Source: Escherichia phage vB_EcoM_SA20RB. Taken from it: 64,000 nt of DNA. Shown in pieces: positions 1 through 64,000 of the stretch. The stretch lies in sequence record OL960581; one strand, 5' to 3'. A program made the position numbers and the translations under genes. A model generated the notes under the pieces. That model was given only the letters and a program-made list of their open reading frames with translations. It made no database searches and was not told the DNA's origin. How positions within the stretch are numbered: position 1 is the first letter of the stretch; the number at the start of each line of letters is the position of its first letter.

Positions 1-166
1 CTCTTCGTGCTGCATCTAATGCGCTTAAATCAGAATTTTCTACACGGCCCTTTGGAATATCCCAGCGATGTGCCATCATTCCAGGCTTACGAGAACCAGT
101 AACCCGACCCATAAATAAATCTTTATCTTCTGTCATAAAGATAATACCAGCTGATAATGTTTTCAT
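1..166 (-). CDS. nudE: Nudix hydrolase, N-terminal 55 codons (gene continues past window start)
   Basis: Minus-strand ATG at 166..164 preceded by AGGAAAT; translation MKTLSAGIIFMTEDKDLFMGRVTGSRKPGMMAHRWDIPKGRVENSDLSALDAARR aligns with Nudix box (PGG-x-x-E...RE, cf. MutT GGKIEMGETPEQAVVRE). Position matches T4 nudE (e.1). Confidence 0.6.
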   Translation of the reverse strand, partial: MKTLSAGIIFMTEDKDLFMGRVTGSRKPGMMAHRWDIPKGRVENSDLSALDAARR

Positions 167-525
167 TTTAATTTCCTGCAATCAATCACAAACTCTTTCA
201 TTGATTCATTTTCAATATAAGACATGTAGCTATTATATTCTTTTAATTGTATTTTGTAATCCTTTTTTCTTTGCCAATTTATTTTAAAATTATCATAATG
301 AAAATATAACATGGTACCAAAGAATGAAAATGATGAAATCGCTATAGTATAGTGAAGTTCACTCCAAACTTCTGTTATATTTACTGTGCCGTCGATGTTT
401 AAAATAAGACAGTCAATTAACAATCCAAAAAGACTACCCGCAAGAGCTGCAGCCAACGCCACAGCAAAAATTAAAAATGACTCAGGAAGAGAATATTTGG
501 CTTTATTTAGTTTTGGCTTTTGCAT
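163..525 (-). CDS. small membrane protein (120 aa), T4 e.x-position ORF
   Basis: Six-frame ORF; two hydrophobic helices (FLIFAVALAAALAGSLFGLLI, YTIAISSFSFFGTMLYF); stop overlaps downstream start (ATGA). Confidence 0.6.
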   Translation of the reverse strand: MQKPKLNKAKYSLPESFLIFAVALAAALAGSLFGLLIDCLILNIDGTVNITEVWSELHYTIAISSFSFFGTMLYFHYDNFKINWQRKKDYKIQLKEYNSYMSYIENESMKEFVIDCRKLK

Positions 526-920
526 CGTGATTCCTTAACAAATTTCATAATTTCATTAAATTCATACATATCAAGTTTAAGCTGATGTTCCTTTTTAATC
601 TTTTTACACTGAGCTTTCCATTCACGTACACGTTTACGATAATGTCTTCCTTGATACCAGTATCCTACCCAATTTACGGGTACTAATAAAAGTGGAACTA
701 TTAATGGAAGAATTAGCATTAACACAAGTATTTCGCCAGAATCAATATCAGTCATAACATCTAAAACACCTCCAATAATCAGTAGAATTACAAATGATAT
801 GAGTATAACAGGACCTATTAATACATCAGTAGAAATTATCTGGCGCTTTAATTCATACTTTAAGGGTTTACTTGGAAGATACATTGATGGCTTTGACATA
901 TTCTCTACATTCCTTAACAA
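507..920 (-). CDS. small membrane protein (137 aa), basic C-terminus
   Basis: Six-frame ORF; hydrophobic segments (VLIGPVILISFVILLIIGGVL, ILVLMLILPLIVPLLLVPV) then K/R-rich tail; start uncertain (in-frame ATGs at 920, 899, 884). Confidence 0.55.
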   Translation of the reverse strand: MLRNVENMSKPSMYLPSKPLKYELKRQIISTDVLIGPVILISFVILLIIGGVLDVMTDIDSGEILVLMLILPLIVPLLLVPVNWVGYWYQGRHYRKRVREWKAQCKKIKKEHQLKLDMYEFNEIMKFVKESRCKSQN

Positions 921-1479
921 ATTTTTCTAGTAATAAATCGCTTTCAAAATTAGGATTTTCCACGAATTTATCAAAAAGATCATCAACAATGGTTAAAATA
1001 TTCTTTTTGCTAAGAATACGTTTATTTTCATGCTTCGTTTCAGAATCAACTATAAGAGTAAAGAAATATTTCTTTCCCTGAAATTTTACCGTAGTATCAA
1101 TATAAAATAAATTTGACTTTTGTAAATTACGTTTAAACCATGCGTCACTTAAACTATAAACGCCAAGATAATCATAATCGTCGTTTAAATAACAAACTGT
1201 CCATTCAGGAGAAATGAAATCAGTAAATTCAACATCAAAATCACACGTCAATGAATGAATTGATTCAATACTTTTAATGAGTATTCCAGGACGTATTAAA
1301 GACTTTTTACCTCTGGAAAATCTTCCAGAAAGACTTTCATTAGTTTCATATGAAGAACCCCAATAATAATTACGTCCTTCTGCCATACGTTTAAGAGCAT
1401 TTAATAATTGGTCTGGAACATCAACCTGTCTTTGGAACTCTTCAAACATTGAATTGAAATCAATTTGCATTCTTCTCAT
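868..1479 (-). CDS. hypothetical protein (203 aa)
   Basis: Long minus-strand ORF in compact leftward gene array; no recognisable motif. Confidence 0.6.
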   Translation of the reverse strand: MRRMQIDFNSMFEEFQRQVDVPDQLLNALKRMAEGRNYYWGSSYETNESLSGRFSRGKKSLIRPGILIKSIESIHSLTCDFDVEFTDFISPEWTVCYLNDDYDYLGVYSLSDAWFKRNLQKSNLFYIDTTVKFQGKKYFFTLIVDSETKHENKRILSKKNILTIVDDLFDKFVENPNFESDLLLEKFVKECREYVKAINVSSK

Positions 1480-1500
1480 TCCTATTTACTCCAAGTAATA

Positions 1501-1514
1501 GGGGCCGAAGCCCC
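1501..1514 (-). terminator. GGGGC-UUCG-GCCCC hairpin on minus-strand RNA (terminator or RNA stability element)
   Basis: Plus ggggccgaagcccc; on the minus transcript forms C(UUCG)G tetraloop hairpin directly after stop of 1521..2114. Confidence 0.4.
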
Positions 1515-1520
1515 TTATCA

Positions 1521-2114
1521 TTATTTCAGAGAATTAATGTATTCCTGAACATCGGCAGAGGTAGTTTCAACCCCAGAAATATTACCATTAAAGGTTTCAA
1601 CTCGAGCAAGAGTATCTTCAATATCAACTTTAGTCAGTGCTGCAATTTCAACTACATCATCAGCAGTACTAATTCCGAGGGCATTTGCGGCGCGAGTTTC
1701 ACGGATATATTCCAATTTAACTGCAAGTTCTTGGCGAGCATCATCCAATTCAACTACTTTCTTGGCGATTTCAATTCGCATTTCAGCATAACCATCAGCT
1801 TTAGTAGTCAACTGCTCAGCTGTTCGACGATATAGTAAACCAAGTTTAGCATGCATTGTTACATCTTGACCTTCGGAAAGGAGCTTGCGAATTTCACGCT
1901 CTTTTGATTCGGCCTGTTTATTCTTTTCAATAACAAGTTCACGAATACGTTTTTCTTCATTAATAGATTTAATAGAAGCAGTTTTTAGATCTTTAATTTT
2001 ATCAAGCAATTTTGCTGCTGCGGCAGTATACTGCTCTTCAACAGATAGATTTTTAGCCATAGCAGAACCAAGTTTAGTGCGAATAAAATCAACAATTTTC
2101 TTCAGTGTGTTCAT
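1521..2114 (-). CDS. coiled-coil protein (197 aa), possibly PspA/IM30-like
   Basis: Long ORF, heptad-like charged/hydrophobic pattern throughout ([10 protein letters not shown]..., [10 protein letters not shown]...); family assignment is tentative. Confidence 0.6.
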
Positions 2115-2157
2115 AGTATTTCCTTAGGTTGATTAAGATTTAAAATCCATGAGAGTA

Positions 2158-2334
2158 TTATACTCCGGATAGTTTGTAAACTATTTTAACATCGCCTTTT
2201 GCTGCTTTATAACCTTCAGCCCAAGATACAACCGAGTTTTTATCCGAAGATTCAAATTCTGGCATTGGGCTTTCGCCAATGTTCACGCAGTATGTTTCTT
2301 CATTTTCGTCAAACCAAATAATTAAAGTAGTCAT
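2158..2334 (-). CDS. small hypothetical protein (58 aa)
   Basis: Hand-translated MTTLIIWFDENEETYCVNIGESPMPEFESSDKNSVVSWAEGYKAAKGDVKIVYKLSGV; GGAGAAATAA-ATG RBS; below the 60-aa cutoff of the ORF track. Confidence 0.5.
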   Translation of the reverse strand: MTTLIIWFDENEETYCVNIGESPMPEFESSDKNSVVSWAEGYKAAKGDVKIVYKLSGV

Positions 2335-2403
2335 TTATTTCTCCGTTTCTGTATTTGTTTTTGATAAGTCTATAATAACACCGTCCTTGGTGTTTGTACA
2401 CAA

Positions 2404-2679
2404 TTATTTCATATTATTGAAATATTCTTCTGCGATTTCGTCGTTATCATGGTAAACTTTAGAAGACAGTTTAACATAACTTTCAGCAGTGAACATGTTA
2501 ATCACAACCTTTACAGTATACCACTGACCATCTTCATTACCCATTACTGCGTAAGTTTCAAACATCGGATGGTCAGGACCGATAACTTTAATATCATTCA
2601 CTGTACGACCGAAATCTTCTGAAACGCATTTCATAAAGAAGTTGAACAGTTCGCCGTAATTATCCATTTCATTCTCCAA
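2404..2679 (-). CDS. hypothetical protein (91 aa)
   Basis: Six-frame ORF with GGAGAATG RBS; early promoter immediately upstream. Confidence 0.6.
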   Translation of the reverse strand: MENEMDNYGELFNFFMKCVSEDFGRTVNDIKVIGPDHPMFETYAVMGNEDGQWYTVKVVINMFTAESYVKLSSKVYHDNDEIAEEYFNNMK

Positions 2680-2710
2680 GTTATTTTCTGTATCAGTAGT
2701 TGATAGTTGT

Positions 2711-2745
2711 ATAGTACCATGGAAGAACGGGGATGTAAACAGTTT
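2711..2745 (-). promoter_or_regulatory. sigma70-type early promoter (-35 TTTACA 2739..2734, 17-bp spacer, -10 TACTAT 2716..2711)
   Basis: Minus strand reads ttttttcacaaaactgTTTACAtccccgttcttccatggTACTAT with A/T-rich upstream; member of a repeated promoter family in this window. Confidence 0.6.
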
Positions 2746-2874
2746 TGTGAAAAAATTTTTTAAAAAGTTTTAGGGAATTCTAGGACAGGGAGGGGAAATC
2801 AAAGGATAGGATAATATATTATAAAGGGTATAAACTAAATGATGCCTAGAGAGGCCCGGAAAGGCCTAGATACC

Positions 2875-2902
2875 AAAAAGCCCCAACCTTTTGGTCGGGG
2901 CT
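2875..2902 (-). terminator. rho-independent terminator (copy A of a duplicated hairpin)
   Basis: Minus RNA AGCCCCGACC-AAAA-GGUUGGGGCU followed by UUUU; 8 nt after stop of 2910..3383. Confidence 0.65.
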
Positions 2903-2909
2903 AAGAATG

Positions 2910-3383
2910 TTATTTGATTTGTTTAGCAGACCAAATGCGATCTTTAATAATTTTTTGGATGTCTTCAACATACTCTAGGTCATGAGCATGTGGATTATCT
3001 TTGAAACTATGAGCTCGCGCAAGTTTCTGGCCTTCGGTCTTAATTATCAAAAGTTCTTTAAGAATTGCTTCATACCTAGAGATAATTCCTTTAGCAATAT
3101 TTTTTTCTTGTGCTGCTTTAGGGTCAGCCTTAGGAGCAGGTTTACCTGAAGCCTTTGCAAAAGCAGCTCCAGTAGCAACTAAACTTTTCCAGGCCATACT
3201 AACTGCATTCCCTGTAAATCCTTCGGCTTTCATATCACGAGCAAATTGGAATCGTGATTCATCGGAAGCATCTTTATAGGAATATTTACCCGCGGCAATG
3301 GCTGCTTTTGCGACAGCTTGAATTTCGGTGCTAGATGCTTCATTTAACGCCGCTTCATTTAAAAATTGAGCATATGATTTCAT
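2910..3383 (-). CDS. candidate internal (head-packaged) protein, 157 aa
   Basis: N-terminus MKSYAQFLNE/AALNE/A resembles the capsid-targeting leader MKTFKEFTS...ITE/A of the ipI-like ORF, with L-x-E sites as used by prohead protease; own late promoter; flanked by hairpin terminators. Confidence 0.6.
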   Translation of the reverse strand: MKSYAQFLNEAALNEASSTEIQAVAKAAIAAGKYSYKDASDESRFQFARDMKAEGFTGNAVSMAWKSLVATGAAFAKASGKPAPKADPKAAQEKNIAKGIISRYEAILKELLIIKTEGQKLARAHSFKDNPHAHDLEYVEDIQKIIKDRIWSAKQIK

Positions 3384-3419
3384 CTTATTTCCTGTTTTAA
3401 TTCGTGGTTTTAATATACT

Positions 3420-3427
3420 TATTTATA
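3420..3427 (-). promoter_or_regulatory. late promoter TATAAATA (minus strand)
   Basis: Plus tatttata = minus TATAAATA, 36 nt upstream of ATG 3383, directly after the terminator. Confidence 0.6.
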
Positions 3428-3429
3428 CT

Positions 3430-3457
3430 AAAAAGCCCCAACCTTTCGGTCGGGGCT
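3430..3457 (-). terminator. rho-independent terminator (copy B), GAAA tetraloop, ends tRNA/stable-RNA operon
   Basis: Minus RNA AGCCCCGACC-GAAA-GGUUGGGGCU + UUUUU; near-identical to copy A (one loop base differs). Confidence 0.65.
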
Positions 3458-3505
3458 AAGCCTTGCGGCAACCTTGTCGGGGTTCCACCTGCTAAGGCAA
3501 GTGTT

Positions 3506-3600
3506 TGTACGAAACGCCGGGATTCGAACCCGGTTATTAAGCAGTTGACGCTACTCAATATTTTTAAAAGGCCATATCTCGACCATATCCGAACGTTCCG
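3506..3600 (-). ncRNA. tRNA-like stable RNA (rnaC/rnaD-type)
   Basis: Minus strand has 7-bp acceptor-like stem (CGGAACG/CGUUUCG), canonical T-arm CCGGGUUCGAAUCCCGG and discriminator, but an oversized body; no standard anticodon arm. Confidence 0.45.
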
Positions 3601-3771
3601 TCAAAAACGCTACTCGGCTTACGGCAAAGATATTTCCTCGAATCGATAATTCGGTGCGCCGTTTCTGCTGTGATGTAAGAGGGCATCAATAAACGCAAAG
3701 ATTATTAACGCAATTCCTTACTCAGGGAACATCAGTCCGACGACTTACCGGTAGCGACCCGGTTTCTCATT
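3601..3771 (-). ncRNA. putative stable RNA between tRNA-Arg and the tRNA-like element
   Basis: 170 nt non-coding, inside tRNA operon, no ORF with RBS; position corresponds to T4 stable RNA species C/D. Confidence 0.35.
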
Positions 3772-3848
3772 TGGTCGAGGCAGAAGGATTCTAACCTTCA
3801 ACCAACGGATTAGAAATCCGTTGCTCTATACAATTGAGCTATGCCCCG
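3772..3848 (-). tRNA. tRNA-Arg (anticodon UCU), CCA encoded
   Basis: Hand-folded: acceptor CGGGGCA/UGCCUCG, D-arm GCUC..GAGC, anticodon loop UUUCUAA, T-arm GAAGG-UUAGAAU-CCUUC, 3' ACCA. Confidence 0.8.
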
Positions 3849-3851
3849 TAA

Positions 3852-4517
3852 TTAAAATTTCATTTTTCGACCTTTAAACCATCCTTCTGGAATTGGGTCA
3901 GTTTTCTTAATACGTTTAGAAACTTTTTCATCTAATGAATGAATCCACATCATACCAAATTGGGAATTCTTTTCACCCTGTTGATGTTTATTTCTGGCGT
4001 GAGATTCTTTCATTTTATTAATAGTTTCAGGAGTATGGGTCTTACCCAAGAAAGATTTAGTATTTAAAAATTTCTCTCTATACTTAGGATTATCCCAAAG
4101 CTGTTTAAACCTTTCTGAACCCATTTTACGATATTTTTCTTTAAGGTCTGGGTCGTTCTCAAATCTGGTTTTAAAAGCAGCAGCCCCTTTTAAGGAAGCT
4201 TCTTTCTTTTTATCCAAATATTCTTTAGTGTTTAAATGGTCCCAACCACCTTCACCACCTAATTTCAAATTATAAACATCAAGGCGCTTTAAAAACTCTT
4301 CAGTCACAATATTCTTTTCTGACTCAAACATAGAGGTTTTATCGTCAAAGAACTCTAATATTTCTTTAGAGAAATTTTCTATACCATACTTGTCTTGGGC
4401 TCTTTTTAATAATTTACCAGAACCCATATATCCATCATCTAAATTTTCGGTAGAATGAGCGCCTATATAGATTTTATTATTAATTTTATTTGTTATTTTA
4501 TAAGTGTAATGGAACAT
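3852..4517 (-). CDS. segB: GIY-YIG homing endonuclease embedded in tRNA operon
   Basis: 221 aa; N-terminal KIYIGAHST...YMGSG GIY-YIG-type motif; sits between tRNA-Arg and the 7-tRNA subcluster as segB does in T4. Confidence 0.8.
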   Translation of the reverse strand: MFHYTYKITNKINNKIYIGAHSTENLDDGYMGSGKLLKRAQDKYGIENFSKEILEFFDDKTSMFESEKNIVTEEFLKRLDVYNLKLGGEGGWDHLNTKEYLDKKKEASLKGAAAFKTRFENDPDLKEKYRKMGSERFKQLWDNPKYREKFLNTKSFLGKTHTPETINKMKESHARNKHQQGEKNSQFGMMWIHSLDEKVSKRIKKTDPIPEGWFKGRKMKF

Positions 4518-4548
4518 AAATATCTCCTATTTCTAAGAGTATTTATGT

Positions 4549-4620
4549 TCCCAAAATATGGCCCTGGGTGGAATTGAACCACCATCTGGCGATTATGAGT
4601 CGCTTGCTTGAACCTTCCAG
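4549..4620 (-). tRNA. tRNA-Ile (anticodon CAU; AUA-reading type)
   Basis: Hand-folded cloverleaf; anticodon loop CUCAUAA; T-arm GGUUCAAUUCC; no encoded CCA. Confidence 0.75.
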
Positions 4621-4626
4621 CTACAG

Positions 4627-4699
4627 GGCCTTGATATGCTGATTGACGGAATCGAACCGCCGACCTTCTCATTACAAGTGAGTTGCTCTACCTACTGAG
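4627..4699 (-). tRNA. tRNA-Thr (anticodon UGU)
   Basis: Acceptor GCUGAUU/AAUCAGC, D-arm GCUCAGUAGGUAGAGC, anticodon loop CUUGUAA, T-arm GGUUCGAUUCC. Confidence 0.8.
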
Positions 4700-4706
4700 C
4701 TAAATC

Positions 4707-4793
4707 AGCGAAATTACGGAGGCGATAGGATTTGAACCTATGAGTCGCCGGAGCGACTGCCGGTTTTCAAGACCGGTGCATTAAACCACTCTG
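4707..4793 (-). tRNA. tRNA-Ser (anticodon UGA), long variable arm
   Basis: Acceptor GGAGGCG/CGCCUCC, anticodon stem-loop CCGGU-CUUGAAA-ACCGG, long extra arm, T-arm GGUUCAAAUCC. Confidence 0.8.
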
Positions 4794-4795
4794 CC

Positions 4796-4869
4796 ACGCC
4801 TCCAGTCTCCGCGGCAGGATTTGAACCTGCGACATTCTGCTCCCAAAGCAGACGCTCTACCAAACTGAG
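4796..4869 (-). tRNA. tRNA-Pro (anticodon UGG)
   Basis: Acceptor CUCCGUG/CGCGGAG, anticodon loop UUUGGGA, T-arm GGUUCAAAUCC; separated from tRNA-Ser by 2 nt (dimeric precursor). Confidence 0.8.
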
Positions 4870-4882
4870 CTACACGGAGTAA

Positions 4883-5046
<164 letters not shown>

Positions 5047-5047
5047 C

Positions 5048-5120
5048 CATTCTCGCGCTGGGAATAAAGGACTCGAACCTTTGCATCTAGCAGTCAAAGT
5101 GCTGTGCCTTACCAACTTGG
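5048..5120 (-). tRNA. tRNA-Gln (anticodon UUG)
   Basis: Acceptor UGGGAAU/AUUCCCA, anticodon loop CUUUGAC, T-arm GGUUCGAGUCC; 1-nt spacer to tRNA-Leu. Confidence 0.8.
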
Positions 5121-5227
5121 CTAATTCCCAATTATTAACAAAGGCTCTCAAACAAGAACCCTTGATGATAGATGGTATTAATCAGTGCGGTATGAGTTAA
5201 TAATAACAAATAATTCTTAAAGCATAT

Positions 5228-5521
5228 TTACCATTTATGATAATACATATTTACGATGCATTCAAGACCCAAAGGATTCTTGAAAATATCATATTCAAGA
5301 GGACCTTTTTCTGTTTCAATAAAGAAATCAAAATTTACTGTATTAAATGTACGGTCTTCCTTTACTAATTTAACTTGAGAAGATGAACGGTCAATGTAAA
5401 CCTTTTCAACTTCAAAATATGTTAAAATGCCATAATCATCAATCAAGGCTTTAGCTGCTTCTTGATCATATTTATATCCATTTTCAATGGATGATACTTT
5501 CGCATAAAGAATCATTATCAA
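5228..5521 (-). CDS. hypothetical protein (97 aa)
   Basis: Six-frame ORF upstream of the tRNA cluster in the same early transcript. Confidence 0.55.
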   Translation of the reverse strand: MIMILYAKVSSIENGYKYDQEAAKALIDDYGILTYFEVEKVYIDRSSSQVKLVKEDRTFNTVNFDFFIETEKGPLEYDIFKNPLGLECIVNMYYHKW

Positions 5522-5898
5522 CCTTCATCAACAATAGTGTGCGTATTGGCATTTACAATTTGCCACCAATCAAAGCGATTGGAACCATAATCTGGTTTGT
5601 TTTCATTTTCTTTGATAATGTCACGGAGTTCATCTTCGGTAGCGGCTTTCGCTATTAAATCAGCATATCCACCACGAGGATAATAATTATCACCTGCAAA
5701 AAGTAAAAAGTTTGGTTTAATGTTATTGAACTCTTCAAGAGTAATAACTTTTCCTGACGGTTGAACAATCTCTACATATTTATATCCCAATTTTTGAGCA
5801 GCATCTACTGCTTCAAGCAAAGTATCATGAGCCCATCCAATTTGACAACCTGGCTTTTCAGATGGATTAGCCTGATAATCCGCATACACTTTGTACAT
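5518..5898 (-). CDS. hypothetical protein (126 aa from ATG 5898; ORF extends to 5937)
   Basis: Start chosen at MYKVYADYQ (AAAGGTGAA RBS) rather than the longest ORF, which would overlap the upstream gene. Confidence 0.55.
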   Translation of the reverse strand: MYKVYADYQANPSEKPGCQIGWAHDTLLEAVDAAQKLGYKYVEIVQPSGKVITLEEFNNIKPNFLLFAGDNYYPRGGYADLIAKAATEDELRDIIKENENKPDYGSNRFDWWQIVNANTHTIVDEG

Positions 5899-5899
5899 T

Positions 5900-6085
5900 C
5901 TATTCACCTTTAGAAATTTTATCCATAACGATAGCAATTAAACCAATTAAAAATGCTACTACAAGTGAAAAAACATTTTCTGCTGTAGTCAATAATCCGC
6001 ATATAAATCCAACAAACATTGAAAAACTAAAAGCAGAAGCAGAAATTGCAATAGCAACATTTCGAATTAATTCACAACGTTTCAT
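5900..6085 (-). CDS. small membrane protein (61 aa)
   Basis: GAGGAG RBS; two hydrophobic helices; first gene behind an early promoter. Confidence 0.55.
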   Translation of the reverse strand: MKRCELIRNVAIAISASAFSFSMFVGFICGLLTTAENVFSLVVAFLIGLIAIVMDKISKGE

Positions 6086-6113
6086 TTTATTCTCCTCGGT
6101 AGTTGATAGGGTA

Positions 6114-6148
6114 ATAGTATCACAACTAAAACCCTATGTAAACAACTT
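6114..6148 (-). promoter_or_regulatory. sigma70-type early promoter (-35 TTTACA 6142..6137, -10 TACTAT 6119..6114)
   Basis: Minus: atttcacaaagTTGTTTACAtagggttttagttgtgaTACTAT; 17-bp spacer, A/T-rich upstream element. Confidence 0.65.
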
Positions 6149-6161
6149 TGTGAAATATTTA

Positions 6162-6449
6162 TTACAAAAGATTTTTAGCAATAATCTTGAGATGTGCTGC
6201 AGAAATGTGTTTAGCTTTAAACAACGCAGTTTCTTCGGCAGGAGAGATAACGATTGTAGCACCATCCTTTTTAGCAGACCACCCATCACCTAGGTAAACA
6301 GTACCTTTGATTTCTTCGCCATCAACCAAGCTAATCATTGGTTTACCTTCTCGTCCTTTATTTGCTTTAATAACTTCAGAAGTAAGAGTAGCTTCAGTAA
6401 TAGTAGAAACCGGGGTAGTTGTAGAAGTAAATTCTTTGAAAGTTTTCAT
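6162..6449 (-). CDS. ipI: internal protein I-like (95 aa)
   Basis: 95 aa, N-terminal MKTFKEFTS...ITE/A leader; located between tRNA region and 57B as in T4. Confidence 0.7.
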   Translation of the reverse strand: MKTFKEFTSTTTPVSTITEATLTSEVIKANKGREGKPMISLVDGEEIKGTVYLGDGWSAKKDGATIVISPAEETALFKAKHISAAHLKIIAKNLL

Positions 6450-6479
6450 TTTATTTTCCTAATTAATTTTGATGAGATA

Positions 6480-6514
6480 ATAGTATCACTACCTCATCAA
6501 CGTGTAAACAACTT
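6480..6514 (-). promoter_or_regulatory. sigma70-type early promoter for ipI (-35 TTTACA 6508..6503, -10 TACTAT 6485..6480)
   Basis: Minus: aatttcacaaagTTGTTTACAcgttgatgaggtagtgaTACTAT; same extended motif as other copies. Confidence 0.65.
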
Positions 6515-6521
6515 TGTGAAA

Positions 6522-7218
<697 letters not shown>

Positions 7219-7219
<1 letters not shown>

Positions 7220-7932
7220 TATAGTACCTTTAGTGTATTTTTAATTTTAGAAAAAAGTTCTTCAAGAGAACCATCGTTTGTAATTACTAAATCGCCATCA
7301 CGAATTGGCAATCCAGCTTCTGTAATATGTGTATCATTGGATTTTTGACCAGGACGAACTACATGAATTACTGTAGCACCCATCGCCCTAGCCGCATCCA
7401 TTTCATGATCTTGACGAGTATCAGGAACAATATAGTAATCATAACCTGAGTTAAATTTATCAAGATAATCTAAAGCAAATAATTTTACCCAATACATGCG
7501 GTCGAAGTTATTAACAATCAAATCCGTACCTAGGGCTTGCATCAGACGACGGACTGACCATTGATCTTCAATATTATTTATAACGTCAGCAATCTTGTTA
7601 AATGCTACGAAATTAACTGCGTCATCAAAAACAAACACACCTTTAATTGGACTTTTACTATTAAGATAGCAAAATGCTTGTCCCATAATCGTAATTACTT
7701 CTAATTTAGTCAGATTTAAATTAGTCTCACGATCATAGTCAATTCCTTCAAACTCTTTACGAGTTAAGCAAGGATAGTCAGTGTTTGCTGCAAATACGCC
7801 CCATGCATAAGCCAATGCATCCTTAATAGGACCAGCAAGTTGATATTTAACTGCAGAATAATTATTCATAATAAAATCTGCAGTAGTATCTTTTCCACTA
7901 CGCTTTACACCACTTAAAAAGATTAGTTTCAT
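7219..7932 (-). CDS. 1: deoxynucleoside monophosphate kinase
   Basis: P-loop GVKRSGKDT at N-terminus; 237 aa; position after 57A. Confidence 0.85.
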
Positions 7933-7957
7933 ATGTTTCTCCTCAAATTTAGTTAAG

Positions 7958-7983
7958 ATTATAACACATGAAACTGAAGCATT
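7958..7983 (-). promoter_or_regulatory. MotA-dependent middle promoter for gene 1
   Basis: Minus: aaTGCTTCA - 11 nt - TATAAT upstream of gene 1 RBS GAGGAG. Confidence 0.55.
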
Positions 7984-8512
7984 AAACTTCTGCTATAATT
8001 TTTCCATCTTTTTCTACTTGAAAATACGTATAAGGAATCGTTGCTGTGCATACTAAGGCTGGGTCTGAATCTTCTGTGTAGCTAAATTCTACTTCAGACA
8101 GGTCAGAAACCCAAGGCTTATAAAAATTTATTGACATCACGATTTCAGTTTTACTATTATCTAAAATGTAAAGCGTAATGTATTCAGGACCTGTTTTTTG
8201 GGCAGTATTTTCGCCTGTAAGATAGTTGCTAGTTCCTAGCATCCATTCATACATTCCTATCCACGACTTAAGTTCTTCATCAACTATAAATCTCACAATG
8301 AGTGGGTCGTACTCAAATGTAACACCTGGACGTTGTGCTCGGCCTAGTCCAAACGGCCCAGTCACGGTATCAGTAACAGGTATCCTAATTCCCGGAATAG
8401 GAACTGACTGAGCATTTAAAGTAAAAGCAGATGTAGTATTACTATGCGGTATTGATACTACAAAGTTAGTTGTATTTGCTTGGTTAAAAATTTGTTGTAG
8501 TGCTTGCGACAT
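7982..8512 (-). CDS. 3: tail completion / sheath stabiliser gp3 (176 aa)
   Basis: Start at MSQALQQIF (AGGAAT RBS); the ORF continues in-frame upstream to 8593, but that extension has no RBS. Confidence 0.8.
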   Translation of the reverse strand: MSQALQQIFNQANTTNFVVSIPHSNTTSAFTLNAQSVPIPGIRIPVTDTVTGPFGLGRAQRPGVTFEYDPLIVRFIVDEELKSWIGMYEWMLGTSNYLTGENTAQKTGPEYITLYILDNSKTEIVMSINFYKPWVSDLSEVEFSYTEDSDPALVCTATIPYTYFQVEKDGKIIAEV

Positions 8513-8618
8513 ATATTCCTCATAATGCTTCATAAATGTTAGTGGTATAATGGGTCTAAGTCCCTTCCATTCAATTCCAATTAGAACAAACAATAGAAAA
8601 GAATGGAAGATAATAGAA

Positions 8619-9443
8619 TTAGATATTTGACCAGACTTTGTTTGCAGAGAAACGTTTTCCTTTTGAAACGAACTGCTGAAGTGGCATTAACACAACGTTC
8701 GCCCAGTCTTTCGGGGCGATTTCAACAAGGCTACCCATAATATTACCAGGTATATATGCCTTAATCATTTGGTCTGCACCCCTAAATCCTTTCACTTGAC
8801 TCCAATCAATTTTTAATTTCGTTTTATTAGTAATAGTAGGTGTATTCGAATATTGCTTTAAAAGCTCTTCTAGAAATTGCTGACGAGCTTTAGGTGGAAT
8901 ATAGTGCAAGTTCAATCCGTACATTAAATTATGTTTACCTAAACCAAGGTAAATTATCAAAGGAAATTTATCCCAGTAAGGAAGAGTTTCCTTGTGTTTA
9001 GCATCATAAGCAAAAGCATATATTCGCCCCGGCTGCGGGCGAACAACTTTATGTCCTTTTACTTGCTTAATAGTTTCAGCAAACCACTTTCTGGTTTTAT
9101 TATTAATTGCTGCACCTTCATTACGAATTTTATCACGCAATGTTTGCCTGAATGAATTTATCATAAGCAGTTGTCTTTCTTGCTTATTGAGCTTATTCAT
9201 TGGTTTTGATTCAAGATTTTGAATCTTTTCGGCAGTTTTAATTCCTGAAGCATATTTTGACATTGCCGAAGTAAACGTAGAGTATTTGATTCCTCTTTCT
9301 TCAGCAAATTGCTTTCCTGTCATTCCTTTTGCTTTGGCCTTTTTGTATTCAAGACCTATCTGAATCCATTTCTTTTCGTTTAATGATTGCTTAACCTTTG
9401 GAACTTGGGGATTGCTTTCATTAATTATTTGAAAAATAGCCAT
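8619..9443 (-). CDS. 2: DNA end-protector protein gp2
   Basis: 274 aa; position and size match T4 gp2. Confidence 0.8.
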
Positions 9444-9895
9444 TATGCCCCCTTAAAGCCAAGAGCTCGTAATCCATCTTCTGTTAGAATTCTAAATTTT
9501 ATTCCACGTTTTTCAGCTAAAGCTTGCGCTGCTTTCCATTTATCAGTATTAACGGAATATGTATAAATTTCATTCATAAATCTTTTCTTCGCTGCGGTTG
9601 TTAGATGTGCCGGTTTAACTGGTGGTTGTGTTTCTTTTTTAGGCTTTATTTCAATAAAAAATTCTTGTCCAGAAGAATCTTTCATCCAAATATCCATGAA
9701 GTATCTACGTTTTTTCCCTTCTGCATTACAAAAATAAGGAATTACTGCTGTTTCACTACCCCATGCAATAATTTCTGGATTTTTATCTAACCATTCAAAA
9801 AAGAATTTTTCCCAATTTGATCTATACGTAATTTTTTTAGGGTCACCTCTATATTTTGATATATTTTTAGGAACCCATTTTCCAGAATATGCCAT
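9443..9895 (-). CDS. 4: head completion protein gp4
   Basis: 150 aa; stop/start overlap with gene 2; late promoter upstream. Confidence 0.8.
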
Positions 9896-9906
9896 TGGAT
9901 TCTCCT

Positions 9907-9929
9907 TATAAATAGATAATATATTTATA
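9907..9929. promoter_or_regulatory. divergent late promoters: TATAAATA 9907..9914 (+, gene 53) and TATAAATA 9929..9922 (-, gene 4)
   Basis: Both 8-mers in the 47-bp gap between divergent late genes. Confidence 0.7.
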
Positions 9930-9942
9930 AACAGGAGGGCCC

Positions 9943-10533
9943 ATGCTCTTTACATTTTTTGATCCGATTGAATATGCGGCCAAAACGGTGAATAAAAACG
10001 CGCCGACTATTCCTATGACAGATATTTTTAGAAACTATAAAGACTATTTCAAACGTGCTCTTGCAGGATACCGCTTACGTACTTATTATATTAAAGGTTC
10101 ACCACGCCCGGAAGAATTAGCAAATGCTATATATGGAAATCCGCAGTTGTATTGGGTTTTATTGATGTGTAATGATAATTATGATCCGTATTATGGATGG
10201 ATTACTTCGCAAGAAGCTGCTTATCAAGCATCTATACAAAAATACAAAAACGTAGGTGGAGACCAAATAGTATATCATGTGAATGAGAACGGTGAAAAAT
10301 TTTATAATTTAATATCATACGATGATAATCCATATGTTTGGTATGACAAAGGCGATAAAGCTAGAAAATATCCTCAATATGAAGGAGCACTTGCTGCGGT
10401 CGATACGTATGAAGCTGCTGTTCTTGAAAATGAAAAACTTCGTCAAATAAAAATAATAGCAAAATCAGACATCAATTCATTTATGAACGACCTTATACGT
10501 ATAATGGAGAAATCTTATGGAAATGATAAGTAA
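9943..10533 (+). CDS. 53: baseplate wedge protein gp53
   Basis: 196 aa; first gene of rightward baseplate block. Confidence 0.85.
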   Translation: MLFTFFDPIEYAAKTVNKNAPTIPMTDIFRNYKDYFKRALAGYRLRTYYIKGSPRPEELANAIYGNPQLYWVLLMCNDNYDPYYGWITSQEAAYQASIQKYKNVGGDQIVYHVNENGEKFYNLISYDDNPYVWYDKGDKARKYPQYEGALAAVDTYEAAVLENEKLRQIKIIAKSDINSFMNDLIRIMEKSYGNDK

Positions 10534-12244
10534 TAACCTTAATTGGTTTGTTGGTGTTGTTGAAGATAGAATGGACCCATTAAAATTAGGTCGTGTTCGT
10601 GTTCGTGTAGTTGGTCTGCATCCACCTCAAAGAGCCCAAGGCGATGTAATGGGTATTCCAACTGATAAATTACCATGGATGTCAGTTATTCAACCTATAA
10701 CTTCTGCAGCAATGTCTGGAATTGGAGGCTCCGTTACTGGTCCAGTAGAAGGAACTAGAGTTTATGGTCATTTTTTAGACAAATGGAAAACTAACGGAAT
10801 TGTCCTTGGCACGTATGGTGGAATAGTTCGCGAAAAGCCTAATAGACTTGAAGGATTTTCTGACCCGACTGGACAGTATCCTAGACGTCTAGGAAATGAT
10901 ACTAACGTATTAAACCAAGGCGGAGAAGTAGGATATGATTCGTCTTCTAATATTATCCAAGATAGCAATCTAGACACTGCGATAAATCCTGATGATAGAC
11001 CGCTATCAGAAATTCCAACTGATGATAATCCAAATATGTCAATGGCTGAAATGCTTCGCCGTGATGAAGGATTAAGACTAAAAGTTTATTGGGATACTGA
11101 AGGATATCCGACAATTGGCATTGGTCATCTTATCATGAAGCAGCCAGTTCGTGATATGACTCAAATTAATAAAGTTTTATCAAAACAAGTTGGTCGTGAA
11201 ATTACTGGAAATCCAGGTTCTATTACAATGGAAGAAGCGGTAACTTTATTTGAACGTGATTTAGCTGATATGCAACGTGACATTAAATCGCATTCTAAAG
11301 TTGGCCCAGTTTGGCAGGCAGTTAATCGTTCTCGTCAAATGGCATTAGAAAATATGGCATTTCAGATGGGTGTTGGCGGTGTAGCTAAATTTAACACAAT
11401 GTTAACTGCTATGTTAGCCGGAGATTGGGAAAAAGCATATAAAGCTGGTCGTGATTCATTGTGGTATCAACAAACAAAAGGCCGTGCATCCCGTGTTACC
11501 ATGATTATTCTTACGGGAAATTTGGAATCATACGGTATTGAAGTGAAAACACCGGCTAGGTCTTTGTCAGCAATGGCTGCTACTGTAGCAAAGTCTTCTG
11601 ACCCGGCTGACCCTCCTATTCCGAATGATTCAAGAATTTTATTCAAAGAACCTGTTTCTTCATATAAAGGTGAATATCCGTATGTTCACACAATGGAAAC
11701 TGAAAGCGGTCATATTCAGGAATTTGATGATACCCCGGGACAAGAACGATACAGATTAGTTCATCCGACTGGAACATATGAGGAAGTATCACCGTCAGGA
11801 AGAAGAACAAGAAAAACTGTTGATAATTTGTATGATATAACAAATGCTGATGGTAATTTTTTGGTAGCTGGCGATAAAAAGACTAACGTCGGTGGATCAG
11901 AAATTTATTACAACATGGATAATCGTCTTCACCAAATAGATGGAAGCAATACAATATTTGTACGTGGCGATGAAACTAAGACGGTTGAAGGTAATGGAAC
12001 TATCCTAGTAAAAGGTAATGTTACTATTGTAGTTGAAGGTAATGCTGACATTACAGTTAAAGGAGATGCTACCACTTTAGTTGAAGGAAATCAGACTAAT
12101 ACAGTAAATGGAAATCTTTCTTGGAAAGTTGCTGGGACAGTTGATTGGGACGTTGGCGGTGATTGGACAGAAAAAATGGCATCTATGAGTTCTATTTCAT
12201 CTGGTCAATACACAATTGATGGATCGAGGATTGACATTGGCTAA
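10517..12244 (+). CDS. 5: baseplate hub / tail lysozyme (cell-puncturing device) gp5
   Basis: 575 aa; central T4-lysozyme-like domain (LRLKVYWDTEGYPTIGIGHL) and C-terminal VxGxxxxx beta-helix repeats. Confidence 0.9.
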   Translation: MEMISNNLNWFVGVVEDRMDPLKLGRVRVRVVGLHPPQRAQGDVMGIPTDKLPWMSVIQPITSAAMSGIGGSVTGPVEGTRVYGHFLDKWKTNGIVLGTYGGIVREKPNRLEGFSDPTGQYPRRLGNDTNVLNQGGEVGYDSSSNIIQDSNLDTAINPDDRPLSEIPTDDNPNMSMAEMLRRDEGLRLKVYWDTEGYPTIGIGHLIMKQPVRDMTQINKVLSKQVGREITGNPGSITMEEAVTLFERDLADMQRDIKSHSKVGPVWQAVNRSRQMALENMAFQMGVGGVAKFNTMLTAMLAGDWEKAYKAGRDSLWYQQTKGRASRVTMIILTGNLESYGIEVKTPARSLSAMAATVAKSSDPADPPIPNDSRILFKEPVSSYKGEYPYVHTMETESGHIQEFDDTPGQERYRLVHPTGTYEEVSPSGRRTRKTVDNLYDITNADGNFLVAGDKKTNVGGSEIYYNMDNRLHQIDGSNTIFVRGDETKTVEGNGTILVKGNVTIVVEGNADITVKGDATTLVEGNQTNTVNGNLSWKVAGTVDWDVGGDWTEKMASMSSISSGQYTIDGSRIDIG

Positions 12245-12278
12245 TATACTTCCAATGAGCGCTGATTTAGGAGAATCC

Positions 12279-12773
12279 ATGGAAGGTTCTTCTATCGACG
12301 TCACCTTTACCGCTCAATTAGAAACAGGTGAAACGTTAGTATCTATAAATATAACTAGTTACGAAGAAACTTCTGGGGTTTTAGTAGAAGAAAATCGTTT
12401 ATATGGAACGTATGAATCTGTATTTGGATTTGGAAATGACGCATTGAAATATCGTTTAGATAATGAATTTAAAACTGCTGCTTCATGGGAAGACCTTCCA
12501 ACTGATTCTAATACTCAGTTATATTTATGGAAAGCTCCTCAAAACCTCCAGAAGACATTCACTTACGAAGTAACATTAATATATGACTACCAAGAACAAG
12601 GTGAATCTGGAGGTTCTGGCAGTAATTCTAGGTCATCTTCTGATACTACTGAACCGACGAATCCTCCAGCTCCAATAAGAAAAACTCTTGTTAAAAATTA
12701 CACAAAAACTATAGTTGGAAATTGGAGTCGTTGGGCTAATAAATTGAGAAGCTACGTGTATGAGAGGCCATAA
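12279..12773 (+). CDS. 5.1: gp5.1-position hypothetical protein
   Basis: Start placed at ATG 12279 with AGGAGA RBS; in-frame ATGs at 12216 and 12255 lack an RBS. Confidence 0.6.
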
Positions 12774-13067
12774 ATGTCAGGATTGAGTTATGATAAGTGT
12801 GTTACTGCCGGCCATGAAGCATGGCCTCCAACAGTTGTGAATGCTACACAAAGTAAAGTATTCACTGGAGGAATTGCTGTTCTCGTAGCAGGCGATCCAA
12901 TTACAGAACATACAGAAATTAAAAAGCCATATGAAACACATGGCGGAGTGACACAACCTAGAACTTCTAAGGTATATGTCACTGGAAAGAAAGCTGTTCA
13001 AATGGCTGATCCAATATCATGCGGTGATACTGTGGCTCAGGCATCATCTAAAGTATTCATTAAATAG
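12774..13067 (+). CDS. 5.4: PAAR-repeat spike tip protein gp5.4
   Basis: 97 aa directly after gene 5/5.1; size and position match T4 gp5.4. Confidence 0.75.
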
Positions 13068-13075
13068 GATTTAAA

Positions 13076-15058
13076 ATGGCAAATACCCCTGTAAATTATC
13101 AATTAACAAGAACAGCAAATGCTATTCCCGAGATATTCGTCGGGGGTACATTTGCTGAAATAAAACAAAACCTCATTGAATGGCTTAATGGCCAAAATGA
13201 ATTTTTGGATTATGATTTTGAAGGCTCAAGATTAAACGTTCTGTGCGACCTTTTGGCTTATAATACATTATACATTCAGCAGTTTGGTAATGCTGCCTTG
13301 TATGAAAGCTTTATGCGTACTGCTAATTTGCGTAGTTCAGTAGTTCAAGCTGCACAAGATAATGGATATTTACCTACTTCAAAATCAGCTGCTCAAACTG
13401 AAATTATGCTAACTTGTACAGATGCATTGAATAGAAATTACATTACTATTCCTCGTGGTACTCGCTTTTTAGCATATGCAAAAGATACTTCCGTTAATCC
13501 TTACAACTTTGTATCTACTGAAGATGTTATTGCTATTCGTGATAAAAATAACCAATATTTTCCACGTTTAAAATTGGCCCAGGGACGTATAGTAAGAACT
13601 GAAATCATTTATGATAAATTAACACCTATTATCATTTATGACAAAAATATAGATAGAAACCAAGTTAAATTATACGTTGATGGAGCAGAATGGATTAACT
13701 GGACAAGAAAGTCAATGGTTCATGCTGGTTCTACATCAACAATTTACTACATGCGTGAAACTATTGATGGAAATACCGAGTTTTATTTTGGTGAAGGCGA
13801 GATTTCTGTTAATGCGGCAGAAGGAGCATTGACTGCTAATTATATTGGAGGTCTTAAACCTACCCAGAACTCTACGATTGTTATTGAGTACATCAGTACT
13901 AACGGTGCAGATGCGAATGGCGCAGTCGGATTTTCATATGCAGATACATTAACAAATATAACTGTCATCAATATTAATGAAAATCCAAACGATGACCCAG
14001 ATTTTGTTGGGGCAGATGGCGGCGGTGATCCAGAAGATATTGAGCGTATTCGCGAATTGGGTACTATTAAACGCGAAACCCAGCAACGCTGCGTAACTGC
14101 GACTGACTATGATACATTCGTTTCAGAGAGATTTGGTTCTATTATTCAAGCAGTTCAGACGTTCACTGATTCTACTAAACCTGGTTATGCATTTATTGCT
14201 GCTAAACCTAAATCAGGTCTGTATTTAACTACCGTACAGCGCGAAGATATTAAAAATTATCTCAAAGACTATAATTTAGCTCCTATTACACCATCAATTA
14301 TTTCTCCTAATTATCTTTTTATTAAGACTAATTTAAAAGTCACATATGCTTTAAATAAGCTGCAAGAATCCGAACAGTGGCTCGAAGGTCAAATAATTGA
14401 TAAAATTGATCGTTATTATACAGAAGATGTAGAAATTTTTAACTCATCTTTCGCTAAATCTAAGATGTTGACATATGTAGATGATGCAGATCATTCTATC
14501 ATTGGTTCATCAGCGACAATTCAAATTGTTCGTGAAGTACAAAACTTCTATAAAACGCCTGAAGCGGGTATTAAATACAATAATCAAATAAAAGATCGTT
14601 CTATGGAATCTAATACGTTTTCATTTAATTCTGGACGAAAGGTTGTAAATCCTGATACTGGTTTAGAAGAAGATGTATTATATGACGTCCGCATAGTATC
14701 AACAGACCGAGATTCTAAAGGAATTGGTAAAGTTATTATTGGTCCATTTGCTTCTGGCGATGTTACAGAAAATGAAAACATTCAGCCGTATACAGGCAAC
14801 GATTTTAACAAATTAGCAAATTCTGATGGACGCGACAAATACTATGTTATCGGTGAAATAAATTATCCAGCTGACATGATTTATTGGAATATCGCTAAAA
14901 TTAATTTAACATCTGAAAAATTTGAAGTTCAGACTATTGAATTATATTCTGACCCAACCGATGATGTTATCTTTACTCGTGATGGTTCACTGATTGTATT
15001 TGAAAATGACTTACGTCCACAATACTTAACTATCGATTTGGAGCCTATATCACAATGA
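13076..15058 (+). CDS. 6: baseplate wedge protein gp6
   Basis: 660 aa; synteny. Confidence 0.85.
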   Translation: MANTPVNYQLTRTANAIPEIFVGGTFAEIKQNLIEWLNGQNEFLDYDFEGSRLNVLCDLLAYNTLYIQQFGNAALYESFMRTANLRSSVVQAAQDNGYLPTSKSAAQTEIMLTCTDALNRNYITIPRGTRFLAYAKDTSVNPYNFVSTEDVIAIRDKNNQYFPRLKLAQGRIVRTEIIYDKLTPIIIYDKNIDRNQVKLYVDGAEWINWTRKSMVHAGSTSTIYYMRETIDGNTEFYFGEGEISVNAAEGALTANYIGGLKPTQNSTIVIEYISTNGADANGAVGFSYADTLTNITVININENPNDDPDFVGADGGGDPEDIERIRELGTIKRETQQRCVTATDYDTFVSERFGSIIQAVQTFTDSTKPGYAFIAAKPKSGLYLTTVQREDIKNYLKDYNLAPITPSIISPNYLFIKTNLKVTYALNKLQESEQWLEGQIIDKIDRYYTEDVEIFNSSFAKSKMLTYVDDADHSIIGSSATIQIVREVQNFYKTPEAGIKYNNQIKDRSMESNTFSFNSGRKVVNPDTGLEEDVLYDVRIVSTDRDSKGIGKVIIGPFASGDVTENENIQPYTGNDFNKLANSDGRDKYYVIGEINYPADMIYWNIAKINLTSEKFEVQTIELYSDPTDDVIFTRDGSLIVFENDLRPQYLTIDLEPISQ

Positions 15059-18000
15059 CAGTAAAAGCACCTTCAGTCACTAGTCTCAGAATTTCCAAGT
15101 TATCCGCAAATCAGGTGCAAGTACGCTGGGATGACGTTGGTGCTAATTTCTACTATTTTGTAGAAATCGCTGAGACAAAAACAAACTCGGGGGAAAATCT
15201 CCCGAGTAATCAATACAGATGGATTAACTTAGGATATACTGCAAATAACAGCTTCTTTTTTGATGATGCTGATCCATTGACATCATACATTATCAGAGTA
15301 GCTACAGCTGCGCAAGATTTTGAGCAGTCTGATTGGATTTATACCGAAGAGTTTGAAACTTTTGCTACAAATGCTTATACATTTCAAAACATGATTGAAA
15401 TGCAATTAGCCAATAAATTCATTCAGGAAAAATTTACTCTTAATAATTCTGATTATGTCAATTTTAATAATGACACTATAATGGCTGCATTGATGAATGA
15501 ATCATTTCAATTCAGCCCATCATATGTTGATGTTTCATCAATAAGTAATTTTATTATTGGTGAAAATGAGTATCATGAAATACAAGGTTCTATTCAGCAA
15601 GTATGTAAGGATATTAACCGAGTTTATTTGATGGAATCAGAAGGGATTTTATACCTTTTTGAGCGCTATCAGCCTGTAGTTAAAGTATCCAATGATAAAG
15701 GACAAACTTGGAAAGCTGTAAAGCTCTTCAATGACCGTGTAGGATATCCTTTATCTAAGACAGTATATTACCAATCTGCGAACACAACATACGTTCTAGG
15801 ATACGATAAGATTTTCTATGGCCGCAAATCGACTGATGTTAGATGGTCAGCTGATGATGTCAGATTTAGTTCTCAGGATATAACATTTGCTAAACTTGGC
15901 GACCAATTACATTTAGGATTTGATGTAGAAATTTTTGCCACCTACGCAACTTTGCCAGCGAATGTATATCGCATTGCAGAAGCTATTACTTGCACCGATG
16001 ATTACATTTACGTTGTCGCCAGAGACAAAGTTAGATACATAAAAACTAGTAATGCACCTATAGATTCTGATCCATTATCTCCAACATATTCGGAAAGGCT
16101 TTTTGAACCTGATACAATGACTATAACCGGAAATCCTAAAGCAGTATGCTATAAAATGGATTCTATTGGTGATAAAGTTTTTGCTCTTATTATTGGTGAA
16201 GTTGAAACATTAAATGCTAATCCTAGAACATCAAAAATAATTGATTCTGCTGATAAAGGAATATATGTTTTAAATCACGACACAAAAACATGGAAAAGAG
16301 TTTTTGGCAACACTGAAGAAGAAAGAAGACGTATTCAACCAGGATATGCGAATATGTCAACTGACGGTAAATTAGTTTCTCTATCATCGAGTAATTTTAA
16401 ATTTTTAAGTGATAATGTTGTTAATGACCCTGAAACTGCAGCAAAATATCAGTTAATCGGTGCTGTTAAATATGAATTTCCTCGTGAATGGTTAGCTGAT
16501 AAGCATTATCATATGATGGCATTTATAGCAGATGAAAAGTCTGATTGGGAAACTTTTACTCCTCAGCCGATGAAATACTATGCAGAACCATTCTTTAACT
16601 GGTCTAAAAAATCTAACACACGTTGTTGGATAAACAACTCAGATAGGGTTGTAGTAGTTTATGCTGATTTAAAATACACTAAAGTTATAGAAAATATTCC
16701 GGAAACATCACCAGATAGATTAGTTCATGAATACTGGGATGATGGCGATTGTACTATAGTAATGCCAAATGTTAAATTCACTGGATTTAAAAAATATGCA
16801 TCTGGGATGCTTTTCTATAAAGCCTCTGGTGAAATAATTTCTTACTATGATTTTAACTATCGTGTTAGAGACACTGTCGAAATTATTTGGAAGCCAACTG
16901 GAGTATTTTTAAAAGCATTTTTACAAAACCAAGAGCACGAAACCCCTTGGTCGCCTGAAGAAGAGCGTGGATTAGCTGACCCTGATTTAAGACCATTGAT
17001 TGGCACAATGATGCCTGATTCTTATTTGTTGCAGGATTCGAATTTTGAGGCATTTTGCGAAGCATATATTCAGTATCTTTCTGATGGATATGGAACCCAG
17101 TATAACAATTTACGAAATTTAATTCGTAACAAATATCCACGAGAAGAGCATGCATGGGAATATTTGTGGTCAGAGATATATAAAAGAAACATTTATTTAA
17201 ATGCTGACAAACGTGATGCTGTTGCAAGATTTTTCGAATCACGTAGCTATGATTTTTATTCTACTAAAGGAATTGAAGCATCATACAAATTTCTTTTTAA
17301 AGTTCTTTATAATGAAGAGGTTGAAATTGAAATTGAATCTGGGGCTGGTACTGAATATGATATAATCGTTCAATCTGATTCTTTGACTGAAGACTTAGTA
17401 GGACAAACGATTTATACAGCTACAGGAAGATGTAATGTTACTTATATAGAAAGAAGCTATTCTAATGGTAAATTGCAATGGACCGTAACTATTCATAATC
17501 TTTTGGGAAGATTGATTGCCGGTCAAGAAGTTAAAGCAGAAAGACTTCCTAGTTTTGAAGGCGAAATTATTCGTGGAGTTAAAGGGAAGGATTTGCTTCA
17601 AAATAATATAGACTATATTAATAGAAGTCGATCATATTATGTAATGAAAATTAAATCCAATTTACCTTCTTCCCGCTGGAAATCTGACGTTATTCGTTTT
17701 GTTCATCCAGTAGGATTTGGATTTATAGCAATTACCCTTTTAACGATGTTTATTAATGTTGGTTTAACTCTTAAACATACAGAGACCATAATTAATAAAT
17801 ACAAAAACTATAAATGGGATTCTGGATTGCCTACTGAATATGCTGATAGAGTAGCTAAATTGACTCCGACTGGTGAAATTGAGCATGATTCGGTAACAGG
17901 CGAAGCAATTTATGAGCCTGGCCCAATGGCTGGTGTAGAATATCCTCTTCCTGATGACTATAATGCTGAAAATAACAATTCAATATTTCAAGGTCAATTG

Positions 18001-18153
18001 CCGTCTGAACGACGTAAATTAATGAGTCCTCTATTTGACGCATCTGGAACAACATTTGCACAATTTAGGGATTTAGTTAATAAACGTCTAAAAGATAATA
18101 TAGGAAATCCAAGAGACCCTGAAAATCCAACACAGGTTAAAATAGATGAATGA
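15055..18153 (+). CDS. 7: baseplate wedge protein gp7
   Basis: 1032 aa; ATGA overlap with gene 6. Confidence 0.85.
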   Translation: MTVKAPSVTSLRISKLSANQVQVRWDDVGANFYYFVEIAETKTNSGENLPSNQYRWINLGYTANNSFFFDDADPLTSYIIRVATAAQDFEQSDWIYTEEFETFATNAYTFQNMIEMQLANKFIQEKFTLNNSDYVNFNNDTIMAALMNESFQFSPSYVDVSSISNFIIGENEYHEIQGSIQQVCKDINRVYLMESEGILYLFERYQPVVKVSNDKGQTWKAVKLFNDRVGYPLSKTVYYQSANTTYVLGYDKIFYGRKSTDVRWSADDVRFSSQDITFAKLGDQLHLGFDVEIFATYATLPANVYRIAEAITCTDDYIYVVARDKVRYIKTSNAPIDSDPLSPTYSERLFEPDTMTITGNPKAVCYKMDSIGDKVFALIIGEVETLNANPRTSKIIDSADKGIYVLNHDTKTWKRVFGNTEEERRRIQPGYANMSTDGKLVSLSSSNFKFLSDNVVNDPETAAKYQLIGAVKYEFPREWLADKHYHMMAFIADEKSDWETFTPQPMKYYAEPFFNWSKKSNTRCWINNSDRVVVVYADLKYTKVIENIPETSPDRLVHEYWDDGDCTIVMPNVKFTGFKKYASGMLFYKASGEIISYYDFNYRVRDTVEIIWKPTGVFLKAFLQNQEHETPWSPEEERGLADPDLRPLIGTMMPDSYLLQDSNFEAFCEAYIQYLSDGYGTQYNNLRNLIRNKYPREEHAWEYLWSEIYKRNIYLNADKRDAVARFFESRSYDFYSTKGIEASYKFLFKVLYNEEVEIEIESGAGTEYDIIVQSDSLTEDLVGQTIYTATGRCNVTYIERSYSNGKLQWTVTIHNLLGRLIAGQEVKAERLPSFEGEIIRGVKGKDLLQNNIDYINRSRSYYVMKIKSNLPSSRWKSDVIRFVHPVGFGFIAITLLTMFINVGLTLKHTETIINKYKNYKWDSGLPTEYADRVAKLTPTGEIEHDSVTGEAIYEPGPMAGVEYPLPDDYNAENNNSIFQGQLPSERRKLMSPLFDASGTTFAQFRDLVNKRLKDNIGNPRDPENPTQVKIDE

Positions 18154-19150
18154 TTCAAGTGTTATCTATCGTGCGATAGTTACTTCAAAATTTAGAACAG
18201 AAAAAATGTTGAATTTTTATAATTCAATTGGAAGTGGTCCGGATAAAAACACTATCTTTATCACATTTGGAAGATCAGAACCATGGTCATCAAATGAAAA
18301 TGAGGTGGGCTTTGCTCCACCTTATCCTACCGATTCCGTATTAGGTGTAACTGACATGTGGACTCATATGATGGGAACCGTAAAGGTTCTTCCATCTATG
18401 CTTGATGCAGTTATTCCTCGTCGAGATTGGGGAGATACTAGATATCCGGATCCATACACATTTAGAATTAACGATATTGTAGTGTGTAACTCAGCTCCTT
18501 ACAATGCTACTGAATCAGGCGCAGGCTGGTTAGTATATCGCTGTTTAGATGTTCCTGATACCGGAATGTGTTCAATAGCATCTTTAACTGATAAAGATGA
18601 ATGCCTTAAGTTAGGTGGAAAATGGACTCCTTCTGTTAGGTCAATGACTCCTCCTGAAGGTCGAGGAGACGCGGAAGGAACAATCGAACCCGGCGACGGA
18701 TATGTTTGGGAATATCTTTTTGAGATTCCGCCTGATGTATCTATAAATAGATGCACGAATGAATATATCGTGGTTCCTTGGCCTGAGGAATTAAAAGAAG
18801 ACCCGGCTAGATGGGGATATGAAGATAATCTCACTTGGCAACAAGATGATTTTGGATTAATTTACCGTGTTAAGGCAAATACTATTCGTTTTAAAGCATA
18901 TTTAGATTCAGTTTATTTTCCTGAGGCTGCATTGCCGGGAAATAAAGGATTTAGACAAATATCAATAATCACGAATCCTCTTGAAGCTAAAGCTCATCCA
19001 AATGACCCAAACGTTAAAGCTGAAAAGGATTATTATGATCCGGAAGATTTAATGAGGCATTCGGGCGAAATGATTTATATGGAAAATAGGCCACCTATTA
19101 TCATGGCAATGGATCAAACAGAAGAAATCAATATTCTGTTTACATTTTAA
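18146..19150 (+). CDS. 8: baseplate wedge protein gp8
   Basis: 334 aa; overlaps gene 7 end. Confidence 0.85.
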   Translation: MNDSSVIYRAIVTSKFRTEKMLNFYNSIGSGPDKNTIFITFGRSEPWSSNENEVGFAPPYPTDSVLGVTDMWTHMMGTVKVLPSMLDAVIPRRDWGDTRYPDPYTFRINDIVVCNSAPYNATESGAGWLVYRCLDVPDTGMCSIASLTDKDECLKLGGKWTPSVRSMTPPEGRGDAEGTIEPGDGYVWEYLFEIPPDVSINRCTNEYIVVPWPEELKEDPARWGYEDNLTWQQDDFGLIYRVKANTIRFKAYLDSVYFPEAALPGNKGFRQISIITNPLEAKAHPNDPNVKAEKDYYDPEDLMRHSGEMIYMENRPPIIMAMDQTEEINILFTF

Positions 19151-19155
19151 CTTAA

Positions 19156-19179
19156 GGGAGCCCATGGGCTCCCTTTTTC
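19156..19179 (+). terminator. rho-independent terminator after gene 8
   Basis: GGGAGCC-CAUG-GGCUCCC + UUUUU. Confidence 0.65.
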
Positions 19180-19181
19180 TT

Positions 19182-19189
19182 TATAAATA
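19182..19189 (+). promoter_or_regulatory. late promoter TATAAATA for gene 9
   Basis: Exact 8-mer 25 nt upstream of ATG 19214. Confidence 0.65.
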
Positions 19190-19213
19190 CTATAAACTCA
19201 TAAGGAAACCGCT

Positions 19214-20080
19214 ATGTTCATTCAAGAACCAAAGAAATTGATTGATACCGGCGAAATTGGTAACGCTTCTACTGGTGATATCTTATTCGACGGTGGTAAT
19301 AAAATTAATAGTGATTTTAACGCAATTTATAATGCGTTTGGCGATCAACGTAAAATGGCAGTAGCAAATGGAACTGGAGCAGATGGCCAAATTATCCATG
19401 CTACTGGATATTATCAAAAACACTCTATTGCAGAGTACGCAACTCCGGTAAAAGTTGGCACTAGGCATGATATTGATACCTCTACTGTAGGTGTTAAAGT
19501 TATCATTGAAAGAGGCGAACTTGGCGATTGCGTTGAATTTATTAACTCAAATGGATCTATATCAGTTACTAATCCTTTAACGATTCAAGCGATTGATTCA
19601 ATTAAAGGTGTTTCGGGTAATTTAGTAGTAACTAGCCCATATAGTAAAGTAACTTTACGCTGTATTTCATCTGATAATTCTACATCGGTTTGGAATTATT
19701 CTATTGAAAGCATGTTTGGACAAAAGGAATCACCAGCTGAAGGTACATGGAATATTTCTACATCCGGATCAGTTGATATTCCATTATTTCATCGCACTGA
19801 ATACAATATGGCTAAATTGCTAGTTACATGCCAATCAGTAGATGGAAGAAAAATTAAAACAGCAGAAATAAATATTCTTGTGGATACTGTTAATTCAGAG
19901 GTCATTTCTTCTGAATATGCTGTCATGCGGGTTGGGAATGAAACCGAAGAAGACGAAATCGCTAATATTGCATTTAGTATTAAAGAAAATTATGTAACGG
20001 CGACTATAAGTTCTCCAACTGTCGGTATGAGAGCAGCAGTTAAAGTTATCGCTACGCAGAAAATCGGGGTGGCTCAATAA
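19214..20080 (+). CDS. 9: long-tail-fibre socket protein gp9
   Basis: 288 aa; synteny. Confidence 0.85.
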   Translation: MFIQEPKKLIDTGEIGNASTGDILFDGGNKINSDFNAIYNAFGDQRKMAVANGTGADGQIIHATGYYQKHSIAEYATPVKVGTRHDIDTSTVGVKVIIERGELGDCVEFINSNGSISVTNPLTIQAIDSIKGVSGNLVVTSPYSKVTLRCISSDNSTSVWNYSIESMFGQKESPAEGTWNISTSGSVDIPLFHRTEYNMAKLLVTCQSVDGRKIKTAEINILVDTVNSEVISSEYAVMRVGNETEEDEIANIAFSIKENYVTATISSPTVGMRAAVKVIATQKIGVAQ

Positions 20081-21888
20081 TGAAACAAAATATTAATATC
20101 GGTAATGTTGTTGATGATGGTACCGGTGACTACCTGCGTAAAGGTGGTATAAAAATAAATGAAAACTTTGATGAGCTTTATTATGAGCTTGGTGATGGAG
20201 ATGTTCCATATTCAGCCGGTGCCTGGAAAACTTATGATGCTTCATCTGGTCAAACATTAAAAGCTGAATGGGGAAAATCATACGCTATTAATACCTCTTC
20301 TGGAAGAGTAACTATAAATCTTCCAAAAGGAACTGTCAATGATTACAACAAGGTAATTAGAGCTAGAGACGTATTTGCTACATGGAACGTCAATCCAGTT
20401 ACACTAGTAGCTGCTTCCGGCGATACGATTAAAGGGTCTGCAGTACCAGTTGAAATTAATGTTCAATTCAGCGATTTGGAATTAGTGTATTGTGCCCCAG
20501 GACGTTGGGAATATGTCAAAAATAAGCAAATTGACAAAATTACCAGTTCAGACATTAGTAATGTAGCTCGTAAAGAATTTTTAGTCGAAGTCCAAGGACA
20601 AACTGACTTTTTAGATGTTTTCCGTGGAACTAGTTATAATGTAAATAACATCAGAGTAAAACATCGCGGTAACGAATTGTATTACGGCGATGTATTTAGT
20701 GAAAACAGCGATTTTGGCTCTCCGGGCGAAAACGAAGGTGAATTAGTTCCTCTTGATGGATTTAATATTCGATTAAGACAGCCTTGTAATATTGGTGATA
20801 CTGTTCAAATTGAAACATTTATGGATGGCGTATCACAGTGGAGAAGTTCATATACAAGACGTCAAATTAGAGTGTTAGATTCAAAATTAACGTCAAAAAC
20901 TTCTTTAGAAGGAAGCATTTACGTTACTGATTTATCAACAATGAAATCAATTCCGTTTTCAGCTTTTGGATTAATTCCAGGTGAACCTATTAATCCTAAT
21001 TCTCTTGAGGTCCGTTTTAATGGAATTTTACAAGAATTGGCTGGAACAGTTGGAATGCCATTATTTCATTGCGTTGGTGCCGATTCAGACGATGAAGTAG
21101 AATGCTCTGTTTTAGGTGGAACTTGGGAACAGTCTCATACAGACTATTCAGTTGAAACTGATGAAAACGGCATACCGGAAATTTTACATTTCGATAGAGT
21201 ATTTGAGCATGGCGATATTATCAATATCACCTGGTTTAATAATGATTTAGGTACATTATTAACAAAAGATGAGATTATTGATGAAACTGATAATCTCTAT
21301 GTATCGCAAGGACCAGGAGTAGATATTTCCGGTGATGTAAATTTAACAGACTTCGATAAAATTGGTTGGCCAAATGTAGAAGCAGTTCAATCTTATCAAC
21401 GTGAATTTAATGCTGTTTCAAATATCTTTGATACGATTTATCCTATTGGAACTATATATGAAAACGCTGTTAATCCAAATAACCCTGTTACATATATGGG
21501 ATTCGGCTCATGGAAATTATTTGGGCAAGGAAAAGTTTTAGTTGGATGGAATGAAGATATTTCGGACCCTAACTTTGCTCTAAATAACAACGATTTAGAT
21601 TCGGGCGGAAATCCTTCACATACTGCAGGCGGAACAGGTGGTTCTACTTCTGTTACATTGGAAAATGCTAATCTTCCTGCAACTGAGACAGATGAAGAAG
21701 TTCTAATAGTTGATGAAAATGGATCAGTCATTGTTGGTGGATGTCAATACGATCCAGATGAATCCGGTCCAGTTTACACGAAATACCGTGAAGCTAAAGC
21801 ATCTACTAACTCTACTCACACTCCGCCAACATCAATAACTAACATTCAACCATATATTACAGTTTATCGTTGGATAAGGATTGCATAA
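20080..21888 (+). CDS. 10: baseplate wedge / short-tail-fibre attachment protein gp10
   Basis: 602 aa; synteny. Confidence 0.85.
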
Positions 21889-22547
21889 TGAGTTTACTTA
21901 ATAATAAAGCGGGAGTTATTTCCCGCTTAGCCGATTTTCTTGGTTTTAGACCTAAAACTGGTGACATCGATGTAATGAATCGTCAATCGGTTGGGTCAGT
22001 GACAATTTCTCAATTAGCGAAAGGATTTTATGAACCAAACGTAGAATCAGCTATTAATGATGTTCATAATTTTTCTATAAAAGACGTTGGTACAATTATT
22101 ACTAATAAAACTGGCGTTTCTCCTGAGGGTGTTTCTCAAACTGATTATTGGGCATTTTCAGGAACTGTGACAGATGATTCGCTTCCTCCTGGTTCTCCTG
22201 TTACTGTATTAGTATTTGGTCTTCCAGTTTCAGCAACAACCGGAATGACAGCTATCGAGTTTGTTGCCAAAGTTCGTGTTGCGCTACAAGAAGCTATTGC
22301 GTCATTTACTGCTATTAATTCATATAAAGACCATCCAACTGACGGTAGTAAATTAGAAGTTACTTATTTAGATAATCAGAAACATGTATTAAGCACATAT
22401 TCTACATATGGAATAACTATTTCCCAAGAAATTATTTCAGAATCTAAGCCTGGATATGGCACATGGAATTTGCTTGGTGCACAAACTGTAACTTTAGATA
22501 ATCAGCAAACTCCAATAGTACTTTATCATTTTGAGAGAACAGCATGA
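21888..22547 (+). CDS. 11: baseplate wedge protein gp11 (219 aa)
   Basis: Start at MSLLNNKAG (TAATG overlap with gene 10 stop); the upstream in-frame ATG at 21870 would require an 18-nt overlap with gene 10. Confidence 0.8.
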
Positions 22548-24127
22548 GTAATAATACATATCAACACGTTTCTAATGAATCTCGCTATGTAAAATTTGAT
22601 CCAACTGGTACAAATTTTCCAGCAGAGATTACTGATGTTCAGGCTGCTATAGCAGCCATTTCTCCTGCTGGTGTAAATGGAGTTCCTGACGCATCATCAA
22701 CAACAAAGGGAATTTTATTTCTTGCCACTGAACAGGAAGTTATCGACGGAACTGATAATACCAAAGCAGTTACACCAGCAACGTTGGCAACAAGATTATC
22801 TTATCCAAACGCAACTGAAACTGTTTACGGATTAACAAGATATTCAACCAATGATGAAGCAATTGCCGGAGTTAATAATGAATCTTCTATAACTCCTGCT
22901 AAATTTACTGTTGCCCTTAATAATGTCTTTGAAACACGAGTTTCAACTGAATCATCAAATGGAGTTATTAAAATTTCATCTCTACCACAAGCATTAGCTG
23001 GCGCAGATGATACTACTGCGATGACTCCATTAAAAACACAGCAGTTAGCTATTAAATTAATTGCGCAAATCGCTCCTTCTGAAACCACAGCTACCGAATC
23101 GGACCAAGGTGTTGTTCAATTAGCGACAGTAGCTCAAGTTCGTCAAGGAACCTTAAGAGAAGGCTATGCAATTTCTCCTTATACGCTAATGAATTCTACT
23201 GCTACTGAAGAATATAAAGGCGTAATTAAATTAGGAACACAATCAGAAGTTAACTCGAATAATGCTTCTGTTGCGGTTACTGGCGCAACTCTTAATGGTC
23301 GTGGTTCTACAACGTCAATGAGAGGCGTAGTTAAATTAACTACAACCGCCGGCTCACAGAGTGGAGGTGATGCTTCATCAGCACTAGCTTGGAATGCTGA
23401 CGTTATCCACCAAAGAGGTGGTCAAACGATTAATGGAACACTTCGCATTAATAATACGCTCACAATAGCTTCAGGCGGAGCAAATATTACCGGAACAGTT
23501 AACATGACTGGTGGTTATATTCAAGGTAAGCGTGTTGTAACGCAGAATGAAATAGATAGAACTATTCCTGTCGGAGCTATTATGATGTGGGCGGCTGATA
23601 GCCTTCCTAGTGATGCTTGGCGCTTCTGTCATGGCGGAACTGTTTCAGCATCAGATTGTCCATTATATGCTTCTAGAATTGGAACAAGATACGGCGGAAG
23701 TTCATCAAATCCTGGATTACCTGATATGCGTGGCCTTTTTGTTCGCGGCTCTGGTCGTGGCTCTCACTTAACAAATCCAAACGTTAATGGTAATGACCAA
23801 TTTGGCAAGCCTAGATTAGGCGTAGGTTGTACCGGTGGATATGTTGGCGAAGTACAAAAACAGCAGATGTCTTATCATAAACACGCTGGCGGATTTGGTG
23901 AGCATGATGATTCTGGAGCATTCGGTAATACCCGTAGATCAAATTTTGTTGGTACACGTAAAGGACTTGACTGGGATAACCGTTCATACTTCACCAATGA
24001 CGGTTATGAAATTGACCCAGCATCACAACGAAATTCCAAATATACACTAAATCGTCCTGAATTAATTGGAAATGAAACACGTCCATGGAACATTTCTTTA
24101 AACTACATAATTAAGGTAAAAGAATGA
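22544..24127 (+). CDS. 12: short tail fibre protein gp12
   Basis: 527 aa. Confidence 0.85.
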
Positions 24128-25587
24128 CAGATATTGTACTGAATGACTTACCATTCGTTGACGGCCCTCCTGCAGAGGGCCAGAGCCGCATTTCCTGGAT
24201 TAAAAACGGCGAAGAAATATTAGGAGCTGACACACAGTATGGAAGTGAAGGTTCAATGAATAGACCTACAGTTTCTGTACTAAGAAATGTTGAAGTTCTT
24301 GATAAAAACATTGGAATACTTAAAACATCTTTAGAATCCGCGAATAGTGATATTAAAACAATTCAGGGCATCTTAGATGTATCTGGTGATATTGAAGCTT
24401 TGGCCCAAATAAGTATCAATAAAAAGGATATTTCTGACCTTAAAACGCTAACCAGTGAACATACAGAAATATTAAATGGGACTAATAGTACGGTTGACAG
24501 CATTCTTGCTGATATTGGTCCATTTAACTCCGAGGCCAACTCTGTATACAGAACGATCAGAAATGATTTACTATGGATAAAGCGTGAACTTGGACAATAC
24601 ACAGGTCAAGATATTAATGGTCTTCCTGTTGTAGGAAATCCTAGCACAGGAATGAAGCATCGCATTATTAATAATACTGATGTCATCACTTCACAGGGAA
24701 TACGTTTAAGCGAATTAGAAGCAAAATTCATTGAATCTGATGTAGGTTCTTTGACTATTGAAGTTGGTAATCTTCGCGAAGAGCTTGGACCGAAACCACC
24801 TTCATTTTCACAAAACATCTACAGTCGTTTAAATGAAATTGACACTAAACAGACAACAGTTGAGTCTGACATTAGTGCTATTAAGACCTCAATAGGATAT
24901 CCAGGAAATAATTCGATTATTACGAGTGTTAATACAAACACTGATAATATTGCATCTATTAATTTAGAGCTAAATCAAAGTGGAGGTATTAAACAGCGTT
25001 TAACCGTTATTGAAACTTCTATTGGTTCAGATGATATTCCTTCGAGTATTAAAGGCCAAATCAAAGATAATACAACTTCAATCGAAGCTCTAAATGGAAT
25101 CGTCGGTGAAAACACTTCATCTGGTTTAAGAGCGAATGTTTCGTGGTTAAACCAAATTGTTGGAACTGATTCTAGCGGTGGACAACCTTCTCCTCCTGGG
25201 TCTCTTTTAAACCGAGTTTCTACAATTGAAACTTCTGTTTCAGGCTTGAATAACGATGTTCAAAACCTACAAGTAGAGATTGGTAATAACAGCACAGGAA
25301 TTAAAGGGCAAGTTGTAGCGTTAAATACTTTAGTAAATGGAACTAATCCAAACGGTTCAACTGTTGAAGAACGCGGATTAACCAATTCAATAAAAGCTAA
25401 CGAAACCAACATTGCGTCAGTTACACAAGAAGTGAATACAGCCAAAGGTAGTATATCTTCTCTGCAAGGCGATGTTCAAGCTCTACAAGAAGCAGGTTAT
25501 ATTCCTGAAGCTCCAAAAGATGGTCAAGCTTACGTTCGTAAAGACGGCGAGTGGGTATTACTTTCTACCTTTTTATCACCAGCATAA
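24124..25587 (+). CDS. wac: fibritin (whisker/neck protein)
   Basis: 487 aa, long coiled-coil heptad repeats. Confidence 0.85.
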
Positions 25588-25590
25588 CAT

Positions 25591-25606
25591 GGGGCCGCAA
25601 GGCCCC
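25591..25606 (+). terminator. GGGGCC-GCAA-GGCCCC hairpin after wac (stability element / weak terminator)
   Basis: GNRA tetraloop hairpin immediately after stop; no strong U-run. Confidence 0.4.
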
Positions 25607-25619
25607 AAAGGATTTTTAA

Positions 25620-27321
<1,702 letters not shown>

Positions 27322-27362
27322 TAAATATTATAAACTAATTAAAGCCCAGATTAGGAGAAATC

Positions 27363-30503
<3,141 letters not shown>

Positions 30504-30531
30504 TATTAAAGCATATTAAAGAGGATTAAAA

Positions 30532-32511
30532 ATGACTTTATTATCTCCGGGCATTGAGCTCAAAGAAACTACGGTTCAAAGCACCGTGGTTAATAACTCT
30601 ACTGGTACAGCAGCTTTGGCCGGTAAATTCCAGTGGGGTCCTGCTTTTCAGATCAAACAGGTTACAAATGAAGTAGATTTAGTTAATACTTTTGGTCAAC
30701 CTACAGCTGAAACTGCTGACTATTTTATGTCTGCAATGAATTTCTTACAATACGGAAATGATTTGCGAGTTGTGCGTGCTGTCGATAGAGATACCGCTAA
30801 AAACTCATCTCCGATTGCTGGTAATATTGAATACACTATTTCTACCCCAGGTAGTAACTACGCGGTTGGAGATAAAATCACAGTTAAGTATGTTTCAGAA
30901 GACATTGAAACGGAAGGTAAAATTACCGAAGTAGATGCTGATGGAAAAATTAAGAAAATTAATATTCCTACCGCAAAAATTATCGCTAAAGCGAAAGAAG
31001 TTGGTGAATATCCAGCATTAGGTTCTAACTGGACCGCGGAAATTTCTTCGTCTTCCTCTGGTTTAGCTGCAGTAATAACCCTTGGAAAAATTATTACTGA
31101 TTCTGGTATTTTATTAGCTGAAATTGAAAATGCTGAAGCTGCCATGACAGCGGTTGAATTTCAAACAAATCTTGAAAAATATGGAATTCCAGGAGTAGTA
31201 GCTCTTTATCCAGGTGAGTTGGGCGATAAAATCGAAATTGAAATCGTATCTAAAGCTGACTACGCAAAAGGTGCTTCTGCATTACTCCCAATTTATCCAG
31301 GTGGCGGAACACGCGCATCTACTGCCAAAGCAGTGTTTGGATATGGACCACAAACTGATTCACAATACGCTATTATAGTTCGTCGCAATGATGCTATTGT
31401 TCAAAGCGTTGTTCTTTCAACAAAGCGCGGTGAAAAAGATATTTACGATAGTAACATCTATATTGATGACTTTTTCGCAAAAGGTGGTTCAGAATATATT
31501 TTCGCAACTGCACAAAACTGGCCAGAAGGCTTCTCTGGAATTTTAACTCTGTCTGGCGGATTATCATCAAATGCTGAAGTAACAGCAGGAGATTTGATGG
31601 AAGCTTGGGACTTTTTTGCTGACCGTGAATCCGTTGATGTTCAGTTGTTTATTGCTGGCTCTTGTGCCGGTGAATCTTTAGAAACAGCATCTACTGTCCA
31701 AAAACATGTTGTTTCAATCGGGGATGCTCGCCAAGATTGCTTGGTATTGTGCTCACCACCGCGTGAAACTGTAGTTGGAATTCCTGTAACTCGTGCTGTT
31801 GATAACTTAGTCAATTGGAGAACTGCAACTGGTTCATACACTGATAATAACTTTAATATCAGTTCAACCTATGCAGCAATTGATGGTAACTACAAGTATC
31901 AGTATGACAAATATAATGATGTAAATCGTTGGGTTCCATTAGCAGCTGATATTGCTGGTTTATGCGCAAGAACTGATAACGTTTCTCAGACTTGGATGTC
32001 TCCAGCTGGTTATAATCGTGGTCAGATTTTGAACGTTATTAAACTTGCTATTGAAACTCGCCAGGCGCAGCGCGACCGTTTATACCAAGAAGCTATCAAC
32101 CCGGTAACCGGTACAGGTGGTGATGGTTACGTATTGTATGGTGATAAAACAGCTACTTCTGTTCCTTCTCCATTTGATCGTATTAACGTTCGTCGTCTGT
32201 TTAATATGTTGAAAACGAATATCGGACGTAGTTCAAAATATCGTTTGTTCGAATTAAACAACGCGTTTACTCGTTCATCGTTCCGCACAGAAACTTCCCA
32301 GTACTTACAGGGAATTAAAGCTCTCGGTGGAATTTATGAATATCGTGTAGTTTGCGATACAACAAATAACACTCCGTCAGTAATTGATAGAAATGAGTTT
32401 GTTGCAACATTCTACATTCAACCGGCGCGCAGTATAAATTATATTACTTTGAATTTCGTCGCAACTGCTACTGGTGCAGATTTCGATGAGTTAACTGGTC
32501 TTGCAGGTTAA
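30532..32511 (+). CDS. 18: contractile tail sheath protein gp18
   Basis: 659 aa. Confidence 0.9.
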   Translation: MTLLSPGIELKETTVQSTVVNNSTGTAALAGKFQWGPAFQIKQVTNEVDLVNTFGQPTAETADYFMSAMNFLQYGNDLRVVRAVDRDTAKNSSPIAGNIEYTISTPGSNYAVGDKITVKYVSEDIETEGKITEVDADGKIKKINIPTAKIIAKAKEVGEYPALGSNWTAEISSSSSGLAAVITLGKIITDSGILLAEIENAEAAMTAVEFQTNLEKYGIPGVVALYPGELGDKIEIEIVSKADYAKGASALLPIYPGGGTRASTAKAVFGYGPQTDSQYAIIVRRNDAIVQSVVLSTKRGEKDIYDSNIYIDDFFAKGGSEYIFATAQNWPEGFSGILTLSGGLSSNAEVTAGDLMEAWDFFADRESVDVQLFIAGSCAGESLETASTVQKHVVSIGDARQDCLVLCSPPRETVVGIPVTRAVDNLVNWRTATGSYTDNNFNISSTYAAIDGNYKYQYDKYNDVNRWVPLAADIAGLCARTDNVSQTWMSPAGYNRGQILNVIKLAIETRQAQRDRLYQEAINPVTGTGGDGYVLYGDKTATSVPSPFDRINVRRLFNMLKTNIGRSSKYRLFELNNAFTRSSFRTETSQYLQGIKALGGIYEYRVVCDTTNNTPSVIDRNEFVATFYIQPARSINYITLNFVATATGADFDELTGLAG

Positions 32512-32546
32512 TACGGTGCATTCTAAAGGCCTGTTTCGGCAGGCCA

Positions 32547-32613
32547 TATAAATACACTATATCCTTAATTCTTTAATTCTATATGCCCTAGGTTAAACAT
32601 AGGGATATAAATA
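32547..32613 (+). promoter_or_regulatory. two late promoters (TATAAATA at 32547..32554 and 32606..32613) for gene 19
   Basis: Two exact 8-mers; a short palindrome (ccctaggttaaacataggg) lies between them. Confidence 0.6.
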
Positions 32614-32627
32614 CTACAGAGGCTAAT

Positions 32628-33119
32628 ATGTTTGTAGATGATGTAACACGAGCGTTTGAATCTGGTGATTTTGCTCGACCTAACTTATTCCAAGTAGAAA
32701 TTTCTTATCTTGGACAAAATTTTACGTTTCAATGTAAAGCCACTGCTTTACCAGCTGGTATTGTAGAAAAAATTCCAGTCGGATTCATGAACCGTAAAAT
32801 TAACGTAGCAGGCGATCGTACATTCGATGACTGGACTGTTACAGTAATGAACGATGAGGCACATGATGCTCGCCAGAAGTTTGTTGATTGGCAAAGCATT
32901 GCTGCTGGGCAAGGGAACGAAATTACTGGTGGAAAACCAGCAGAGTATAAAAAGAGCGCTGTTGTTCGCCAATATGCTCGTGACGCTAAAACTGTAACAA
33001 AAGAAGTCGAAATTAAAGGTCTGTGGCCTACTAACGTGGGTGAACTTCAATTAGATTGGGATTCAAACAATGAAATCCAAACCTTTGAAGTAACTCTCGC
33101 TCTCGATTATTGGGAATAA
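32628..33119 (+). CDS. 19: tail tube protein gp19
   Basis: 163 aa. Confidence 0.9.
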   Translation: MFVDDVTRAFESGDFARPNLFQVEISYLGQNFTFQCKATALPAGIVEKIPVGFMNRKINVAGDRTFDDWTVTVMNDEAHDARQKFVDWQSIAAGQGNEITGGKPAEYKKSAVVRQYARDAKTVTKEVEIKGLWPTNVGELQLDWDSNNEIQTFEVTLALDYWE

Positions 33120-33151
33120 AATGAATGGGGAGAAATCCCCATCCTGCTTAA

Positions 33152-34776
<1,625 letters not shown>

Positions 34777-34777
<1 letters not shown>

Positions 34778-35019
34778 TGGAAGGTTTAATTGAAGCTATT
34801 AAATCAAACGACCTCGTAGCCGCTCGTAAATTATTTGCTGAAGCCATGGCTGCAAGAACGATTGATTTAATTAAAGAAGAAAAAATCGCTATCGCTCGTA
34901 ATTTCTTAATCGAAGGTGAAGAACCTGAAGACGAGGATGATGACGAAGATGGTGATGATAAAGACGACAAAAAAGACAAAGACTCTGACGAAGATGACGA
35001 AGACGAGGATGATGAATAA
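34777..35019 (+). CDS. 67: prohead core protein gp67 with poly-acidic C-terminus
   Basis: 80 aa; C-terminal [30 protein letters not shown]. Confidence 0.8.
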
Positions 35020-35444
35020 TGCTTCTGATCCCTGAAACTCATGAATTAGTTCTCGAGAATGTCGAAGCACTTATTCCTGAAGCACAGGGTCGCTTTGACG
35101 AATTGTCTTCTGCTTTAAATAAAGACGATATAAATACAATTATCGAGAATATGCTTGATGATGAAACTGATTTAGCAGTTGCATTAGCTTCTATTAATGA
35201 AAATATGCCGTTAAATGAATTCATTGTTAAGCATGTTTCAGCTCGTGGTGAAATTACACGTACTAAAGACCGCAAAACGCGCGAACGTAATGCATTTCAA
35301 ACCACTGGGCTGTCTAAAGCAAAACGTAGACAAATTGCTCGCAAAGCTACCAAAACGAAGATTGCCAATCCAGCAGGTCAATCTCGTGCTCAGCGTAAGC
35401 GTAAAAAAGCTCTTAAACGCCGTAAAGCATTAGGATTAAGCTAA
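35019..35444 (+). CDS. 68: prohead core protein gp68
   Basis: 141 aa; ATGA-type overlaps on both sides. Confidence 0.8.
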
Positions 35445-36082
35445 TGAATGAACCCCAATTACTAATTGAAACTTGGGGTCAACCTGGCGAAATTATTGAT
35501 GGTGTGCCAATGCTTGAATCCCACGATGGAAAAGACTTAGGTTTAAAACCGGGTTTATACATCGAAGGAATATTCATGCAAGCAGAAGTCGTCAATAGAA
35601 ATAAACGTCTTTATCCAAAACGCATATTAGAAAAAGCGGTAAAAGACTATATTAATGAGCAAGTTTTAACTAAACAAGCTCTCGGAGAATTAAATCATCC
35701 TCCACGCGCTAATGTTGACCCGATGCAAGCCGCTATCATTATAGAAGATATGTGGTGGAAAGGAAATGACGTATACGGACGAGCTCGTGTTATTGAAGGT
35801 GACCACGGTCCTGGAGATAAATTAGCAGCTAATATTCGTGCCGGATGGATTCCAGGAGTTTCTTCTCGTGGATTAGGTTCATTGACTGACACAAATAAAG
35901 GTTATCGTATCGTAAACGAAGGATTCAAATTAACTGTAGGTGTTGATGCAGTATGGGGTCCAAGTGCTCCAGATGCATGGGTAACTCCTAAGGAAATTAC
36001 CGAATCACAGACGGCGGAAGCCGATACAAGTGCCGATGACGCCTATATGGCTCTCGCAGAGGCCATGAAAAAAGCGTTATAA
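35444..36082 (+). CDS. 21: prohead core protease gp21
   Basis: 212 aa. Confidence 0.85.
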   Translation: MNEPQLLIETWGQPGEIIDGVPMLESHDGKDLGLKPGLYIEGIFMQAEVVNRNKRLYPKRILEKAVKDYINEQVLTKQALGELNHPPRANVDPMQAAIIIEDMWWKGNDVYGRARVIEGDHGPGDKLAANIRAGWIPGVSSRGLGSLTDTNKGYRIVNEGFKLTVGVDAVWGPSAPDAWVTPKEITESQTAEADTSADDAYMALAEAMKKAL

Positions 36083-36085
36083 ATA
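36078..36085 (+). promoter_or_regulatory. late promoter TATAAATA for gene 22
   Basis: Exact 8-mer 28 nt upstream of ATG 36113. Confidence 0.6.
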
Positions 36086-36112
36086 TTATTATCTAAACAA
36101 CAGGACTACAAA

Positions 36113-36922
36113 ATGCTTAAAGAACAACTGATTGCTGAAGCGCAAAAAATTGATGCTTCCGTTGCTCTTGATAGTATTTTCGAATCAGTTAATATTTCTC
36201 CGGAAGCAAAAGAAACTTTCGGCACTGTATTCGAAGCTACCGTCAAGCAGCACGCCGTTAAATTAGCTGAATCTCATATCGCTAAAATTGCTGAAAAAGC
36301 AGAAGAAGAAGTAGAAAAAAATAAAGAAGAAGCCGAAGAAAAAGCTGAGAAGAAAATCGCTGAGCAAGCTTCTAAATTCATCGACCATCTTGCGAAAGAA
36401 TGGCTCGCTGAAAATAAATTAGCAGTTGATAAAGGCATCAAAGCCGAACTGTTTGAATCCATGCTTGGTGGATTAAAAGAGCTCTTTGTTGAACACAACG
36501 TTGTTGTTCCAGAAGAATCAGTTGATGTTGTAGCTGAAATGGAAGAAGAGCTGCAAGAACATAAAGAAGAATCAGCTCGTCTGTTCGAAGAACTTAATAA
36601 GCGTGACGCATATATCAATTATGTGCAGCGTGAAGTGGCATTGAGCGAAAGTACTAAAGATCTGACTGAGTCTCAAAAAGAAAAAGTCTCTGCTCTGGTC
36701 GAAGGTATGGATTATTCAGATGAATTCTCAAGTAAATTGAGTGCCATCGTAGAAATGGTGAAGAAGTCTAATAAAGATGAAAGCACTATTACTGAGGGTA
36801 TAAATACTCCTGATACTGAAGCAGCCGGACTGAATTTCGTCACTGAAGCTGTAGAAGATAAAGCTGCACCTGGTGCAGAAGATATTGTAAGTGTATATGC
36901 GAAAGTCGCATCTCGTTTCTAA
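36113..36922 (+). CDS. 22: prohead core scaffold protein gp22
   Basis: 269 aa, acidic helical protein. Confidence 0.85.
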   Translation: MLKEQLIAEAQKIDASVALDSIFESVNISPEAKETFGTVFEATVKQHAVKLAESHIAKIAEKAEEEVEKNKEEAEEKAEKKIAEQASKFIDHLAKEWLAENKLAVDKGIKAELFESMLGGLKELFVEHNVVVPEESVDVVAEMEEELQEHKEESARLFEELNKRDAYINYVQREVALSESTKDLTESQKEKVSALVEGMDYSDEFSSKLSAIVEMVKKSNKDESTITEGINTPDTEAAGLNFVTEAVEDKAAPGAEDIVSVYAKVASRF

Positions 36923-36940
36923 TTTTAAAGGTTAACACAA

Positions 36941-38506
36941 ATGACTATCAAAACTAAAGCTGAACTTTTGAACAAATGGAAGCCATTACTGGAAGGTGAA
37001 GGTTTACCGGAAATTGCTAATAGCAAACAAGCGATTATCGCTAAAATCTTTGAAAACCAGGAAAAAGATTTCCAGACAGCTCCAGAGTACAAAGACGAAA
37101 AAATCGCTCAGGCGTTCGGTTCTTTCTTAACAGAAGCTGAAATCGGTGGTGACCACGGTTACAATGCTACTAACATCGCTGCAGGTCAGACTTCTGGCGC
37201 AGTAACTCAGATTGGCCCAGCTGTTATGGGTATGGTACGTCGTGCTATTCCTAACCTGATTGCTTTCGATATTTGCGGTGTTCAGCCGATGAATAGCCCG
37301 ACCGGTCAGGTATTCGCACTGCGTGCTGTATACGGTAAAGACCCAATTGCTGCCGGCGCTAAAGAAGCATTCCACCCAATGTATGGTCCAGATGCAATGT
37401 TCTCTGGTCAGGGTGCTGCTAAGAAATTCCCGGCTCTGGCTGCTAGCACAGAAACCACAGTAGGTGATATCTATACTCACTTCTTCCAGGACACTGGTAC
37501 TGTGTATCTGCAGGCTTCTGCTCAAGTAACAATTAGTGCAAGCGCAACTGATGCAGCTAAATTAGATGCTGAAATTAAGAAACAAATGGAAGCTGGTGCA
37601 TTGGTAGAAATCGCTGAAGGTATGGCTACTTCTATCGCTGAACTCCAGGAAGGTTTCAACGGTTCTACCGATAACCCATGGAATGAAATGGGCTTCCGTA
37701 TCGATAAACAAGTTATCGAAGCTAAATCTCGCCAGCTGAAAGCTGCTTACTCTATCGAATTAGCACAAGACCTCCGCGCTGTTCACGGTATGGATGCTGA
37801 TGCTGAACTGTCTGGTATTCTGGCTACCGAAATCATGCTGGAAATCAACCGCGAAGTTGTTGATTGGATTAACTACTCAGCTCAGGTTGGTAAATCTGGT
37901 ATGACCCTGACTCCAGGTTCTAAAGCTGGTGTATTTGACTTCCAGGATCCGATTGATATTCGTGGTGCTCGCTGGGCGGGTGAATCCTTTAAAGCTCTGT
38001 TGTTCCAGATTGACAAAGAAGCAGTTGAAATTGCTCGTCAGACCGGTCGTGGTGAAGGTAACTTCATTATCGCTTCCCGTAACGTAGTTAACGTTCTGGC
38101 TTCAGTTGATACTGGCATTTCTTATGCTGCACAGGGTCTGGCTACCGGCTTTAACACTGATACTACCAAGTCAGTATTTGCTGGTGTTCTGGGTGGTAAA
38201 TACCGTGTATATATCGACCAGTATGCTAAACAGGATTATTTCACTGTAGGTTATAAAGGTCCGAACGAAATGGATGCTGGTATTTACTATGCTCCATATG
38301 TAGCTCTGACTCCGCTGCGTGGTTCCGATCCGAAGAACTTCCAACCAGTAATGGGATTCAAAACTCGTTACGGTATCGGTATCAACCCATTTGCAGAATC
38401 CGCTGCTCAGGCTCCGGCTTCTCGCATCCAGAGCGGTATGCCTTCTATTCTGAATAGCCTTGGTAAAAACGCTTACTTCCGCCGTGTATATGTTAAAGGT
38501 ATCTAA
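36941..38506 (+). CDS. 23: major capsid protein gp23
   Basis: 521 aa; N-terminus MTIKTKAELLNKWKPLLEGEG matches T4 gp23 as I recall it; strongly biased codon usage. Confidence 0.92.
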   Translation: MTIKTKAELLNKWKPLLEGEGLPEIANSKQAIIAKIFENQEKDFQTAPEYKDEKIAQAFGSFLTEAEIGGDHGYNATNIAAGQTSGAVTQIGPAVMGMVRRAIPNLIAFDICGVQPMNSPTGQVFALRAVYGKDPIAAGAKEAFHPMYGPDAMFSGQGAAKKFPALAASTETTVGDIYTHFFQDTGTVYLQASAQVTISASATDAAKLDAEIKKQMEAGALVEIAEGMATSIAELQEGFNGSTDNPWNEMGFRIDKQVIEAKSRQLKAAYSIELAQDLRAVHGMDADAELSGILATEIMLEINREVVDWINYSAQVGKSGMTLTPGSKAGVFDFQDPIDIRGARWAGESFKALLFQIDKEAVEIARQTGRGEGNFIIASRNVVNVLASVDTGISYAAQGLATGFNTDTTKSVFAGVLGGKYRVYIDQYAKQDYFTVGYKGPNEMDAGIYYAPYVALTPLRGSDPKNFQPVMGFKTRYGIGINPFAESAAQAPASRIQSGMPSILNSLGKNAYFRRVYVKGI

Positions 38507-38520
38507 TCTTTGACGATTTA

Positions 38521-38550
38521 AGGGACCTTCGGGTCCCTTTAGTTGTTTTT
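38521..38550 (+). terminator. rho-independent terminator after gene 23
   Basis: GGGACC-UUCG-GGUCCC then UUAGUUGUUUUU. Confidence 0.7.
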
Positions 38551-38554
38551 ATGG

Positions 38555-38562
38555 TATAAATA
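38555..38562 (+). promoter_or_regulatory. late promoter TATAAATA for gene 24
   Basis: Exact 8-mer 28 nt upstream of ATG 38590. Confidence 0.6.
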
Positions 38563-38589
38563 AATCATATAAACCAAAAGGAAAGCGCA

Positions 38590-39873
38590 ATGGCTAAAAT
38601 CAACGAACTTCTGCGCGAATCAACCACAACGAATAGCAACTCAATCGGTCGCCCAAATCTCGTTGCTTTGACTCGCGCTACCACTAAATTAATATATTCT
38701 GACATTGTAGCAACGCAAAGAACTAATCAACCTGTTGCTGCTTTTTATGGTATCAAATACCTTAACCCAGACAATGAATTTACATTTAAAACTGGTGCTA
38801 CTTACGCTGGCGAAGCTGGATATGTAGACCGAGAACAAATCACAGAATTAACAGAAGAGTCTAAATTAACTCTCAATAAAGGCGATTTATTCAAATATAA
38901 TAATATCGTTTATAAAGTATTAGAAGATACACCATTTGCTACCATTGAAGAAAGCGATTTAGAACTAGCTCTTCAGATTGCAATTGTTCTTTTAAAGGTT
39001 CGTCTATTTTCTGACGCAGCGTCAACGAGCAAATTTGAAAGCTCTGATAGCGAAATTGCTGATGCTAGATTCCAGATTAATAAATGGCAAACCGCAGTTA
39101 AATCTCGTAAACTTAAAACTGGCATTACAGTTGAATTAGCACAAGATTTAGAAGCAAATGGATTCGATGCTCCTAATTTCTTGGAAGATTTGCTTGCAAC
39201 TGAAATGGCGGATGAAATCAATAAAGATATTCTACAGTCTTTGATTACAGTGTCAAAACGCTATAAAGTTACAGGAATTACTGATACTGGATTCATTGAT
39301 TTGAGTTATGCATCTGCACCTGAAGCTGGTCGTTCATTATACCGAATGGTGTGTGAAATGGTTTCGCATATCCAAAAAGAATCAACTTATACTGCAACGT
39401 TCTGTGTTGCTTCAGCTCGTGCCGCTGCGATTCTTGCTGCATCAGGTTGGTTAAAACATAAACCAGAAGATGATAAATATCTTTCACAAAATGCCTATGG
39501 GTTCTTAGCTAATGGTTTACCGCTTTATTGCGATACTAACAGCCCATTAGATTATGTAATCGTTGGCGTAGTAGAAAATATTGGTGAAAAAGAAATTGTC
39601 GGATCAATTTTCTATGCTCCGTATACAGAAGGTCTTGACTTAGATGACCCTGAACATGTAGGTGCATTTAAAGTTGTAGTTGATCCAGAAAGTTTGCAGC
39701 CATCTATCGGTTTATTGGTTAGATATGCTTTATCTGCAAATCCTTACACTGTAGCAAAAGACGAAAAAGAAGCAAGAATAATTGATGGTGGAGACATGGA
39801 TAAAATGGCGGGTCGTTCAGATTTGTCTGTTTTATTAGGTGTTAAGCTACCAAAAATTATCGTCGATGAATAA
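38590..39873 (+). CDS. 24: capsid vertex protein gp24
   Basis: 427 aa; paralogous in length/position to gp23 family. Confidence 0.88.
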   Translation: MAKINELLRESTTTNSNSIGRPNLVALTRATTKLIYSDIVATQRTNQPVAAFYGIKYLNPDNEFTFKTGATYAGEAGYVDREQITELTEESKLTLNKGDLFKYNNIVYKVLEDTPFATIEESDLELALQIAIVLLKVRLFSDAASTSKFESSDSEIADARFQINKWQTAVKSRKLKTGITVELAQDLEANGFDAPNFLEDLLATEMADEINKDILQSLITVSKRYKVTGITDTGFIDLSYASAPEAGRSLYRMVCEMVSHIQKESTYTATFCVASARAAAILAASGWLKHKPEDDKYLSQNAYGFLANGLPLYCDTNSPLDYVIVGVVENIGEKEIVGSIFYAPYTEGLDLDDPEHVGAFKVVVDPESLQPSIGLLVRYALSANPYTVAKDEKEARIIDGGDMDKMAGRSDLSVLLGVKLPKIIVDE

Positions 39874-39878
39874 AACAA

Positions 39879-39905
39879 AGGGACCTTTCGGTCCCTTTTT
39901 ATTTA
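39879..39905. terminator. bidirectional terminator between gene 24 (+) and rnlB (-)
   Basis: AGGGACC-UUUC-GGUCCCU flanked by A-run upstream and U-run downstream. Confidence 0.65.
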
Positions 39906-40907
39906 ACTTACCAATTCAATCCAAGCCGGGCGAAGTACATCTTGTACCATTTTAACTAATTCCTTTTTAATCAAAGAAGGATTATCCGCTTGAGTTAAAG
40001 TAATACCTTCACGAGAAGTTTCTTCCAAAATATCTTGAACAGTTAGTCCCATCACCTTTCCAAAATCCTTCGGACCAATTTCGCCAATTTTAGAAATAAC
40101 GTTATTTACCCGGTTCAGTGTAACGTAACAAGCTAAAATTCCCACCAATTTGTTATCAGCTTCTGACAGTTCAACTTTAGCTTTAATAGGCTTATCAGAC
40201 TTTTTCTTTTCGCTAAATTTAGAGTTCTTGCATTTAATAGCTACACGATTGCCATTAGGCATCCAAGAAGGATAACAAGGTTTCAATACATAACCTTCAG
40301 CGGTAAATACTTCGCCTTTTGCTTCGGCATTCCAAACGCATTTATTTGCATCAACTAATCCAGCATGGTCTACTGTAAAATTATAATCTTGAACGACAGA
40401 ATCTAAATCGTTTGGCAATTTAATAAGCTCTTCAAATTTACCGCGACCTAAAAGTGGAGCCATTTTAAATTTAAATGTATTACAGAATGATTCCATCATA
40501 TAATCATCGACATAAGTCACATCACCACTTTCGGTAGTAACAATAATGTCAAATACATAAAAATCTTTATCGCCATAATCGACATTCTTCTGAATGCCAG
40601 GTCCAGCGAATTCGCCAAAGACTTGATAAGATACAACCGCTGAAGTTTCCATAATATCTTGTACTGCTTTAATGGAATCAGCATAATTCTTTAGAATAAT
40701 TTCATACCCAAAGAAATCTTCAGCAGGAAGAATCGGTCCAGTACGTTTAGCACAAGTTGCTTTATCGCGCTCAATAATCAACGAGAAATTTGTACCATGA
40801 ATCTTTTCACGAGCTACCCATTCGCCGCCAGTCAATCCTAGACTGTAAAGTTTTTCAATGAATTTAGAGTTGTAATGATTTTCAAGACTGCTATACTTTT
40901 TAAACAT
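39903..40907 (-). CDS. rnlB: RNA ligase 2
   Basis: 334 aa; nucleotidyltransferase motif I KIHGTN; N-terminus [16 protein letters not shown] matches T4 Rnl2 as I recall it. Confidence 0.88.
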
Positions 40908-40916
40908 AATTAATCC

Positions 40917-41195
40917 TCAAAATGTAATTTCTAACCAATCACCATCACGCTGATCACTATTGACTTTAAAGCTAAATCCTTCTTTTCTCAGCCAATCACC
41001 AATTTCTTCAGTAATCAATTTATCGCGAGCGGTACAATAATAACTAAAATATGTTTTACCTTGTTCAGCTGCTTTATTAGCAAGTTCTGAAAAATCTTTA
41101 ATAAAACACTCTAGCTTAAACTGTTTACTTTTAAGTGCTTTTTCGCGTAATTGATTAGCAAAAGATTCATTTTCATAAAGATCATACTGTTCCAT
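40917..41195 (-). CDS. 24.2: hypothetical protein 24.2
   Basis: 92-aa ORF, synteny. Confidence 0.6.
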   Translation of the reverse strand: MEQYDLYENESFANQLREKALKSKQFKLECFIKDFSELANKAAEQGKTYFSYYCTARDKLITEEIGDWLRKEGFSFKVNSDQRDGDWLEITF

Positions 41196-41397
41196 TTTTC
41201 ACCTTTTTATTAATATGTCTTTTTCTATAGACAACTTTTTCTCGAGTCTCAAATTTATTCTTAGCAGTCATAGCTCGAGCCCATAATACAGCCACTTCTT
41301 TCGCCTGTAAGTTCAATTCACGAGCAATTTCAATGAATGACTTTCCAGACTCATGGAGTGTAAACACCACAACCTCAGTTCTCATAATCAATCTCAT
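41182..41397 (-). CDS. 24.3: small protein 24.3, HTH-like
   Basis: 71 aa; segment SFIEIARELNLQAKEVAVLW resembles a helix-turn-helix. Confidence 0.55.
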   Translation of the reverse strand: MRLIMRTEVVVFTLHESGKSFIEIARELNLQAKEVAVLWARAMTAKNKFETREKVVYRKRHINKKVKNGTV

Positions 41398-41466
41398 GTT
41401 ATCGAGTTGGTGCCATTATATACATCGTTTTCCGATTGTGTTTTGTGTGCTTTCAAAATGAAGAAA

Positions 41467-41480
41467 GGGGCCGAAGCCCC
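41467..41480 (-). terminator. GGGGC-UUCG-GCCCC hairpin after hoc
   Basis: Plus ggggccgaagcccc; C(UUCG)G tetraloop on the minus transcript 6 nt after hoc stop. Confidence 0.45.
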
Positions 41481-41485
41481 TGAGA

Positions 41486-42904
41486 TTATGGATAGGTATA
41501 GATGATACCAGTTTCTAAAGCAGTTTTATGAATGATGTATCCATTACGTGATTCTTGAACATCAACTTCTGGATAGTCTTTCATCATCTTCTGAAGAGTG
41601 TAACGATGCAAGTAGTATTTACTATCTGGATCTTCAGTTTTCCAATCTTTACCTTCTTCAGTCATTTTTTGGATTTCATCCATAACCCACCAACCGCACC
41701 AGATATAAGCTGAAGTACGATGTGGAAGAGGATGAACATAAGGTAATTCACCTTCTGGTTCCGGAGCAACTTTATCAGTTACCTGAACTTGACCTTCTGC
41801 TGTGATAGTTTTGCTATCATAATCAGTGGCAGTAACAGTTGCAGTAACTTCAATAGTTTGACTTCCAATAGATGATGTATCAACGGTGTATACATTAGTT
41901 GACCCTTCTACAGGAGAAGAATCTTTCTTCCATGAATACGTAATTTGTGCTTCTTCCGGAGCATCCGTAACATTAGCAGTAAATGTAGCCGAAGCATCTT
42001 GCTGAACATTAATAGAAGGAGGAGTCAATGTAACCTGTGGATTCATTGTCTTCTTATTAACTGTCAATGATACTTCATTAGAAGTAACTTCCTTTTCATT
42101 ATAATTTTCTGCAGTTACTTGGGCTACGCATTTAATTCTTTTTACTCCACTTGTAGTTGGAGTATAGTTAAATGTAGAGTTAGTTTCTCCACCAACTTGT
42201 GAATCATCTACATACCACTGATACGTGGCAGACGCTCCATCAGGTTGAGAAGCTAAGGCAGCAGTAAATTGAACCGGGGTTCCAATTACTCCAGCAGCAG
42301 GACTAGCAGGAGTTACTGCCAAGGTAGTTGTCTGCGTCTTTTTATTAACAGTCAGTGACACTTCATTAGAAGTAACTTCCTTTGTATCATAATCTGCCGC
42401 GGTTACTTGAGCTACACACTTAATTGTTTTAACTCCGCTTGTGGAAGGAGTGTAATTGAATGTAGCAGAAGTTGCTTCGCCTACAGGAGAACCGTCAACG
42501 TACCATTGATACGTAGCAGTTGCGCCAGATGGCTGTGAAGCTAAGGCAGCAGTAAATTCAACGGCTGTTCCGATTACTCCTTCTGGAGGACTATTAGGAG
42601 TTACAGCTAAGGTAGTTGTTTGTGTCTTATTTTGAACTGTGATAGTTATAGTAGCTTCTGCTGTTTCAGCATCAGTATCTGGAACTGGGTTTGTTGCAAC
42701 TACTTTAATAGTTTTTTGACCGGCAGGTCCTTTTAGTACATAACTAAAAGTTGCTTCAGTTCCATCTTGTGGAACATCGTCTACAGTCCAAGCATATGTA
42801 ATAGGTCCATCTCCAGTTTGACCACTGGGTGTAGCAGTAAACTGCTGAGTCTGATCTATAACTCCAGTAGGTGTTTTAGGAGTTATATCAACTGTAAAAG
42901 CCAT
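41486..42904 (-). CDS. hoc: outer capsid decoration protein Hoc, enlarged (472 aa)
   Basis: Ig-like repeats; aa 95-190 and 191-286 are about 80 percent identical tandem copies; C-terminal capsid-binding region. Confidence 0.8.
   Translation of the reverse strand: MAFTVDITPKTPTGVIDQTQQFTATPSGQTGDGPITYAWTVDDVPQDGTEATFSYVLKGPAGQKTIKVVATNPVPDTDAETAEATITITVQNKTQTTTLAVTPNSPPEGVIGTAVEFTAALASQPSGATATYQWYVDGSPVGEATSATFNYTPSTSGVKTIKCVAQVTAADYDTKEVTSNEVSLTVNKKTQTTTLAVTPASPAAGVIGTPVQFTAALASQPDGASATYQWYVDDSQVGGETNSTFNYTPTTSGVKRIKCVAQVTAENYNEKEVTSNEVSLTVNKKTMNPQVTLTPPSINVQQDASATFTANVTDAPEEAQITYSWKKDSSPVEGSTNVYTVDTSSIGSQTIEVTATVTATDYDSKTITAEGQVQVTDKVAPEPEGELPYVHPLPHRTSAYIWCGWWVMDEIQKMTEEGKDWKTEDPDSKYYLHRYTLQKMMKDYPEVDVQESRNGYIIHKTALETGIIYTYP
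42047..42622 (-). repeat. 288-bp tandem duplication inside hoc (one Ig-like domain each)
   Basis: Two adjacent 288-bp units (42047..42334, 42335..42622) clearly alignable by eye. Confidence 0.75.
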
Positions 42905-42913
42905 AAGTTATCC

Positions 42914-43594
42914 TTATTTTAATGTTACGAAAGAAGAATTGCGTGTTTCACGAATTAGAACTGATCCGTCGCGATTAATGTAATAAATTAAGCTAAATAA
43001 AGTTTGGTGTGCCAACGCATGTTCAAAACTAGTTGGGTGAGATTTCCAATCCGGAGTTTCAGCAATCCACTGGTAAATCCACCAAGGAACAGTGCAGAAT
43101 CCTGGATTTTTTCCAATTAGCTGAAGATTCGGACTAAAGTTTTCCGGAAGAGTAAATACAGACGGCTTTTCAGATTCAATAATCTCAGCTACAGCCTGTT
43201 CGAATTTTTCTTCAACAAAAGGAGTATCTTCAATCAAAACATCGGTATTTTCAGGAATTTTATCCGTTTCTACTACTTCAATTTTAATGTCAGATTTAAC
43301 CGGAGAATCAATCAGAAGTGCTGCTTCTGGATTGACTTCTTCATCGTCATATTTTAACCCCTCTGCAGCATCAGCAGCATTGATTAAGTCTTTAATAGAT
43401 AACCCATCAGTCTCTGGCATAGGTTCACTAGCGAGCTTCTGGAGGGCTTCTTCAATATCAACAACGATATTATCAAAAGATTTATTCTTTTTGACCTTTA
43501 TACCAAACTGTTCAGCATATTCAGCTAATTTAGCCTTAGCTTCTTTATTATCATCAAGAGCCTTCAGCTCTGCAATATAATCTTTATCTATCAT
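42914..43594 (-). CDS. inh: inhibitor of prohead protease
   Basis: 226 aa; position after hoc. Confidence 0.8.
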   Translation of the reverse strand: MIDKDYIAELKALDDNKEAKAKLAEYAEQFGIKVKKNKSFDNIVVDIEEALQKLASEPMPETDGLSIKDLINAADAAEGLKYDDEEVNPEAALLIDSPVKSDIKIEVVETDKIPENTDVLIEDTPFVEEKFEQAVAEIIESEKPSVFTLPENFSPNLQLIGKNPGFCTVPWWIYQWIAETPDWKSHPTSFEHALAHQTLFSLIYYINRDGSVLIRETRNSSFVTLK

Positions 43595-43607
43595 AATATT
43601 TCCTCAG

Positions 43608-43615
43608 TATAAATA
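43608..43615 (+). promoter_or_regulatory. late promoter TATAAATA for uvsW
   Basis: Exact 8-mer 30 nt upstream of ATG 43645. Confidence 0.6.
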
Positions 43616-43644
43616 TAGATATATTTATTACATGGTATTTAGAC

Positions 43645-45156
43645 ATGACTGACATTAAAGTACATTTTTATGATTTTAGTCACGTGAGAATTGATTGTGA
43701 AGAAAGTACATTTCATGAACTCCGTGATTTCTTTAGCTTTGAAGCTGATGGGTATCGTTTTAATCCGAAGTACAAATATGGCCACTGGGATGGACGAATC
43801 CGTCTTTTAGATTATAATCGTCTTCTTCCATTCGGCTTAGTCGGACAAATTAAAAAGTTCTGCGATAACTTTGGCTATAAAGCTTGGATTGACCCACAGA
43901 TTAACGAAAAAGAAGAATTATCAAGAAAAGATTTTGATGAATGGCTTTCTAAGTTAGAAATCTATTCAGGAAATAAAAGAATTGAACCACACTGGTATCA
44001 AAAAGATGCAGTGTTCGAAGGATTAGTTAATCGTCGTAGAATTCTTAATCTTCCAACATCCGCAGGTAAATCTTTAATTCAAGCTTTGCTTGCACGTTAT
44101 TATTTGGAAAATTATGAAGGTAAAATTCTTATCATTGTTCCAACAACTGCTCTGACAACTCAGATGGCTGATGACTTTGTTGACTATCGTTTATTCAGTC
44201 ATGCAATGATAAAGAAAATCGGCGGTGGAGCATCAAAAGATGATAAATATAAAAATGATGCACCGGTAATTGTTGGTACATGGCAAACTGTAGTAAAACA
44301 ACCAAAAGAATGGTTCTCACAGTTTGGAATGATGATGAATGATGAATGCCATCTTGCCACAGGAAAAAGTATTTCATCTATCATATCAGGTTTAAATAAC
44401 TGCATGTTCAAATTCGGTTTGTCTGGTTCATTACGTGATGGCAAAGCCAATATCATGCAGTATGTTGGAATGTTTGGTGAAATATTTAAGCCAGTAACGA
44501 CTTCTAAATTAATGGAAGATGGACAAGTAACTGAGCTAAAAATTAATAGTATTTTTCTTCGTTATCCTGATGAGTTCACTACTAAATTAAAGGGAAAAAC
44601 TTACCAAGAAGAAATAAAAATTATTACTGGGCTCAGTAAAAGAAATAAATGGATCGCTAAATTAGCTATTAAACTTGCGCAAAAAGATGAAAACGCTTTT
44701 GTCATGTTTAAGCATGTATCACATGGTAAAGCTATTTTCGATTTAATTAAAAATGAATACGATAAAGTTTATTACGTATCAGGGGAAGTTGATACCGAAA
44801 CACGCAACGTAATGAAAACCCTAGCTGAAAACGGTAAAGGAATAATTATAGTAGCTAGTTATGGTGTATTTTCTACTGGTATTTCAGTTAAAAATCTGCA
44901 TCACGTTGTTTTAGCACACGGTGTTAAATCTAAAATTATTGTATTGCAAACAATAGGTCGCGTATTACGTAAGCATGGTTCTAAAACAATCGCAACGGTC
45001 TGGGACCTCATAGATGATTGCGGTGTTAAGCCAAAATCTGCTAATACGAAAAAGAAATATGTTCATTTGAACTATCTTTTAAAACACGGCATTGATCGTA
45101 TTCAGCGATACGCAGATGAAAAATTTAATTACGTAATGAAAACAGTTAATTTATAA
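43645..45156 (+). CDS. uvsW: DNA/RNA helicase UvsW
   Basis: 503 aa; Walker A PTSAGKS, DECH box (MMNDECHLATG). Confidence 0.88.
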   Translation: MTDIKVHFYDFSHVRIDCEESTFHELRDFFSFEADGYRFNPKYKYGHWDGRIRLLDYNRLLPFGLVGQIKKFCDNFGYKAWIDPQINEKEELSRKDFDEWLSKLEIYSGNKRIEPHWYQKDAVFEGLVNRRRILNLPTSAGKSLIQALLARYYLENYEGKILIIVPTTALTTQMADDFVDYRLFSHAMIKKIGGGASKDDKYKNDAPVIVGTWQTVVKQPKEWFSQFGMMMNDECHLATGKSISSIISGLNNCMFKFGLSGSLRDGKANIMQYVGMFGEIFKPVTTSKLMEDGQVTELKINSIFLRYPDEFTTKLKGKTYQEEIKIITGLSKRNKWIAKLAIKLAQKDENAFVMFKHVSHGKAIFDLIKNEYDKVYYVSGEVDTETRNVMKTLAENGKGIIIVASYGVFSTGISVKNLHHVVLAHGVKSKIIVLQTIGRVLRKHGSKTIATVWDLIDDCGVKPKSANTKKKYVHLNYLLKHGIDRIQRYADEKFNYVMKTVNL

Positions 45157-45181
45157 GGGCTTTGGCCCTTTGGAGAAAAAG

Positions 45182-45412
45182 ATGTTACTAGAATTTAAAC
45201 AATTTCTTTATGAAGCTTCTATTGATGAATTTATGGGTAAAATTGCCTCTTGTCAAACATTAGAAGGTCTAGAAGAACTTGAAGCTTATTACAAGAAAAG
45301 AGTTAAAGAAACTGAATTAAAAGATACTGATGACATCTCTGTGAGAGATGCTTTGGCAGGAAAAAGAGCTGAATTAGAAGATTCAGACGATGAAGTAGAA
45401 GAAAGCTTTTAA
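45182..45412 (+). CDS. uvsW.1: UvsW.1 small acidic protein (76 aa)
   Basis: Start at ATG 45182 with GGAG RBS; the ORF-track start at 45170 is a TTG. Confidence 0.7.
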   Translation: MLLEFKQFLYEASIDEFMGKIASCQTLEGLEELEAYYKKRVKETELKDTDDISVRDALAGKRAELEDSDDEVEESF

Positions 45413-45467
45413 ATTAAAAAAGGCCCAACCAAAAAGGAAGGGCCAAAACTATAGACTAAAGGTCACA

Positions 45468-45635
45468 CTATAGCAAAAGTTGTGTTTCATTTAATTGTTC
45501 TTCCGAACTTTCTGAAACTGGTAGTTCTTTAATGTAATTATAACAAGGCCCAGGATGTACAGGACCTTTGTCTGTTTCAACAACCAATGCAGAATCGATT
45601 GGAGTTTTACAGACAACACAAATCTTATCTGACAT
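45468..45635 (-). CDS. small Cys-rich protein (55 aa) with own late promoter
   Basis: Hand-translated MSDKICVVCKTPIDSALVVETDKGPVHPGPCYNYIKELPVSESSEEQLNETQLLL; GAGGAG RBS; TATAAATA at 45668..45661; missing from the ORF track (under 60 aa). Confidence 0.55.
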   Translation of the reverse strand: MSDKICVVCKTPIDSALVVETDKGPVHPGPCYNYIKELPVSESSEEQLNETQLLL

Positions 45636-45660
45636 GATTGTCTCCTCTAAATTATATATC

Positions 45661-45668
45661 TATTTATA
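45661..45668 (-). promoter_or_regulatory. late promoter TATAAATA (minus)
   Basis: Plus tatttata, 25 nt upstream of ATG 45635. Confidence 0.55.
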
Positions 45669-45888
45669 TAACTCTCATATGCATATCAATGCCCATATCT
45701 TTAGAATAAAAATATTCATCAAGATATCCGGCAAATTTTCCTTTAATATAAAGTACATCTTCACCGCATGGATGGTCGGCCAGGATACGAATATCCTGAC
45801 GCTTGAGATTATACTTTTTCATTAAGAATTGAATTTCCGTTTCAAATTCTTCTTCATAATTAAAAGCATCATCAATGCTATATTTCAT
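45664..45888 (-). CDS. hypothetical protein (74 aa), uvsY.-1 position
   Basis: Six-frame ORF; stop/start overlap with uvsY. Confidence 0.6.
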   Translation of the reverse strand: MKYSIDDAFNYEEEFETEIQFLMKKYNLKRQDIRILADHPCGEDVLYIKGKFAGYLDEYFYSKDMGIDMHMRVI

Positions 45889-46301
45889 TATTTTCCAGCC
45901 TCAAATGCTCGCATGTCTTGAATATGCTTAATAGCAAATCCACGTGATTTAATAGCATCAAGAGCTCCGCTACAGAAATCCAATAAAATTCCCCAATATT
46001 GTAATGAAGTATCAACTTTTAAAACATCCTTATCAGCTGATAGAACTGTCTTCATTTCTGATTTCTCATAACGGTCCATACTAAATTCATCACCATCTCC
46101 TCGTCCCGAGTAGTAGTCTAATTTAGCTTTAAGAGCAACTTTTTTCTGTGCGTCAATTCTAAGCATTTCCTTTTTAATACTTGAATGCTTATTGAGCCAT
46201 TTACTATATAACATCACATTATTAGCTGCTTCATACTGTAATTTAGTCGAATCTATAAACACATCTTTCTTCAATTCTTCTTGAAGATCTTCTAATTTCA
46301 T
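45888..46301 (-). CDS. uvsY: recombination mediator UvsY
   Basis: 137 aa; position between uvsW and gene 25. Confidence 0.85.
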   Translation of the reverse strand: MKLEDLQEELKKDVFIDSTKLQYEAANNVMLYSKWLNKHSSIKKEMLRIDAQKKVALKAKLDYYSGRGDGDEFSMDRYEKSEMKTVLSADKDVLKVDTSLQYWGILLDFCSGALDAIKSRGFAIKHIQDMRAFEAGK

Positions 46302-46341
46302 ATTGTTCTCTATTCAATTGTTATTGGATGGACTTAGATTC

Positions 46342-46369
46342 ATTATACCACGTTTATACGTGAAGCATT
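46342..46369 (-). promoter_or_regulatory. MotA-dependent middle promoter for uvsY
   Basis: Minus: taaTGCTTCA - 13 nt - TATAAT. Confidence 0.6.
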
Positions 46370-46766
46370 ATACTCTGTTACTGGAAGCCAGTTGTAGTTT
46401 TATCTGCTCAATATCATCAGGGTTATCGATGACCGAAAAGCGTATTTCTACTATCAGAGTATAATCATCATAAACTGGTATTACATTAACTGCTAATTTA
46501 TCAATACGTGGCTCGTAGTTTCTTACTGCGCTTTCAATGTTACGCTCAACAGTATCAGCAGTAAGAGGAGTCATATTCTCAAAAAGCTGATCAGATAAAT
46601 CGCATCCAAATTCTGGGTCAAATGGCCTTGACCCTTTCCTGGTTGTAATAATTCCTAAAAGACTATTTTTAATTGACCTTAATCCAAGAGATCTGGAAAC
46701 GTCTTTGTCCCAATCCATTTTCATTTCTGGGTCAATGTCAGAATAAAGCTTATTAATATTTGCCAT
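46368..46766 (-). CDS. 25: baseplate wedge protein gp25
   Basis: 132 aa. Confidence 0.85.
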   Translation of the reverse strand: MANINKLYSDIDPEMKMDWDKDVSRSLGLRSIKNSLLGIITTRKGSRPFDPEFGCDLSDQLFENMTPLTADTVERNIESAVRNYEPRIDKLAVNVIPVYDDYTLIVEIRFSVIDNPDDIEQIKLQLASSNRV

Positions 46767-47392
46767 TACAATAGCTCAAAGAATTCTTTGAGTCCTCTTA
46801 TTACATGAGCGTGAGATTTTCCACACTCTGGACACTTAATTGGAACAGCCAAATAAACAGTAGGCTTTAAAAGCATATCTTTTATAGCTACAATATCTGA
46901 CTCTGTGATGATAGAATATAAATCTTCCAACTCTTTTTCATTTAAGTCTTCAATTGGAATGCTTTCACCGTTAGCATGAATCGTTTCTATACATGATACT
47001 ATCATGTGGGCTATATTTTTATCATCAAAAATTTTAGGGTAATGGAACTTAATTTTAATGTCACCCAGTGTATACCAGAGGTCTTCTGGTGCATCTATTT
47101 GTGTATGTAATAGATTTATATGGGTTGGTATTTCAGTTCCGCAGGTGCACTTCCAGGAGTTTTCGTGATTAACTTCTCCAAGAGAATGTGCCCATAAATG
47201 AATCAATAGTAGTTCTGATTCTTGGCGGTTTAAATCTTTTGCATTTGTGCATTCTTTGATTAGCTTTTTAACGATCTCTTCTACTGAACCGTTCTTTTTA
47301 GCAGTAATAAGTTCTAGATATTCTTTAAGAGTAAATGCGCGACAGTTGATTATTTTAGAACCAACTCTCACATCAAATTTGTATTCATACAT
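46766..47392 (-). CDS. 26: baseplate hub protein gp26
   Basis: 208 aa. Confidence 0.8.
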
Positions 47393-47413
47393 ATTTAGCT
47401 CCTTTATTTATCA

Positions 47414-47425
47414 TATTTATAAATA
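47414..47425. promoter_or_regulatory. overlapping divergent late promoters (gene 26 minus, gene 51 plus)
   Basis: atatTTATAAATAg: TATAAATA on plus at 47418..47425 and on minus at 47421..47414. Confidence 0.65.
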
Positions 47426-47442
47426 GAATAAAAGGAGCATCT

Positions 47443-48192
47443 ATGGCAAACATTATTCGTTGTAAATTACCAGATGGTGTTCATCGTTTTAAACCATTTA
47501 CGGTAGAAGATTATCGAGATTTTTTGTTAGTTCGAAACGATATAGAACATCGGTCACCACAAGAACAAAAAGAAATAATTGCTGATTTAATTGCTGATTA
47601 TTTTGGAGACTATCCGAAGACTTGGCAACCATTTATATTTTTGCAGGTATTTGTAGGGTCAATAGGTAAAACTAAAGTACCGGTCACATTTGTATGTCCA
47701 AAATGTAAAAAAGAAAAGACAGTTCCATTTGAAATATATCAAAAAGAATTAAAGGAACCTGTTTTTGATGTAGCTAATGTTAAAATTAAATTAAAGTTTC
47801 CTTCTGAGTTTTATGAAAATAAAGCAAAGATGATTACTGAAAATATTCATTCTGTTCAAGTAGATGAAACATGGTATGATTGGAAGGAAATTAGTGAATC
47901 AAGTCAAATAGAACTTGTTGATGCCATCGAGATAGAAACATTAGAAAAAATTCTCGATGCAATGAATCCTATTAATTTAACGCTACACATGTCCTGCTGT
48001 GATAAGTATGTAAAAAAATACACTGATATAGTAGATGTGTTTAAGCTATTAGTTAACCCAGATGAGATATTTACTTTTTATCAAATTAATCACACACTCG
48101 TAAAAAGTAATTATAGCTTAAATTCAATAATGAAAATGATTCCTGCCGAGCGCGGATTCGTATTAAAACTGATTGAGAAGGATAAACAATAA
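47443..48192 (+). CDS. 51: baseplate hub assembly protein gp51
   Basis: 249 aa. Confidence 0.8.
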
Positions 48193-49367
48193 TGAGTATG
48201 TTGCAACGCCCAGGATATCCAAATCTCAGCGTTAAATTATTTGATAGCTACGACGCTTGGAGTAATAATAGATTTGTTGAATTAGCTGCTACTATTACCA
48301 CATTAACTATGCGGGATTCTCTTTATGGCCGAAATGAAGGAATGCTGCAGTTTTATGATTCTAAAAATATCCATACAAAAATGGATGGAAATGAAATAAT
48401 TCAGATTTCTGTAGCTAATGCAAACGATATTAATAATGTTAAAACACGAATTTATGGATGTAAGCATTTTTCCGTGTCAGTAGATTCAAAGGGTGATAAC
48501 ATCATTGCTATTGAATTGGGAACTATTCATTCTATAGAAAATCTTAAATTTGGCAGACCGTTTTTCCCTGATGCAGGTGAATCTATAAAGGAAATGCTTG
48601 GCGTCATTTATCAAGATCGCACATTATTAACTCCAGCGATAAATGCTATAAATGCTTATGTTCCTGATATTCCGTGGACTAGCACATTTGAAAACTATTT
48701 GTCGTATGTCAGAGAAGTTGCTCTAGCTGTAGGAAGTGACAAATTTGTGTTTGTGTGGCAAGACATCATGGGAGTTAACATGATGGACTATGATATGATG
48801 ATAAATCAAGAACCGTATCCAATGATTGTCGGTGAGCCATCTTTAATAGGCCAATTCATCCAAGAATTAAAATATCCATTAGCATATGATTTCGTTTGGT
48901 TGACTAAATCGAATCCTCACAAACGTGACCCAATGAAAAACGCTACTATCTATGCGCATTCATTTTTAGATTCTTCATTGCCAATGATTACTACAGGAAA
49001 GGGCGAAAACTCTATTGTAGTGTCAAGGTCAGGTGCTTATTCTGAAATGACTTATAGGAATGGATATGAAGAAGCTATTCGTCTTCAAACTATGGCACAA
49101 TACGATGGCTATGCTAAATGTTCTACTGTCGGTAATTTTAACTTGACTCCTGGCGTTAAAATTATTTTTAATGATAGTAAAAACCAATTTAAAACAGAAT
49201 TTTACGTTGATGAAGTTATCCATGAATTATCTAATAATAATTCAGTAACTCATTTATATATGTTCACTAATGCAACGAAACTGGAAACAATAGACCCAGT
49301 TAAGGTTAAAAATGAATTTAAATCTGATACTACCACTGAAGAAAGTAGTTCTTCCAATAAGCAATAA
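48192..49367 (+). CDS. 27: baseplate hub protein gp27
   Basis: 391 aa. Confidence 0.88.
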
Positions 49368-49845
49368 AGAAGTTTCTATTCCTAAAATGGGTCTTAAACA
49401 TTATAACATTTTAAAAGATGTTAAAGGTCCTGATGAAAATTTAAAACTTCTTATTGATTCTATTTGCCCGAATTTATCACCAGCAGAAGTTGATTTCGTT
49501 TCCATTCATTTATTGGAATTTAATGGAAAGATTAAATCTCGTAAAGAAATAGATGGTTATACTTATGACATTAATGATGTTTATGTATGCCAAAGATTAG
49601 AATTTCAATACCAAGGAAATACATTTTATTTTAGACCTCCTGGAAAATTTGAACAATTTTTAACGGTGAGCGATATGTTATCCAAATGCTTGCTTAAGGT
49701 CAATGATGAAGTTAAAGAAATTAATTTTCTTGAGATGCCAGCATTCGTTTTAAAATGGGCAAATGATATTTTTACAACTTTAGCAATTCCTGGCCCTAAT
49801 GGTCCAATAACCGGAATTGGCAATATTATTGGATTATTTGAATGA
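49312..49845 (+). CDS. 28: baseplate hub distal protein gp28
   Basis: 177 aa; overlaps gene 27 end. Confidence 0.8.
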
Positions 49846-51614
49846 AAAAGCCACAAGAAATGCAAACGATGCGTAGAAAAGTTATTTCAGATAATAAACC
49901 AACACAGGAAGCAGCTAAATCCGCTTCTAACACTTTATCTGGACTTAACGATATATCTACGAAATTGGATGATGCTCAAGCTGCTTCTGAATTAATTGCT
50001 CAAACTGTCGAAGAAAAATCGAATGAAATAATTGGAGCAATTGACAATGTAGAAAGCGCAGTGAGTGATACTACTGCTGGTTCTGAGTTAATTGCTGAAA
50101 CTGTCGAAATTGGCAATAATATTAATAAAGAAATCGGTGAATCGCTCGGAAGTAAATTAGATAAATTAACAAGTTTACTCGAGCAAAAAATCCAGACAGC
50201 CGGAATTCAACAAACAGGAACTAGTTTAGCTACGGTTGAAAGCGCTATTCCTGTTAAAGTTGTTGAGGACGATACAGCTGAATCTGTGGGTCCTTTATTA
50301 CCGGCTCCTGAAGCAGTTAATAATGATCCTGATGCTGATTTTTTCCCTACCCCTCAGCCAGTTGAACCTAAACAAGAATCGCCAGAAGAAAAACAGAAAA
50401 AAGACGCATTTAACTTAAAATTATCTCAAGCTTTAGATAAATTAACAAAGACTGTTGATTTTGGATTTAAGAAATCTATTTCAATTACTGATAAAATATC
50501 AAGCATGTTATTTAAGTATACCGTCAGTGCTGCTATTGAAGCCGCTAAAATGACTGCAATGATATTGGCTGTTGTTGTTGGAATAGATCTGCTGATGGTT
50601 CATTTCAAATATTGGTCAGATAAATTTTCGCAGGCTTGGGATTTGTTTAGTTCAAACTTTACTAAATTCTCTAGCGAAACCGGAACATGGGGTCCTTTAT
50701 TACAGAGCATCTTTAGTTCTATTGATGAAATTAAAAAATTCTGGGAAGAGGGAGATTGGGGCGGTTTGACGGTAGCTATTGTAGAAGGGCTTGGAAAGGT
50801 TCTTTATAATTTAGGAGAACTTATTCAGCTTGGAATGGCTAAATTATCTGCTGCAATTCTTCGAGTCATTCCTGGCATGAAGGATACCGCTGATGAAGTA
50901 GAAGGAAGAGCACTAGAAAATTTCCAAAATTCTACTGGAGCATCTCTCAATAAAGAAGACCAGGAAAAAGTTGCAAATTATCAAGATAAACGAATGAACG
51001 GAGACCTTGGTCCGATAGCAAAAGGATTAGATAAAATTGCTAATTGGAAAACTCGTGCATCTAACTGGATTCGTGGCGTTGATAATAAAGAAGCACTAAC
51101 TACCGACGAAGAACGCGCAGCAGAAGAAGAAAAATTAAAGCAACTTTCACCAGAAGAAAGAAAAAATGCTTTAATGAAGGCTAATGAAGCCCGGGCCGCG
51201 ATGATTCGTTTTGAAAAATATGCTGATTCAGCTGATATGAGTAAAGACTCAACGGTTAAATCAGTTGAAGCTGCCTATGAAGACCTTAAAAAACGGATGG
51301 ATGACCCGGATTTAAATAATTCACCGGCAGTTAAAAAAGAACTTGCTGCTAGATTTTCTAAAATTGATGCTACTTATCAAGAGCTCAAGAAAAATCAGCC
51401 TAATGCCAAACCTGAAACTTCTGCTAAATCGCCAGAAGCAAAACAAGTCCAGGTAATAGAAAAGAACAAAGCACAGCAAGCTCCTGTTCAACAAGCATCT
51501 CCTTCAATCAATAATACTAATAATGTTATTAAGAAAAATACTGTCGTTCATAATATGACACCCGTAACGAGCACGACTGCTCCTGGTGTATTTGATGCGA
51601 CCGGAGTTAATTAA
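49842..51614 (+). CDS. 29: tail tape-measure / hub protein gp29
   Basis: 590 aa, helical, low complexity. Confidence 0.85.
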   Translation: MKKPQEMQTMRRKVISDNKPTQEAAKSASNTLSGLNDISTKLDDAQAASELIAQTVEEKSNEIIGAIDNVESAVSDTTAGSELIAETVEIGNNINKEIGESLGSKLDKLTSLLEQKIQTAGIQQTGTSLATVESAIPVKVVEDDTAESVGPLLPAPEAVNNDPDADFFPTPQPVEPKQESPEEKQKKDAFNLKLSQALDKLTKTVDFGFKKSISITDKISSMLFKYTVSAAIEAAKMTAMILAVVVGIDLLMVHFKYWSDKFSQAWDLFSSNFTKFSSETGTWGPLLQSIFSSIDEIKKFWEEGDWGGLTVAIVEGLGKVLYNLGELIQLGMAKLSAAILRVIPGMKDTADEVEGRALENFQNSTGASLNKEDQEKVANYQDKRMNGDLGPIAKGLDKIANWKTRASNWIRGVDNKEALTTDEERAAEEEKLKQLSPEERKNALMKANEARAAMIRFEKYADSADMSKDSTVKSVEAAYEDLKKRMDDPDLNNSPAVKKELAARFSKIDATYQELKKNQPNAKPETSAKSPEAKQVQVIEKNKAQQAPVQQASPSINNTNNVIKKNTVVHNMTPVTSTTAPGVFDATGVN

Positions 51615-51622
51615 GGAATAAT

Positions 51623-52717
51623 ATGGCAATTGTTAAAGAAATAACTGCTGATTTAATTAAAAAGTCCGGTGAGAAAATTTCAGCCGGACAGAGTACTAAA
51701 TCAGAAGTAGCAACTAAAACATACACTGCCCAGTTTCCAACTGGGCGTGCTAGTGGTAATGACACTACAGGGGACTTCCAGGTAACAGATCTATATAAGA
51801 ATGGATTATTATTTACTGCATACAATATGTCATCTAGGGATTCTGGAAGTCTTAGATCGATGAGATCTAACTACTCTTCTTCATCTTCGAGTATTTTAAG
51901 TACAGCTAGAAACACTATTAGTAGTACAGTATCAAAACTATCAAATGGATTAATATCAAACAATAATTCAGGAACAATAAGTAAAGCTCCTGTGGCAAAT
52001 ATTCTTTTGCCGAGATCTAAATCTGATGTTGATACATCATCACACCGATTTAATGATGTTCAAGAAAGTCTTATCAGCAGAGGCGGAGGTACTGCTACTG
52101 GCGTGTTAAGTAATATTGCTTCAACTGCAGTATTTGGTGCGCTAGAAAGTATAACACAAGGTATAATGGCTGATAATAATGAACAGATTTATACGACAGC
52201 CAGAAGTATGTATGGCGGTGCTGAGAATAGAACTAAAGTGTTTACATGGGATTTGACTCCACGTTCAACAGAAGATTTAATGGCTATTATTAATATCTAT
52301 CAATATTTTAACTATTTTTCTTATGGTGAAACGGGCAAATCTCAATATGCTGCTGAAATAAAGGGGTATTTGGATGATTGGTATCGTTCTACGTTAATTG
52401 AACCTTTATCTCCGGAAGACGCAGCTAAAAATAAAACGCTATTTGAGAAAATGACATCGAGTTTAACTAACGTTCTAGTAGTTTCAAACCCGACAATTTG
52501 GATGGTGAAAAACTTTGGTGCAACATCTAAGTTTGATGGAAAAACGGAAATATTTGGCCCATGCCAAATACAGAGCATCAGATTTGATAAAACACCTAAT
52601 GGTAACTTTAACGGATTAGCTATTGCTCCAAACCTCCCTAGTACATTTACTCTTGAGATTACTATGAGAGAAATTATCACGTTAAACCGTGCTTCTTTAT
52701 ATGCGGGGACTTTTTAA
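51623..52717 (+). CDS. 48: baseplate tail-tube junction protein gp48
   Basis: 364 aa. Confidence 0.85.
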   Translation: MAIVKEITADLIKKSGEKISAGQSTKSEVATKTYTAQFPTGRASGNDTTGDFQVTDLYKNGLLFTAYNMSSRDSGSLRSMRSNYSSSSSSILSTARNTISSTVSKLSNGLISNNNSGTISKAPVANILLPRSKSDVDTSSHRFNDVQESLISRGGGTATGVLSNIASTAVFGALESITQGIMADNNEQIYTTARSMYGGAENRTKVFTWDLTPRSTEDLMAIINIYQYFNYFSYGETGKSQYAAEIKGYLDDWYRSTLIEPLSPEDAAKNKTLFEKMTSSLTNVLVVSNPTIWMVKNFGATSKFDGKTEIFGPCQIQSIRFDKTPNGNFNGLAIAPNLPSTFTLEITMREIITLNRASLYAGTF

Positions 52718-53682
52718 TGTATTCTTTAGAGGAATTTAATAATCAAGCAATAAACGCAGATTTCCAACGTAATAATATGTTTAGCTGCGTTTTTGCGACA
52801 ACTCCATCAACTAAAAGCTCTTCGTTGATAAGTTCAATTAGCAACTTTTCTTATAATAACTTGGGTCTAAATTCAGATTGGTTAGGATTGACTCAAGGCG
52901 ATATTAATCAGGGAATTACCACGCTAATTACTGCTGGCACACAAAAACTGATAAGAAAATCAGGGGTTAGTAAATATCTTATTGGTGCCATGAGTCAACG
53001 CACAGTTCAAAGTTTATTGGGCTCATTTACAGTTGGTACATATTTAATTGACTTCTTTAACATGGCATATAACTCATCTGGATTGATGATATATTCTGTA
53101 AAAATGCCAGAGAATAGATTATCCTATGAAACTGACTGGAACTATAATTCTCCTAATATTCGTATAACTGGGAGAGAATTAGACCCTTTGGTTATTTCAT
53201 TTAGAATGGATTCAGAAGCTTGTAACTATCGTGCAATGCAAGACTGGGTTAACGCTGTTCAAGACCCAGTAACTGGATTGCGTGCTTTGCCACAAGATGT
53301 CGAGGCAGATATTCAGGTTAATCTTCATGCTCGTAATGGATTACCTCATACTGCGGTGATGTTCACTGGATGCATTCCAGTGTCAGTGAGCGCTCCTGAG
53401 TTATCATATGATGGAGATAACCAAATAACTACATTTGATGTTACTTTTGCGTATAGAGTCATGCAGGCTGGGTCGGTTGATAGACAAGCTGCGCTTGAAT
53501 GGCTTGAATCTGCTGCTATAAACGGTATTCAAAGCGTTCTTGGAAATAGTGGAGGTGTTACTGGACTATCTAATTCGCTTTCACGACTTAGTAGATTAGG
53601 AGGAACTGCTGGAAGCATTTCAAACATTAATACTATGACGGGAATTGTCAACTCGCAAAGTAAAATATTAGGAGCAATATAA
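52717..53682 (+). CDS. 54: baseplate tail-tube initiator gp54
   Basis: 321 aa. Confidence 0.85.
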   Translation: MYSLEEFNNQAINADFQRNNMFSCVFATTPSTKSSSLISSISNFSYNNLGLNSDWLGLTQGDINQGITTLITAGTQKLIRKSGVSKYLIGAMSQRTVQSLLGSFTVGTYLIDFFNMAYNSSGLMIYSVKMPENRLSYETDWNYNSPNIRITGRELDPLVISFRMDSEACNYRAMQDWVNAVQDPVTGLRALPQDVEADIQVNLHARNGLPHTAVMFTGCIPVSVSAPELSYDGDNQITTFDVTFAYRVMQAGSVDRQAALEWLESAAINGIQSVLGNSGGVTGLSNSLSRLSRLGGTAGSISNINTMTGIVNSQSKILGAI

Positions 53683-53686
53683 CAAT

Positions 53687-53716
53687 GGGGACCTTTCGGT
53701 CCCCATATTTTTATTT
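53687..53716. terminator. bidirectional terminator after gene 54
   Basis: GGGGACC-UUUC-GGUCCCC followed by AUAUUUUUAUUU. Confidence 0.6.
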
Positions 53717-54001
53717 ACGGAATGAAATAAAAGCAGCAACTGAAGCAACTAAACTGTCTTCAATATAAACTTCAATTTTTACCGGAGCTTCTGACTCAAA
53801 TTTACCTGTTACTACACCTTGGAAAATGCTTTCAGTCTGTTCTGGCTTTGAAAAATTTTCAGAAGGAAAAATTCCGAACTTTTTATCTGTTCCAAAAATT
53901 TTGATAAATTCATCGTAAACCGCTTCATTAAAAGCATTATCAGCAGGAATAACGCCTTCAACTACGAGTTCTTGACCTAAAAAGCGCAAAGAAGATTTCA
54001 T
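53711..54001 (-). CDS. hypothetical protein (96 aa)
   Basis: Six-frame ORF with early promoter upstream. Confidence 0.6.
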   Translation of the reverse strand: MKSSLRFLGQELVVEGVIPADNAFNEAVYDEFIKIFGTDKKFGIFPSENFSKPEQTESIFQGVVTGKFESEAPVKIEVYIEDSLVASVAAFISFRK

Positions 54002-54032
54002 TTTGTGTTCCTCATGTTATATCAGTAAGTCT

Positions 54033-54067
54033 ACTATAACACAACATGAGGGACTTGTAAACTACAT
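54033..54067 (-). promoter_or_regulatory. sigma70-type early promoter (-35 TTTACA 54061..54056, -10 TATAGT 54038..54033)
   Basis: Minus: gtagTTTACAagtccctcatgttgtgtTATAGT, 17-bp spacer. Confidence 0.55.
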
Positions 54068-56119
54068 CTTGAACTTTTTAGACATTCCGTTGATGTTAAC
54101 CAAAGAAGCTAAGATTTGAGAAACTTCGTTTTCCTCTTCTTTTGATTCTTCTACAAGGAATTGGTTAAATCCAGTCATTGGACGAACTTCACCAGTTTCC
54201 ATCAGATGATCGCCATCATATACCGATTCTTCTAATTGTTCAGAAGGAGGAACGATTGTGCCTTCGATTAGATACTTGTTATAAGCAGTTTCTTTCATCA
54301 TGTACGTGCTTACTTTATTAATCTTCAACAAAATTCCACGCGGTAAAATAACTTCAGCTTCTGATGGAAATCCTGATAAATGACCTGGAACGATAACTTT
54401 AATTCGCTCAGCTCCTTTTATTACCATACCTACGCTAGTTTCAGCATCTTCATTAGCATATGCAGAATGACTACCCATATGCATTAAATCTTCAGCATCA
54501 ACGGAACCTTCTCCTTCACCAGAAAATACTGCACCGGAATCATCTAGAGCCATATAGTTTTTACCATGCTCACCGAAGATATTTGGTTTAAGCGATGTTG
54601 ATACGAAGTTCTTGAAATAGAACATTTTATTTTCAATATTATGACGTAAAGTTTTAAAGGTAACTTCTTGTCCACGGTAAAGTGTAGTTCCTGGAGGAAG
54701 AACTGATCCTTTGGCAAAGGCAGAATCCATTGTCTCGATGTGTTTAATAGCTCGTTCCATGTATTCTTCACGGGTAGAATCTGGTTTACCCAAGAGGAAC
54801 GAGTTCATTTCAACATATGAATCTGCACAATAATCTTCAATTACATCAGACTCAGCCTGAGTCAGTCCTTTTGGAGTTACTTCGGTGCTTGCGTATTCAT
54901 ATGCCTGAGCAGCAGATTCATTAATCAATTTATAAATGCTATTCATGACAAATTGAATAATAGCTACTTTTTCGTCTGGCGTGGCTTTAGAACCTTTAAC
55001 TAAATCATTGATAATTTTCTTAATAACATCAAAGCTATTAGAAATATTAATGTCAGCGAGATCGCTTAAAATTTTATCAGTTTTATAATCAAAAAATTCT
55101 TTATTCTTTAAATATTCTTTAGAACCTTGATATGTTATATCGCTCTGCAGCTTGATAGATGGATCACGTAAACGTGCATGGGCCAATGCAATATGATTTC
55201 GGAAGCTTTCTAGTTCATAATCGTTAGATTTAAAACGAGAAGCACTTCTCATACCACCGATAGCTCCTTTGCCGAAGTTTGAACCAATCTGAATAACACC
55301 AGAGTTCATTGGTCCTTCTGCTTTATATACCGGAACTTTAGATTCAAACTCTTGATATTTCTTGGCAGCGAAGCTATCACCCTGAAGTGAAGCATCGACA
55401 GTAGAATATTGAGCTTGTGCTGCTAATCGACGACTAATTTTAGTTTTCTGAATAACAGCTTGATCCGTGCGCTTATCATTTTCTAAAGCAATAGAAGCAG
55501 CAACAGCAACAGCTTTAGGAACAGCATTACCTGTTTTAACATCTACATAAACATCACCAACCTTTGATTCAACTTTTGTGAATAACTCAGTTGAAATAGG
55601 AGGTACACCTGGAATGTCTTCTAAATTGGCATTTTTACGGTAAACCATAATATATGCATACTTTTTATCATAATCCCAAATTTCCTTTAAAAGAACATAT
55701 CGACCTGCTCCTTTAGTACGTACTAAACGGTCAGCAATAACTTGCATTTGACGAGCAGCGCCATTTGTTTTACTTTTTAGTACGCGGAATAGGCATGCGT
55801 CAATTTTATACTGTTTCATTGTTTGAAGAGCAGTATCAAAAACCGCATTAATGACACCAATTGGATTTCCACCCAAGTTTTTAAGTTTAACGAGCGATAG
55901 TTTCTCATTGACACCTATCATTACGATATGCATCATTTTATCGCCTGGCTTAACGTTTTTATTTGTATCACCGCCAGAGGTGTATGTACAAAATCTAAAT
56001 CCAGGAAGCACACTTTCTTCGCCGGCTTGAATAGCAAAAATTTGAGGTATTTTATGCTTAGGATTTAAGTTAACAACCGGCGCCGAAGCGCCGTCAAATA
56101 ATTCTGTAATAAGTTCCAT
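54062..56119 (-). CDS. alt: Alt-like ADP-ribosyltransferase, copy A (685 aa)
   Basis: Closest in length to T4 Alt; C-terminal ...FKNFVSTSL... and ...EAEVILPRG... fit the R-S-ExE ART signature. Confidence 0.8.
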   Translation of the reverse strand: MELITELFDGASAPVVNLNPKHKIPQIFAIQAGEESVLPGFRFCTYTSGGDTNKNVKPGDKMMHIVMIGVNEKLSLVKLKNLGGNPIGVINAVFDTALQTMKQYKIDACLFRVLKSKTNGAARQMQVIADRLVRTKGAGRYVLLKEIWDYDKKYAYIMVYRKNANLEDIPGVPPISTELFTKVESKVGDVYVDVKTGNAVPKAVAVAASIALENDKRTDQAVIQKTKISRRLAAQAQYSTVDASLQGDSFAAKKYQEFESKVPVYKAEGPMNSGVIQIGSNFGKGAIGGMRSASRFKSNDYELESFRNHIALAHARLRDPSIKLQSDITYQGSKEYLKNKEFFDYKTDKILSDLADINISNSFDVIKKIINDLVKGSKATPDEKVAIIQFVMNSIYKLINESAAQAYEYASTEVTPKGLTQAESDVIEDYCADSYVEMNSFLLGKPDSTREEYMERAIKHIETMDSAFAKGSVLPPGTTLYRGQEVTFKTLRHNIENKMFYFKNFVSTSLKPNIFGEHGKNYMALDDSGAVFSGEGEGSVDAEDLMHMGSHSAYANEDAETSVGMVIKGAERIKVIVPGHLSGFPSEAEVILPRGILLKINKVSTYMMKETAYNKYLIEGTIVPPSEQLEESVYDGDHLMETGEVRPMTGFNQFLVEESKEEENEVSQILASLVNINGMSKKFKM

Positions 56120-56122
56120 GAT

Positions 56123-58219
56123 TTATCCTTGAACGAACTTGTAAGGCATGTTTGCAATATCTATGCAAGATGCAATAATTCCAAGAGATGATTCTACTTT
56201 TTGTTTAACATTTGATGAAACAAATGATGCAAAGTCAACTCTGTCTTCTATTTCAATATCACCTGTCATTGCAACTACTTCACCAGTTTCCATTAGACGG
56301 TCACCGTCATAAATTACTGATTCGGTGAGTTCTTCCGTAGTCATAACTTCAGCTTGAATGAGTTTTGTATTATTAGATGTTGTTCCGTCATTATTAGAAG
56401 CATCAGTTATTTTATTAACTTTGACCATCAATCCGCGTGGTAGAATTACTTCAGCTTCTGTTGCTATTCCTAGACTTCCTGGATATACAACATTAACTTT
56501 ATGAGCTCCATCAATTGCCCATCCTATTTGAACTTTAACGTATTCAGGATTTTCTTTATACGCTCTTATTTCGTTTGGATTAATAGTTATTCCTTCTTCA
56601 TTTTTATCAACTGTCAATTCATTACGAGCTTCTGGTTCTAAAAGACCAATACCAGCATGTGTAATTCCAAAACGTCCAAAAATGATAGGAGTTAAAGAAG
56701 TAGATACAAAATTTCTGAAATAGAACACTTTATTTTTAACTAGTGCTTCGTATATAGGAGCAGTCATGCTTTGAGCACGATAAACTGTAATGCCTTCTGG
56801 TATACGATCACCATTTTCAAAAGCTGAATCTAAGTTATTTATAGCAGATTCAATTTCTTTTTCACTCATTACATCATATCGTTCTGGATTGTAACGACCC
56901 AAAAGAAGATTATTGATGTCAGTATATCCTGAACCACAATACTCTCTAATGCCGCGCTTTTGTGATGGAGTATATTTAGAACCATCACGGGCAATAGTAA
57001 TATCAATCATTGGACCTGCACCAATTCCAGAAAAGCTATAAATCATTCTTTTAAGGAATTTAGTTTTTGCTGCGTTCCAGGAATTTTTAGTTATTTCTTC
57101 CCAGACTTCATCTGGCTGCCCTTTACGAGTTTTATTATGTTTATCAAGCCAATTATCTTTATATTCTTCAAAGAATTGATTAACAGCTGCTGCGTATTTC
57201 TCTAAACATTTTATTGAAGTAGTTGGTTCATTTTTAATCGCATTAAGAATTACATCTTTAATTTTTTCAGAAACTTCATTAACCTCACTTTTTGAAAAGA
57301 ATTTATAATCATAGTGAAGTTCATTTGCAGTTCCTTCAGCAATAATTTTTGCTGTCTTTGTTTTAGAAGCTAATGAATTAATTCCAAGCTTCATTTCTTC
57401 TGCTTCGGGAATTAAAGGAGCGGTAGCAGGTTTATTGAAATTAGCTGCGGTAGATTCATACTTCTGGAATAATTCACTTTCAAATCTAGAAGATTCTAAT
57501 GATTGACTTTGCGCAATTGCTCTACGGGAAATTTTAACTTTAACGATTACAGCTTGGTCAGAACGTTTATCATTTTCTTGCGCAATAGATGCAGCAATTG
57601 CCTCATTTTTAGTTACTTGAGCTCCAGTATCTTTATTGATATAAACATCACCAACCTTCGATTCAACTTTAGTAAAGAGCTCGGTACTAATTTCCGGAAC
57701 TCCTGGAATGTCTTCTAGTGATACATTTTTGCGATGTATAAGAATATATGCATACTTTTTATCGTAATCCCAAAGTTCCTTAAGAAGGACGTATCTGCCG
57801 CCTGAGCGACTACGGATAAGTCTATCAGCAATAAGTTGAATTTGACGAGCTTGACCAGCAGTTTTAGACTTAAGAATACGGAGCATGCAGGCATCAATTT
57901 TATACTGACGCATCGTCTGCATCGCAACAGTAAAAACTGAATTGATGTAATTAATTGGGCTTGGACCGAGACCTTTTAATTTAGCAATTGAACCTTTAGC
58001 AGTTAATGTAAAAGGAACAATATGCATCATTTTATCGCCCATTTTTAAATCGCGATTAGTATCACCTCCAGATGTATAGGTACATAAACGAAAGCCTGGT
58101 TGTTCAATTGCGTCATCAACATGAACTGAAAAAATTTGCGGTATTTTCTTCTTTGGATTTAAGTTTGTAATCGGAAGAGTAGTATCTTCGTCAAATAATT
58201 CTGTAATGAGTTCCATCAT
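56123..58219 (-). CDS. Alt-like ADP-ribosyltransferase, copy B (698 aa)
   Basis: Paralog of copy A (conserved N-terminal ~230 aa and C-terminal STS / EAE motifs, divergent middle); late promoter upstream. Confidence 0.75.
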   Translation of the reverse strand: MMELITELFDEDTTLPITNLNPKKKIPQIFSVHVDDAIEQPGFRLCTYTSGGDTNRDLKMGDKMMHIVPFTLTAKGSIAKLKGLGPSPINYINSVFTVAMQTMRQYKIDACMLRILKSKTAGQARQIQLIADRLIRSRSGGRYVLLKELWDYDKKYAYILIHRKNVSLEDIPGVPEISTELFTKVESKVGDVYINKDTGAQVTKNEAIAASIAQENDKRSDQAVIVKVKISRRAIAQSQSLESSRFESELFQKYESTAANFNKPATAPLIPEAEEMKLGINSLASKTKTAKIIAEGTANELHYDYKFFSKSEVNEVSEKIKDVILNAIKNEPTTSIKCLEKYAAAVNQFFEEYKDNWLDKHNKTRKGQPDEVWEEITKNSWNAAKTKFLKRMIYSFSGIGAGPMIDITIARDGSKYTPSQKRGIREYCGSGYTDINNLLLGRYNPERYDVMSEKEIESAINNLDSAFENGDRIPEGITVYRAQSMTAPIYEALVKNKVFYFRNFVSTSLTPIIFGRFGITHAGIGLLEPEARNELTVDKNEEGITINPNEIRAYKENPEYVKVQIGWAIDGAHKVNVVYPGSLGIATEAEVILPRGLMVKVNKITDASNNDGTTSNNTKLIQAEVMTTEELTESVIYDGDRLMETGEVVAMTGDIEIEDRVDFASFVSSNVKQKVESSLGIIASCIDIANMPYKFVQG

Positions 58220-58239
58220 ATCCTCTCTAGTGTTTATTC

Positions 58240-58247
58240 TATTTATA
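58240..58247 (-). promoter_or_regulatory. late promoter TATAAATA for the alt pair
   Basis: Plus tatttata 21 nt upstream of ATG 58219; preceded by a hairpin. Confidence 0.6.
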
Positions 58248-58252
58248 AAATT

Positions 58253-58270
58253 AAAGGCCCGAAGGCCTTT
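58253..58270 (-). terminator. AAAGGCC-UUCG-GGCCUUU hairpin
   Basis: C(UUCG)G hairpin overlapping stop of 58269..58457. Confidence 0.45.
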
Positions 58271-58457
58271 AATAATCTATTGGTAAGAGAGTACGATATA
58301 TTTCAAACTTTGGACCTTTTTCGTAGGCATCAAATGTTTCTGTAAATTTATTATAAGCATATGCATCTATAAATTCAATCATAATTTGTGATACAGAAGT
58401 AGAAACATCTCCACCTTCTTTTTGAGCAACGACAATTGTTTCTAAGTAAGCTTTCAT
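58269..58457 (-). CDS. hypothetical protein (62 aa)
   Basis: ATGA overlap with gene 30 stop. Confidence 0.55.
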   Translation of the reverse strand: MKAYLETIVVAQKEGGDVSTSVSQIMIEFIDAYAYNKFTETFDAYEKGPKFEIYRTLLPIDY

Positions 58458-59917
58458 AGACCAGTTACCTCATGAAAATCACCAAATACATCCTCGAATG
58501 TATTAGCTTTAGTTTTATCTTCACGTAAACGAATCGCAATCGGAAGAAATAATTTAACGTAATCAGTGCGGCCATCAGATTTTAGCCAACCGTTGCATTC
58601 GCACTCTAGAATTTTTCCAATATAATAATTTTGGTTTTCCATAATGCGAGTACGGTCAAGTTCATGTGATTTTACACCGGCTTTATCTTTTAAGCCTGAA
58701 CCAGCATTTACTTTAATTTTTCCACACTCTGATTCAAGAATAAATCCACCTGCTTTAGTAGGGTCTTTACGGTGAGGATAAATTCCTACAATTTTTAAAT
58801 CAACATCAATTACTTCTTTAAATTTATAGAGATTTTTTGAACGAGCATTTTCCCACAATCCATCGGTATTTTTGAGAATAATACCTTCAAGACCTTGGTC
58901 AATATATTTTTTATAAATTACCTTAGCTTCATCTAGGTTATTTACTACCTGGTTTTCAATTAAAATTACTTTATCATATCCTGATGTCATTTGTTCTAGT
59001 TTAGAAAAACGTACATCATATTTTAAACGAAACGCCGGAAGACCGTATATTTCTACCAACGGGACATAATCCCAGACCTGAAACTTCATGCATTTGGCTT
59101 CTTTTTCGGAAATGGTTCCTTTTAAGGATTTATTGGCGATTCCATTAGAAGTAGTACGAGATTCCGCTACTTCGGCGAATTCTTTAGCTTTACTAATTTC
59201 AGGATAAGCATCAAAAAGAAAATCTAGGCCTTCTGGTTCCTTTTTAACTTGCTCATGGTATACCAATTCGCCATCAATTAACACACCTTCTGGATGAATC
59301 TGGCGGGCTTCAGCAGTCATTTTGATTAACTCTTCCTTAAGAAGATCTAATCCTAGATATTCATTACCAGCTCGTGATAAAAGACGAACATCATCTAATT
59401 CATCACCTCGAACTTCAGCAAAACACCGAGCTCCATCTGCTTTTAGCTGTGCAAAAGCTGGAAACTTGATATTCTTACTAATGCCTTTTTCATCATAAGA
59501 ACTTGCCAGCATTTGAGGTTGTTCAGGAATTAAACCTGGCCAAACTTTGTTTGCAATAGATACTGAAGCACCGCATTCAAGGTCTCGCATCATAACTCGA
59601 CGCAAAACTTCAACATCATCCTTTTTACCATCAGTGATATATCCAGTTAATTCCTCAATTGCAGCATTTCCAGTCAATTTCCGAGTAGCTAACGTGAATT
59701 CAATGAAGTCAAGCATATCGGTAATAGTCAGCATTCCAAAACTCTGGGTAGCAATACCAGGTTTAGGCCATTTCTTTATATAATACTGTAACCCACGAGA
59801 ATAAGTCAGACGATATACCCGTTTAAGCAATTCATTATCTTTATTCTTTTCAAGAATTGCTTGCTTCTGCTTAGTTGATCCAATAGATGCTATTTCATTC
59901 AGAATTTTAAGAATCAT
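58454..59917 (-). CDS. 30: ATP-dependent DNA ligase
   Basis: 487 aa; adenylation motif KADGARC; N-terminus MILKILNEIASIGSTKQKQAILEKNKDNELLKRVYRLTYSRGLQYYIKKW matches T4 ligase as I recall it. Confidence 0.92.
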   Translation of the reverse strand: MILKILNEIASIGSTKQKQAILEKNKDNELLKRVYRLTYSRGLQYYIKKWPKPGIATQSFGMLTITDMLDFIEFTLATRKLTGNAAIEELTGYITDGKKDDVEVLRRVMMRDLECGASVSIANKVWPGLIPEQPQMLASSYDEKGISKNIKFPAFAQLKADGARCFAEVRGDELDDVRLLSRAGNEYLGLDLLKEELIKMTAEARQIHPEGVLIDGELVYHEQVKKEPEGLDFLFDAYPEISKAKEFAEVAESRTTSNGIANKSLKGTISEKEAKCMKFQVWDYVPLVEIYGLPAFRLKYDVRFSKLEQMTSGYDKVILIENQVVNNLDEAKVIYKKYIDQGLEGIILKNTDGLWENARSKNLYKFKEVIDVDLKIVGIYPHRKDPTKAGGFILESECGKIKVNAGSGLKDKAGVKSHELDRTRIMENQNYYIGKILECECNGWLKSDGRTDYVKLFLPIAIRLREDKTKANTFEDVFGDFHEVTGL

Positions 59918-60183
59918 TGTTCATCCTTCAGAGTTTGATTTACAGCTCTATTATAAATCAATTCATCATTAAGCTCAGGCAAAGACTTATGATATGTAGT
60001 TCTAACTTTATTTCCTTGCATCCAGTGCTTGACATAAATGAAACCTTGCTCTACACATTTTTTAAAAATTCGTTCGTCTTTTTGAGCTCGGAATTCTGGA
60101 TTGCATCTAAAAAATTGATTTACGTGACCGTAATCACGTGTAGTATTACCTTCATTTTCATAAATAGTGTGAACGACAAACAT
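59914..60183 (-). CDS. 30.1: hypothetical protein 30.1
   Basis: 89 aa; ATGA overlaps. Confidence 0.6.
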   Translation of the reverse strand: MFVVHTIYENEGNTTRDYGHVNQFFRCNPEFRAQKDERIFKKCVEQGFIYVKHWMQGNKVRTTYHKSLPELNDELIYNRAVNQTLKDEQ

Positions 60184-61046
60184 TAGAATGCTCCTTGGAA
60201 AATATTATCACCACTAGTAAATCTATTAAAATACCCTGCATCGCCAGGCTTGGTATAACTCCACGTATGGAATGGATTCATATGATATGGGTGTGTATAA
60301 TATGGATTATATGGATGTGTATAATATGGATTATACGGATTAAATCCAGGAGTTCTCCAGGTAGTGTTCCAACGAAAAGAATCGTTTTTAACCATCTTCT
60401 CAATTACATCTTTTATAGCTTTTTCACTATCAAAACTTTCTTTATTTTCCTTTGGTGAAAAAAGCTTATTTTCTATATCATTCCATGTATAAACTCGCTG
60501 TGCAGTTTTTGGAATTTTATCACGCTCTCCTCGAGCCATCCAATAAACCGGAACATTTAATATTTCACTCGCATGGTCGCAGTGGTGAGCGAGATCGTCA
60601 ATATAACAAATTACGTTATATTTCTCTTTTGCCTTTTTGAATAACTCTTCTTTTGAAGAATCATGACCACACATCATTACTTCTGAGAAGGCACCAGGAA
60701 AAAGAGCATTCAAATTAAATTGACGATTCAACAGAGCGTCAATAGAATCACCCAATGCTGTAACAGCTACAAAATTATAATCTTCTTTTAATTTGTTAAT
60801 TACACACAGGGCATCTTTATACGGAGACAAATAACGAATAAAATCTGAACGATTGTATTTTTCAATTAACTTGACACCAAGTTCTTCATCACAATTAAAG
60901 AGTTTACCTGGAGAAATAAATTTCTCATCTTGGATCATTTTTAAAATATGTTCTAACGGAAGATTATATTTCTGAGCAAAATAAGGAAGGCCTGATTGCC
61001 AGCTTAAACATACTCCATCAATATCAGTCAAAATAGTTGGCTTCAT
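60183..61046 (-). CDS. 30.2: HAD-superfamily hydrolase-like protein 30.2 with Pro/Tyr-rich repeat
   Basis: 287 aa; motif I ILTDIDGV, motif IV YIDD; C-terminal NPYNPYYTHPYNPYYTHPY. Confidence 0.65.
   Translation of the reverse strand: MKPTILTDIDGVCLSWQSGLPYFAQKYNLPLEHILKMIQDEKFISPGKLFNCDEELGVKLIEKYNRSDFIRYLSPYKDALCVINKLKEDYNFVAVTALGDSIDALLNRQFNLNALFPGAFSEVMMCGHDSSKEELFKKAKEKYNVICYIDDLAHHCDHASEILNVPVYWMARGERDKIPKTAQRVYTWNDIENKLFSPKENKESFDSEKAIKDVIEKMVKNDSFRWNTTWRTPGFNPYNPYYTHPYNPYYTHPYHMNPFHTWSYTKPGDAGYFNRFTSGDNIFQGAF
60293..60340. repeat. 2 x 24-bp tandem repeat inside 30.2
   Basis: gtgtataatatggattata[t/c]ggat twice; encodes the PYNPYYTH repeat on the minus strand. Confidence 0.7.
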
Positions 61047-61507
61047 AGAGAGTCTCTTAATAGGTTTAACACATCAATAAATTCAGCTTCGGTTAGTATT
61101 GTATCATCTTTTGTTAGACCACTAGCCATGCTATGCTTCAAAACTTTTCCTTTCGAGGCTTGTAATGCATTGCGAAATCCCTTGTTTTGGATCGCTGCTT
61201 CAAAATATGCATTTGTGTATAATTCTTTCCATGCTTCGGAATATCTTGAAAACGGAGTTCCAAGCCAGAACAACGTGCCACGGTCCTGAGCTCTTGCATA
61301 AGACCTTCCAGCTTGTTGGGCGGCAAGCCCGGATAACCCAAATATACGACGCTGTTGTTCAACATTTTTCACCTTGCACCCTTGGAGGAATCCTTCAAGA
61401 CCTCCAAATTGAATACCATCCATAACGAAAGGCCATTTGGCGAAATTACTTAATGCACATGATGGCCACCTAAAATTGCTTCTAATCTCTAACTCAGACA
61501 TTTTCAA
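61043..61507 (-). CDS. 30.3: NADAR/YbiA-like domain protein 30.3
   Basis: 154 aa; ALSNFAKWPFVMDGIQFGGLEGFLQGCK resembles the NADAR core (SNF...F..DG..F.S.E..FQ..K). Confidence 0.55.
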   Translation of the reverse strand: MKMSELEIRSNFRWPSCALSNFAKWPFVMDGIQFGGLEGFLQGCKVKNVEQQRRIFGLSGLAAQQAGRSYARAQDRGTLFWLGTPFSRYSEAWKELYTNAYFEAAIQNKGFRNALQASKGKVLKHSMASGLTKDDTILTEAEFIDVLNLLRDSL

Positions 61508-61700
61508 TGCTTATAATTTCAACATCAGCCCAATGACCATAGCAAGGAAGACGAAATTCAACTGGCCAGTTAGGGTCCTTTTCTAATATAATAGACTTAA
61601 CTTGTGGTTCTTCATGTTCATCTGTATACGGATTTTTATCTGTTACTTTATATGTGACCTTAATGTACTGAATTCCAAAAATCTTATTAATTATATTCAT
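61494..61700 (-). CDS. 30.4: hypothetical protein 30.4
   Basis: 68 aa; overlapping gene array. Confidence 0.55.
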   Translation of the reverse strand: MNIINKIFGIQYIKVTYKVTDKNPYTDEHEEPQVKSIILEKDPNWPVEFRLPCYGHWADVEIISIENV

Positions 61701-61894
61701 ACTAATTCCTTTAATCCATAGATAGGAGATAATTCATCACCCATACGAAGGTCTTCATTTCCATCTACCCAGGAAACAATATAAGCATCTTTTACTTGAA
61801 CATCTCCCAATTTAAATGCAGGTAAAACCTTAGAAATTAATCCAGGTATACCAATTCCCTTTAATTCAACAGTTTGACCTAAAAAGAATTTCAT
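61697..61894 (-). CDS. 30.5: hypothetical protein 30.5
   Basis: 65 aa. Confidence 0.55.
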   Translation of the reverse strand: MKFFLGQTVELKGIGIPGLISKVLPAFKLGDVQVKDAYIVSWVDGNEDLRMGDELSPIYGLKELV

Positions 61895-62181
61895 TAGAAC
61901 CTCATCTGAAAACCATGCGATTTAACATTACCACCACCAATATCAGAGATATTAATTTCGCGCGCAATTGAAGGGTCAATGTCAATTTCGCGATTGAGTT
62001 TAGTGATAGCTAAAGTATCACGCCCATTTACAGTACGGAACTCTAAAGGGCAGACTACATTAACGTAGTTTTTAATTGATTCACTGGTAGGTTGCAAATG
62101 AGCAGGAAGGTCTTTAGGTGCCTTAGAGAAAACCACTTCACAGAAATTTTTGCGGGTATCAAAATAAGTAGTCATAAACAT
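61894..62181 (-). CDS. 30.6: hypothetical protein 30.6
   Basis: 95 aa. Confidence 0.55.
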   Translation of the reverse strand: MFMTTYFDTRKNFCEVVFSKAPKDLPAHLQPTSESIKNYVNVVCPLEFRTVNGRDTLAITKLNREIDIDPSIAREINISDIGGGNVKSHGFQMRF

Positions 62182-62198
62182 AGTATTTTCCTCAGTAA

Positions 62199-62212
62199 GG
62201 GGCCGAAGCCCC
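62199..62212 (-). terminator. GGGGC-UUCG-GCCCC hairpin after 30.7
   Basis: Plus ggggccgaagcccc followed by T-rich tract; 12 nt after stop of 62224..62589. Confidence 0.45.
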
Positions 62213-62223
62213 TCATTTTTATT

Positions 62224-62589
62224 TTAAATATCAAATTCGTTAAGAACTACATCAAAGATCGCTTCAAGATGCTCAGGTTTAGCTCTGTTACTCAGAATAT
62301 GACGAATCCAAGTTTTAACCAGAAGCTTACGATTGACGCCATTCCAGCAAGGATGAGTACCTAAATCGCGTTGACGGAAATCATCATCTAATGCGATTTT
62401 AAAAGAAGAACCTTCTTTCGTGATTGAAACCGTGATGCCATTTTCAAATCGCATATAAACGTAGTTAGGAGTCATATACTGTTCAATTTCGCATACTGAT
62501 CCATTTTGATGTTTCCAAAGGCAGATAGTATCAATAGAACCTGCAATACCATTAGAAACATATTTACGTTCAAAGTTGATGTAGTTCAT
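62224..62589 (-). CDS. 30.7: hypothetical protein 30.7
   Basis: 121 aa. Confidence 0.6.
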   Translation of the reverse strand: MNYINFERKYVSNGIAGSIDTICLWKHQNGSVCEIEQYMTPNYVYMRFENGITVSITKEGSSFKIALDDDFRQRDLGTHPCWNGVNRKLLVKTWIRHILSNRAKPEHLEAIFDVVLNEFDI

Positions 62590-62657
62590 TTTTATTCTCC
62601 GAGATGTTTAATTGCGGTACAGGTATATAATATCATATCCTGTACCAAAGTAAACAA

Positions 62658-62990
62658 TTATTTTACTACTTTCCAATGTTGCATGTCAAGTTTACCAACT
62701 TTTTTCATCTTCTCAATTAAGCGTTCGGCACGTTGGCGGGCTGTAACATAATACCATTCACCCAATTCATTTTGTTCAATTTTTCCAACGATTACTGTAT
62801 TCAATTCATAAATCCAACCAGTAAAGAAATTATGAACTTGAATTGTAAAGGTGAAATCTGTTCCCATACCTTCTGTTGTTTCTACTTCAATAATATCACC
62901 TTCAACTGCCATTAAGAACCACATAGTTTCATCATATTTACCATTGAAGCATTTAGTTTTAACTGTAGCGTTCAGATTAATCGTTTTCAT
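62658..62990 (-). CDS. 30.8: hypothetical protein 30.8
   Basis: 110 aa; GGAGAATAAAATG RBS; early promoter upstream. Confidence 0.6.
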   Translation of the reverse strand: MKTINLNATVKTKCFNGKYDETMWFLMAVEGDIIEVETTEGMGTDFTFTIQVHNFFTGWIYELNTVIVGKIEQNELGEWYYVTARQRAERLIEKMKKVGKLDMQHWKVVK

Positions 62991-63017
62991 TTTATTCTCC
63001 TTTGTTTGTGTAAGATA

Positions 63018-63052
63018 ATACTATCACAAAGGAACTATACTGTAAACAACTT
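63018..63052 (-). promoter_or_regulatory. sigma70-type early promoter (-35 TTTACA 63046..63041, -10 TAGTAT 63023..63018)
   Basis: Minus: gcataaagTTGTTTACAgtatagttcctttgtgaTAGTAT. Confidence 0.6.
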
Positions 63053-63071
63053 TATGCAATCTTTGGAAAAT

Positions 63072-63095
63072 AAAAAAGGACTCCCGAAGGAGTCC
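63072..63095 (-). terminator. rho-independent terminator after 30.9
   Basis: GGACUCC-UUCG-GGAGUCC followed by UUUUUU on the minus transcript. Confidence 0.6.
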
Positions 63096-63100
63096 TCAAC

Positions 63101-63277
63101 TTATGCTTTCTGCTTACCAAAACGAGAAGCATCATCTCGAAGAACCGCACGTGCTCGGCGCATGATCTTCTCAACAGTTTGATTGATACGAGAGTTCGAC
63201 CCACGCTTGTAACCAGCGCGTTTAGAATCACCAACTTTCTTTTCAACTGCTTTCTTTGCTTTAGCTTGTTTTGCCAT
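63101..63277 (-). CDS. 30.9: small basic protein 30.9 (58 aa from ATG 63277; ORF extends to 63319)
   Basis: MAKQAKAKKAVEKK... Lys/Arg-rich; start chosen at the internal ATG, so the N-terminus is uncertain. Confidence 0.55.
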   Translation of the reverse strand: MAKQAKAKKAVEKKVGDSKRAGYKRGSNSRINQTVEKIMRRARAVLRDDASRFGKQKA

Positions 63278-63471
63278 TATAAATTCTCTTTTAAATGAAA
63301 ATGCAGGACTTATTGGCATTGCCTGCGAAAGCCCTCAAGGGGTACTTAGGTTTTGAATATTTACCGACAGGATAACCATAAACCTCGTCAACATTCAAGA
63401 GGTACACCGTAAAACAAAGTTCGACGGCTCCTCGTTTTAACTTCACACTAAGGCAGTGACTCTCCAATAAA

Positions 63472-63720
63472 TTACTTCAGTGTTACCACAAAGTGACGAA
63501 CTGCTTTTCGTGCAGCAGAAGCCAGAGGCTTAGCATACTTAAGTTCATCTTTTTCCTGAAGCTCAGCGGCTAATGCAGTTTGAGCAGGATTCAGATGTTT
63601 GAAATAACGCAGGATTTCAAGAGCTTCGGCTTCAACATCAATAGATGCGCCATAGTTTTCGTGACCATTATTCCATGCGTTTCGTTGCAGTTCAAGAGCG
63701 TGTTGTAATTGTTTAATCAT
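63472..63720 (-). CDS. rIII: lysis-inhibition accessory protein rIII
   Basis: 82 aa; position between 30.x genes and gene 31. Confidence 0.75.
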   Translation of the reverse strand: MIKQLQHALELQRNAWNNGHENYGASIDVEAEALEILRYFKHLNPAQTALAAELQEKDELKYAKPLASAARKAVRHFVVTLK

Positions 63721-63867
63721 TTAAAAATTCTCGTTAGAGATTAAAACTCGGTAGTCACGTTCTTCTGAATTTCATCTTCTTTCGACAGATCTCTCAGTTG
63801 TAGACTACCACATAGAATTGTTCGGTTAACTTATTATTCCGACACCCAATTCATATTATTATTTATA

Positions 63868-64000
63868 TCACTTATAAAGACACGGAATAGCTTTATAGTG
63901 ACAGGTTACGAATTTTTGTTTAATTTCTTTTGGCTGCTTAAGACCCAGAGCTACAAAAGGATGAGGAACGTTTCGAATTTGACCAACTGGAAGAGAAGTC
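63868..64000 (-). CDS. 31: co-chaperonin gp31 (GroES-like), C-terminal 43 codons (5' end beyond window)
   Basis: Minus frame reads ...[43 protein letters not shown]-stop. Confidence 0.75.

Follow-up and report, generated by a model that had tools for sequence, protein, structure and literature searches.

A terminator-flanked late cassette at the e.8/rnaC junction of a T4-like phage encodes a probable packaged internal protein

Why would a T4-like phage keep a small gene with its own late promoter, boxed in by two nearly identical terminators, at a place where T4 itself has no gene, and is the product one of the proteins that travel inside the head? The window analyzed here (the whole stretch of DNA under study, 64,000 nucleotides) is a segment of a T4-like genome belonging to Tequatrovirus. 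Read from left to right, its minus strand carries homologues of e.3 through e.8, an ORF of 157 codons, rnaC/rnaD, a tRNA-Arg gene and segB, and beyond segB lie seven tRNAs, trna.2–4, ipI, 57B, 57A, gene 1 and gene 3. Farther along the window are genes 20, 21, 22 and 23, which belong to the head. Across the 901 bp that span the cassette, identity to many T4-like phages of Escherichia, Shigella and Yersinia is 95–98%. The rnaC and rnaD homologues were placed through the alignment with T4, as an Rfam scan around the cassette returned tRNAs only, with no match for either RNA. The features on which the argument rests are collected in Table 1.

Table 1. Positions in the window of the cassette, its neighbours and the genes used for comparison.
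Feature	Position	Strand	Basis or remark
157-aa ORF, predicted internal-protein precursor	2910..3383	-	ORF call; AF2 model; phrog_2280
Leader codons 1-15: MKSYAQFLNE + second AALNE unit	3339..3383	-	Rules for the capsid targeting sequence (CTS) and for L/I-X-E sites
Shine-Dalgarno AGGAA	3389..3393	-	5 nt before the ATG; read from the sequence; conserved in relatives
T4-type late promoter motif, perfect TATAAATA	3420..3427	-	44 nt upstream of the ATG, directly past the terminator T-run
Upstream 36-nt repeat copy	3425..3460	-	Stem-loop 3434-3457 + T-run; left boundary of the cassette
Downstream 36-nt repeat copy	2870..2905	-	Hairpin 2879-2902 + T-run; right boundary of the cassette
rnaC homologue	~3508-3646	-	Alignment with annotated T4
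rnaD homologue	~3653-3770	-	Alignment with annotated T4; rnaC + rnaD (3508..3770) end the upstream tRNA/stable-RNA unit
Early-type promoter of the e.8 unit, TTTACA-N17-TACTAT with TG	2711..2739	-	Sequence scan
e.8 homologue	2404-2679	-	Next unit past the cassette
Canonical ipI gene, comparator	6162..6449	-	Pfam IPI_T4, 7e-54
Prohead protease gp21 gene	35444-36082	+	Pfam Peptidase_S77, 1.5e-111
Scaffold gp22 gene	36113-36922	+	Pfam T4_CASP, 3.8e-90

The original prediction described a late unit within an early leftward operon. The late-promoter gene stands, while the operon interior does not, as the cassette occupies the junction of two transcription units. On one side is the tRNA–rnaD–rnaC unit, which is closed by the upstream hairpin, and on the other is the e.8 unit, whose own early-type promoter puts the cassette between transcription units. 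The site equivalent to this promoter is annotated in fPS-2 as a predicted early promoter.

The two near-identical hairpin terminators said to flank the ORF are well founded, with the repeat itself, the folding energies and the shuffled controls in agreement. They are parts of a 36-nt direct repeat whose copies are 94% identical and whose 30-nt core occurs exactly twice in the 64 kb, against an expectation of 0 from 100 shuffles. Each copy, read on the minus strand, has a 10-bp stem (7 G-C pairs), a tetraloop and a T-run, and the two hairpins are the top two terminator-like sites of the first 8 kb. RNA folding gives -20.3 kcal/mol for the upstream hairpin (z = -3.9) and -19.5 kcal/mol for the downstream one (z = -4.3). 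The upstream hairpin is the intrinsic terminator that ends the tRNA–rnaD–rnaC transcription unit. The single hairpin copy of T4 is this same hairpin and appears as a potential terminator in X03016, the classical record of the T4 tRNA region. Among related genomes the hairpin is restricted to the e.8/rnaC locus, in one or two places per genome. Copy numbers were taken from exact-pattern counts in fetched loci in place of megablast, which with a 42-nt query misses the second copies through its requirement for a 28-mer word. Concerted evolution of the two copies was considered, on the strength of a genome-specific variant shared by both copies in PinkRuby and in Shf125875, and was rejected because BYEP02 and the locus L009 carry mixed variants.

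The late promoter attributed to the ORF is a perfect match to TATAAATA. The octamer by itself is weak evidence, with 24 occurrences in the window against 9.8 expected, but its placement is conserved, and it is the position that carries the weight. Of 15 homologous loci from three genera, 14 have a late motif in the corresponding position, TATAAATA in 10 and AATAAATA in 4. These 14 loci share one layout, in which a terminator hairpin is followed by the late motif ~35–45 nt before the ATG, then by the ORF and finally by a terminator; the same layout and syntenic slot are found in Mosigvirus and Jiaodavirus as well. The homologue in fHe-Yen9-01 has no late-promoter motif within 100 nt, and its start is degenerate (MLEYSEFLKE). 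At four loci (L013, L014, L016 and KpV477), the downstream terminator differs from the upstream one, so insulation by terminators is the general rule, of which the direct repeat is a special form, the one that eases deletion. With a late motif only and a strong terminator shielding it from upstream transcription, the ORF should, to judge from these signals, be made solely during prohead assembly.

That the ORF is a real gene follows from its dN/dS of 0.04–0.18 among homologues at dS up to 1.7, and its ATG start is preceded by AGGAA. An AF2 model of the protein (pLDDT 75.7) leaves the leader, residues 1–15, disordered, as expected of a propeptide. It shows a confidently modelled three-helix N-domain (18–71), a disordered Lys/Pro/Ala linker (76–87; KPAPKADPKAAQEK) and a C-domain (88–154) in the form of a helical hairpin. 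The predicted mature form has 142–147 aa, 15.5–16.0 kDa and a pI of 9.4–9.6, and it is basic like IPI–III. The two domains differ in tempo: the C-domain is nearly invariant (dN ~0.012 at dS 0.7–1.3), and the N-domain evolves ~20 times faster. Among more distant members the C-domain is the part exchanged, as in those from Klebsiella and Yersinia phages. The almost unchanging C-domain (dN 0.012) is unlike the pattern expected in a fast arms race.

Family clusters come from T4-like phages only, 14 by a word-indexed search and 13 by an exhaustive profile search. Every deposited annotation examined, together with PHROGs (phrog_2280, unknown function), lists the protein as hypothetical or unknown and never as a head protein or internal protein (Ip). 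Sequence searches of Pfam, NCBIfam and the PDB gave no informative match, and Foldseek against the PDB and BFVD found nothing outside the protein's own family. No enzymatic domain was detected by Pfam, PDB sequence or Foldseek searches, and the Pfam, NCBIfam, PDB and Foldseek searches revealed no likeness of fold or family to known anti-defence proteins, including the GmrSD inhibitors Ip1, Ip2 and Ip3. The designation RB32ORF133c is not mentioned in the literature searched.

The strongest clue to the fate of the protein lies in its leader, MKSYAQFLNEAALNEA, as described in the original prediction. In published mutagenesis of the IPIII leader, MKTYQEFIAE, residues 4 and 7 proved to be the main determinants of targeting, and residues 8 and 10 those of processing (PMC9026906). 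The prohead protease gp21 cleaves after the Glu of L/I-X-E. The ORF leader, MKSYAQFLNE↓AALNE↓A (arrows mark candidate cuts), has Y4, F7, L8 and E10 and thus all four experimentally critical positions, as the proposed alignment with known Ip leaders also bears out. The prohead-protease sites claimed for it are there twice as LNE↓A, giving two candidate gp21 sites by sequence, L8-N9-E10↓A11 and L13-N14-E15↓A16. The second arose by a 15-nt tandem duplication (3337-3347 / 3352-3362), and the duplicated segment is indel-polymorphic among homologues. The likeness to an ipI-type leader was thus rightly seen and is stronger than first noted, with the amendment that the leader is closer to those of IPII and IPIII (MKTYQEFIAE) than to that of IPI. 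Among the curated Ip leaders (MKTYQEFIAE, MKTYQEFITE, MKTFKEFIAE and MKTFKEFTS...ITE), those of IPII/IPIII share 5 identical and 3 conservative residues with the 10 positions of MKSYAQFLNE.

Such a match is rare by chance. The window has 567 ATG frames of 40 aa or more. From this set a loose CTS pattern picks out only ipI and the 157-aa ORF, with 0.024 expected, and a strict pattern that includes positions 8 and 10 finds the ORF only, with ~3e-5 expected per window. By every sequence criterion, then, the leader is a putative capsid targeting sequence. The leader and cleavage motif are kept in all full-length homologues, even at 26–40% identity, in forms such as MKTYNEFLNE, MKSYAEFLTE, MKFKEFLAE↓A, MLKFNEFLAE↓G, MINFSDFLNE↓G, MKSFSSFLNE↓G and MISFNEFV..LITE↓S. 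The leader remains recognizable in members with another C-terminal domain, down to 26–30% identity, and just nine columns of the family alignment are invariant, M1 and F7 among them. No other part of this widely diverged family is conserved as well as the predicted targeting leader.

The same slot also holds a second cassette in some relatives. In PinkRuby and three IMG/VR contigs (L010, L011 and L015), the first unit is followed by another that has AATAAATA, an ORF of 187 codons starting MKTYAEFLTE↓A and its own distinct terminator. The 187-aa protein is encoded in 165 phage records and is annotated as hypothetical in every one of them. BLASTP confines its similarity to the 157-aa protein to the 12-residue leader. 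Both proteins are assigned by PHROGs to phrog_2280, and kinship of their mature parts on that ground was rejected given the leader-only BLASTP match; the PHROG was treated as heterogeneous. Otherwise dissimilar proteins that occupy one slot and have a putative targeting leader in common are a signature of Ip loci.

Taken together, these features indicate that the 157-aa ORF probably encodes a packaged internal protein of the T4-like phage. In the model that follows, the phage late apparatus would start a transcript at TATAAATA and the downstream hairpin would terminate it. The first 10 residues of the precursor would act as the CTS and carry the protein into the prohead core built on the gp22 scaffold, where gp21 would remove the leader after E10 and/or E15 (L-N-E↓A). 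Processing would convert the precursor N terminus SYAQFLNEAALNEASSTEIQAVAK (peptide SYTQFLNEAVLNEASSTEIQAVAK) to a new N terminus at A11 (AVLNEASSTEIQAVAK) or A16 (ASSTEIQAVAK). The basic mature protein (~15.5–16 kDa, pI ~9.5) would remain alongside the DNA inside the head and be ejected with it into the next host. The trans-acting machinery needed by this model, gp21 and gp22, is encoded within the same window as the ORF.

Virion data are available for an orthologue, fD1 g140, which is 95% identical to the ORF. It was particle-associated at the strict LC-MS/MS threshold, and its neighbours g138 and g139 (e.8) were unlisted (PMC8309999 Table S3). The fD1 'PPAP' list is unspecific, comprising 113 of 277 gene products with DenV, NudE and lysozyme among them (PMC8309999 Table S3), so the detection is not decisive for packaging; it proves expression and is compatible with packaging in an assay that also flags non-structural proteins. 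The fPS-2 paper contains no virion proteomics. The original prediction had also raised homology to a T4 e.x protein as a point against packaging, and T4 has no e.x homologue. Counted against the packaging reading were the position of the gene outside both recognized ip loci and without their early-type promoter and palindrome, the uniformly hypothetical deposited annotations, the substantial chance rate of the octamer and the fHe-Yen9-01 exception. On a rival reading, the product would be made late and stay in the cytoplasm without being packaged, its CTS resemblance would be vestigial or coincidental, and its presence in fD1 particles would be carry-over contamination, in keeping with the many clearly non-structural proteins in that proteome, the lack of any annotation naming a head protein and a locus and promoter type unlike those of canonical ip genes. 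We consider this very improbable: coincidence sits poorly with a strict motif of such low chance frequency and with exact targeting and cleavage residues in what is the best-kept part of the protein at 26–30% identity, an unrelated neighbour in the same slot bears the same leader, and late-only expression coincides with the timing of prohead assembly.

The idea of a swappable cassette is borne out by its distribution. The unit of 555 bp is a clean presence/absence cassette, and its ORF region, roughly 530 nt long, ends at the second hairpin copy. In annotated T4 the e.8–rnaC interval has no gene, and in the alignment a single hairpin replaces the hairpin–promoter–ORF–hairpin of the window, with flanks colinear on both sides. 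PST and T2 likewise lack the ORF and have one hairpin at the site. In the comparison of hairpins and flanks that had been proposed for T4-like genomes, one and two copies track the absence and presence of the gene exactly, with exact-pattern counts in fetched loci of 2 in occupied genomes and 1 in empty ones. A spread sample of full-length hits to the empty site of T4 comprised 27 sites, of which 7 are empty (span ~261 bp) and 20 are occupied (~815 bp). The protein is encoded by 511 phage records and the locus is common to ~690, i.e., ~70% keep the gene. Its slot is identical in Tequatrovirus, Mosigvirus and Jiaodavirus, and divergence tracks genus, which favors an old resident gene that T4, T2 and PST most likely lost. 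Homologous recombination between the 36-nt repeats could delete or re-insert the unit, and the loss in these three phages would be a repeat-mediated deletion.

The integration of a circle would yield the identical structure, so the direction, loss as opposed to gain, is something we infer. The unit might be actively mobile, for example as a mini-circle of the kind known for promoter early stem-loop (PeSL) elements that integrates at the single hairpin, and occupied sites would then be gains and not ancestral. The structure is exactly that of an integrated circle with one hairpin copy, PeSL mini-circles are known from RB49/phi1 (PMC2839356), and tandem arrays of one or two cassettes exist. There is also intragenic recombination, indicated by sharply unlike dS in the two halves of the ORF in some pairs (at L012, 1.30 for the N-domain vs 0.10 for the C-domain). 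Set against active mobility are the single syntenic slot in all three genera with divergence that follows genus, the confinement of the hairpin to one locus, and the four loci where the unit does not end in a second copy of the upstream terminator. Deletion between the repeats accounts for the empty sites just as well, and we regard a mobile unit as unlikely.

How does a protein with a predicted CTS compare with the known internal proteins? The T-even Ips (IPI/IPII/IPIII; Ip4–Ip12; IpIV–VI of PST) have, like the ORF, a CTS with Y/F4, F7, L/I8 and E10 that ends in a gp21 L/I-X-E site. They too are small and basic, their genes are non-essential and polymorphic among close relatives, repeated regulatory motifs able to mediate shuffling lie at the boundaries, and no kinship links the mature part of one member to that of another, as in the cassette family. 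The differences concern location, regulation, fold and label. T-even Ips are encoded at the ipI or the ipII–ipIII locus, whereas the 157-aa ORF maps to the e.8/rnaC junction, outside both recognized loci (next to 57B, and between denV and e). The literature from 2010 to 2025 recognizes two Ip loci (PMC2839356, PMC12373910). This two-locus criterion is historical rather than mechanistic. The genes for ipI, ipII, ipIII, IpV and IpVI have an early-type promoter, GTTTACA-N17-GATACTAT, with a palindrome and no TATAAATA within 110 nt, a context that agrees with the Ip-associated elements of Arbiol et al. (PMC2839356). The flanks of the 157-aa ORF lack the Repoila-type early-type promoter and AT-rich stem-loop and have only TATAAATA and GC-rich terminators. 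IPI* has an alpha/beta fold, whereas two helical domains are predicted for the 157-aa protein, and each of the curated Ips has a PHROG labelled internal virion protein, whereas phrog_2280 is listed with 'unknown function'.

Other systems offer partial parallels. PeSL cassettes (Arbiol et al. 2010, Comeau et al. 2014) resemble the unit in having an accessory ORF insulated by a repeated stem-loop motif with a GGGG...CCCC stem, and in presence/absence via recombination between flanking copies in a hyperplastic region. They differ in having a sigma-70-like early promoter, whereas the unit has the late TATAAATA behind the upstream copy only and its repeat is the terminator itself, in two copies per genome at one locus. 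PeSLs were defined in RB49/phi1 and have no sequence homology to the unit, which is an analogue of the PeSL and not a member. The packaged ADP-ribosyltransferase Alt of T4 is made late, is internal to the head, has a short propeptide cut by gp21 and is injected, all as in the model proposed here. Unlike the 157-aa protein, it is a large enzyme with a recognizable catalytic domain, at ~40 copies per head. The ejection proteins of the phiKZ/SPN3US type have propeptides with redundant x-x-E sites cut by a gp21-like protease, a redundancy mirrored by the duplicated LNE↓A of the ORF. They belong to another phage lineage, use an S/A-X-E motif, are of far greater size and make up an inner body.

The function of the mature protein is approached here mostly by analogy. 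Ip1–3 each inhibit a distinct GmrSD type IV restriction enzyme (PMC12373910). Because of the analogy with Ip1–3 only, we tentatively suggest that the mature protein may neutralize a host defence at injection. A phage-internal role is a serious alternative on account of the invariant C-domain and lysine-rich linker, though a somewhat unlikely one. The protein would then be packaged without a host target, as a DNA-condensing or charge-neutralizing component of the head core or as an assembly accessory. The basic Lys/Pro/Ala-rich linker (KPAPKADPKAAQEK) is of the kind that binds DNA phosphates, near-invariance of the C-domain at dS ~1 suggests a conserved partner within the phage, the gene is kept in ~70% of related genomes, and the loss of IPIII slows head assembly (PMC9026906). 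However, T4, T2 and PST manage without the gene, and all three T4 Ips tested so far are specific GmrSD inhibitors (PMC12373910). The faster N-domain and the outright exchange of the C-domain in the Klebsiella and Yersinia phage members fit diversification driven by a target. Going further, we can picture the e.8/rnaC junction as a third Ip locus for one or two late-only, terminator-insulated CTS cassettes, whose main occupant would be a modular, injected two-domain effector, one half evolving fast or swappable and the other nearly invariant, that disarms a defence outside those addressed by Ip1–3; this fuller picture is possible but doubtful. If true, it could explain host-range differences between carriers and T4/T2.

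Polymorphic internal proteins that bear a CTS and are flanked by repeated motifs, Ip4–Ip12, were reportedly the subject of Repoila 1994. Three things appear to be new, with Repoila 1994 and Comeau 2007 outside the comparison: the placing of a widespread 'hypothetical' family and its 187-aa neighbour among the Ips, the use of a third locus, and a regulatory design that is late-only and terminator-boxed. More than 30 internal-protein variants are on record (PMC2839356). The supplementary data of the 2025 study that tested ip4–10 do not contain the sequence of the 157-aa protein; that study covered only the classical ip1–10 (PMC12373910). The BrxU paper on the Durham collection and the Petrov 2010 review make no statement on Ips.

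A host cell encounters the internal proteins before any other protein of the phage. If packaged, the 157-aa and 187-aa proteins would enlarge the injected arsenal of the T4-like phages and be candidates for orphan defence systems, with T4 and T2 serving as natural null backgrounds in complementation. The combination of hairpin, TATAAATA and a 15-residue leader is a compact module for packaging foreign proteins. The late-only, terminator-boxed design suggests that Ip-type cassettes are not bound to the early-promoter and stem-loop elements of 1994.

The two domains of the predicted internal protein encoded by the 157-aa ORF have diverged at very different rates. In comparison with the homologue at locus L012, dS is 1.30 in the N-domain and only 0.10 in the C-domain; this contrast implies that a recombination breakpoint lies close to the linker. 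In comparisons between genera, dN is ~0.012 in the C-domain versus 0.18-0.27 in the N-domain.

In T4, PST, fD1 and the window, an early-type promoter (GTTTACA-N17-GATACTAT) is found upstream of every one of the canonical ip genes ipI, II, III, V and VI, with a palindrome spanning the promoter spacer. The late-promoter motif TATAAATA is absent within 110 nt of these genes. The canonical ip genes and the late-promoter cassette genes, two sets with the same leader, therefore have opposite regulatory designs. Elsewhere in the window, two places carry TATAAATA on each strand, the copies overlapping or lying no more than 25 nt apart; these may be divergent late promoters. Between denV and e, phage fD1 has neither ipII nor ipIII; it carries instead the gene for an IpIV-type protein, on the opposite side of denV. 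This protein equals the product of the window ORF in length, but kinship was rejected: the sequences are unrelated and the match in length is a coincidence.

Coordinates of the features discussed (slash, predicted gp21 cleavage)
Feature	Sequence	Coordinates	Description
157-aa ORF	window	2910-3383 (-)	
Region with early-type ip promoter	window	6450-6560	
IpIV-type protein	fD1 (L003)	786-1259	157 aa; leader MKTYQEFITE/AA
Listed alongside the fD1 protein	PST (L006)	427-900	
Second small hairpin	window	2846-2869	AGGCC-CGGAAA-GGCCT inside CTAG...CTAG; between downstream terminator and e.8 promoter
tRNA-Arg	window	3772-3848	anticodon TCT; adjoins segB
tRNA-Arg	T4 (L002)	6174-6248	
Second cassette	PinkRuby (L004)	1672-2392	AATAAATA, 187-aa ORF, own terminator
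Paired TATAAATA	window	9907-9929	
Paired TATAAATA	window	47414-47425	
Interrupted homologue	KpV477 (L008)	~2497-3030	in-frame TAA after ~78 codons
Most atypical homologue	Yersinia phage fHe-Yen9-01-like contig (L017)	1400-2040	start MLEYSEFLKE/LFCE/A

Neighboring elements also differ from T4. Both arms of the T4 version of the small hairpin have C-to-T changes (AGGTC/GGCTT), such that pairing is kept only as G-U in the plus-strand transcript and is lost on the minus strand, the one used by the genes. The window tRNA-Arg is strongly diverged from that of T4, and rnaD, on one side of it, is near-identical to T4. From the sequences compared, the divergence looks like an allelic replacement next to the gene for the homing endonuclease SegB.

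Immediately downstream of the 157-aa cassette, PinkRuby carries a second cassette, likewise present in three IMG/VR contigs (L010, L011 and L015). Its ORF begins with the leader MKTYAEFLTE/AAKLPSE/A, and its terminator is CCCTATC-TAAAT-GATAGGG followed by T5 (-10.5 kcal/mol). The 187-aa protein is encoded in 165 phage records, every one of which labels it hypothetical (e.g., RB14ncORF136c).

Some homologues of the 157-aa ORF are atypical. In Klebsiella phage KpV477 the annotated CDS is 78 aa long, but the copy in Klebsiella phage KP01 is intact at 177 aa, so the KpV477 copy probably reflects either a pseudogene or an error in sequencing. The homologue in the fHe-Yen9-01-like contig directly follows the preceding ORF with no intervening hairpin; a late-promoter motif was likewise not found within 100 nt.

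The PHROGs family phrog_2280 ("unknown function") matches the 157-aa, 187-aa and Klebsiella-type 177-aa proteins alike at E < 1e-50. No significant BLASTP similarity was found between the 187-aa and 177-aa proteins, and the leader is the sole part common to the 187-aa and 157-aa proteins. The cohesion of phrog_2280 appears to come largely from the leader together with helical composition.

Follow-up and report, generated by a model that had tools for sequence, protein, structure and literature searches.

The tRNA-like element at 3506-3600 of phage vB_EcoM_SA20RB is almost certainly part of rnaC, and the conserved partner of its acceptor strand is the 5' end of the RNA

Sequence homology indicates that positions 3506-3600 on the minus strand of phage vB_EcoM_SA20RB are almost certainly the 3' two-thirds of rnaC, the species 1 RNA. 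When T4 rnaC (NC_000866 70908-71046, 139 nt) was aligned with the 64-kb stretch of DNA analysed here (the window), it mapped to 3646..3508 (-) with 137 of 139 nucleotides identical. The rnaC stretch is 100% identical in RB3, where it is annotated as 'rnaC: species I RNA', as well as in RB10, Kha5h and others, and rnaC is annotated in the T4, RB3, RB10, RB33 and Kha5h records. The labels in NC_000866 are 'small, stable RNA; species 1 RNA' for rnaC, with T4s001 as the rnaC misc_RNA, and 'species 2 RNA' for rnaD (71053-71171). Megablast of 3440-3860 matched 760 phage records, nearly all of them Tequatrovirus and relatives, and the source of the window is a T4-type phage (Tequatrovirus). The overall explanation that we favor, with a probability of roughly 0.85, is that the locus is the rnaC gene and that its transcript contains an acceptor/T-arm module and would be processed and folded in a tRNA-like manner.

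Species 1 RNA of T4-type phages has been known since the 1970s. rnaC is therefore not a new RNA; it has been sequenced and annotated for about 50 years. Its function was given as unknown in papers from 2010 (PMC3014915), 2022 (PMC9697503) and 2025 (PMC12685909). Northern blots of T4 infection showed RNAC as a discrete RNA (PMC9697503). With the ends taken from the T4 annotation, rnaC is 139-141 nt long, extending from 3646 to about 3506 (-), such that a size of about 92 nt, given in an earlier note on this DNA, was too small. The note had also placed the element where T4 carries stable RNAs of unknown function, which turned out to be literally so, the RNA being rnaC itself. Positions within the RNA are numbered on the minus strand with 1 = 3646 and 139 = 3508.

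The following genes and signals surround rnaC.

3772..3848 (-), tRNA-Arg(UCU), first gene of the distal subcluster (ARAGORN and Rfam)
3653..3770 (-), rnaD (species 2 RNA), directly upstream of rnaC in the same transcript (T4 and RB33 annotations)
3508..3646 (-), rnaC (species 1 RNA), by mapping of T4 NC_000866 and identity to RB3 and RB10
3434..3457 (-), intrinsic terminator at the end of the tRNA operon, about 50 nt past rnaC, made up of a GC-rich stem of 10 bp and then a U-run

ARAGORN called eight tRNAs in the 64-kb window, all on the minus strand; the seven other than tRNA-Arg (Met/Ile, Thr, Ser, Pro, Gly, Leu and Gln) lie at 4559-5130. The order tRNA-Arg, rnaD, rnaC, terminator on one strand agrees with T4 and with RB33, whose record runs from tRNA-Arg to rnaD ('species II RNA') to rnaC across the matching region. 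We conclude that rnaC closes the phage tRNA operon, with no further gene ahead of the terminator, and the proposal of a stable RNA downstream of tRNA-Arg in the same transcript was borne out, with rnaD lying between the two. The operon transcript of about 1.75 kb is the precursor of eight tRNAs plus the species I and II RNAs and ends past the species I RNA gene (PMC2330249); the terminator at 3457-3434 agrees with this published end. The window and T4 genes are orthologous and share operon position, strand and terminator. They differ by two substitutions: C66 replaces U within a bulge, and G105 replaces A, which turns the U94-A105 pair of T4 into U94.G105.

Searches for known RNA families were carried out on the window. 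ARAGORN found no tRNA and no tmRNA at 3506-3600. Rfam at gathering thresholds returned the same eight tRNAs as ARAGORN and none at rnaC, hence the tRNA covariance-model search proposed in the note gave no match at that level. A permissive Rfam search yielded tRNA-Sec at 3509-3601 as the sole relevant match, with 16.6 bits against a threshold of 47 and E = 1.6. This sub-threshold match follows the pairing drawn in the note. No Rfam family matched rnaC in these searches, E-value mode included.

Structural conservation was assessed with an alignment (A4) of 27 distinct rnaC homologues from at least nine Tevenvirinae genera. GenBank supplied homologues from Karamvirus, Winklervirus, Tegunavirus, Gelderlandvirus, Mosugukvirus, Mosigvirus, Kanagawavirus and a Klebsiella phage type, and a motif scan of IMG/VR was the second source. 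The elements of the resulting fold are listed in 5' to 3' order.

3639..3646 (-), 5' strand of the acceptor stem, UCGAUUCG, positions 1-8; 2-8 pair with 137-131 and position 1 faces U138
3569..3638 (-), arm at the D position, positions 9-78, with a 3-bp stem AGG/CCU (9-11 with 76-78)
3593..3610 (-), apical hairpin of this big arm, GCGUUUU-UGAC-GGAACGU, positions 37-54 (37-43 with 48-54)
3561..3568 (-), A-rich single-stranded linker UUUAAAAA, positions 79-86, with AAAAU as its conserved part
3535..3560 (-), 10-bp hairpin at the position of the anticodon arm, 87-96 with 103-112, identified by covariation
3517..3533 (-), T arm CCGGGTTCGAATCCCGG, positions 114-130; 114-118 pair with 126-130 (CCGGG/CCCGG) around the 7-nt loop UUCGAAU
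3510..3516 (-), 3' strand of the acceptor stem, CGUUUCG, positions 131-137, identified by covariation and RNAalifold
3506..3509 (-), 3' tail U138-A139-C140-A141; the T4 annotation stops at A139

The minimum free energy of the 139-mer was -50.2 kcal/mol (z = -4.55). In this fold 131-137 (CGUUUCG) pairs with the RNA's own 5' end, 2-8 (CGAUUCG), and not with 47-53 (CGGAACG); structure prediction, which the note had proposed as a check, thus spoke against the stem that it had drawn. Across the 27 homologues 88.5% of cells were paired for the whole structure compared to 78.0% in shuffles, and 29 pairs showed double changes compared to 16.9 in shuffles, with none of 500 shuffles reaching the observed value and slid controls at about 40%. 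RNAalifold, which was not seeded by the fold of the window sequence, recovered the same helices with compensatory changes in 26 of 39 pairs, and individual folding gave the same architecture in 12 of 13 divergent homologues. On this basis we hold the secondary structure given above with high confidence. Conserved structure in related phages, on which the note had staked its proposal of a stable RNA, is indeed present: the fold is conserved in 27 homologues. The topology is that of a tRNA-like four-way junction whose linkers are spread differently from those of tRNA.

The earlier note had proposed an acceptor-type stem formed by CGGAACG and CGUUUCG. All of the elements that it named are found on the minus strand (CGGAACG at 3600-3594, CGTTTCG at 3516-3510 and the tail at 3509-3506), and the 7-bp complementarity exists, with six Watson-Crick pairs and one G-U pair. 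The 3' strand was correctly assigned, whereas the 5' partner was not. In the 27 homologues this stem was 83.6% paired compared to 85.4% in shuffles, 499 of 500 shuffles scored as high, and a single double change was present. At least three of its seven pairs are mismatched in four to five lineages, including Gelderlandvirus, the Klebsiella type, Mosugukvirus and Tegunavirus. Enforcing the stem in the full-length RNA raised the free energy from -50.2 to -36.9 kcal/mol, a cost of 13.3 kcal/mol, and the pairing probability of C47-G137 was 0.0 compared to 0.905 for C2-G137 in the full-length RNA ensemble. The terminal stem, on the other hand, holds at least five of seven pairs in all 27 sequences and has compensatory changes at three pairs (CG to AU, and GC to or from AU). 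Its mismatches U5.U134 and U6.U133 become U-A and C-G in Tegunavirus, and U-A and U-A in PM2. We conclude that the conserved partner of the 3' acceptor strand is the 5' end of the RNA (3645-3639), not CGGAACG. The true 5' strand lies 45 nt upstream of the one in the note, and CGGAACG lies in the 3' strand of the apical hairpin 37-54.

The reading in the note and that produced by ARAGORN in sister phages amount to a class II pseudo-tRNA of 92-97 nt running from 3601 to 3506, with CGGAACG/CGUUUCG as acceptor stem, degenerate D and anticodon arms, and the 10-bp hairpin serving as a long variable arm. Several observations speak for such a molecule: the 7-bp complementarity is perfect in T4-type sequences, the isolated duplex is more stable than the terminal stem (-6.6 compared to -3.1 kcal/mol), the 97-nt fragment does fold in this way, ARAGORN calls a tRNA with these boundaries when the A-run contains 4 or 6 A residues, and there is the weak tRNA-Sec match. 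However, the stem lacks covariation, is broken in four to five lineages that keep the terminal stem, and carries the 13.3 kcal/mol penalty in the full-length RNA. Moreover, its 5' strand sits in a hairpin with covarying pairs at five of seven positions, and the would-be G18G19 pairs with C23C24, with compensatory changes. The annotated RNA also starts 45 nt upstream, and the Northern probe for RNAC covers that 5' part, upstream of the start in the note (PMC9697503). We therefore consider the pseudo-tRNA extremely improbable.

A related explanation is that the RNA is bistable, such that the 3' strand alternates between its terminal partner and CGGAACG in T4- and Karamvirus-type phages as a structural switch that might operate, for instance, while the RNA is transcribed or processed. 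In about 20 of the 27 sequences CGUUUCG is complementary to either partner, and the internal duplex is intrinsically the more stable one. Against this, the alternative pairing is not conserved beyond the T4- and Karamvirus-type lineages, its ensemble probability is about zero, and by the time the 3' strand is transcribed the internal strand would already be tied up in its own hairpin. These points make a switch highly unlikely, and we retain the terminal stem as the acceptor stem of rnaC.

The earlier note had described the central body as oversized. It is large, but it is a defined four-way junction with an arm of about 60 nt at the D position and a 10-bp hairpin. Above its 3-bp stem, the D-position arm contains an internal loop (A12A13/G74G75) followed by an irregular hairpin of about 60 nt (14-73). 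Of its 20 pairs 11 show double changes and 88% of cells are paired; the arm is kept in the individual folds of 12 of 13 divergent homologues, and G10, G11, A12, G75, C76 and C77 are invariant in all 27. The apical hairpin is paired in 95.8% of cells with double changes in five of seven pairs, and the probability of G39-C52 is 0.95. The 10-bp hairpin has double changes in eight of 10 pairs and 95% of cells paired; it is closed by a near-invariant hexaloop, CGUCAA (3550-3545, positions 97-102). This 10-bp stem with its 6-nt loop occupies the position of the anticodon arm, in agreement with the proposal of a non-decoding RNA lacking a normal anticodon arm. As there is no anticodon loop, rnaC cannot decode. 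A single nucleotide, A113, separates the 10-bp hairpin from the T arm.

The canonical T arm recognized in the note is present at 3533-3517. The T stem is 100% paired in the homologues with double changes in two of five pairs. In the 64-kb window the 11-mer GGTTCGAATCC has a single exact match, in the T arm of rnaC, and its six one-mismatch matches all fall in the T arms of called tRNAs compared to 0.64 matches expected. These counts place the rnaC T arm beyond chance. In the Winklervirus and Kanagawavirus homologues the T loop is replaced by UGCAUSC, with C121 kept. Within the tail, U138, C140 and A141 are invariant across the 27 homologues; the tail reads UACA here, UCCA in five of 27 (the Klebsiella type and PM2) and UUCA in Tegunavirus.

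rnaC resembles canonical tRNA (RF00005), class II and tRNA-Sec in particular, in several respects. Its ends form an acceptor stem of 7-8 bp, its 5-bp T stem bears the loop UUCGAAU, its arms meet in a four-way junction, its gene lies in a tRNA operon, and its 3' tail follows the pattern U-N-C-A, with UCCA in some of the homologues. The differences lie elsewhere. In place of a D loop rnaC has a 3-bp stem and the arm of about 60 nt, and in place of an anticodon loop it has the 10-bp stem and 6-nt loop. It has an 8-nt linker at the site of nucleotide 26 and a 'variable region' of 1 nt, its acceptor stem contains two U.U mismatches, and it fails tRNA covariance models.

The loop regions contain a candidate tertiary contact.

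3599..3604 (-), UUGACG, positions 43-48, proposed kissing-loop strand and exact complement of CGUCAA at 97-102

In the 27 homologues 99.4% of the cells for 43-48/97-102 are paired. Only two positions vary, and they change together: A46G with U99C in four Klebsiella-type sequences, and C47U with G98A in two Tegunavirus sequences. One-sided substitutions are found in none of the six pairs, and the sole unpaired cell, in PM2, combines a one-base deletion in the hexaloop with U43G. An unbiased scan was also carried out over all antiparallel 4-nt windows, with minimum values of 95% pairing and one double change. The top matches were the nested helices of the fold; among the non-nested interactions, the kissing loop alone combined 100% pairing with two double changes. 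A second, weaker non-nested window joined 74-77 with 117-120 and holds G74C/U120G; four weaker windows with a single double change were also present, one of which overlaps the pairing in the note. As two independent double substitutions keep the complementarity, these data suggest a kissing loop, and UUGACG and CGUCAA probably kiss within the same molecule.

The covariation proves selected complementarity and not pairing in cis, leaving an alternative in which UUGACG and CGUCAA pair between molecules, either in rnaC dimers or multimers or with another RNA that bears the motif. The big arm (about 26 bp) is also far longer than the 10-bp hairpin, so that a kiss in cis would need a sharp bend. 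Conserved internal loops and bulges of the big arm could provide this bend, however, and both loops reside in one molecule at high effective concentration. We thus regard intermolecular pairing as unlikely and favor the intramolecular kissing loop.

A further contact may exist at the elbow. The unpaired G75 at the base of the big arm and C121, the third base of the T loop, are invariant in 27 of 27 sequences, even where the T loop is UGCAUSC (Winklervirus and Kanagawavirus), and G74 changes to C with U120 to G in exactly the sequences with this loop. By analogy to the G18-psi55 and G19-C56 elbow contacts of tRNA, which G74-U120 and G75-C121 of rnaC resemble, we tentatively suggest a G75-C121 pair like G19-C56; with one or two events underlying it, we place this pair at somewhat below even odds. 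Lack of conservation of the T loop in Winklervirus and Kanagawavirus weakens any model with a canonical elbow.

The acceptor/T-arm module is reused in the tmRNA domain, in bacterial YrlA/Y RNA modules, in mascRNA and in plant-virus tRNA-like structures, and such tRNA-like modules let RNase P, the CCA-adding enzyme and T-loop modifiers recognize non-decoding RNAs. rnaC has neither sequence nor covariance-model similarity to any Rfam family of RNAs with tRNA-like domains. Unlike tmRNA it has no tag ORF and no pseudoknot ring, and no tmRNA was called by ARAGORN or Rfam. The ends of YrlA form a Ro-binding stem rather than an acceptor stem, whereas those of rnaC form an acceptor stem. The HIV TAR-TAR* and ColE1 RNA I/RNA II kissing complexes each consist of two fully complementary loops of about 6 nt, as would be the case in rnaC, where the complementarity is kept by compensatory changes. 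Both loops of rnaC reside in one molecule, in contrast to those complexes, and the likeness is one of geometry only.

The genomic setting of rnaC was compared among genera. In Karamvirus, Winklervirus, Gelderlandvirus, Mosugukvirus and Kanagawavirus, a tRNA array harbors the homologue in a slot of about 150 nt, flanked on one or both sides by a tRNA at a distance of only a few nucleotides; examples are the intervals tRNA-Trp/tRNA-Gly and tRNA-Phe/tRNA-Trp. In none of these five genera is rnaD adjacent to the homologue. An RNA that the tRNA-processing machinery frees would be expected to lie within tRNA arrays in this way. Motif scans of IMG/VR and metagenomes under relaxed settings recovered the same lineages and no further ones, and BLAST from PM2 added only Kosakonia phage 305, in which the loops are unchanged. 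One candidate divergent homologue (L038) was rejected as a GC-rich chance match. As far as tested, the rnaC family is confined to Tevenvirinae of enterobacteria.

This distribution bears on whether the region is instead a decayed pseudo-tRNA, a spacer that separates or terminates the tRNA operon, or a coding region for small proteins. T4 tolerates deletion of its tRNA region in laboratory hosts, as a dispensable spacer would allow, and mechanical ORFs of 24-81 aa overlap the region, several records calling a 'hypothetical protein'. Strong purifying selection with compensatory changes, presence in at least nine genera in varied genomic contexts, and invariant loops are all at odds with a spacer, as is an abundant stable RNA (PMC9697503). 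Single-nucleotide indels among near-identical phages would break any ORF, and on account of these indels and of the covariation small-protein ORFs were rejected. We find it hardly credible that the region is a spacer, a relic or a coding sequence rather than the gene of a structured RNA. A Shine-Dalgarno-like GAGGA (positions 8-12) followed by a mini-ORF was also considered and rejected: its G10 and G11 are taken up in pairs with C76 and C77, and the reading frame would comprise two codons.

The ends of rnaC form an acceptor-type stem of 7-8 bp stacked on the T arm, equivalent to the acceptor/T-arm part of tRNA, and we propose that this module would let the host tRNA-maturation machinery excise rnaC from the polycistronic transcript. 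By analogy with tRNA, the 5' end would be made by RNase P cleavage on the 5' side of the acceptor stem and the 3' end by trimming, with CCA repair perhaps acting on the conserved U-N-C-A tail. The excision model is based on the anatomy of the RNA, its position between tRNAs in other genera, and classical work on T4. In RNase P minihelix substrates the acceptor and T stems stack coaxially over about 12-13 bp, and the molecule also carries a T loop and a 3' tail that is single-stranded. The corresponding elements are present in rnaC: stacked stems of 7-8 and 5 bp, the T loop and a single-stranded UACA tail. The notion of an RNase P and CCA-enzyme substrate, already put forward in the note, thus fits the modeled anatomy of rnaC. 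With two U.U mismatches in the acceptor stem and U1 facing U138, the RNase P site could lie before position 1 or before position 2. Classical T4 work (Abelson, McClain, Apirion) reportedly dealt with processing of species 1 RNA by RNase P. For maturation of T4 tRNA precursors, a 2024 review gives the general picture only (PMC11143913).

Once released, the compact tRNA-like fold would make rnaC metabolically stable. The UUGACG loop would kiss the hexaloop CGUCAA, closing the RNA into a rigid ring, and at the elbow a pair may form between C121 in the T loop and the unpaired G75. What the mature RNA would do is a matter for speculation. Most likely rnaC is neither a base-pairing regulator nor a translational adaptor. 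The leading candidate role in our model, although rather unlikely in itself, is that of a protein-binding tRNA mimic that presents the acceptor/elbow surface while its 'anticodon' end is masked. The more specific version, a closed tRNA-shaped decoy or adaptor whose acceptor/T-arm/elbow face, with G75-C121 standing in for G19-C56, is aimed at a host or phage tRNA-binding protein while its 'anticodon' end is locked by the kissing loop, is doubtful. If it were true, candidate targets would be a tRNA-targeting defence nuclease or an enzyme of tRNA maturation or modification. Mimicry of the tRNA-Lys anticodon loop was considered as the basis of a PrrC or PARIS decoy. The heptamer CUUUUAA (3570-3564), which we take to equal the anticodon loop of tRNA-Lys(UUU), lacks conservation beyond Tequatrovirus and Mosigvirus, and its first bases take part in pairs with A9-G11; this candidate was rejected.

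rnaC remains among the oldest orphan RNAs in molecular biology. If the present reading is true, it represents an RNA family that is conserved across enterobacterial Tevenvirinae and absent from Rfam. The covariation-backed fold, the candidate kissing loop and the candidate elbow pair provide concrete mutants, and the alignment provides a seed for a family that has no matching Rfam model and that occurs in the tRNA arrays of at least nine genera.

Some database records contain features with the same boundaries as the internal-acceptor model. MK327928 and NC_054920 carry features of 94-96 nt named 'tRNA-Lys(ttt)' and 'tRNA-???(aa)', and ARAGORN reproduced both calls. The A-run (3561-3565) contains 4 or 6 A residues in those phages compared to 5 in the window, and beyond the A-run the aligned rnaC differs from that of the window at one base, in G2133 only. 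Length polymorphism of the A-run thus turns the ARAGORN calls on and off. We conclude that the 'tRNA-Lys(ttt)' and 'tRNA-???' calls are a threshold artefact on a tRNA-like RNA, and that the internal-acceptor reading is an artefact that ARAGORN-based pipelines deposit in GenBank in the same form.

The A-run in the linker of rnaC, the species 1 RNA gene, occupies positions 3561–3565 of the window (minus strand) and consists of 4, 5 or 6 A residues among phages. The length of this run decides whether ARAGORN reports a 94–96-nt 'tRNA-Lys(ttt)' or 'tRNA-???(aa)' in rnaC. We conclude that these tRNA features are spurious. They nevertheless stand in GenBank records MK327928 and NC_054920. Features of this type were placed over rnaC in two of the homologous sequences from other phages as follows:

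L036, 450–543: ARAGORN-type tRNA feature over rnaC
L037, 447–542: ARAGORN-type tRNA feature over rnaC

Protein annotation also extends over this gene. Between positions 3404 and 3698, mechanical ORFs of 24–81 amino acids on both strands overlap rnaC, and many GenBank records carry one or two 'hypothetical proteins' there; these entries are probably over-annotation of an RNA gene.

In five rnaC homologues from Winklervirus and Kanagawavirus (L004, L011, L018, L032 and L034), UGCAUCC or UGCAUGC stands in place of the canonical T loop UUCGAAU. Despite this replacement, the T stem, the length of the T loop and its third base (C121) were retained. These homologues also carry a G74C change, and the internal loop at the foot of the big arm, i.e. 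the arm in the D position of rnaC, is rearranged in them.

The species 2 RNA, rnaD, lies directly upstream of rnaC (3653–3770, minus strand), and its fold was less convincing (z = −1.43). Comparison of RB33 with the window revealed more variation in rnaD than in rnaC, and in other genera rnaC occurs unaccompanied by rnaD. A convergent adaptive SNP has been described in rnaD of a T4-like phage (2025; PMC12685909). On the other side of rnaC, ahead of the terminator, lies a GC-rich segment (3460–3505, minus strand; CUUGCCUUAGCAGG...GCCGCAAGG) that is conserved and could form a hairpin; a few of its positions are changed relative to T4, and it may serve, for example, in 3' processing or as a protection element.

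The tRNA-Arg(UCU) allele of the window (3772–3848, minus strand) is very unlike T4 tRNA-Arg, with differences over most of the tRNA body, and by sequence match it is of the RB32/RB33 type. The flanks of tRNA-Arg and the rnaD/rnaC region are nearly identical between the window and T4. As the segB homing-endonuclease gene directly adjoins this divergent allele, the arrangement suggests that tRNA-Arg is exchanged as a cassette.

Among the matches of a megablast search with a 421-nt query (3440–3860) were six, from phages vB_EcoM_F1, FN, JEP6 and SG1, in which the query was split into two pieces over 785 bp. Approximately 364 bp is inserted in these phages somewhere between tRNA-Arg and the terminator, and the insertion is annotated as a hypothetical protein.

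Elsewhere in the window, ARAGORN identified a tRNA-Met(CAT) at 4559–4630 (minus strand). The corresponding T4 gene is annotated as tRNA-Ile, a label that presumably reflects the known lysidine-modified CAU anticodon.

Follow-up and report, generated by a model that had tools for sequence, protein, structure and literature searches.

Empty segC, segD and segE slots beside an intact, non-T4 segB allele in a T4-like segment of Escherichia phage vB_EcoM_SA20RB

Genes 23 and 24 of phage T4 are separated by segD, and in Escherichia phage vB_EcoM_SA20RB (OL960581) the same two capsid genes are separated by only 83 bp. This raises the question of whether the slots that hold seg genes in T4 were never invaded in this phage or were emptied, and whether another nuclease gene stands in their place. 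That seg genes are distributed patchily among T-even phages, and that this distribution is linked to marker exclusion, has been standard textbook material since the late 1990s. The original prediction proposed that segD, segE and segC are missing from the 23-24, inh-uvsW and 5.1-5.4 junctions and that segB is retained in the tRNA operon. The T4 positions given there for all three genes agreed with the T4 RefSeq annotation, and Edgell, Gibb and Belfort 2010 give the same seg insertion sites in their Table 1 (PMC2988022).

We analyzed a stretch of 64,000 nucleotides of this record, referred to here as the window. The window was placed by megablast against 50,697 phage records, together with its ORF table and its eight tRNAs. 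It was collinear over all 64 kb with about 67.3-131.3 kb of T4 (NC_000866), from nudE to rIII, at 90-96% DNA identity (blastn), and about 500 Tequatrovirus records matched it at 95-99% identity (megablast). T4 gene order combined with high nucleotide identity to T4 and its close relatives assigns the window, on sequence, to Tequatrovirus (T4-like, Straboviridae). The best matches among the 50,697 records were about 98% identical and differed by segment, with no exact match by megablast; best relatives that vary from segment to segment are normal mosaicism for Tequatrovirus. Alignment to T4 had been proposed as the check on the empty slots, and the blastn alignment was interrupted exactly at the three seg junctions, where T4 has a surplus of 558 bp (5.1-5.4), 790 bp (23-24) and 636 bp (inh-uvsW). 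This comparison of slots is one of presence and absence, to which a test against chance is not applicable. T4 has segC (with 5.3), segD, segE, e.2 and e.7, all of which the window lacks; particular to the window in this comparison are a 157-aa ORF (2910-3383), a second alt paralogue of full length, an extra Hoc Ig-like domain and a segB allele with 83% protein identity to that of T4.

The junction between genes 23 and 24 is made up of the following features.

36941-38506, plus strand: gene 23, major capsid protein, 521 aa, 98.7% identical to T4 gp23
38507-38589, plus strand: 23-24 intergenic region and empty segD slot, 83 bp, with a terminator hairpin, a late promoter and the gene 24 ribosome-binding site
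38590-39873, plus strand: gene 24, capsid vertex protein, 427 aa, 99.5% identical to T4 gp24

The gap had been described as 83 bp holding a terminator and a late promoter, and the ORF table, the hairpin and the promoter box all agreed with that description. A terminator-like hairpin, AAGGGACC-TTCG-GGTCCCTT, is followed by the T-run TAGTTGTTTTT at 38520-38549 (stem-loop 38520-38539), a TATAAATA late-promoter box lies at 38555-38562, and a GGA Shine-Dalgarno sequence precedes the ATG of gene 24. These 83 bp form a junction of the ordinary kind between two late capsid genes, with a terminator, a late promoter and a ribosome-binding site. In T4, segD (106561-107232, minus strand; RefSeq) is inserted in antisense between the homologous terminator and late promoter, at a point corresponding to about 38551-38554 of the window, and the sequence adjoining the slot is 95-99% identical between the window and T4 in 200-bp bins. 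Each of the best 40 of about 504 matches to the 23-24 region aligned as one uninterrupted piece of 3000-3001 bases, and these 40 relatives therefore have the same short gap. T2, RB14, ime09 and Shfl2, which are T-even phages lacking segE, segD and segC, share with the window the T4 gene order and the short 23-24 junction, and RB14, ime09 and Shfl2 match the window's 23-24 region as one contiguous piece.

The second slot has no intergenic sequence in the window.

12771-12776, plus strand: junction of the 5.1 stop codon (TAA, 12771-12773) and the 5.4 start codon (ATG at 12774), the empty segC slot

Genes 5.1 and 5.4 abut with zero intergenic bases, just as predicted, and in the T4 RefSeq annotation segC (80196-80618) and 5.3 (80621-80791) lie between them. 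In RB55 (species Tequatrovirus T4) segC and 5.3 form a single 597-bp ORF of 198 aa (381-977 of locus L004), so that a single endonuclease cassette explains the 5.1-5.4 difference with its full 558 bp. Judged from this reading frame, "5.3" is the C-terminal part of SegC. The T4 reference splits segC (140 aa) from 5.3 (56 aa) across 14196-14791 of locus L001 (T4 80196-80791). Compared with the T4 reference, RB55 and several further records of the T4 species contain an additional base, and their segC is one ORF of 198 aa.

The third slot lies between inh and uvsW, both taken from the ORF table.

42914-43594, minus strand: inh
43595-43644, no strand assigned: inh-uvsW intergenic region and empty segE slot, 50 bp, with a TATAAATA box at 43608
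43645-45156, plus strand: uvsW
43645-43785, plus strand: uvsW 5' end, the T2-type allele of segE-less phages, about 81% identical to T4 compared with about 96% downstream

The 50 bp claimed for this gap was confirmed by the gene ends at 43594 and 43645. T4 carries segE between inh and uvsW at 112057-112674 (RefSeq), a 618-bp ORF that follows the same promoter-bearing sequence. The sequence shared with T4 extends to TTATTAC, after which uvsW follows directly in the window where T4 has segE. Thus segE is missing at the exact T4 insertion point and the flanks are intact, which is the configuration of an uninvaded (HEG-minus) allele.

The start of uvsW was also unlike that of T4. Identity between the window and T4 fell to 81.5% over the initial 200 bp of uvsW and returned to about 96% beyond it (200-bp bins), and alignment placed dense, mostly synonymous differences across the first 130 bp or so. 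The T4-type uvsW 5' allele was found in 158 records at at least 95% identity and segE in 159, with nearly the same organism breakdown, a link that consists of matching record counts and organism mix and not of a record-by-record cross-tabulation. Such agreement is expected for a homing target or co-conversion tract at the uvsW 5' end, and this stretch is likely the SegE target or co-conversion tract. The window-type allele was found in 335 records, including T2 at 99.3%. By these counts and organism mix, a distinct target-region allele accompanies the absence of segE, and it is this allele that the window appears to carry. SegE reportedly cleaves RB30 DNA at the uvsW 5' end and is less efficient on T4 DNA (attributed to Kadyrov et al. 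1997). By analogy, we infer that SegE would cleave the uvsW 5' allele of the window.

The window was then searched for remnants of the missing genes and for substitutes. With T4 queries that included SegB, tblastn detected no remnant of SegC, SegD, SegE or gp5.3 in any of the six frames of the window, and apart from one weak hit only the segB locus was matched. The weak hit paired residues 23-82 of T4 SegE with 2243-2410 on the plus strand (E = 0.002 against the window) and was rejected as a chance match, having 23% identity, no GIY or YIG motifs and a position antisense to a conserved 58-aa ORF (phrog_5461). Together with their precise absence at the T4 insertion points, the lack of segC and segD remnants in the window is what is expected of uninvaded alleles. 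The 157-aa ORF (2910-3383, minus strand) lies in a non-T4 stretch (2904-3425) between e.8 and the small stable RNA/tRNA region. It was considered as an alternative homing endonuclease and rejected, with no Pfam match, a match to phrog_2280 (unknown function) and presence in about 394 relatives. No GIY-YIG or HNH protein was found by Pfam and PHROGs in the T4-unaligned stretches (2131-2404, 2904-3425, 5713-5896, the alt region and the extra Hoc domain), and the other window-specific or poorly conserved ORFs gave no GIY-YIG or HNH match in Pfam scans. Re-reading of the three junctions revealed no seg-like or other nuclease ORF in them, and an Rfam scan of the whole window returned the eight tRNAs only. 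Within the 64-kb window segB is therefore the sole homing endonuclease gene. The different set of selfish elements in the original prediction is borne out, within the 64-kb window, only as a smaller subset.

Several other differences from T4 were recorded along the window. T4 gene e.2 is missing at the 163-192 junction, and at 2131-2404 an unrelated ORF of 58 aa (2158-2334, minus strand; phrog_5461, function unknown) takes the place of T4 e.7. A local divergent patch at 5713-5896, inside the trna.3 homologue downstream of the tRNA cluster, did not align to T4 by blastn. Hoc (41486-42904, minus strand) is 472 aa long compared with 376 aa in T4, with one added Ig/PKD-like domain of about 96 aa on the N-terminal side. 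Two full-length genes for Alt-type ADP-ribosyltransferases lie in tandem at 54062-56119 and 56123-58219 (both minus strand; 685 and 698 aa, 41% mutual identity). The downstream gene is the intact form of a gene left in T4 as the relics alt.-1 and alt.-2, which are 95-98% identical to residues 1-56 and 62-116 of the downstream Alt of the window; two Alt genes are annotated in many relatives as well.

The one seg gene that is present lies in the tRNA cluster.

3772-5130, minus strand: tRNA cluster with eight tRNAs as in T4 (Arg, Ile/Met-CAT, Thr, Ser, Pro, Gly, Leu, Gln)
3772-3848, minus strand: tRNA-Arg, member of the cluster
3852-4517, minus strand: segB, GIY-YIG homing endonuclease gene, intact, 221 aa, between tRNA-Arg and tRNA-Ile(CAU)
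4559-4630, minus strand: tRNA-Ile/Met-CAT, member of the cluster

Retention of segB in the tRNA operon was thus correctly predicted, though the allele is not that of T4. The product matched the Pfam GIY-YIG domain PF01541 over residues 3-71 (25.6 bits against a cut-off of 22.6) and also matched PHROG homing endonuclease families. Both it and T4 SegB are 221 aa long and align without gaps at 83% protein identity (84% at the DNA level), and in T4 segB likewise lies between tRNA-Arg and tRNA-Ile. The N-terminal GIY-YIG domain, the position between tRNA-Arg and tRNA-Ile and full-length orthology to T4 SegB all identify the product as SegB. No frameshift or loss of catalytic residues was seen in the full-length, ungapped alignment of the window gene with T4 SegB. 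Of their 221 residues the two proteins differ at 37, most of them within residues 95-180, which are the linker and DNA-binding part; residues 1-94, the catalytic N-terminus, are near-identical to T4, and the final 40 residues are almost unchanged. Alleles at least 95% identical to the window segB were found in 55 records, and the T4-like allele, at 80-90%, in 127 records.

The closest allele in DNA was that of Yersinia phage fPS-2 (LR215722; 99.7%), which shares with the window the surroundings of segB, including a homologue of the 157-aa ORF (g131c) and the tRNA cluster. Against window positions 1-14000 fPS-2 matched in five pieces, and a homing endonuclease (g146) is annotated beside its gene 5, so that its 5.1-5.4 slot is apparently occupied, unlike that of the window.

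T4 SegB homes and cleaves at T-psi-C motif sites of tRNA genes, and GGTTCRANTCC is the core motif it recognizes (PMC2330249). This core was present in six of the eight window tRNA genes, with no exact match in the Arg and Gly genes; the same tRNA genes carry it in T4, except that tRNA-Ile has no exact match there. T2L has no segB and its tRNA set differs (PMC2330249), whereas the window has segB and the eight tRNAs of T4. The tRNA-Asn gene, which holds the preferred SegB site in T2L (PMC2330249), is not in the tRNA set of the window. The specificity of the window SegB may differ from that of T4 SegB, given where the substitutions fall. That the allele has shifted its target preference among tRNA genes is a more specific proposal, which we consider doubtful.

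To place the empty slots in the genus, T4-type seg genes were counted against about 504 Tequatrovirus records that are at least 90% identical across the 23-24 region. T4-type segD was found in 55 of these, segE in 159 and segC in 38, counts in which many of the seg-bearing records are T4 laboratory strains. T4-type segD is thus missing from about 89% of the records, segE from about 68% and segC from about 92%. The majority of records show the empty state, T4 has already been called the outlier in the literature, and the absence of segC, segD and segE together with the presence of segB is a correct but already well known observation. The prediction that seg content would serve strain typing draws on established knowledge (PMC2988022, PMC2330249), but the empty state, at about 68-92% of records, is not distinctive. 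Since most Tequatrovirus records lack these seg genes, empty slots alone carry little typing power.

Taken together, the window very probably carries uninvaded alleles at the segC, segD and segE loci, which in T4 hold free-standing GIY-YIG homing endonuclease genes, and an invaded segB locus in its tRNA cluster. The main alternative is that segC, segD and segE were present earlier in this lineage and were then removed by precise deletion. The T4 segC cassette (558 bp extra) is bordered by ATAAAT on both sides, a repeat that could have served a deletion through microhomology just as readily as it could mark an insertion, and a cycle of gain, decay and loss is expected of homing endonuclease genes. 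However, the window retains no remnant of any of the three genes, the empty junctions are common to hundreds of relatives at high identity, including T2, and the uvsW 5' allele is the common segE-less type where a recent segE deletion would leave the T4-type allele, and we regard such a history as highly improbable. That the empty slots are an artefact of assembly or mosaicism, produced by the collapse or omission of seg genes, could be suspected from the lack of an exactly matching record and from best matches of about 98% that change with the segment, but Tequatrovirus genomes are normally mosaic at the 95-98% level, the junctions look functional (terminator and promoter intact, 5.1 and 5.4 abutting) and the same junctions recur in many independently sequenced genomes, leaving this explanation next to no likelihood.

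In published work, the sites that Seg enzymes cleave in T2 correspond to the markers that are excluded. If the window phage infected a cell together with a seg-bearing phage such as T4, SegE and SegC would be expected to cut its genome near the empty slots, and the SegE cut would fall in the uvsW 5' end. Repair on the T4 template would then bring in the seg gene with its flanking markers, and the local markers of the window phage would be excluded. In turn, SegB of the window phage would cut the tRNA region of segB-less relatives, which would spread its own tRNA cluster. Cleavage and exclusion are here inferred from what has been published on the Seg enzymes of T4. SegD is said to lack homing (attributed to Sokolov et al. 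2018), and if this is true the empty 23-24 slot need not predict exclusion. The use of seg slots for predicting marker exclusion is thus upheld in part, being published for Seg proteins (PMC2988022, PMC2330249) and plausible for segE and segC, but the 23-24 slot need not follow.

The finding has little significance beyond annotation. Annotators can take the short junctions at 23-24, inh-uvsW and 5.1-5.4 as genuine rather than as assembly errors. For crosses with T4, the empty slots would predict the regions that are over-written. The activity of T6 SegB is known, and segB has recently been linked to the amplification of anti-defence loci (PMC13096335); the segB of this phage is flagged here as a non-T4 allele of that gene. 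If its target preference had indeed shifted, exclusion or tRNA amplification in the lineage of the window phage would behave unlike that driven by T4 or T6 SegB.

Follow-up and report, generated by a model that had tools for sequence, protein, structure and literature searches.

The window analysed here is a stretch of 64,000 nucleotides from Escherichia phage vB_EcoM_SA20RB (sequence record OL960581). Positions 41486..42904 of its minus strand encode a protein of 472 amino acids. This gene is hoc, as identified from the ORF list together with phmmer similarity to Hoc of phage T4, Pfam matches of the PKD/Ig type and comparison with annotated Hoc genes (97% nucleotide identity). The upstream neighbour of hoc is inh (42914..43594, minus strand), which encodes the prohead protease inhibitor and anchors the canonical hoc locus. 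It is followed by uvsW (43645..45156) on the plus strand. The order uvsW / inh / hoc / 24.3 / 24.2 / rnlB is the same in the window and in the annotated loci of T4, PP01, RB68 and fPS-90, and the window ORFs reproduce the canonical Hoc locus as far as gp24. The gap between inh and uvsW (43595-43644) is gene-free in the window, whereas T4, KFS-EC3 and T6 have a 618-nt homing endonuclease ORF there. A homing endonuclease adjoining hoc could cause local gene conversion and so add to the mosaicism of hoc.

The window protein is most easily described by reference to the capsid decoration protein T4 Hoc (highly immunogenic outer capsid protein, 376 aa; PDB 5VF3 chain Z; UniProt P18056), which is encoded by the same gene at the same locus. 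The phmmer match (5vf3_Z, E 2e-216) falls into two blocks. Residues 1-103 of T4 Hoc align with residues 1-103 of the window protein, and residues 93-376 align with residues 189-472. In other words, the window protein is T4 Hoc with 96 extra residues. This bears out the original prediction, which had read the gene as a hoc of 472 codons with one Ig-like domain more than T4. The ORF, the phmmer blocks and an AlphaFold model all agree on this point.

Reading from the N-terminus, the first Ig-like domain (42623..42904, minus strand; aa 1-94) is identical to T4 domain 1 (D1) at 77/94 residues. It is followed by two repeat units. Unit 1 (42335..42622, minus; aa 95-190) is the domain absent from T4 and matches T4 domain 2 (D2) at 76/96 residues. 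Unit 2 (42047..42334, minus; aa 191-286) is the ortholog of T4 D2, with which it shares 89/96 residues (93%) and 264/288 nucleotides. T4 Hoc therefore has the equivalent of unit 2, and the window protein differs from it by an additional unit on the N-terminal side. Ig-like domain 3 (D3; 41759..42046, minus; aa 287-382) is identical to its T4 counterpart at 84/96 residues. A 12-nt tandem repeat of 2.1 copies that encodes VTATVTAT lies within it (41824-41848) and is probably trivial. [quoted passage not shown]

Structure prediction gives the same domain count. An AlphaFold2 model built with 38 homologs contains four beta-sandwich domains (residues ~1-91, 95-187, 191-283 and 287-376) with pLDDT mostly ~85-95. 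The value for domain 1 is 81-93, and the C-terminal domain is of poor quality in this model. In Foldseek searches of the PDB the model matches strings of four Ig domains (Dscam, ICAM-5) and the RB49 Hoc fragment 3SHS. Among Pfam families, PKD scores 41.9 bits (cut-off 23.5), while Ig_3 and I-set, whose matches cover residues 289-373 in domain 3, remain under their cut-offs. Thus the N-terminal string of Ig-like domains (PKD/I-set type) that is typical of Hoc is present. So is the C-terminal domain for capsid binding with its conserved residues. Those of T4 Hoc are Y293, H295, R300, W309, W310 and E355-S-R-N-G359 (PMC10385173), and PYVHPLPHR, WCGWWVMD and QESRNG are found within residues 383-472 of the window protein. 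This C-terminal domain is nearly invariant among homologs. The protein is a Hoc with four Ig-like domains and a capsid-binding domain.

The two repeat units are exactly adjacent and in frame, as had been claimed. Tandem Repeats Finder reports 42048..42628 with a period of 288, 2.0 copies, 78% matches, no indels and a score of 726. A second repeat search places the units at 42048-42335 and 42336-42623, again with 78% identity, and comparison in codon register sets their limits at 42335..42622 and 42047..42334, given above. Both units begin with QTTTLAVTP and end with SLTVNKKT. A recount of the residues that differ between them returns the predicted figure, 19/96. However, the description of the units as near-identical was too strong. 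They are 80% identical as protein and 78% identical as DNA, with 63/288 nucleotides different and the differences spread over the three codon positions as 13/11/39. The longest identical in-register runs between them are 22 and 24 nt. By the Nei-Gojobori method, pS is 0.54, dS ~0.96 and dN 0.12. The units are near synonymous saturation, and they have diverged under purifying selection.

How old, then, is the duplication? A yardstick is provided by the rest of the gene. When D1, D3 and the C-terminal domain are compared between the window and ten other Tequatroviruses, orthologous dS is 0.05-0.39. The dS of ~0.96 between the window units is far greater, and therefore the units are much older than the divergence of present hoc alleles. 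This argues against the idea of a recent duplication. What remains of the proposal that Hoc "has gained" a domain by in-frame tandem duplication is that the extra domain is indeed a tandem, in-frame copy of domain-2 type; it was not gained by this phage.

Relationships were examined by comparing 23 units, taken from 11 genes, in a matrix of their synonymous differences. Orthology follows position, first units going with first units and second units with second. All first units form one lineage (A), with pS 0.01-0.34 among them. The first unit of the window belongs here, with the first units of KFS-EC3 (pS 0.07), PP01, fPS-90, UGKSEcP1, YUEEL01 and slur14. A second lineage (B; pS 0.04-0.30) contains unit 2 of the window and unit 2 of KFS-EC3, PP01, UGKSEcP1 and YUEEL01, along with the one unit that T4 and RB68 each have. 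Unit 2 of the window has pS 0.18 to T4 D2 and 0.04 to the second unit of PP01. The second units of fPS-90 and slur14 form a separate pair (B'). Where a gene has three or four units, the last of them belongs to lineage C (pS 0.01-0.09). Throughout the matrix A and B are separated by pS 0.49-0.62. Within single arrays, the window, KFS-EC3, PP01 and an IMG/VR contig have values of 0.51-0.54, and fPS-90, where the second unit is the B' variant, has 0.51.

The separation of A from B can also be followed site by site. At 21 nucleotide sites the A and B sets have no base in common, and all but one of these sites lie at unit positions 87-204. Unit 1 of the window has the A state at 21/21. Among sequences that were not used to define the sites, one is pure B (IMG/VR L002), two are almost pure A (L004 and G50) and one is a mosaic (HY01). 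A wider comparison at the protein level gives a similar picture. Among two-unit proteins, first units are nearer to window unit 1 in 30/31 cases and second units are nearer to unit 2 in 29/31. Nevertheless, the lineages are not free of exchange. The single unit of HY01 is an A/B mosaic, that of G50 is of A type except for a C-terminal segment of B type, mosaic states are seen at the diagnostic sites of the C and B' units, and short polymorphic blocks are shuffled among units. No clean gene tree can be obtained, because recombination is too pervasive.

The number of units varies among relatives. In the best 120 protein clusters of a large protein database, the lengths are 376 aa (80 clusters), 472 aa (29) and 567-570 aa (9). 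A megablast search of a phage collection gave 680 matches, from which a systematic sample of 60 rows was typed by the span of the match in each record. In this sample 19 records span 1419-1425 nt (two units) and 31, T4 and RB68 included, span 1131-1137 nt (one unit). The remainder consists of one three-unit record, one four-unit record, three partial or anomalous matches at the Tequatrovirus level and five from other genera. The two-unit gene is thus present in 19 of ~55 sampled Tequatrovirus records, a frequency that applies to the 60-row sample and to database records that are not independent isolates. The 595/680 megablast rows with at least 80% query coverage were discarded as an estimate of how many genes have two units, since joining two pieces on one subject unit brings one-unit records to 100%. 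A tblastn search with a 568-aa protein found ~15 three-unit records. The largest Tequatrovirus array seen here is in hoc of slur14 (L030 1210-3204), which has 1995 nt, 664 aa, four domain-2-type units and six Ig-like domains. An IMG/VR scan yielded 21 loci with four Tequatrovirus-type genes, too few for a census.

Copy numbers of 1, 2, 3 and 4, in register and in steps of 288 nt, are therefore found among close relatives. They differ even between genomes that share 97.7-98.1% identity with the window across 24 kb, where hoc encodes 386 aa in G50, 376 aa in IME339 and 472 aa in KFS-EC3. The G50 gene (vB_EcoM_G50, L022 2219-3379) belongs to the closest relative of the window over this distance. 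In addition to its single A-type unit with the B-type C-terminal segment, it has a microduplication of 30 nt in the region of the last strand, which is in frame and repeats DNEKEVTSNE. A plain 258-nt deletion from a window-like array was considered as the source of its 386 codons and rejected, as the junction is an A unit with a B-type end and the microduplication is separate. Other irregular forms of the gene were seen. T2 (AP018813) and T6 (AP018814) have hoc genes of one-unit length that are interrupted by indels relative to T4, such that the gene lies in three ORFs in T2 (L032 10598-11581) and in two in T6 (L033 11704-12835). The hoc of BASEL phage FriedrichMiescher is annotated as "Hoc part 1 / part 2". 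These split genes are either real pseudogenes or sequencing errors. In AV113 (OR352943.1, 13776-14627) the hoc match covers 852 nt, or 61% of the query, and its Hoc may be without one or more domains, like the PNJ-9 variant. A Hoc without domain 3 has been characterised (PMC11853027).

The architecture of the window protein is shared with many phages. The 472-aa Hoc of Pu-Krd-SF5, KFS-EC3, IME340, PP01, fPS-90 and teqskov, annotated as Hoc or as Hoc-like head decoration, has the identical order D1 - A - B - D3 - C-terminal domain and 94-97% nucleotide identity to the window. The differences are point changes and small mosaic patches only, although no record is identical to the window allele (best 97.1%). 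UGKSEcP1 and YUEEL01 (568 aa) and slur14 (664 aa) have the same cassette, with A first. Beyond what the window has, their arrays close with a C-type unit, and that of slur14 also includes a B' unit.

Outside this group, Hoc of the Dhakavirus and Klebsiella T4-like phages JS10, IME341, Marfa and PMBT63 (~468-472 aa) resembles the window protein in having four Ig-like domains and the conserved capsid-binding domain. However, it is only ~49% identical, and its extra domain is a D3-type copy, as judged by eye from the similarity of D3a and D3b on a 95-residue layout. Self-BLASTP of the Dhakavirus-type proteins, as filtered, gave no internal match. Because the doubled domain there is of D3 type, that duplication is independent. 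Hoc proteins of this type, including IMG/VR L005, L007 and L011, come in lengths of 282, 377 and ~470 aa, with D3-type domains in one or two copies and D2 sometimes absent. RB49 Hoc (PDB 3SHS) and Serratia phage Muldoon Hoc (10 Ig domains) share with the window protein a linear row of Ig-like domains that ends in a C-terminal anchor to the capsid. Their sequences are distant, and the differences in domain number there are not known as copy-number polymorphisms within a genus. A separate observation concerns RB69, where NC_004928.1 112612-112884 matches the 3' end of the window hoc (41486-41758) and the Ig-domain part has no megablast match. This looks like either a cross-genus mosaic boundary at the junction of Ig domains and anchor or extreme conservation of the anchor.

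Taken together, the window hoc is very probably an ordinary, widespread allele. Its A-B array would have arisen by an old in-frame tandem duplication and has since been part of a cassette of 1-4 units that varies in copy number, with a longer fibre as the predicted function. The duplication would have occurred in the Tequatrovirus hoc lineage and left an A unit followed by a B unit at the position of domain 2. Its likely place in time is after the split from Hoc of the Dhakavirus-/Klebsiella-phage type and well before the present Tequatrovirus hoc alleles diversified. That outgroup has one very different D2, which supports a putative single ancestral domain 2 in Hoc. Since the duplication, the array would have grown, shrunk and turned mosaic through homologous recombination, some of it out of register, and the conserved unit ends (QTTTLAVTP ... 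EVTSNEVSLTVNKKT) are the likely substrates.

Which form is ancestral to present Tequatrovirus genes? The order of units is fixed, with A first, B-type units in the middle and C last in three- and four-unit genes. This, together with single units that may be A, B or mosaic and with the shuffled blocks, argues for an ancestral multi-unit array that has undergone repeated losses and some gains. We infer the polarity of these changes (duplication versus reduction) from such patterns. T4, RB68, T2 and T6 would then be reduced, one-unit forms. Given that members of the genus have anything from 1 to 4 units and that a single-unit gene may hold A, B or a mosaic, the 376-aa T4 Hoc is probably a reduced form and unsafe as the ancestral reference.

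The best of the alternatives is that the array did not come from duplication in place. Instead, unequal recombination during co-infection could have joined long-diverged A-only and B-only single-unit alleles of hoc, after which the product spread by recombination. The necessary ingredients exist. Single-unit genes exist that are almost wholly A (L004, G50) or purely B (T4, RB68, L002), the conserved unit ends would permit crossover, and recombination between T4-type phages is frequent when infections are mixed (PMC9271167). In that case the dS between units would date the alleles and not the array. What makes this origin unlikely is the constancy of the arrangement. A comes first in the arrays examined (8/8 at the nucleotide level and 30/31 at the protein level), so that no more than a single, old event of this kind would be required. 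Moreover, the fixed order of A, B-type and C is better explained by losses from one ancestral array than by arrays assembled repeatedly. Under either origin, duplication or recombination between alleles, the array in the window is inherited and not new.

A recent gain, in which the window phage or its immediate ancestor duplicated a T4-like domain 2 in frame, is much less probable still, to the point of being hard to entertain. The perfect 288-nt phase, the lack of any indel, the identical unit ends and the single unit of the reference phage T4 are what such an event would leave. However, a pS of 0.54, near saturation, is not. The copies are also not each other's closest match, as orthologs are nearer. 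First units in other phages (pS 0.07-0.30, the lowest value being to KFS-EC3) are nearer to unit 1 than its own neighbour is, and unit 2 has a pS of 0.04 to unit 2 of PP01. The array is not restricted to one genome or a shallow clade, and the A-B arrangement, equally diverged and with orthology specific to position, is found in many other phages. Shared synonymous states exclude the possibility that the A units are independent, convergent copies. The original prediction had named one 472-aa architecture with equally diverged domains in all close relatives as the mark of an ancestral duplication, and this is largely what is seen, as many relatives have that architecture and equally diverged units.

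Finally, the spurious doubling of a single unit during assembly, a general risk with tandem repeats, is scarcely credible given 63/288 differences with shared in-register runs of at most 22-24 nt (short reads place uniquely), the same architecture in dozens of independent assemblies, and an intact reading frame in which both units are modelled as confident Ig domains.

What might the additional domain do? The T4 capsid carries 155 Hoc fibres of ~180 Å, each anchored by its C-terminal domain at a hexamer centre (PMC10385173). Judging from the 98% identity of its binding domain to that of T4, the window Hoc should likewise be present at one copy per gp23 hexamer centre and be dispensable for growth. 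The 155 copies would still bind there through the unchanged C-terminal domain. The predicted fibre would be one Ig domain longer, reaching roughly 45 Å beyond the ~180 Å of T4, and would bear two domain-2-type surfaces, each with an S-L-T motif. Both window units end in SNEVSLTVNKKT, the same sequence as the S-L-T region of PNJ-9. In PNJ-9 Hoc, S183/L184/T185 of domain 2 are needed for binding to fucosylated MUC2 (PMC11853027). In PNJ-6 Hoc, however, mapping placed the contact with MUC2 in domain 1 instead of domain 2 (PMC11150434), and in T4 Hoc a mutation in D3 altered glycan affinity (PMC9271167). It is reasonable to suggest that the extra domain changes surface display or adhesion, as had been proposed, and plausible that it provides greater reach and avidity. 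The D2-type units each have a net charge of ~-2 to -3. Their variability is higher in loops than in strands (0.56 vs 0.26 bits), but this is a trend only (p = 0.09).

It is possible to go further. Perhaps the domain-2 position is a selected, recombining adhesin cassette in which old A, B and C paralogs, in fixed order and 1-4 copies, tune fibre reach, glycan avidity or specificity, or escape from antibodies across gut niches. This is a tentative idea, and the odds are against it. If it were true, the T4 Hoc of textbooks would be a minimal form typical of the laboratory and not the norm.

Part of this picture is familiar. Hoc homologs have from 1 to 10 Ig domains, and variable domain number is a described property of the family (PMC10385173). 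Variation of this kind is already known, and many GenBank and RefSeq entries label the 472-aa form as Hoc. A full-text literature search, in which coverage of older Hoc papers was incomplete, did not find the domain-2 array described as a polymorphism of 1-4 copies with old A, B and C lineages. The synthesis of copy number and lineages may therefore be a modest addition, though one that specialists would expect.

For the window itself the significance is small, as its hoc is a normal member of a common allele class. The wider point concerns how Hoc is represented. T4 display and vaccine platforms and studies of mucus adherence treat the 376-aa T4 protein as "the" Hoc, whereas in roughly a third of sequenced relatives the fibre would be longer, containing at least two modules of domain-2 type. 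Should the number of units influence mucin binding or immunogenicity, this would bear on the choice of therapeutic phages.

Follow-up and report, generated by a model that had tools for sequence, protein, structure and literature searches.

Alt, ModA, and ModB are the textbook set of ADP-ribosyltransferases that T4 uses for host takeover. Escherichia phage vB_EcoM_SA20RB (OL960581) carries two Alt-like genes in tandem, raising the question of whether the second is an effector in its own right or a further copy of the first. We addressed this in a 64,000-nucleotide stretch of the genome (the window). The pair is no new discovery, as it is already annotated as alt_1/alt_2 or, in the BASEL phage Bas37, as Alt/Alt2, and is mentioned in papers (PMC1524935, PMC13600099). 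What remains of interest is the modest question of Alt2's target, together with the observation that most natural T4 relatives, T2 included, have this fourth ADP-ribosyltransferase, which T4 has lost.

Layout and expression signals of the locus

The window contains two intact minus-strand ORFs, copy A and copy B, separated by 3 nt (TAA-atc-ATG), and their coordinates match those of the adjacent 685- and 698-aa frames in the original prediction. For copy B the frame holds, although its start is probably the second ATG at 58216 (697 aa, MELITE...), since the spacing to the GAGG Shine-Dalgarno is 5 nt for this ATG versus 2 nt for the first; the 697-aa start also agrees with T4 Alt numbering. The locus is that of the Alt family, with gp54/alt.-3 on one side, alt.1/gp30 on the other, and a late promoter ahead of the genes; the alt.-3 product is 100% identical to T4 Alt.-3. 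The features are as follows.

58253..58273, minus strand: hairpin of the intrinsic-terminator type (AAAGGCC-TTCG-GGCCTTT, then a T-run) where alt.1 ends, just upstream of the late promoter
58240..58247, minus strand: T4-type late promoter for alt-alt2, TATAAATA, lying 20 nt before the first ATG of copy B
56123..58216 (58219 from first ATG), minus strand: copy B, Alt, orthologue of T4 alt, 697/698 aa (N-terminal module, aa 1-237; central region, 238-418; ART domain, 419-629; predicted C-terminal propeptide, 633-697)
56126..56129, minus strand: copy A Shine-Dalgarno AGGA, within the last codons of copy B and 6 nt before the ATG at 56119
54062..56119, minus strand: copy A, Alt2, 685 aa
55415-56119, minus strand: copy A N-terminal module, aa 1-235
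54860-55414, minus strand: copy A central region, helical, aa 236-420
54236-54859, minus strand: copy A ART domain, aa 421-628
54065-54226, minus strand: predicted copy A C-terminal propeptide, aa 632-685
54007..54054, minus strand: stable RNA hairpin between the copy A stop and alt.-3
53711..54001, minus strand: alt.-3, 96 aa, DUF5498, last gene in the minus-strand block

The late promoter proposed upstream of copy B proved to be a single conserved TATAAATA ahead of both genes, and T4, L002, Bas37, and the divergent relative L008 all have it in the corresponding position; the window contains 24 copies of the motif versus 9.8 expected. We infer that late in infection this one promoter would give a single message for both genes, with copy A translated from the Shine-Dalgarno embedded in the end of copy B, an arrangement that is the same in L008 and, for alt/alt.-1, in T4. 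A second TATAAATA inside copy B (56836-56843) was considered as an internal promoter for copy A and rejected; it is probably a chance match, since it is absent in T4 and L008. Scanning 53.5 to 58.7 kb for sigma-70-type promoters and terminators gave no enrichment over shuffled sequences. The GC-rich hairpin at the alt.1 end has an RNA fold of -15.3 kcal/mol (z -3.0), and that following copy A one of -21.5 kcal/mol (z -4.3); the latter holds the GAGG Shine-Dalgarno of alt.-3 in its 3' arm, is not followed by a U-run, and is kept in T4.

Two Alt-family enzymes with different centers

Both products are Alt-family ADP-ribosyltransferases, as had been proposed. The PF03496 (ADPrib_exo_Tox) profile gives 73 bits for copy A and 129.7 bits for copy B (cutoff 23.4), PHROG 802 matches both end to end (850 and 907 bits), and PF26846 (Tevenvirinae_ADPRT) is recorded on a 99%-identical homologue (P0001) and on both L008 genes. 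The N-terminal Tevenvirinae_ADPRT module is thus joined to an ART domain, as is characteristic of the T4 Alt family. Catalytic residues are intact and in order in copy A (R482, S507-T508-S509, E587-x-E589) and copy B (R480, S505-T-S507, E587-x-E589), and R482, S507, S509, E587, and E589 (copy A numbering) are invariant across 23 homologues.

BLASTP aligns the two copies over their full length at 41% identity, and an E value of 2e-162 over that length shows that the similarity is not due to chance. Every sequence motif cited for the pair (MELITELFD, KIDAC, RYVLLKE.WDYDKKYAYI, FVSTSL, and EAEVILPRG) was found, and pairwise alignment bears out a common N-terminal third and a differing center: identity is 52-82% over columns 1 to 220, ~12-20% in the center, and 25-48% in the ART core flanking the catalytic motifs. 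The ART domains as a whole are 34% identical, the insert between S-T-S and E-x-E is hypervariable (5-12%), and hhalign detects no homology between the A-type central region and the B-type one (probability 1.3%).

The structural model of copy A, of medium confidence and disordered at residues 1-11 and 629-665, has the ART fold of the R-S-E clade. Its closest folds are Vis, iota-like, and C3 enzymes; no informative structural match was obtained for the N-terminal module, and a PDB sequence search with copy A gave no match at E up to 1. Vis, C3, iota Ia/CPILE-a/CDTa, and VIP2 have the catalytic-domain fold and the R / S-T-S / E-x-E residues in common with the Alt proteins, which differ from these toxins in an extra insert of ~40 aa between S-T-S and E-x-E (disordered in the model), in phage-specific N-terminal and central regions, and in two propeptides predicted to be removed by protease. 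It is conceivable that the substrate of Alt2 is not protein arginine but, for instance, RNA or DNA, or that Alt2, like ModB, attaches NAD-capped RNA; ART families readily change substrate class (PMC10468400, PMC11618068), and only the A-type has this central region. We consider this quite improbable, as E-x-E and the closest folds are those of protein-modifying R-S-E enzymes and nothing in this analysis points to nucleic acid binding.

Alt2 in T4 and other relatives

Copy B is the positional orthologue of T4 Alt (gpAlt, NP_049811), with the same synteny (gp54 / alt.-3 / ... / alt / alt.1 / gp30), late promoter, catalytic motifs, and gp21 sites. The proteins are 70% identical overall, with 95-100% in the N-terminal 220 columns and 80-95% in the C-terminal tail, but copy B carries a different center/ART allele (about nt 720-1740; center 11-33% and ART ~60-70% amino acid identity) even though the flanking genes are 96.6% nucleotide identical. 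Copy A shares only 42% identity with T4 Alt and belongs to a different cargo lineage.

The original prediction gave T4 a single alt, and it does have one full gene, together with a deletion remnant of Alt2. T4 alt.-1 matches copy A residues 1-56 at 95% identity and alt.-2 matches residues 62-116 at 98%; the damage consists of the loss of one base in an A-run, causing a frameshift, plus a 1,699-bp deletion between CTAAAAAGT repeats, which in the window are located as follows.

55772..55780, minus strand: upstream copy of the 9-nt direct repeat CTAAAAAGT, an end point of the T4-lineage deletion
54073..54081, minus strand: downstream copy of CTAAAAAGT, the other end point

The T4 GenBank entry describes alt.-1/alt.-2 as an 'old duplication of the first part of alt'. 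The junction is identical in 93 records (T4 and 92 others), and as these phages do without it, Alt2 is dispensable at least on some hosts.

An IMG/VR scan for related loci returned only five, too few for population analysis, and the GenBank phage collection was therefore used instead. The implied rarity of the pair did not survive this survey: the whole 4.9-kb region is covered in 376 of 543 matching records, copy A is present with an intact ORF at ≥95% identity in 401 Tequatrovirus records, including T2, and the Alt/Alt2 pair is the majority state in Tequatrovirus. Database annotations of the same gene include Alt2 of Bas37 / KarlGJung (bas37_0032, QXV82013.1; 98% nucleotide identity), 'alt_2' of vB_SsoM_113, and the 685-aa 'alt.-1' ORF of T2. 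All three have the length, position, and 3-nt gap of copy A, the 4.9-kb regions are 97.7-98% nucleotide identical, and nothing substantive differs. It had been asked whether relatives carry both genes with names and functions of their own, or whether one copy has lost catalytic residues; relatives do carry both, under distinct names, but the two have no known difference in function, and both retain every catalytic residue.

The T4 deletion could suggest that copy A is a decaying duplicate heading for the same loss. This is very improbable given an ORF that is intact in ~400 records at ≥95% identity, invariant catalytic residues, and an orthologous A-type copy kept in Dhakavirus. Compared with an orthologue of 75% identity, copy A has a dN/dS of 0.13 and its N-terminal module one of 0.04; these values are rough because dS is saturated (>1), and they indicate that copy A is in all likelihood a working gene under purifying selection.

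Proposed delivery frame, cargo, and mechanism

In T4, gp21 cleaves Alt at ITE-6 and LTE-619, and each head contains ~40 copies of the protein (PMC5694885, PMC9026906). Motifs for this prohead protease lie at the homologous alignment positions in copy A (ITE-6, LEE-631) and copy B (ITE-6, LTE-632), and are predicted cleavage sites at both ends of both proteins. The two would thus have a common outer frame, comprising the 235-aa Tevenvirinae_ADPRT module, a 6-residue N-terminal propeptide, and a C-terminal propeptide of ~55-65 aa.

We think it probable that Alt and Alt2 of Tequatrovirus are coexpressed, packaged, gp21-trimmed, and injected ADP-ribosyltransferases, most likely with different host targets. 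The outer frame would direct both into the prohead core, where gp21 would trim both ends to leave mature proteins of ~69-70 kDa; these would be injected with the DNA, and the R-S-E ART domains (C3/VIP2/iota-like, E-x-E, arginine specific) would mono-ADP-ribosylate host proteins. Packaging of both copies is plausible, and so are differing targets, which would follow from unrelated centers and 34%-identical ART domains inside the frame.

Alt2 could instead be a redundant dosage duplicate, hitting the targets of Alt and only raising the injected dose. One such target is RNA polymerase alpha Arg265, whose ADP-ribosylation is, to our knowledge, known for T4 Alt only. The two genes do have the same outer frame, class of E-x-E catalytic motif, and operon, but central regions lacking detectable homology and the low identities of the ART domain and its insert make simple redundancy unlikely, as does the fact that Tequatrovirus and Dhakavirus both keep the A-type cargo lineage apart from the B-type. 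The two Bas37 genes also differ in insertion tolerance: in the supplementary transposon table of a preprint, Alt2 is rated 'Intermediate' (insertions at 116 of 164 TA sites, mean count 44.5) and Alt 'Non-essential' (164 of 179, mean count 203.6). The lower insertion density in Alt2 could reflect toxic truncation products rather than loss of function.

That disruption of Bas37 Alt2 lowers fitness even on K-12, unlike that of the injected, dispensable Alt, would also fit an Alt2 that is made late and stays unpackaged, acting in the producing cell or as a core or scaffold accessory. Our literature search turned up no report on the virion proteomics, enzymology, or targets of Alt2, and thus no proteomic evidence that virions contain it. 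Both gp21 motifs are nonetheless conserved at the positions used in T4 Alt, and the N-terminal module is under strong purifying selection, so that we regard an unpackaged Alt2 as distinctly unlikely and retain injection of both proteins as the preferred reading.

Tandem alt arrays occur elsewhere in Straboviridae at the same locus beside gp54 and with the same architecture, in one to three copies: two in Dhakavirus JS98, three in 04086/WG01, three in Jiangsuvirus PspYZU05, and two in Biquartavirus UP87. N-terminal modules cluster by phage genus and not by cargo type, and the central and ART modules fall into two old lineages, A-type and B-type, common to Tequatrovirus and Dhakavirus and kept separate in both. 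The downstream copy in JS98 has an A-type center and ART (43% and 56% identity) and the upstream copy is B-type. One segment of copy B departs from this divergence between the genera.

56357..57017, minus strand: copy B ART cassette, 89% nucleotide identical to Dhakavirus 'alta'

Outside this cassette, flanking core genes are 61-65% identical to those of Dhakavirus and the N-terminal part of alt is 53% identical; one ART cassette of 650 nt has been exchanged between genera. Misassembly of Dhakavirus 04086 was considered as the source of its Tequatrovirus-like ART and rejected, because the same gene (96-99%) is found in at least 39 records, including the independent isolates WG01, QL01, Bp7, IME08, and JS10.

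There is perhaps an even chance that the alt locus is a cassette system as a whole, in which a genus-specific packaging frame (the N-terminal module and the protease-removed C-terminal tail) carries exchangeable cargo (the central region and ART) that recombines within and between genera, and that Alt2 is a second, conserved ADP-ribosyltransferase that is injected and has a host target of its own, possibly with an antidefense role. The deletion in the model phage T4 would then explain why Alt2 has escaped study. [quoted passage not shown] A like logic, with exchangeable toxin cargo on a conserved delivery module, is seen in polymorphic toxins and MuF-fused phage head effectors (PMC5512222, PMC9503650); the Alt pair differs from the MuF effectors in having no MuF domain, with Tevenvirinae_ADPRT as the delivery module, and no adjoining immunity gene.

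Organization and expression signals of the alt locus

The sequence here is that of the alt locus in a T4-like (Tequatrovirus) genome; T4 has the same gene order, and a 4.9-kb stretch is 97 to 98% identical to many Tequatrovirus records.

Features of the alt locus (positions in the window)
51623-52717, plus strand: gp48
52717-53682, plus strand: gp54
53685-53706, between the convergent gp54 and alt.-3: hairpin with a perfect 9-bp stem (ATGGGGACC...GGTCCCCAT)
53711-54001, minus strand: alt.-3 (DUF5498)
54007-54054, minus strand: RNA hairpin between the copy A stop and alt.-3 (-21.5 kcal/mol, z -4.3)
54062-56119, minus strand: copy A (Alt2), 685 aa
56123-58219, minus strand: copy B (Alt), 698 aa
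58269-58457, minus strand: alt.1 (PF24647)
58454-59917, minus strand: DNA ligase gp30

The two adjacent Alt-like open reading frames of the original prediction are borne out, being separated by 3 nt (TAA atc ATG) and 41% identical across their full length (E 2e-162). The late promoter that it placed just upstream of copy B is likewise present, with TATAAATA at 58240-58247 directly following a GC-rich hairpin and T-run at the end of alt.1; its sequence reading is correct and its biological interpretation reasonable. A GAGG Shine-Dalgarno precedes the two copy B ATGs by 2 and 5 nt, respectively, so the start is probably the second, at 58216, from which copy B reads MELITE..., as does T4 Alt. Copy A has AGGA 6 nt ahead of its ATG, within the last codons of copy B. 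Given the promoter, the 3-nt gap, and this embedded Shine-Dalgarno, one late transcript from 58240 would yield both proteins. A second TATAAATA within copy B (56836-56843, minus strand), 717 nt upstream of the copy A start, is seen in close relatives but probably occurs by chance, because T4 and the divergent relative L008 lack it.

We note several features of the neighboring sequences. Scored on either strand, the 53685-53706 hairpin is terminator-like, and it resembles a bidirectional terminator. The 62-aa alt.1 product has a 100-bit match to Pfam PF24647 ('Phage blade protein'), and the terminator hairpin ahead of the alt late promoter extends into the alt.1 stop codon. Alt.-3 is 100% identical to T4 Alt.-3, in which C-terminal extension mutations allow T4 to escape the CmdTAC defense system (PMC11618068). 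The hairpin at 54007-54054, which is kept in T4, holds the alt.-3 Shine-Dalgarno GAGG within its 3' arm and has no U-run after it; it may control alt.-3 translation or stabilize an mRNA end. At the end of a gp30.2-like ORF (60183-61046, minus strand, 287 aa), a short peptide is repeated in tandem (NPYNPYYTHPY NPYYTHPY).

Prevalence of the pair and the Alt2 remnant in T4

The Alt/Alt2 pair is the normal state of Tequatrovirus and is annotated, named, and already known, since alt paralogues were mentioned by Nolan et al. 2006 (PMC1524935) and a 2026 paper reports two Alt-like proteins with 43% identity (PMC13600099). The region matches 543 phage records, 376 of them over at least 80% of its length, and the copy A ADP-ribosyltransferase (ART) domain, together with the centre that separates it from the N-terminal module, is found in 401 records at ≥95% identity, the next best match being ∼51% (Dhakavirus). 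T2 has both genes, with copy A entered as a 685-aa 'hypothetical protein' and noted as alt.-1; the BASEL phage Bas37 (KarlGJung) is annotated with Alt (bas37_0033) and Alt2 (bas37_0032), which together span L017 763-4920 and are the orthologues of window 54062-58219, and another phage record labels the pair alt_1/alt_2. Tandem arrays of two or three copies occupy the same locus in Dhakavirus, Jiangsuvirus, and Biquartavirus, with a single alt in Mosigvirus, Jiaodavirus, and Karamvirus, and one full-length copy in Krischvirus.

The original prediction gave T4 a single alt; it does have one full gene, but it also carries the small ORFs alt.-1 and alt.-2, pieces that match copy A. The first matches copy A residues 1-56 at 95% identity and the second residues 62-116 at 98%, compared with only 56 to 62% against T4's own Alt. 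Base-level alignment reveals two lesions: a 1-nt loss in an A-run, which causes the frameshift between alt.-1 and alt.-2, and a deletion of 1,699 bp between two CTAAAAAGT copies (window 55772-55780 and 54073-54081; L001 (T4) 5105-5113). The T4-type junction is contiguous in 93 records, non-laboratory isolates included, and other records match one side only. The T4 annotation describes alt.-1/alt.-2 as a 'duplication of the first part of alt'; they are better described as a remnant of full-length Alt2.

Catalytic residues, packaging signals, and fitness

Both proteins pass the Pfam ADPrib_exo_Tox cut-off (copy A, 73 bits; copy B, 130 bits) and are covered over their full length by PHROG 802 ('Alt-like RNA polymerase ADP-ribosyltransferase'), and PF26846 (Tevenvirinae_ADPRT, the N-terminal module) is recorded on near-identical homologues. 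An alignment of 23 sequences shows no variation at the catalytic Arg (R482 in copy A), S507, S509, E587, or E589; the copy B set is R480, S505-T-S507, and E587-x-E589.

Published mass spectrometry shows that the prohead protease gp21 cuts T4 Alt after ITE-6 and LTE-619, giving a 68.2-kDa head protein present in ∼40 copies (PMC5694885, PMC9026906). In copy B the homologous positions hold ITE-6 and LTE-632, and in copy A they hold ITE-6 and LEE-631, the latter still within the [LI]-x-E rule; the predicted mature masses are 70.2 kDa (copy B) and 69.1 kDa (copy A). Past the C-terminal site, Y634, D635, G636, D637, E641, G643, E644, F651, F654, K682, and F683 are invariant across paralogues and genera. 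The cleavage motifs and conserved tail speak indirectly for packaging and processing of copy A in the manner of Alt, and by analogy with T4 Alt the shared frame (N-terminal module and C-terminal tail) would direct both proteins into the prohead core, to be trimmed by gp21 and injected. We found no proteomic proof of Alt2 packaging in the literature, and it could be made late but not packaged, although with these motifs this is quite unlikely.

The divergent relative L008, taken from a public sequencing run, carries the tandem pair too, again with 3 nt between the genes. Against the L008 counterparts, copy A shows 75% identity and a dN/dS of 0.13 (N-terminal module, 0.04; centre, 0.22), and copy B shows 63% identity and a dN/dS of 0.23 (centre, 0.65), all rough ratios because dS is >1. 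In the transposon data for Bas37 (Extended Data Table 7 of the HIDEN-SEQ preprint, the main text of which does not discuss Alt2; 10.1101/2025.11.20.689424), Alt2 is 'Intermediate,' with 116/164 TA sites hit (71%, mean count 44.5 in the K-12 control), and Alt is 'Non-essential' (164/179, 92%, mean count 203.6), as are both small neighbors. This pattern fits a working Alt2 gene whose disruption is costly to fitness, although toxic truncation products could also lower the insertions. T4 has only a remnant of Alt2, but given the dN/dS of 0.13 and invariant catalytic residues, it is highly improbable that copy A is a decaying gene.

Divergence of the copies and cassette exchange

Copies A and B are 67% identical in the N-terminal module and 34% identical in the ART domain, with background-level identity in the centre; profile-profile comparison of the A-type and B-type central regions gives a probability of only 1.3%. 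The stretch from S-T-S to E-x-E is 5 to 12% identical and partly disordered in the structural model. This intervening stretch influences which substrate is chosen in C3-like enzymes. From the E-x-E motif and the fold, each copy would ADP-ribosylate arginines of host proteins, and since their central regions are unrelated and their ART loops have diverged, Alt and Alt2 probably have different target sets. With its shared frame Alt2 could instead be a redundant dosage copy, which is unlikely given this divergence; action on a non-protein substrate is improbable for an enzyme with E-x-E. The whole account of co-transcription, packaging, injection, arginine ADP-ribosylation, and differing targets is fairly probable.

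Neighbor-joining trees built region by region for 19 Alt proteins from nine genera conflict. The N-terminal modules group by phage genus (Tequatrovirus A and B together, and all three PspYZU05 copies together), whereas the centre and ART domain split into two cargo lineages.

Cargo lineages
A-type: copy A, L008 downstream, JS98 downstream, 04086 third copy
B-type: copy B, T4 Alt, L008 upstream, Karamvirus, JS98 upstream, Mosigvirus, 04086 second copy

Either the duplication is older than the split between Tequatrovirus and Dhakavirus, with later homogenization of the N-terminal modules or their co-evolution with the head of each phage, or cargo moves between genomes. Copy B nt 1200-1860 (window 56357-57017, minus strand) is 89% identical to Dhakavirus 'alta' (L010 ∼4895-5560), as against 53% over the first 700 nt and 61 to 65% for gp48, gp54, and ligase on either side, which is direct evidence of cargo movement and indicates cross-genus exchange of the catalytic module. 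An assembly artefact is ruled out, because alta is present in at least 39 records (WG01, JS10, Bp7, and others). This frame-and-cargo pattern with cross-genus exchange is a modest addition to the known pair.

Within Tequatrovirus, copy A has essentially one allele and copy B has two major ones, with the window type at ≥95% identity in 313 records. Over the centre and ART domain (56477-57497, minus strand), the window and T4 types share only ∼50% identity, although the flanking genes are 96.6% identical. Growth against Mokosh type I is restored by T4 Alt and not by the Bas37 Alt allele, which is of the window's type, providing one precedent that Alt variation matters.

What the first reader, a model, noticed from the sequence alone, without database searches (positions are those of the whole stretch)
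60183..61507. HAD-like hydrolase and NADAR-like protein encoded directly downstream of DNA ligase
30.2 carries HAD motifs (DIDGV, YIDD) typical of nucleotide phosphatases plus an unusual Pro/Tyr repeat tail; 30.3 has the SNF...DG...E..FQ..K pattern of YbiA/NADAR domains, a family linked to ADP-ribose/NAD-derivative processing and reversal of nucleic-acid ADP-ribosylation. This phage also encodes two Alt ADP-ribosyltransferases. A ligase-associated nucleotide/ADP-ribose processing module could protect phage DNA from ADP-ribosylating host defences or recycle the phage's own ART products.
Basis: inference. Interest (0 to 1): 0.5.

Follow-up and report, generated by a model that had tools for sequence, protein, structure and literature searches.

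The report
T4 genes 30.2 (phosphatase) and 30.3 (AdfN)
These are the T4-type phage genes 30.3, the already characterised AdfN enzyme that strips ADP-ribose off phage DNA to defeat the bacterial DarTG1 defence, and 30.2, an uncharacterised nucleotide-phosphatase-like enzyme; the two happen to be neighbours here but do not appear to work together.

Summary
The window is a Tequatrovirus (T4-like phage), and the two minus-strand ORFs are orthologues of T4 30.2 (93% identical) and 30.3 (97%).

**gp30.3** is a NADAR protein. It matches Pfam Phage_30_3, its family profile hits E. coli YbiA, and its model matches only the three solved NADAR structures. Glu36, Lys43 and His123 are intact. This gene is already published as AdfN, a guanine-ADP-ribose DNA glycohydrolase that counters DarTG1.

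**gp30.2** matches no Pfam or NCBIfam model, but it is a HAD phosphatase. All four HAD motifs are conserved, and the model is confident over residues 1-195. The top structural hits are 5'(3')-deoxyribonucleotidases, and 45 of 124 remote relatives hit Pfam NT5C. Its Pro/Tyr tail is disordered and poorly conserved.

**The proposed joint "module" is not supported.**
- Across 28 gp30.2 lineages, the NADAR gene is adjacent in only 7.
- The ligase gene lies directly downstream in 23.
- In published T4 transposon data, 30.3 insertions are lost under DarTG1 (log2FC -7.25). 30.2 insertions are unaffected (-0.12), and 30.2 is non-essential.

The substrate and role of gp30.2 remain unknown. The best guess is a (deoxy)nucleoside-monophosphate phosphatase.

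The parts
61043..61501 (-). Gene 30.3 = adfN: NADAR-family DNA (guanine) ADP-ribosylglycohydrolase, 152 aa from the ATG at 61501.
   Evidence: Pfam PF08010 Phage_30_3, E 1.4e-68. 97% identical to T4 gp30.3, with Glu36, Lys43, His123 and the full C-terminal helix. Family profile hits YbiA 2b3w at E 2.4e-4. The AF2 model (pLDDT 81.5) matches only the three solved NADAR structures. The function of the T4 orthologue is shown experimentally in PMC11825919.
60366..61046 (-). Gene 30.2, catalytic part (about residues 1-227): HAD-superfamily phosphatase with a helical C1 cap (about residues 12-90), plus one extra C-terminal helix (207-220). It is NT5C / 5'(3')-deoxyribonucleotidase-like.
60183..60365 (-). 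Gene 30.2, C-terminal tail (about residues 228-287): predicted disordered, rich in Pro/Tyr/Trp/Asn, ending in GDNIFQGAF. It contains the duplicated NPYYTHPY unit.
   Evidence: pLDDT is below 50 over most of residues 228-287. A 24-bp tandem repeat of 2.3 copies lies at 60285-60340. T4 has one copy and a partly different tail, while the catalytic part is nearly identical. Tails across the family are absent or 40-130 aa long and of several types with short conserved C-terminal motifs.
59914..60183 (-). Gene 30.1 (DUF3045), lying between 30.2 and ligase. Its start overlaps the 30.2 stop (TAATG).
   Evidence: Pfam PF11243, E 5.6e-63; sequence read. By phmmer it is detected in only 3 of 28 gp30.2 lineages.
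58454..59917 (-). Gene 30, ATP-dependent DNA ligase. It is the conserved downstream neighbour of 30.2.
   Evidence: Pfam DNA_ligase_A_M, E 3e-32. A ligase lies on the same strand within 1.6 kb downstream of 30.2 in 73 of 78 loci and 23 of 28 lineages.
61494..61700 (-). Gene 30.4 (68 aa), immediately upstream of adfN. Its end overlaps the adfN start by 8 nt (ATGTCTGA).
   Evidence: phrog_2042; T4 annotation. In T4, insertions in 30.4 are mildly depleted under DarTG1 (log2FC -1.79, adjusted p 0.014), most simply a polar effect on adfN.

Best explanation
The region holds two unrelated enzymes that belong to one chain of overlapping early genes (30.4 > 30.3 > 30.2 > 30.1 > 30) but act independently.

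(1) gp30.3 is AdfN, an orphan NADAR glycohydrolase. When the host toxin DarT1 ADP-ribosylates guanines in phage DNA and blocks replication, AdfN cleaves the N-glycosidic bond, releases ADP-ribose and restores the base. It uses Glu36, Lys43 and the phage-specific His123. This is shown for the 97%-identical T4 protein and inferred here by orthology.

(2) gp30.2 is a Mg2+-dependent HAD phosphatase of the 5'(3')-deoxyribonucleotidase (NT5C) type.
- Asp8 is the nucleophile that forms an aspartyl-phosphate.
- Asp10 is the general acid/base.
- Thr96 and Lys132 hold the phosphate.
- Asp150 and Asp151 hold the metal.
- The helical cap closes over a small substrate, with Trp16, Phe43 and Tyr64 in the positions of the base-stacking aromatics of cdN.

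Its most likely substrate is a (deoxy)nucleoside monophosphate, so it would trim or balance the nucleotide pool during phage DNA synthesis. The fold and catalytic motifs are shown. The substrate class and the biological role are inferred. The disordered tail, with its short C-terminal motif, probably tethers the enzyme to a partner protein; this too is inferred. The conserved position just upstream of DNA ligase suggests co-expression with the replication and repair machinery rather than with the NADAR enzyme.
For: gp30.3:
- PF08010, E 1.4e-68.
- A 41%-identical homologue also hits PF08719 NADAR at 9.5e-6.
- Family profile against YbiA, E 2.4e-4, aligning SNFA...DG...E...Q..K.
- The Foldseek hits with probability above 0.9 are exactly YbiA, PnNADAR and G. 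lovleyi NADAR.
- E, K and H are invariant across the family.
- 97% identical to T4.
- Published genetics and biochemistry exist for T4 AdfN.

gp30.2:
- D8, D10, R108 and K132 are invariant, and V12, W16, N111 and D151 are at least 90% conserved, in 124 relatives.
- T96, D150 and D151 are at least 90% conserved in 38 closer relatives.
- The model is confident.
- 2jao is the top PDB sequence hit for the profile.
- The profile search finds 1398 relatives; of 124 sampled, 45 hit NT5C (best E 4.2e-10), 22 hit Hydrolase and 19 hit HAD_2.
- hhalign bridge to an NT5C-scoring relative: prob 99.1%.
- A phage NT5C-family enzyme with a proven dNMP substrate exists: PBS1 Dtm, a dTMP phosphatase (PMC12697855).

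Independence of the two genes.
Against: - gp30.2 itself reaches no Pfam, NCBIfam or PDB sequence threshold.
- No phenotype is known. 30.2 is non-essential in T4, and insertions are neutral in M9 versus LB and under DarTG1.
- A phage that works hard to make dNTPs has no obvious need for a dNMP phosphatase.
- The tight linkage to ligase is not explained by a pool-balancing role.
- AdfN works fully only in T-even infections for unknown reasons, so some partner protein exists. Only a role in DarTG1 counter-defence in T4 is excluded for gp30.2.
Confidence: 0.7

Rival explanations
1. gp30.2 is a ligase helper. It would be a DNA-end or ligation-related phosphatase, for example removing 3'-phosphates that block nick sealing, or hydrolysing the AMP released by ligase, and it would be recruited to ligase or the replisome through its tail.
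For: A ligase lies directly downstream of 30.2 in 23 of 28 lineages, while every other neighbour varies. The cistrons overlap. There are weak similarities to the phosphatase part of polynucleotide kinase: phrog_415 at E 0.0018, and 1 of 124 relatives hits HAD_PNKP. The tail looks like a docking peptide.
Against: HAD phosphatases that act on nucleic-acid ends, such as the PNKP and T4 PseT phosphatase domains, lack a cap (established knowledge of the family, from memory). gp30.2 has a full C1 cap of about 80 residues, which typically restricts the site to small molecules. Ligase is essential in T4 but 30.2 is fully dispensable (72 of 72 sites hit). T4 already has the PseT 3'-phosphatase. Synteny in T4-like genomes can persist without any functional coupling.
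Confidence: 0.13
2. This is the first reader's idea: gp30.2 and gp30.3 form one ADP-ribose processing module. The NADAR enzyme would release ADP-ribose from DNA, and the HAD enzyme would then dephosphorylate ADP-ribose-derived products (for example ribose-5-phosphate or AMP), or would be the unknown T-even factor that AdfN needs.
For: The stop and start codons overlap (ATGA) in this phage and in T4. The two genes are adjacent in Tequatrovirus and in several other genera (7 of 28 lineages). At genome level they have almost the same distribution across phage genera (1456 versus 1510 records). AdfN reaches full activity only in T-even infections.
Against: In T4, 30.2 insertions are neutral under DarTG1 (log2FC -0.12, p 0.61) while 30.3 insertions are lost. 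The NADAR gene is absent within 10 kb of 30.2 in 17 of 28 lineages. In Karamvirus it lies 57 kb away without any phosphatase beside it. Purified AdfN alone removes ADP-ribose from DNA in vitro. The matching genus-level distributions are expected for any two widespread Straboviridae genes.
Confidence: 0.05
3. gp30.2 is a counter-defence enzyme. It would destroy a phosphorylated small molecule made by a host immune system, such as a nucleotide-derived signal or a toxic or modified nucleotide. That would explain why it is dispensable in laboratory K-12.
For: It sits in a stretch rich in host-manipulation and anti-defence genes (two alt paralogues, adfN). It is non-essential in K-12. The variable tail and wide spread in Straboviridae fit an accessory function.
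Against: The text of the T4 transposon screens reports no 30.2 phenotype: it is not named among the hits in two clinical isolates, and the text search found no mention of 30.2 at all. Only the DarTG1 and M9 tables were read directly for 30.2. There is no PADLOC or other defence-related similarity. The catalytic core is highly conserved and syntenic, more like a housekeeping phage enzyme than an arms-race gene.
Confidence: 0.1

Closest known systems
AdfN (phage T4 gp30.3), anti-DarT factor NADAR (Johannesman et al., Nat Commun 2025, PMC11825919)
   Same: Direct orthologue: 97% identity over all 152 residues, the same gene order and overlaps, Glu36, Lys43 and His123, and the C-terminal helix that the defective RB69 allele lacks.
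   Different: Five substitutions (Q22K, V82T, P89E, D111N, I125M, written T4 to window), none at a catalytic position. Activity was not tested for this allele.
Cellular NADARs: DarG1 antitoxin (G. lovleyi, 8bat), Phytophthora NADAR (8bau), E. coli YbiA (2b3w); Pfam PF08719
   Same: The same alpha+beta fold, the same conserved Glu and Lys, and guanine-ADP-ribose hydrolysis.
   Different: It is an orphan with no DarT partner. The last-strand catalytic residue is His, not Asp (DarG1 type) or Glu (YbiA type). It has its own Pfam family, PF08010, and the window protein does not reach PF08719. T4 AdfN cannot replace DarG1 in uninfected cells.
5'(3')-deoxyribonucleotidases, Pfam NT5C PF06941 (mammalian cdN/mdN; S. 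epidermidis 3bwv; phage PBS1 dTMP phosphatase Dtm, PMC12697855)
   Same: HAD core with a small helical C1 cap. Motif I is DxDGV, with an aromatic residue eight positions after the nucleophile. Motifs II-IV have similar spacing. These are the best structural and sequence matches of gp30.2.
   Different: - About 17-20% identity, below the Pfam threshold for the window protein.
- A family-specific LNRxFNL motif (invariant R108; N111 at least 90% conserved).
- An extra helix and a 60-residue disordered tail.
- Substrate unknown.
- Conserved position next to a DNA ligase gene.
T4 PseT (polynucleotide kinase/3'-phosphatase), HAD phosphatase domain
   Same: A phage-encoded DxDxT-type HAD phosphatase associated with a ligase pathway. 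There is a weak profile similarity (phrog_415, E 0.0018).
   Different: The PseT phosphatase domain has no cap and acts on nucleic-acid 3' ends (from memory). gp30.2 has a C1 cap and resembles small-molecule nucleotidases far more closely.

Membership tests
NADAR superfamily / Phage_30_3 (PF08010) | Significant match to the family profile | tested here: met
   PF08010, E 1.4e-68, 229 bits against a cut-off of 36. The link to PF08719 goes through homologue P0021 (9.5e-6, below the gathering score) and through the family profile against YbiA (E 2.4e-4).
NADAR superfamily / Phage_30_3 (PF08010) | NADAR alpha+beta fold | tested here: met
   The AF2 model (pLDDT 81.5, pTM 0.80) matches 2b3w (E 1.6e-4), 8bau and 8bat. 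Nothing else has probability above 0.03.
NADAR superfamily / Phage_30_3 (PF08010) | Catalytic Glu and Lys, plus the phage-type His in the last strand | tested here: met
   Glu36, Lys43 and His123 are present and invariant in the family alignment. Their roles are taken from PMC11825919 and PMC11125620.
AdfN (anti-DarTG1 factor) | Removes guanine-linked ADP-ribose from DNA and rescues the phage from DarTG1 | not testable with these tools
   Shown for the 97%-identical T4 protein and inferred here by orthology. The full-length C-terminus, which the weak RB69 allele lacks, is present.
HAD superfamily | Four catalytic motifs: I DxDx(T/V), II S/T, III K, IV DD/ED | tested here: met
   D8-I-D10-G-V, T96, K132 and D150-D151. 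D8, D10 and K132 are invariant and D151 is at least 90% conserved in 124 relatives. T96 and D150 are at least 90% conserved in 38.
HAD superfamily | Rossmann-like HAD core fold with a cap insertion | tested here: met
HAD superfamily | Direct match of the protein itself to a curated HAD profile | tested here: not met
   No Pfam family at E <= 1, no NCBIfam family at E <= 10, and no PDB sequence hit better than E 1.6. Only family profiles and relatives make the link.
NT5C / 5'(3')-deoxyribonucleotidase family (PF06941) | Profile match at the gathering score | tested here: inconclusive
   The window protein has no hit. 45 of 124 relatives hit at E < 0.01, best 4.2e-10. One relative, P0250, passes the cut-off (25.5 against 24.8 bits) and aligns to the gp30.2 profile with probability 99.1%.
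NT5C / 5'(3')-deoxyribonucleotidase family (PF06941) | Closest structures are deoxyribonucleotidases | tested here: met
NT5C / 5'(3')-deoxyribonucleotidase family (PF06941) | Aromatic residues of the cap that sandwich the base | tested here: inconclusive
   In the HMM alignment to 2jao, W16, F43 and Y64 fall on F, F and Y of cdN and are invariant or nearly so in the family. That those cdN residues stack on the base is recalled from the literature and was not checked here.
NT5C / 5'(3')-deoxyribonucleotidase family (PF06941) | Mg2+-dependent hydrolysis of (d)NMPs | not testable with these tools
   No biochemical data on gp30.2 were found; a search for 'gp30.2' returned no papers.
   Adjacent in 7 of 28 lineages and within 10 kb in 11 of 28, against ligase downstream in 23 of 28. 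The two genes are 57 kb apart in Karamvirus.
   Published T4 HIDEN-SEQ data, control versus DarTG1: 30.3 log2FC -7.25 (adjusted p 0); 30.2 log2FC -0.12 (adjusted p 1).

The most novel reading that the evidence does not exclude
gp30.2 defines a Straboviridae-wide, Pfam-less branch of the deoxyribonucleotidase family that is functionally coupled to the phage DNA ligase or replisome. Its rapidly evolving disordered tail would carry a docking peptide that brings a nucleotide phosphatase to sites of DNA synthesis or nick sealing. There it might clear AMP or non-canonical or unmodified dNMPs, or act on an as yet unknown phosphorylated intermediate. That would be a new accessory activity of the T4 replication and repair apparatus.
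Probability: 0.15. Interest if true: 0.55.

Novelty: new member of a known kind. Interest (0 to 1): 0.25.

Why it matters
For 30.3 there is nothing new. It is an intact allele of a published anti-defence gene, so this phage is predicted to resist DarTG1. That is useful for annotation and for choosing therapeutic phages.

For 30.2 the value is modest but real. A gene present in about 1,450 sequenced phages, and annotated 'hypothetical' in most of the records listed, can be called an NT5C-like HAD phosphatase with named catalytic residues. Its one stable genomic partner is the DNA ligase gene, not the NADAR gene. This turns a vague 'module' idea into two separate, testable questions: what is the substrate, and why the link to ligase. 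It also removes gp30.2 from the list of candidates for the unknown T-even factor that AdfN needs, at least for DarTG1.

Tried and rejected
- Direct profile searches of gp30.2 found nothing usable: Pfam at E <= 1, NCBIfam at E <= 10, PADLOC, and phmmer against PDB sequences. PHROGs gave only phrog_420, 'unknown function'.
- A literature search for 'gp30.2' returned no papers. A search for '30.2' + T4 + HAD returned only noise.
- A search for the cdN base-stacking residues (Phe18/Phe44/Tyr65) found no relevant paper, so that point rests on memory.
- I looked for informative domain fusions among long relatives (P0170, P0231, P0124, P0162). Pfam finds no second domain in them. P0162 has a ParB-like 'NGRHR' string and P0170 a 'GDLDII' string, but these are unverified and were not used.
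- The promoter/terminator scan of 58000-64000 gave no more sites than shuffled sequence (21 against 22.6 expected), so no operon boundaries are claimed from it.
- I considered gp30.2 as the missing T-even co-factor of AdfN. I rejected this for DarTG1 on the T4 transposon data.
- I considered that the ORF tail might be a separate gene or a frame artefact. I rejected this: the frame is continuous, and T4 has the same tail with a conserved C-terminus, GDNIFQGAF.
- The last HIDEN-SEQ tables (clinical isolates, Mokosh) were not read row by row. The text search found no mention of 30.2 and the passages on those screens name other genes as hits.
Full report
**What is there.** The window region 58.4-62.2 kb carries a run of minus-strand ORFs. 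Megablast of 59900-61720 matches 675 phage records, nearly all Tequatrovirus and relatives. The best is 98.8% identical (Shigella phage vb_GEC_SH_GT).

The T4 reference record shows the same order: alt, alt.1, 30 (DNA ligase), 30.1, 30.2, 30.3 (with the internal out-of-frame 30.3'), 30.4, 30.5, 30.6. The finding's two ORFs are therefore T4 genes 30.2 (window 60183-61046, 287 aa) and 30.3.

- The 30.3 ORF is listed from a TTG at 61507. T4's protein has 152 aa, and the ATG at 61501 reproduces T4's 8-nt overlap with 30.4.
- The cistrons overlap or abut: ATGA between 30.3 and 30.2, TAATG between 30.2 and 30.1, and ATGA between 30.1 and 30 (read).
- In the direction of transcription both genes lie upstream of ligase, not downstream.

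**gp30.3.**
- Pfam gives PF08010 (Phage_30_3) at E 1.4e-68.
- A 41%-identical homologue also hits PF08719 (NADAR) at 9.5e-6.
- A ten-sequence family profile hits E. coli YbiA (2b3w) at E 2.4e-4, aligning the SNFA...DG...E...Q..K block.
- The AlphaFold model (pLDDT 81.5, pTM 0.80) matches YbiA, the Phytophthora NADAR-ADP-ribose complex and the Geobacter lovleyi DarG1-type NADAR, and nothing else credible.

The literature settles the function.
- Johannesman et al. (PMC11825919) mapped DarTG1 resistance of T-even phages to gene 30.3 and renamed it adfN.
- They showed that purified AdfN removes ADP-ribose from DarT1-modified DNA.
- E36A and K43A variants, and a C-terminal truncation like the RB69 allele, are impaired.
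- Earlier work showed guanine-specific de-ADP-ribosylation by the T4 protein in vitro and noted the phage-specific catalytic His (PMC11125620).
- T4 transposon sequencing confirmed that 30.3 becomes essential only under DarTG1.

The window protein is 97% identical to T4 AdfN and full length, with Glu36, Lys43 and His123. This part of the finding is correct and already known.

**gp30.2.** The protein itself hits nothing in Pfam (E <= 1), NCBIfam (E <= 10), PADLOC or PDB sequences. PHROGs files it under an 'unknown function' family. Family-level evidence is nevertheless clear.

- One hundred homologues share a core of about 200 residues.
- In 38 of them, D8, D10, G11 and K132 are invariant, and T96, D150 and D151 are nearly so.
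- In 124 more remote relatives, D8, D10, R108 and K132 stay invariant, and V12, W16, N111 and D151 are at least 90% conserved.
- These are the four HAD motifs: I DxDGV, II T, III K, IV DD.
- The model is confident for residues 1-195 (pLDDT above 90). It has a helical insert right after motif I (a C1 cap), one extra helix at 207-220, and a disordered tail from about residue 228.
- In Foldseek against the PDB, mouse cytosolic 5'(3')-deoxyribonucleotidase comes first (2jao, E 2.6e-8) and all top 50 hits are HAD-fold proteins.
- The family profile's best PDB sequence hit is again 2jao (E 0.048). That alignment places W16, F43 and Y64 on aromatic residues of cdN.
- A profile search of 1.84 billion representatives finds 1398 relatives. 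Of 124 sampled, 45 hit Pfam NT5C (best 4.2e-10), 22 hit Hydrolase and 19 hit HAD_2.
- One relative that passes the NT5C gathering score aligns to the gp30.2 profile with 99.1% probability over 195 columns.

I conclude that gp30.2 is a divergent member of the deoxyribonucleotidase branch of HAD phosphatases. A characterised phage enzyme of this family exists: PBS1 Dtm, a dTMP phosphatase (PMC12697855). The substrate of gp30.2 has not been determined. A few GenBank records already call the homologue 'putative phosphatase', '5' nucleotidase' or '5'-3' deoxyribonucleotidase'.

**The tail.** Residues 228-287 are predicted disordered. This phage carries a 24-bp tandem duplication (60285-60340, 2.3 copies) that doubles NPYYTHPY relative to T4. 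Almost all differences from T4 lie in the tail, while the last nine residues (GDNIFQGAF) are identical. Across the family, tails are absent in about 40% of members. Otherwise they are 40-130 residues long, rich in Pro, Trp, Tyr and Asn, and of several types, each ending in a short conserved motif such as GIEYLNRQPT, LRAYY or LLNKVxANDS. This looks like a linker plus a docking peptide, but no partner is known.

**Are the two genes a module?** Both genes are widespread in Straboviridae (1456 and 1510 phage records by tblastn), but they are not linked.

- In 78 viral loci containing a gp30.2 homologue with 10-kb flanks, a NADAR gene is directly adjacent in 22, lies 0.1-1.2 kb away in 16, and is absent in 40 (the tally also counts the T4 reference locus among the adjacent cases and two loci cut by contig ends among the absent ones).
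- Collapsed to 28 lineages (70% identity), adjacency holds in 7, and presence within 10 kb in 11.
- In a Karamvirus, the NADAR gene lies in the tRNA cluster 57 kb from 30.2, with no phosphatase nearby.
- By contrast, a DNA ligase gene lies on the same strand just downstream of 30.2 in 73 of 78 loci and 23 of 28 lineages. One of the five exceptions is cut by a contig end.
- The most distant homologues without a ligase neighbour still sit among replication genes or hit NT5C.

Functionally, published T4 transposon data (bioRxiv 10.1101/2025.11.20.689424, Extended Data Table 6) show:

| Gene | Reference library | Control vs DarTG1 | LB vs M9 |
|---|---|---|---|
| 30.2 | non-essential (72 of 72 sites hit) | log2FC -0.12, adjusted p 1 | log2FC -0.10 |
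| 30.3 | non-essential | log2FC -7.25, adjusted p 0 | log2FC 0.12 |
| 30 (ligase) | essential | - | - |

Purified AdfN also works alone in vitro. The 'ligase-associated ADP-ribose processing module' is therefore not supported. What is conserved is a 30.2-ligase gene pair whose meaning is unknown and could be plain synteny.

**Mechanism and confidence.** AdfN is shown for T4 and inferred here: it hydrolyses the guanine-N-ribose bond of DarT1 adducts on phage DNA. For gp30.2 the fold and motifs are shown, and the chemistry follows from established HAD enzymology. Asp8 attacks the phosphate ester to form an aspartyl-phosphate. Asp10 protonates the leaving group and activates water. Thr96 and Lys132 bind the phosphate. 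Asp150 and Asp151 bind Mg2+. The cap encloses a small substrate.

My estimates are:
- gp30.2 is a HAD phosphatase: about 0.9.
- Its substrate is a nucleoside monophosphate: about 0.55.
- It acts independently of AdfN: about 0.75-0.8.

The rivals are a ligase-end helper, a partner of AdfN, and an anti-defence signal hydrolase. They are listed with their tests.

**Verdict.** The NADAR gene is already characterised. The HAD gene is a new, uncharacterised member of a known enzyme family with an unexplained link to ligase. Interest is low to moderate.

Noticed in passing
window 60285-60340: A 24-bp tandem repeat of 2.3 copies inside the 30.2 tail duplicates the peptide NPYYTHPY relative to T4. Tail length evidently changes by repeat slippage even within the genus.
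   Followed up: partly
window 61138-61365 (minus strand): A 75-aa ATG ORF in another frame inside 30.3 corresponds to T4's annotated gene 30.3' ('internal translation in a different reading frame'). It is conserved as an open frame here. No evidence for or against expression was sought.
   Followed up: no
window 61494-61700 (gene 30.4): In published T4 transposon data, 30.4 insertions are mildly but significantly depleted under DarTG1 (log2FC -1.79, adjusted p 0.014). The likely cause is a polar effect on the overlapping adfN, but a real contribution of gp30.4 is not excluded.
   Followed up: no
window 54062-56119 and 56123-58219 (minus strand): There are two tandem Alt-like ADP-ribosyltransferase paralogues (685 and 698 aa, 41% identical), where T4 has one alt. 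A recent preprint links T4 Alt to evasion of type I Mokosh and reports that the Alt variants of T4 and Bas37 are not interchangeable, so the duplication may widen anti-defence range.
   Followed up: partly
window 62198-62213: A perfect GC-rich hairpin lies in the 30.7-30.6 intergenic gap. On the transcribed (minus) strand it reads GGGGC-UUCG-GCCCC, a UUCG tetraloop stem without a following U-run. It looks like an mRNA-stabilising or processing hairpin rather than a terminator.
   Followed up: no
gp30.2 homologues P0023-P0122: The C-terminal tails fall into several unrelated types, each with its own short conserved end motif (GIEYLNRQPT; LRAYY/LRATF; LLNKVxANDS; ALLGMASLPIITG). About 40% of homologues have no tail. 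This suggests lineage-specific docking peptides.
   Followed up: partly
P0098 (Acinetobacter phage AB1I1M-1): A 216-aa gp30.2 homologue is named 'DNA ligase' in its NCBI record. This is probably an annotation slip caused by the adjacent ligase gene.
   Followed up: no
P0162 and P0170: Two long relatives fuse the gp30.2-like domain to other sequence: a C-terminal part with a ParB-like 'NGRHR' string (P0162) and an N-terminal part of about 380 aa with a 'GDLDII' string (P0170). Pfam finds no domain there, so these are unverified leads to function.
   Followed up: partly
L080 (Enterobacter phage vB_VIPECLUMC02), locus 4001-4450: In Karamvirus the NADAR (adfN-like) gene is embedded in the phage tRNA gene cluster instead of the ligase region. 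This shows the gene moves as a single cassette.
   Followed up: partly
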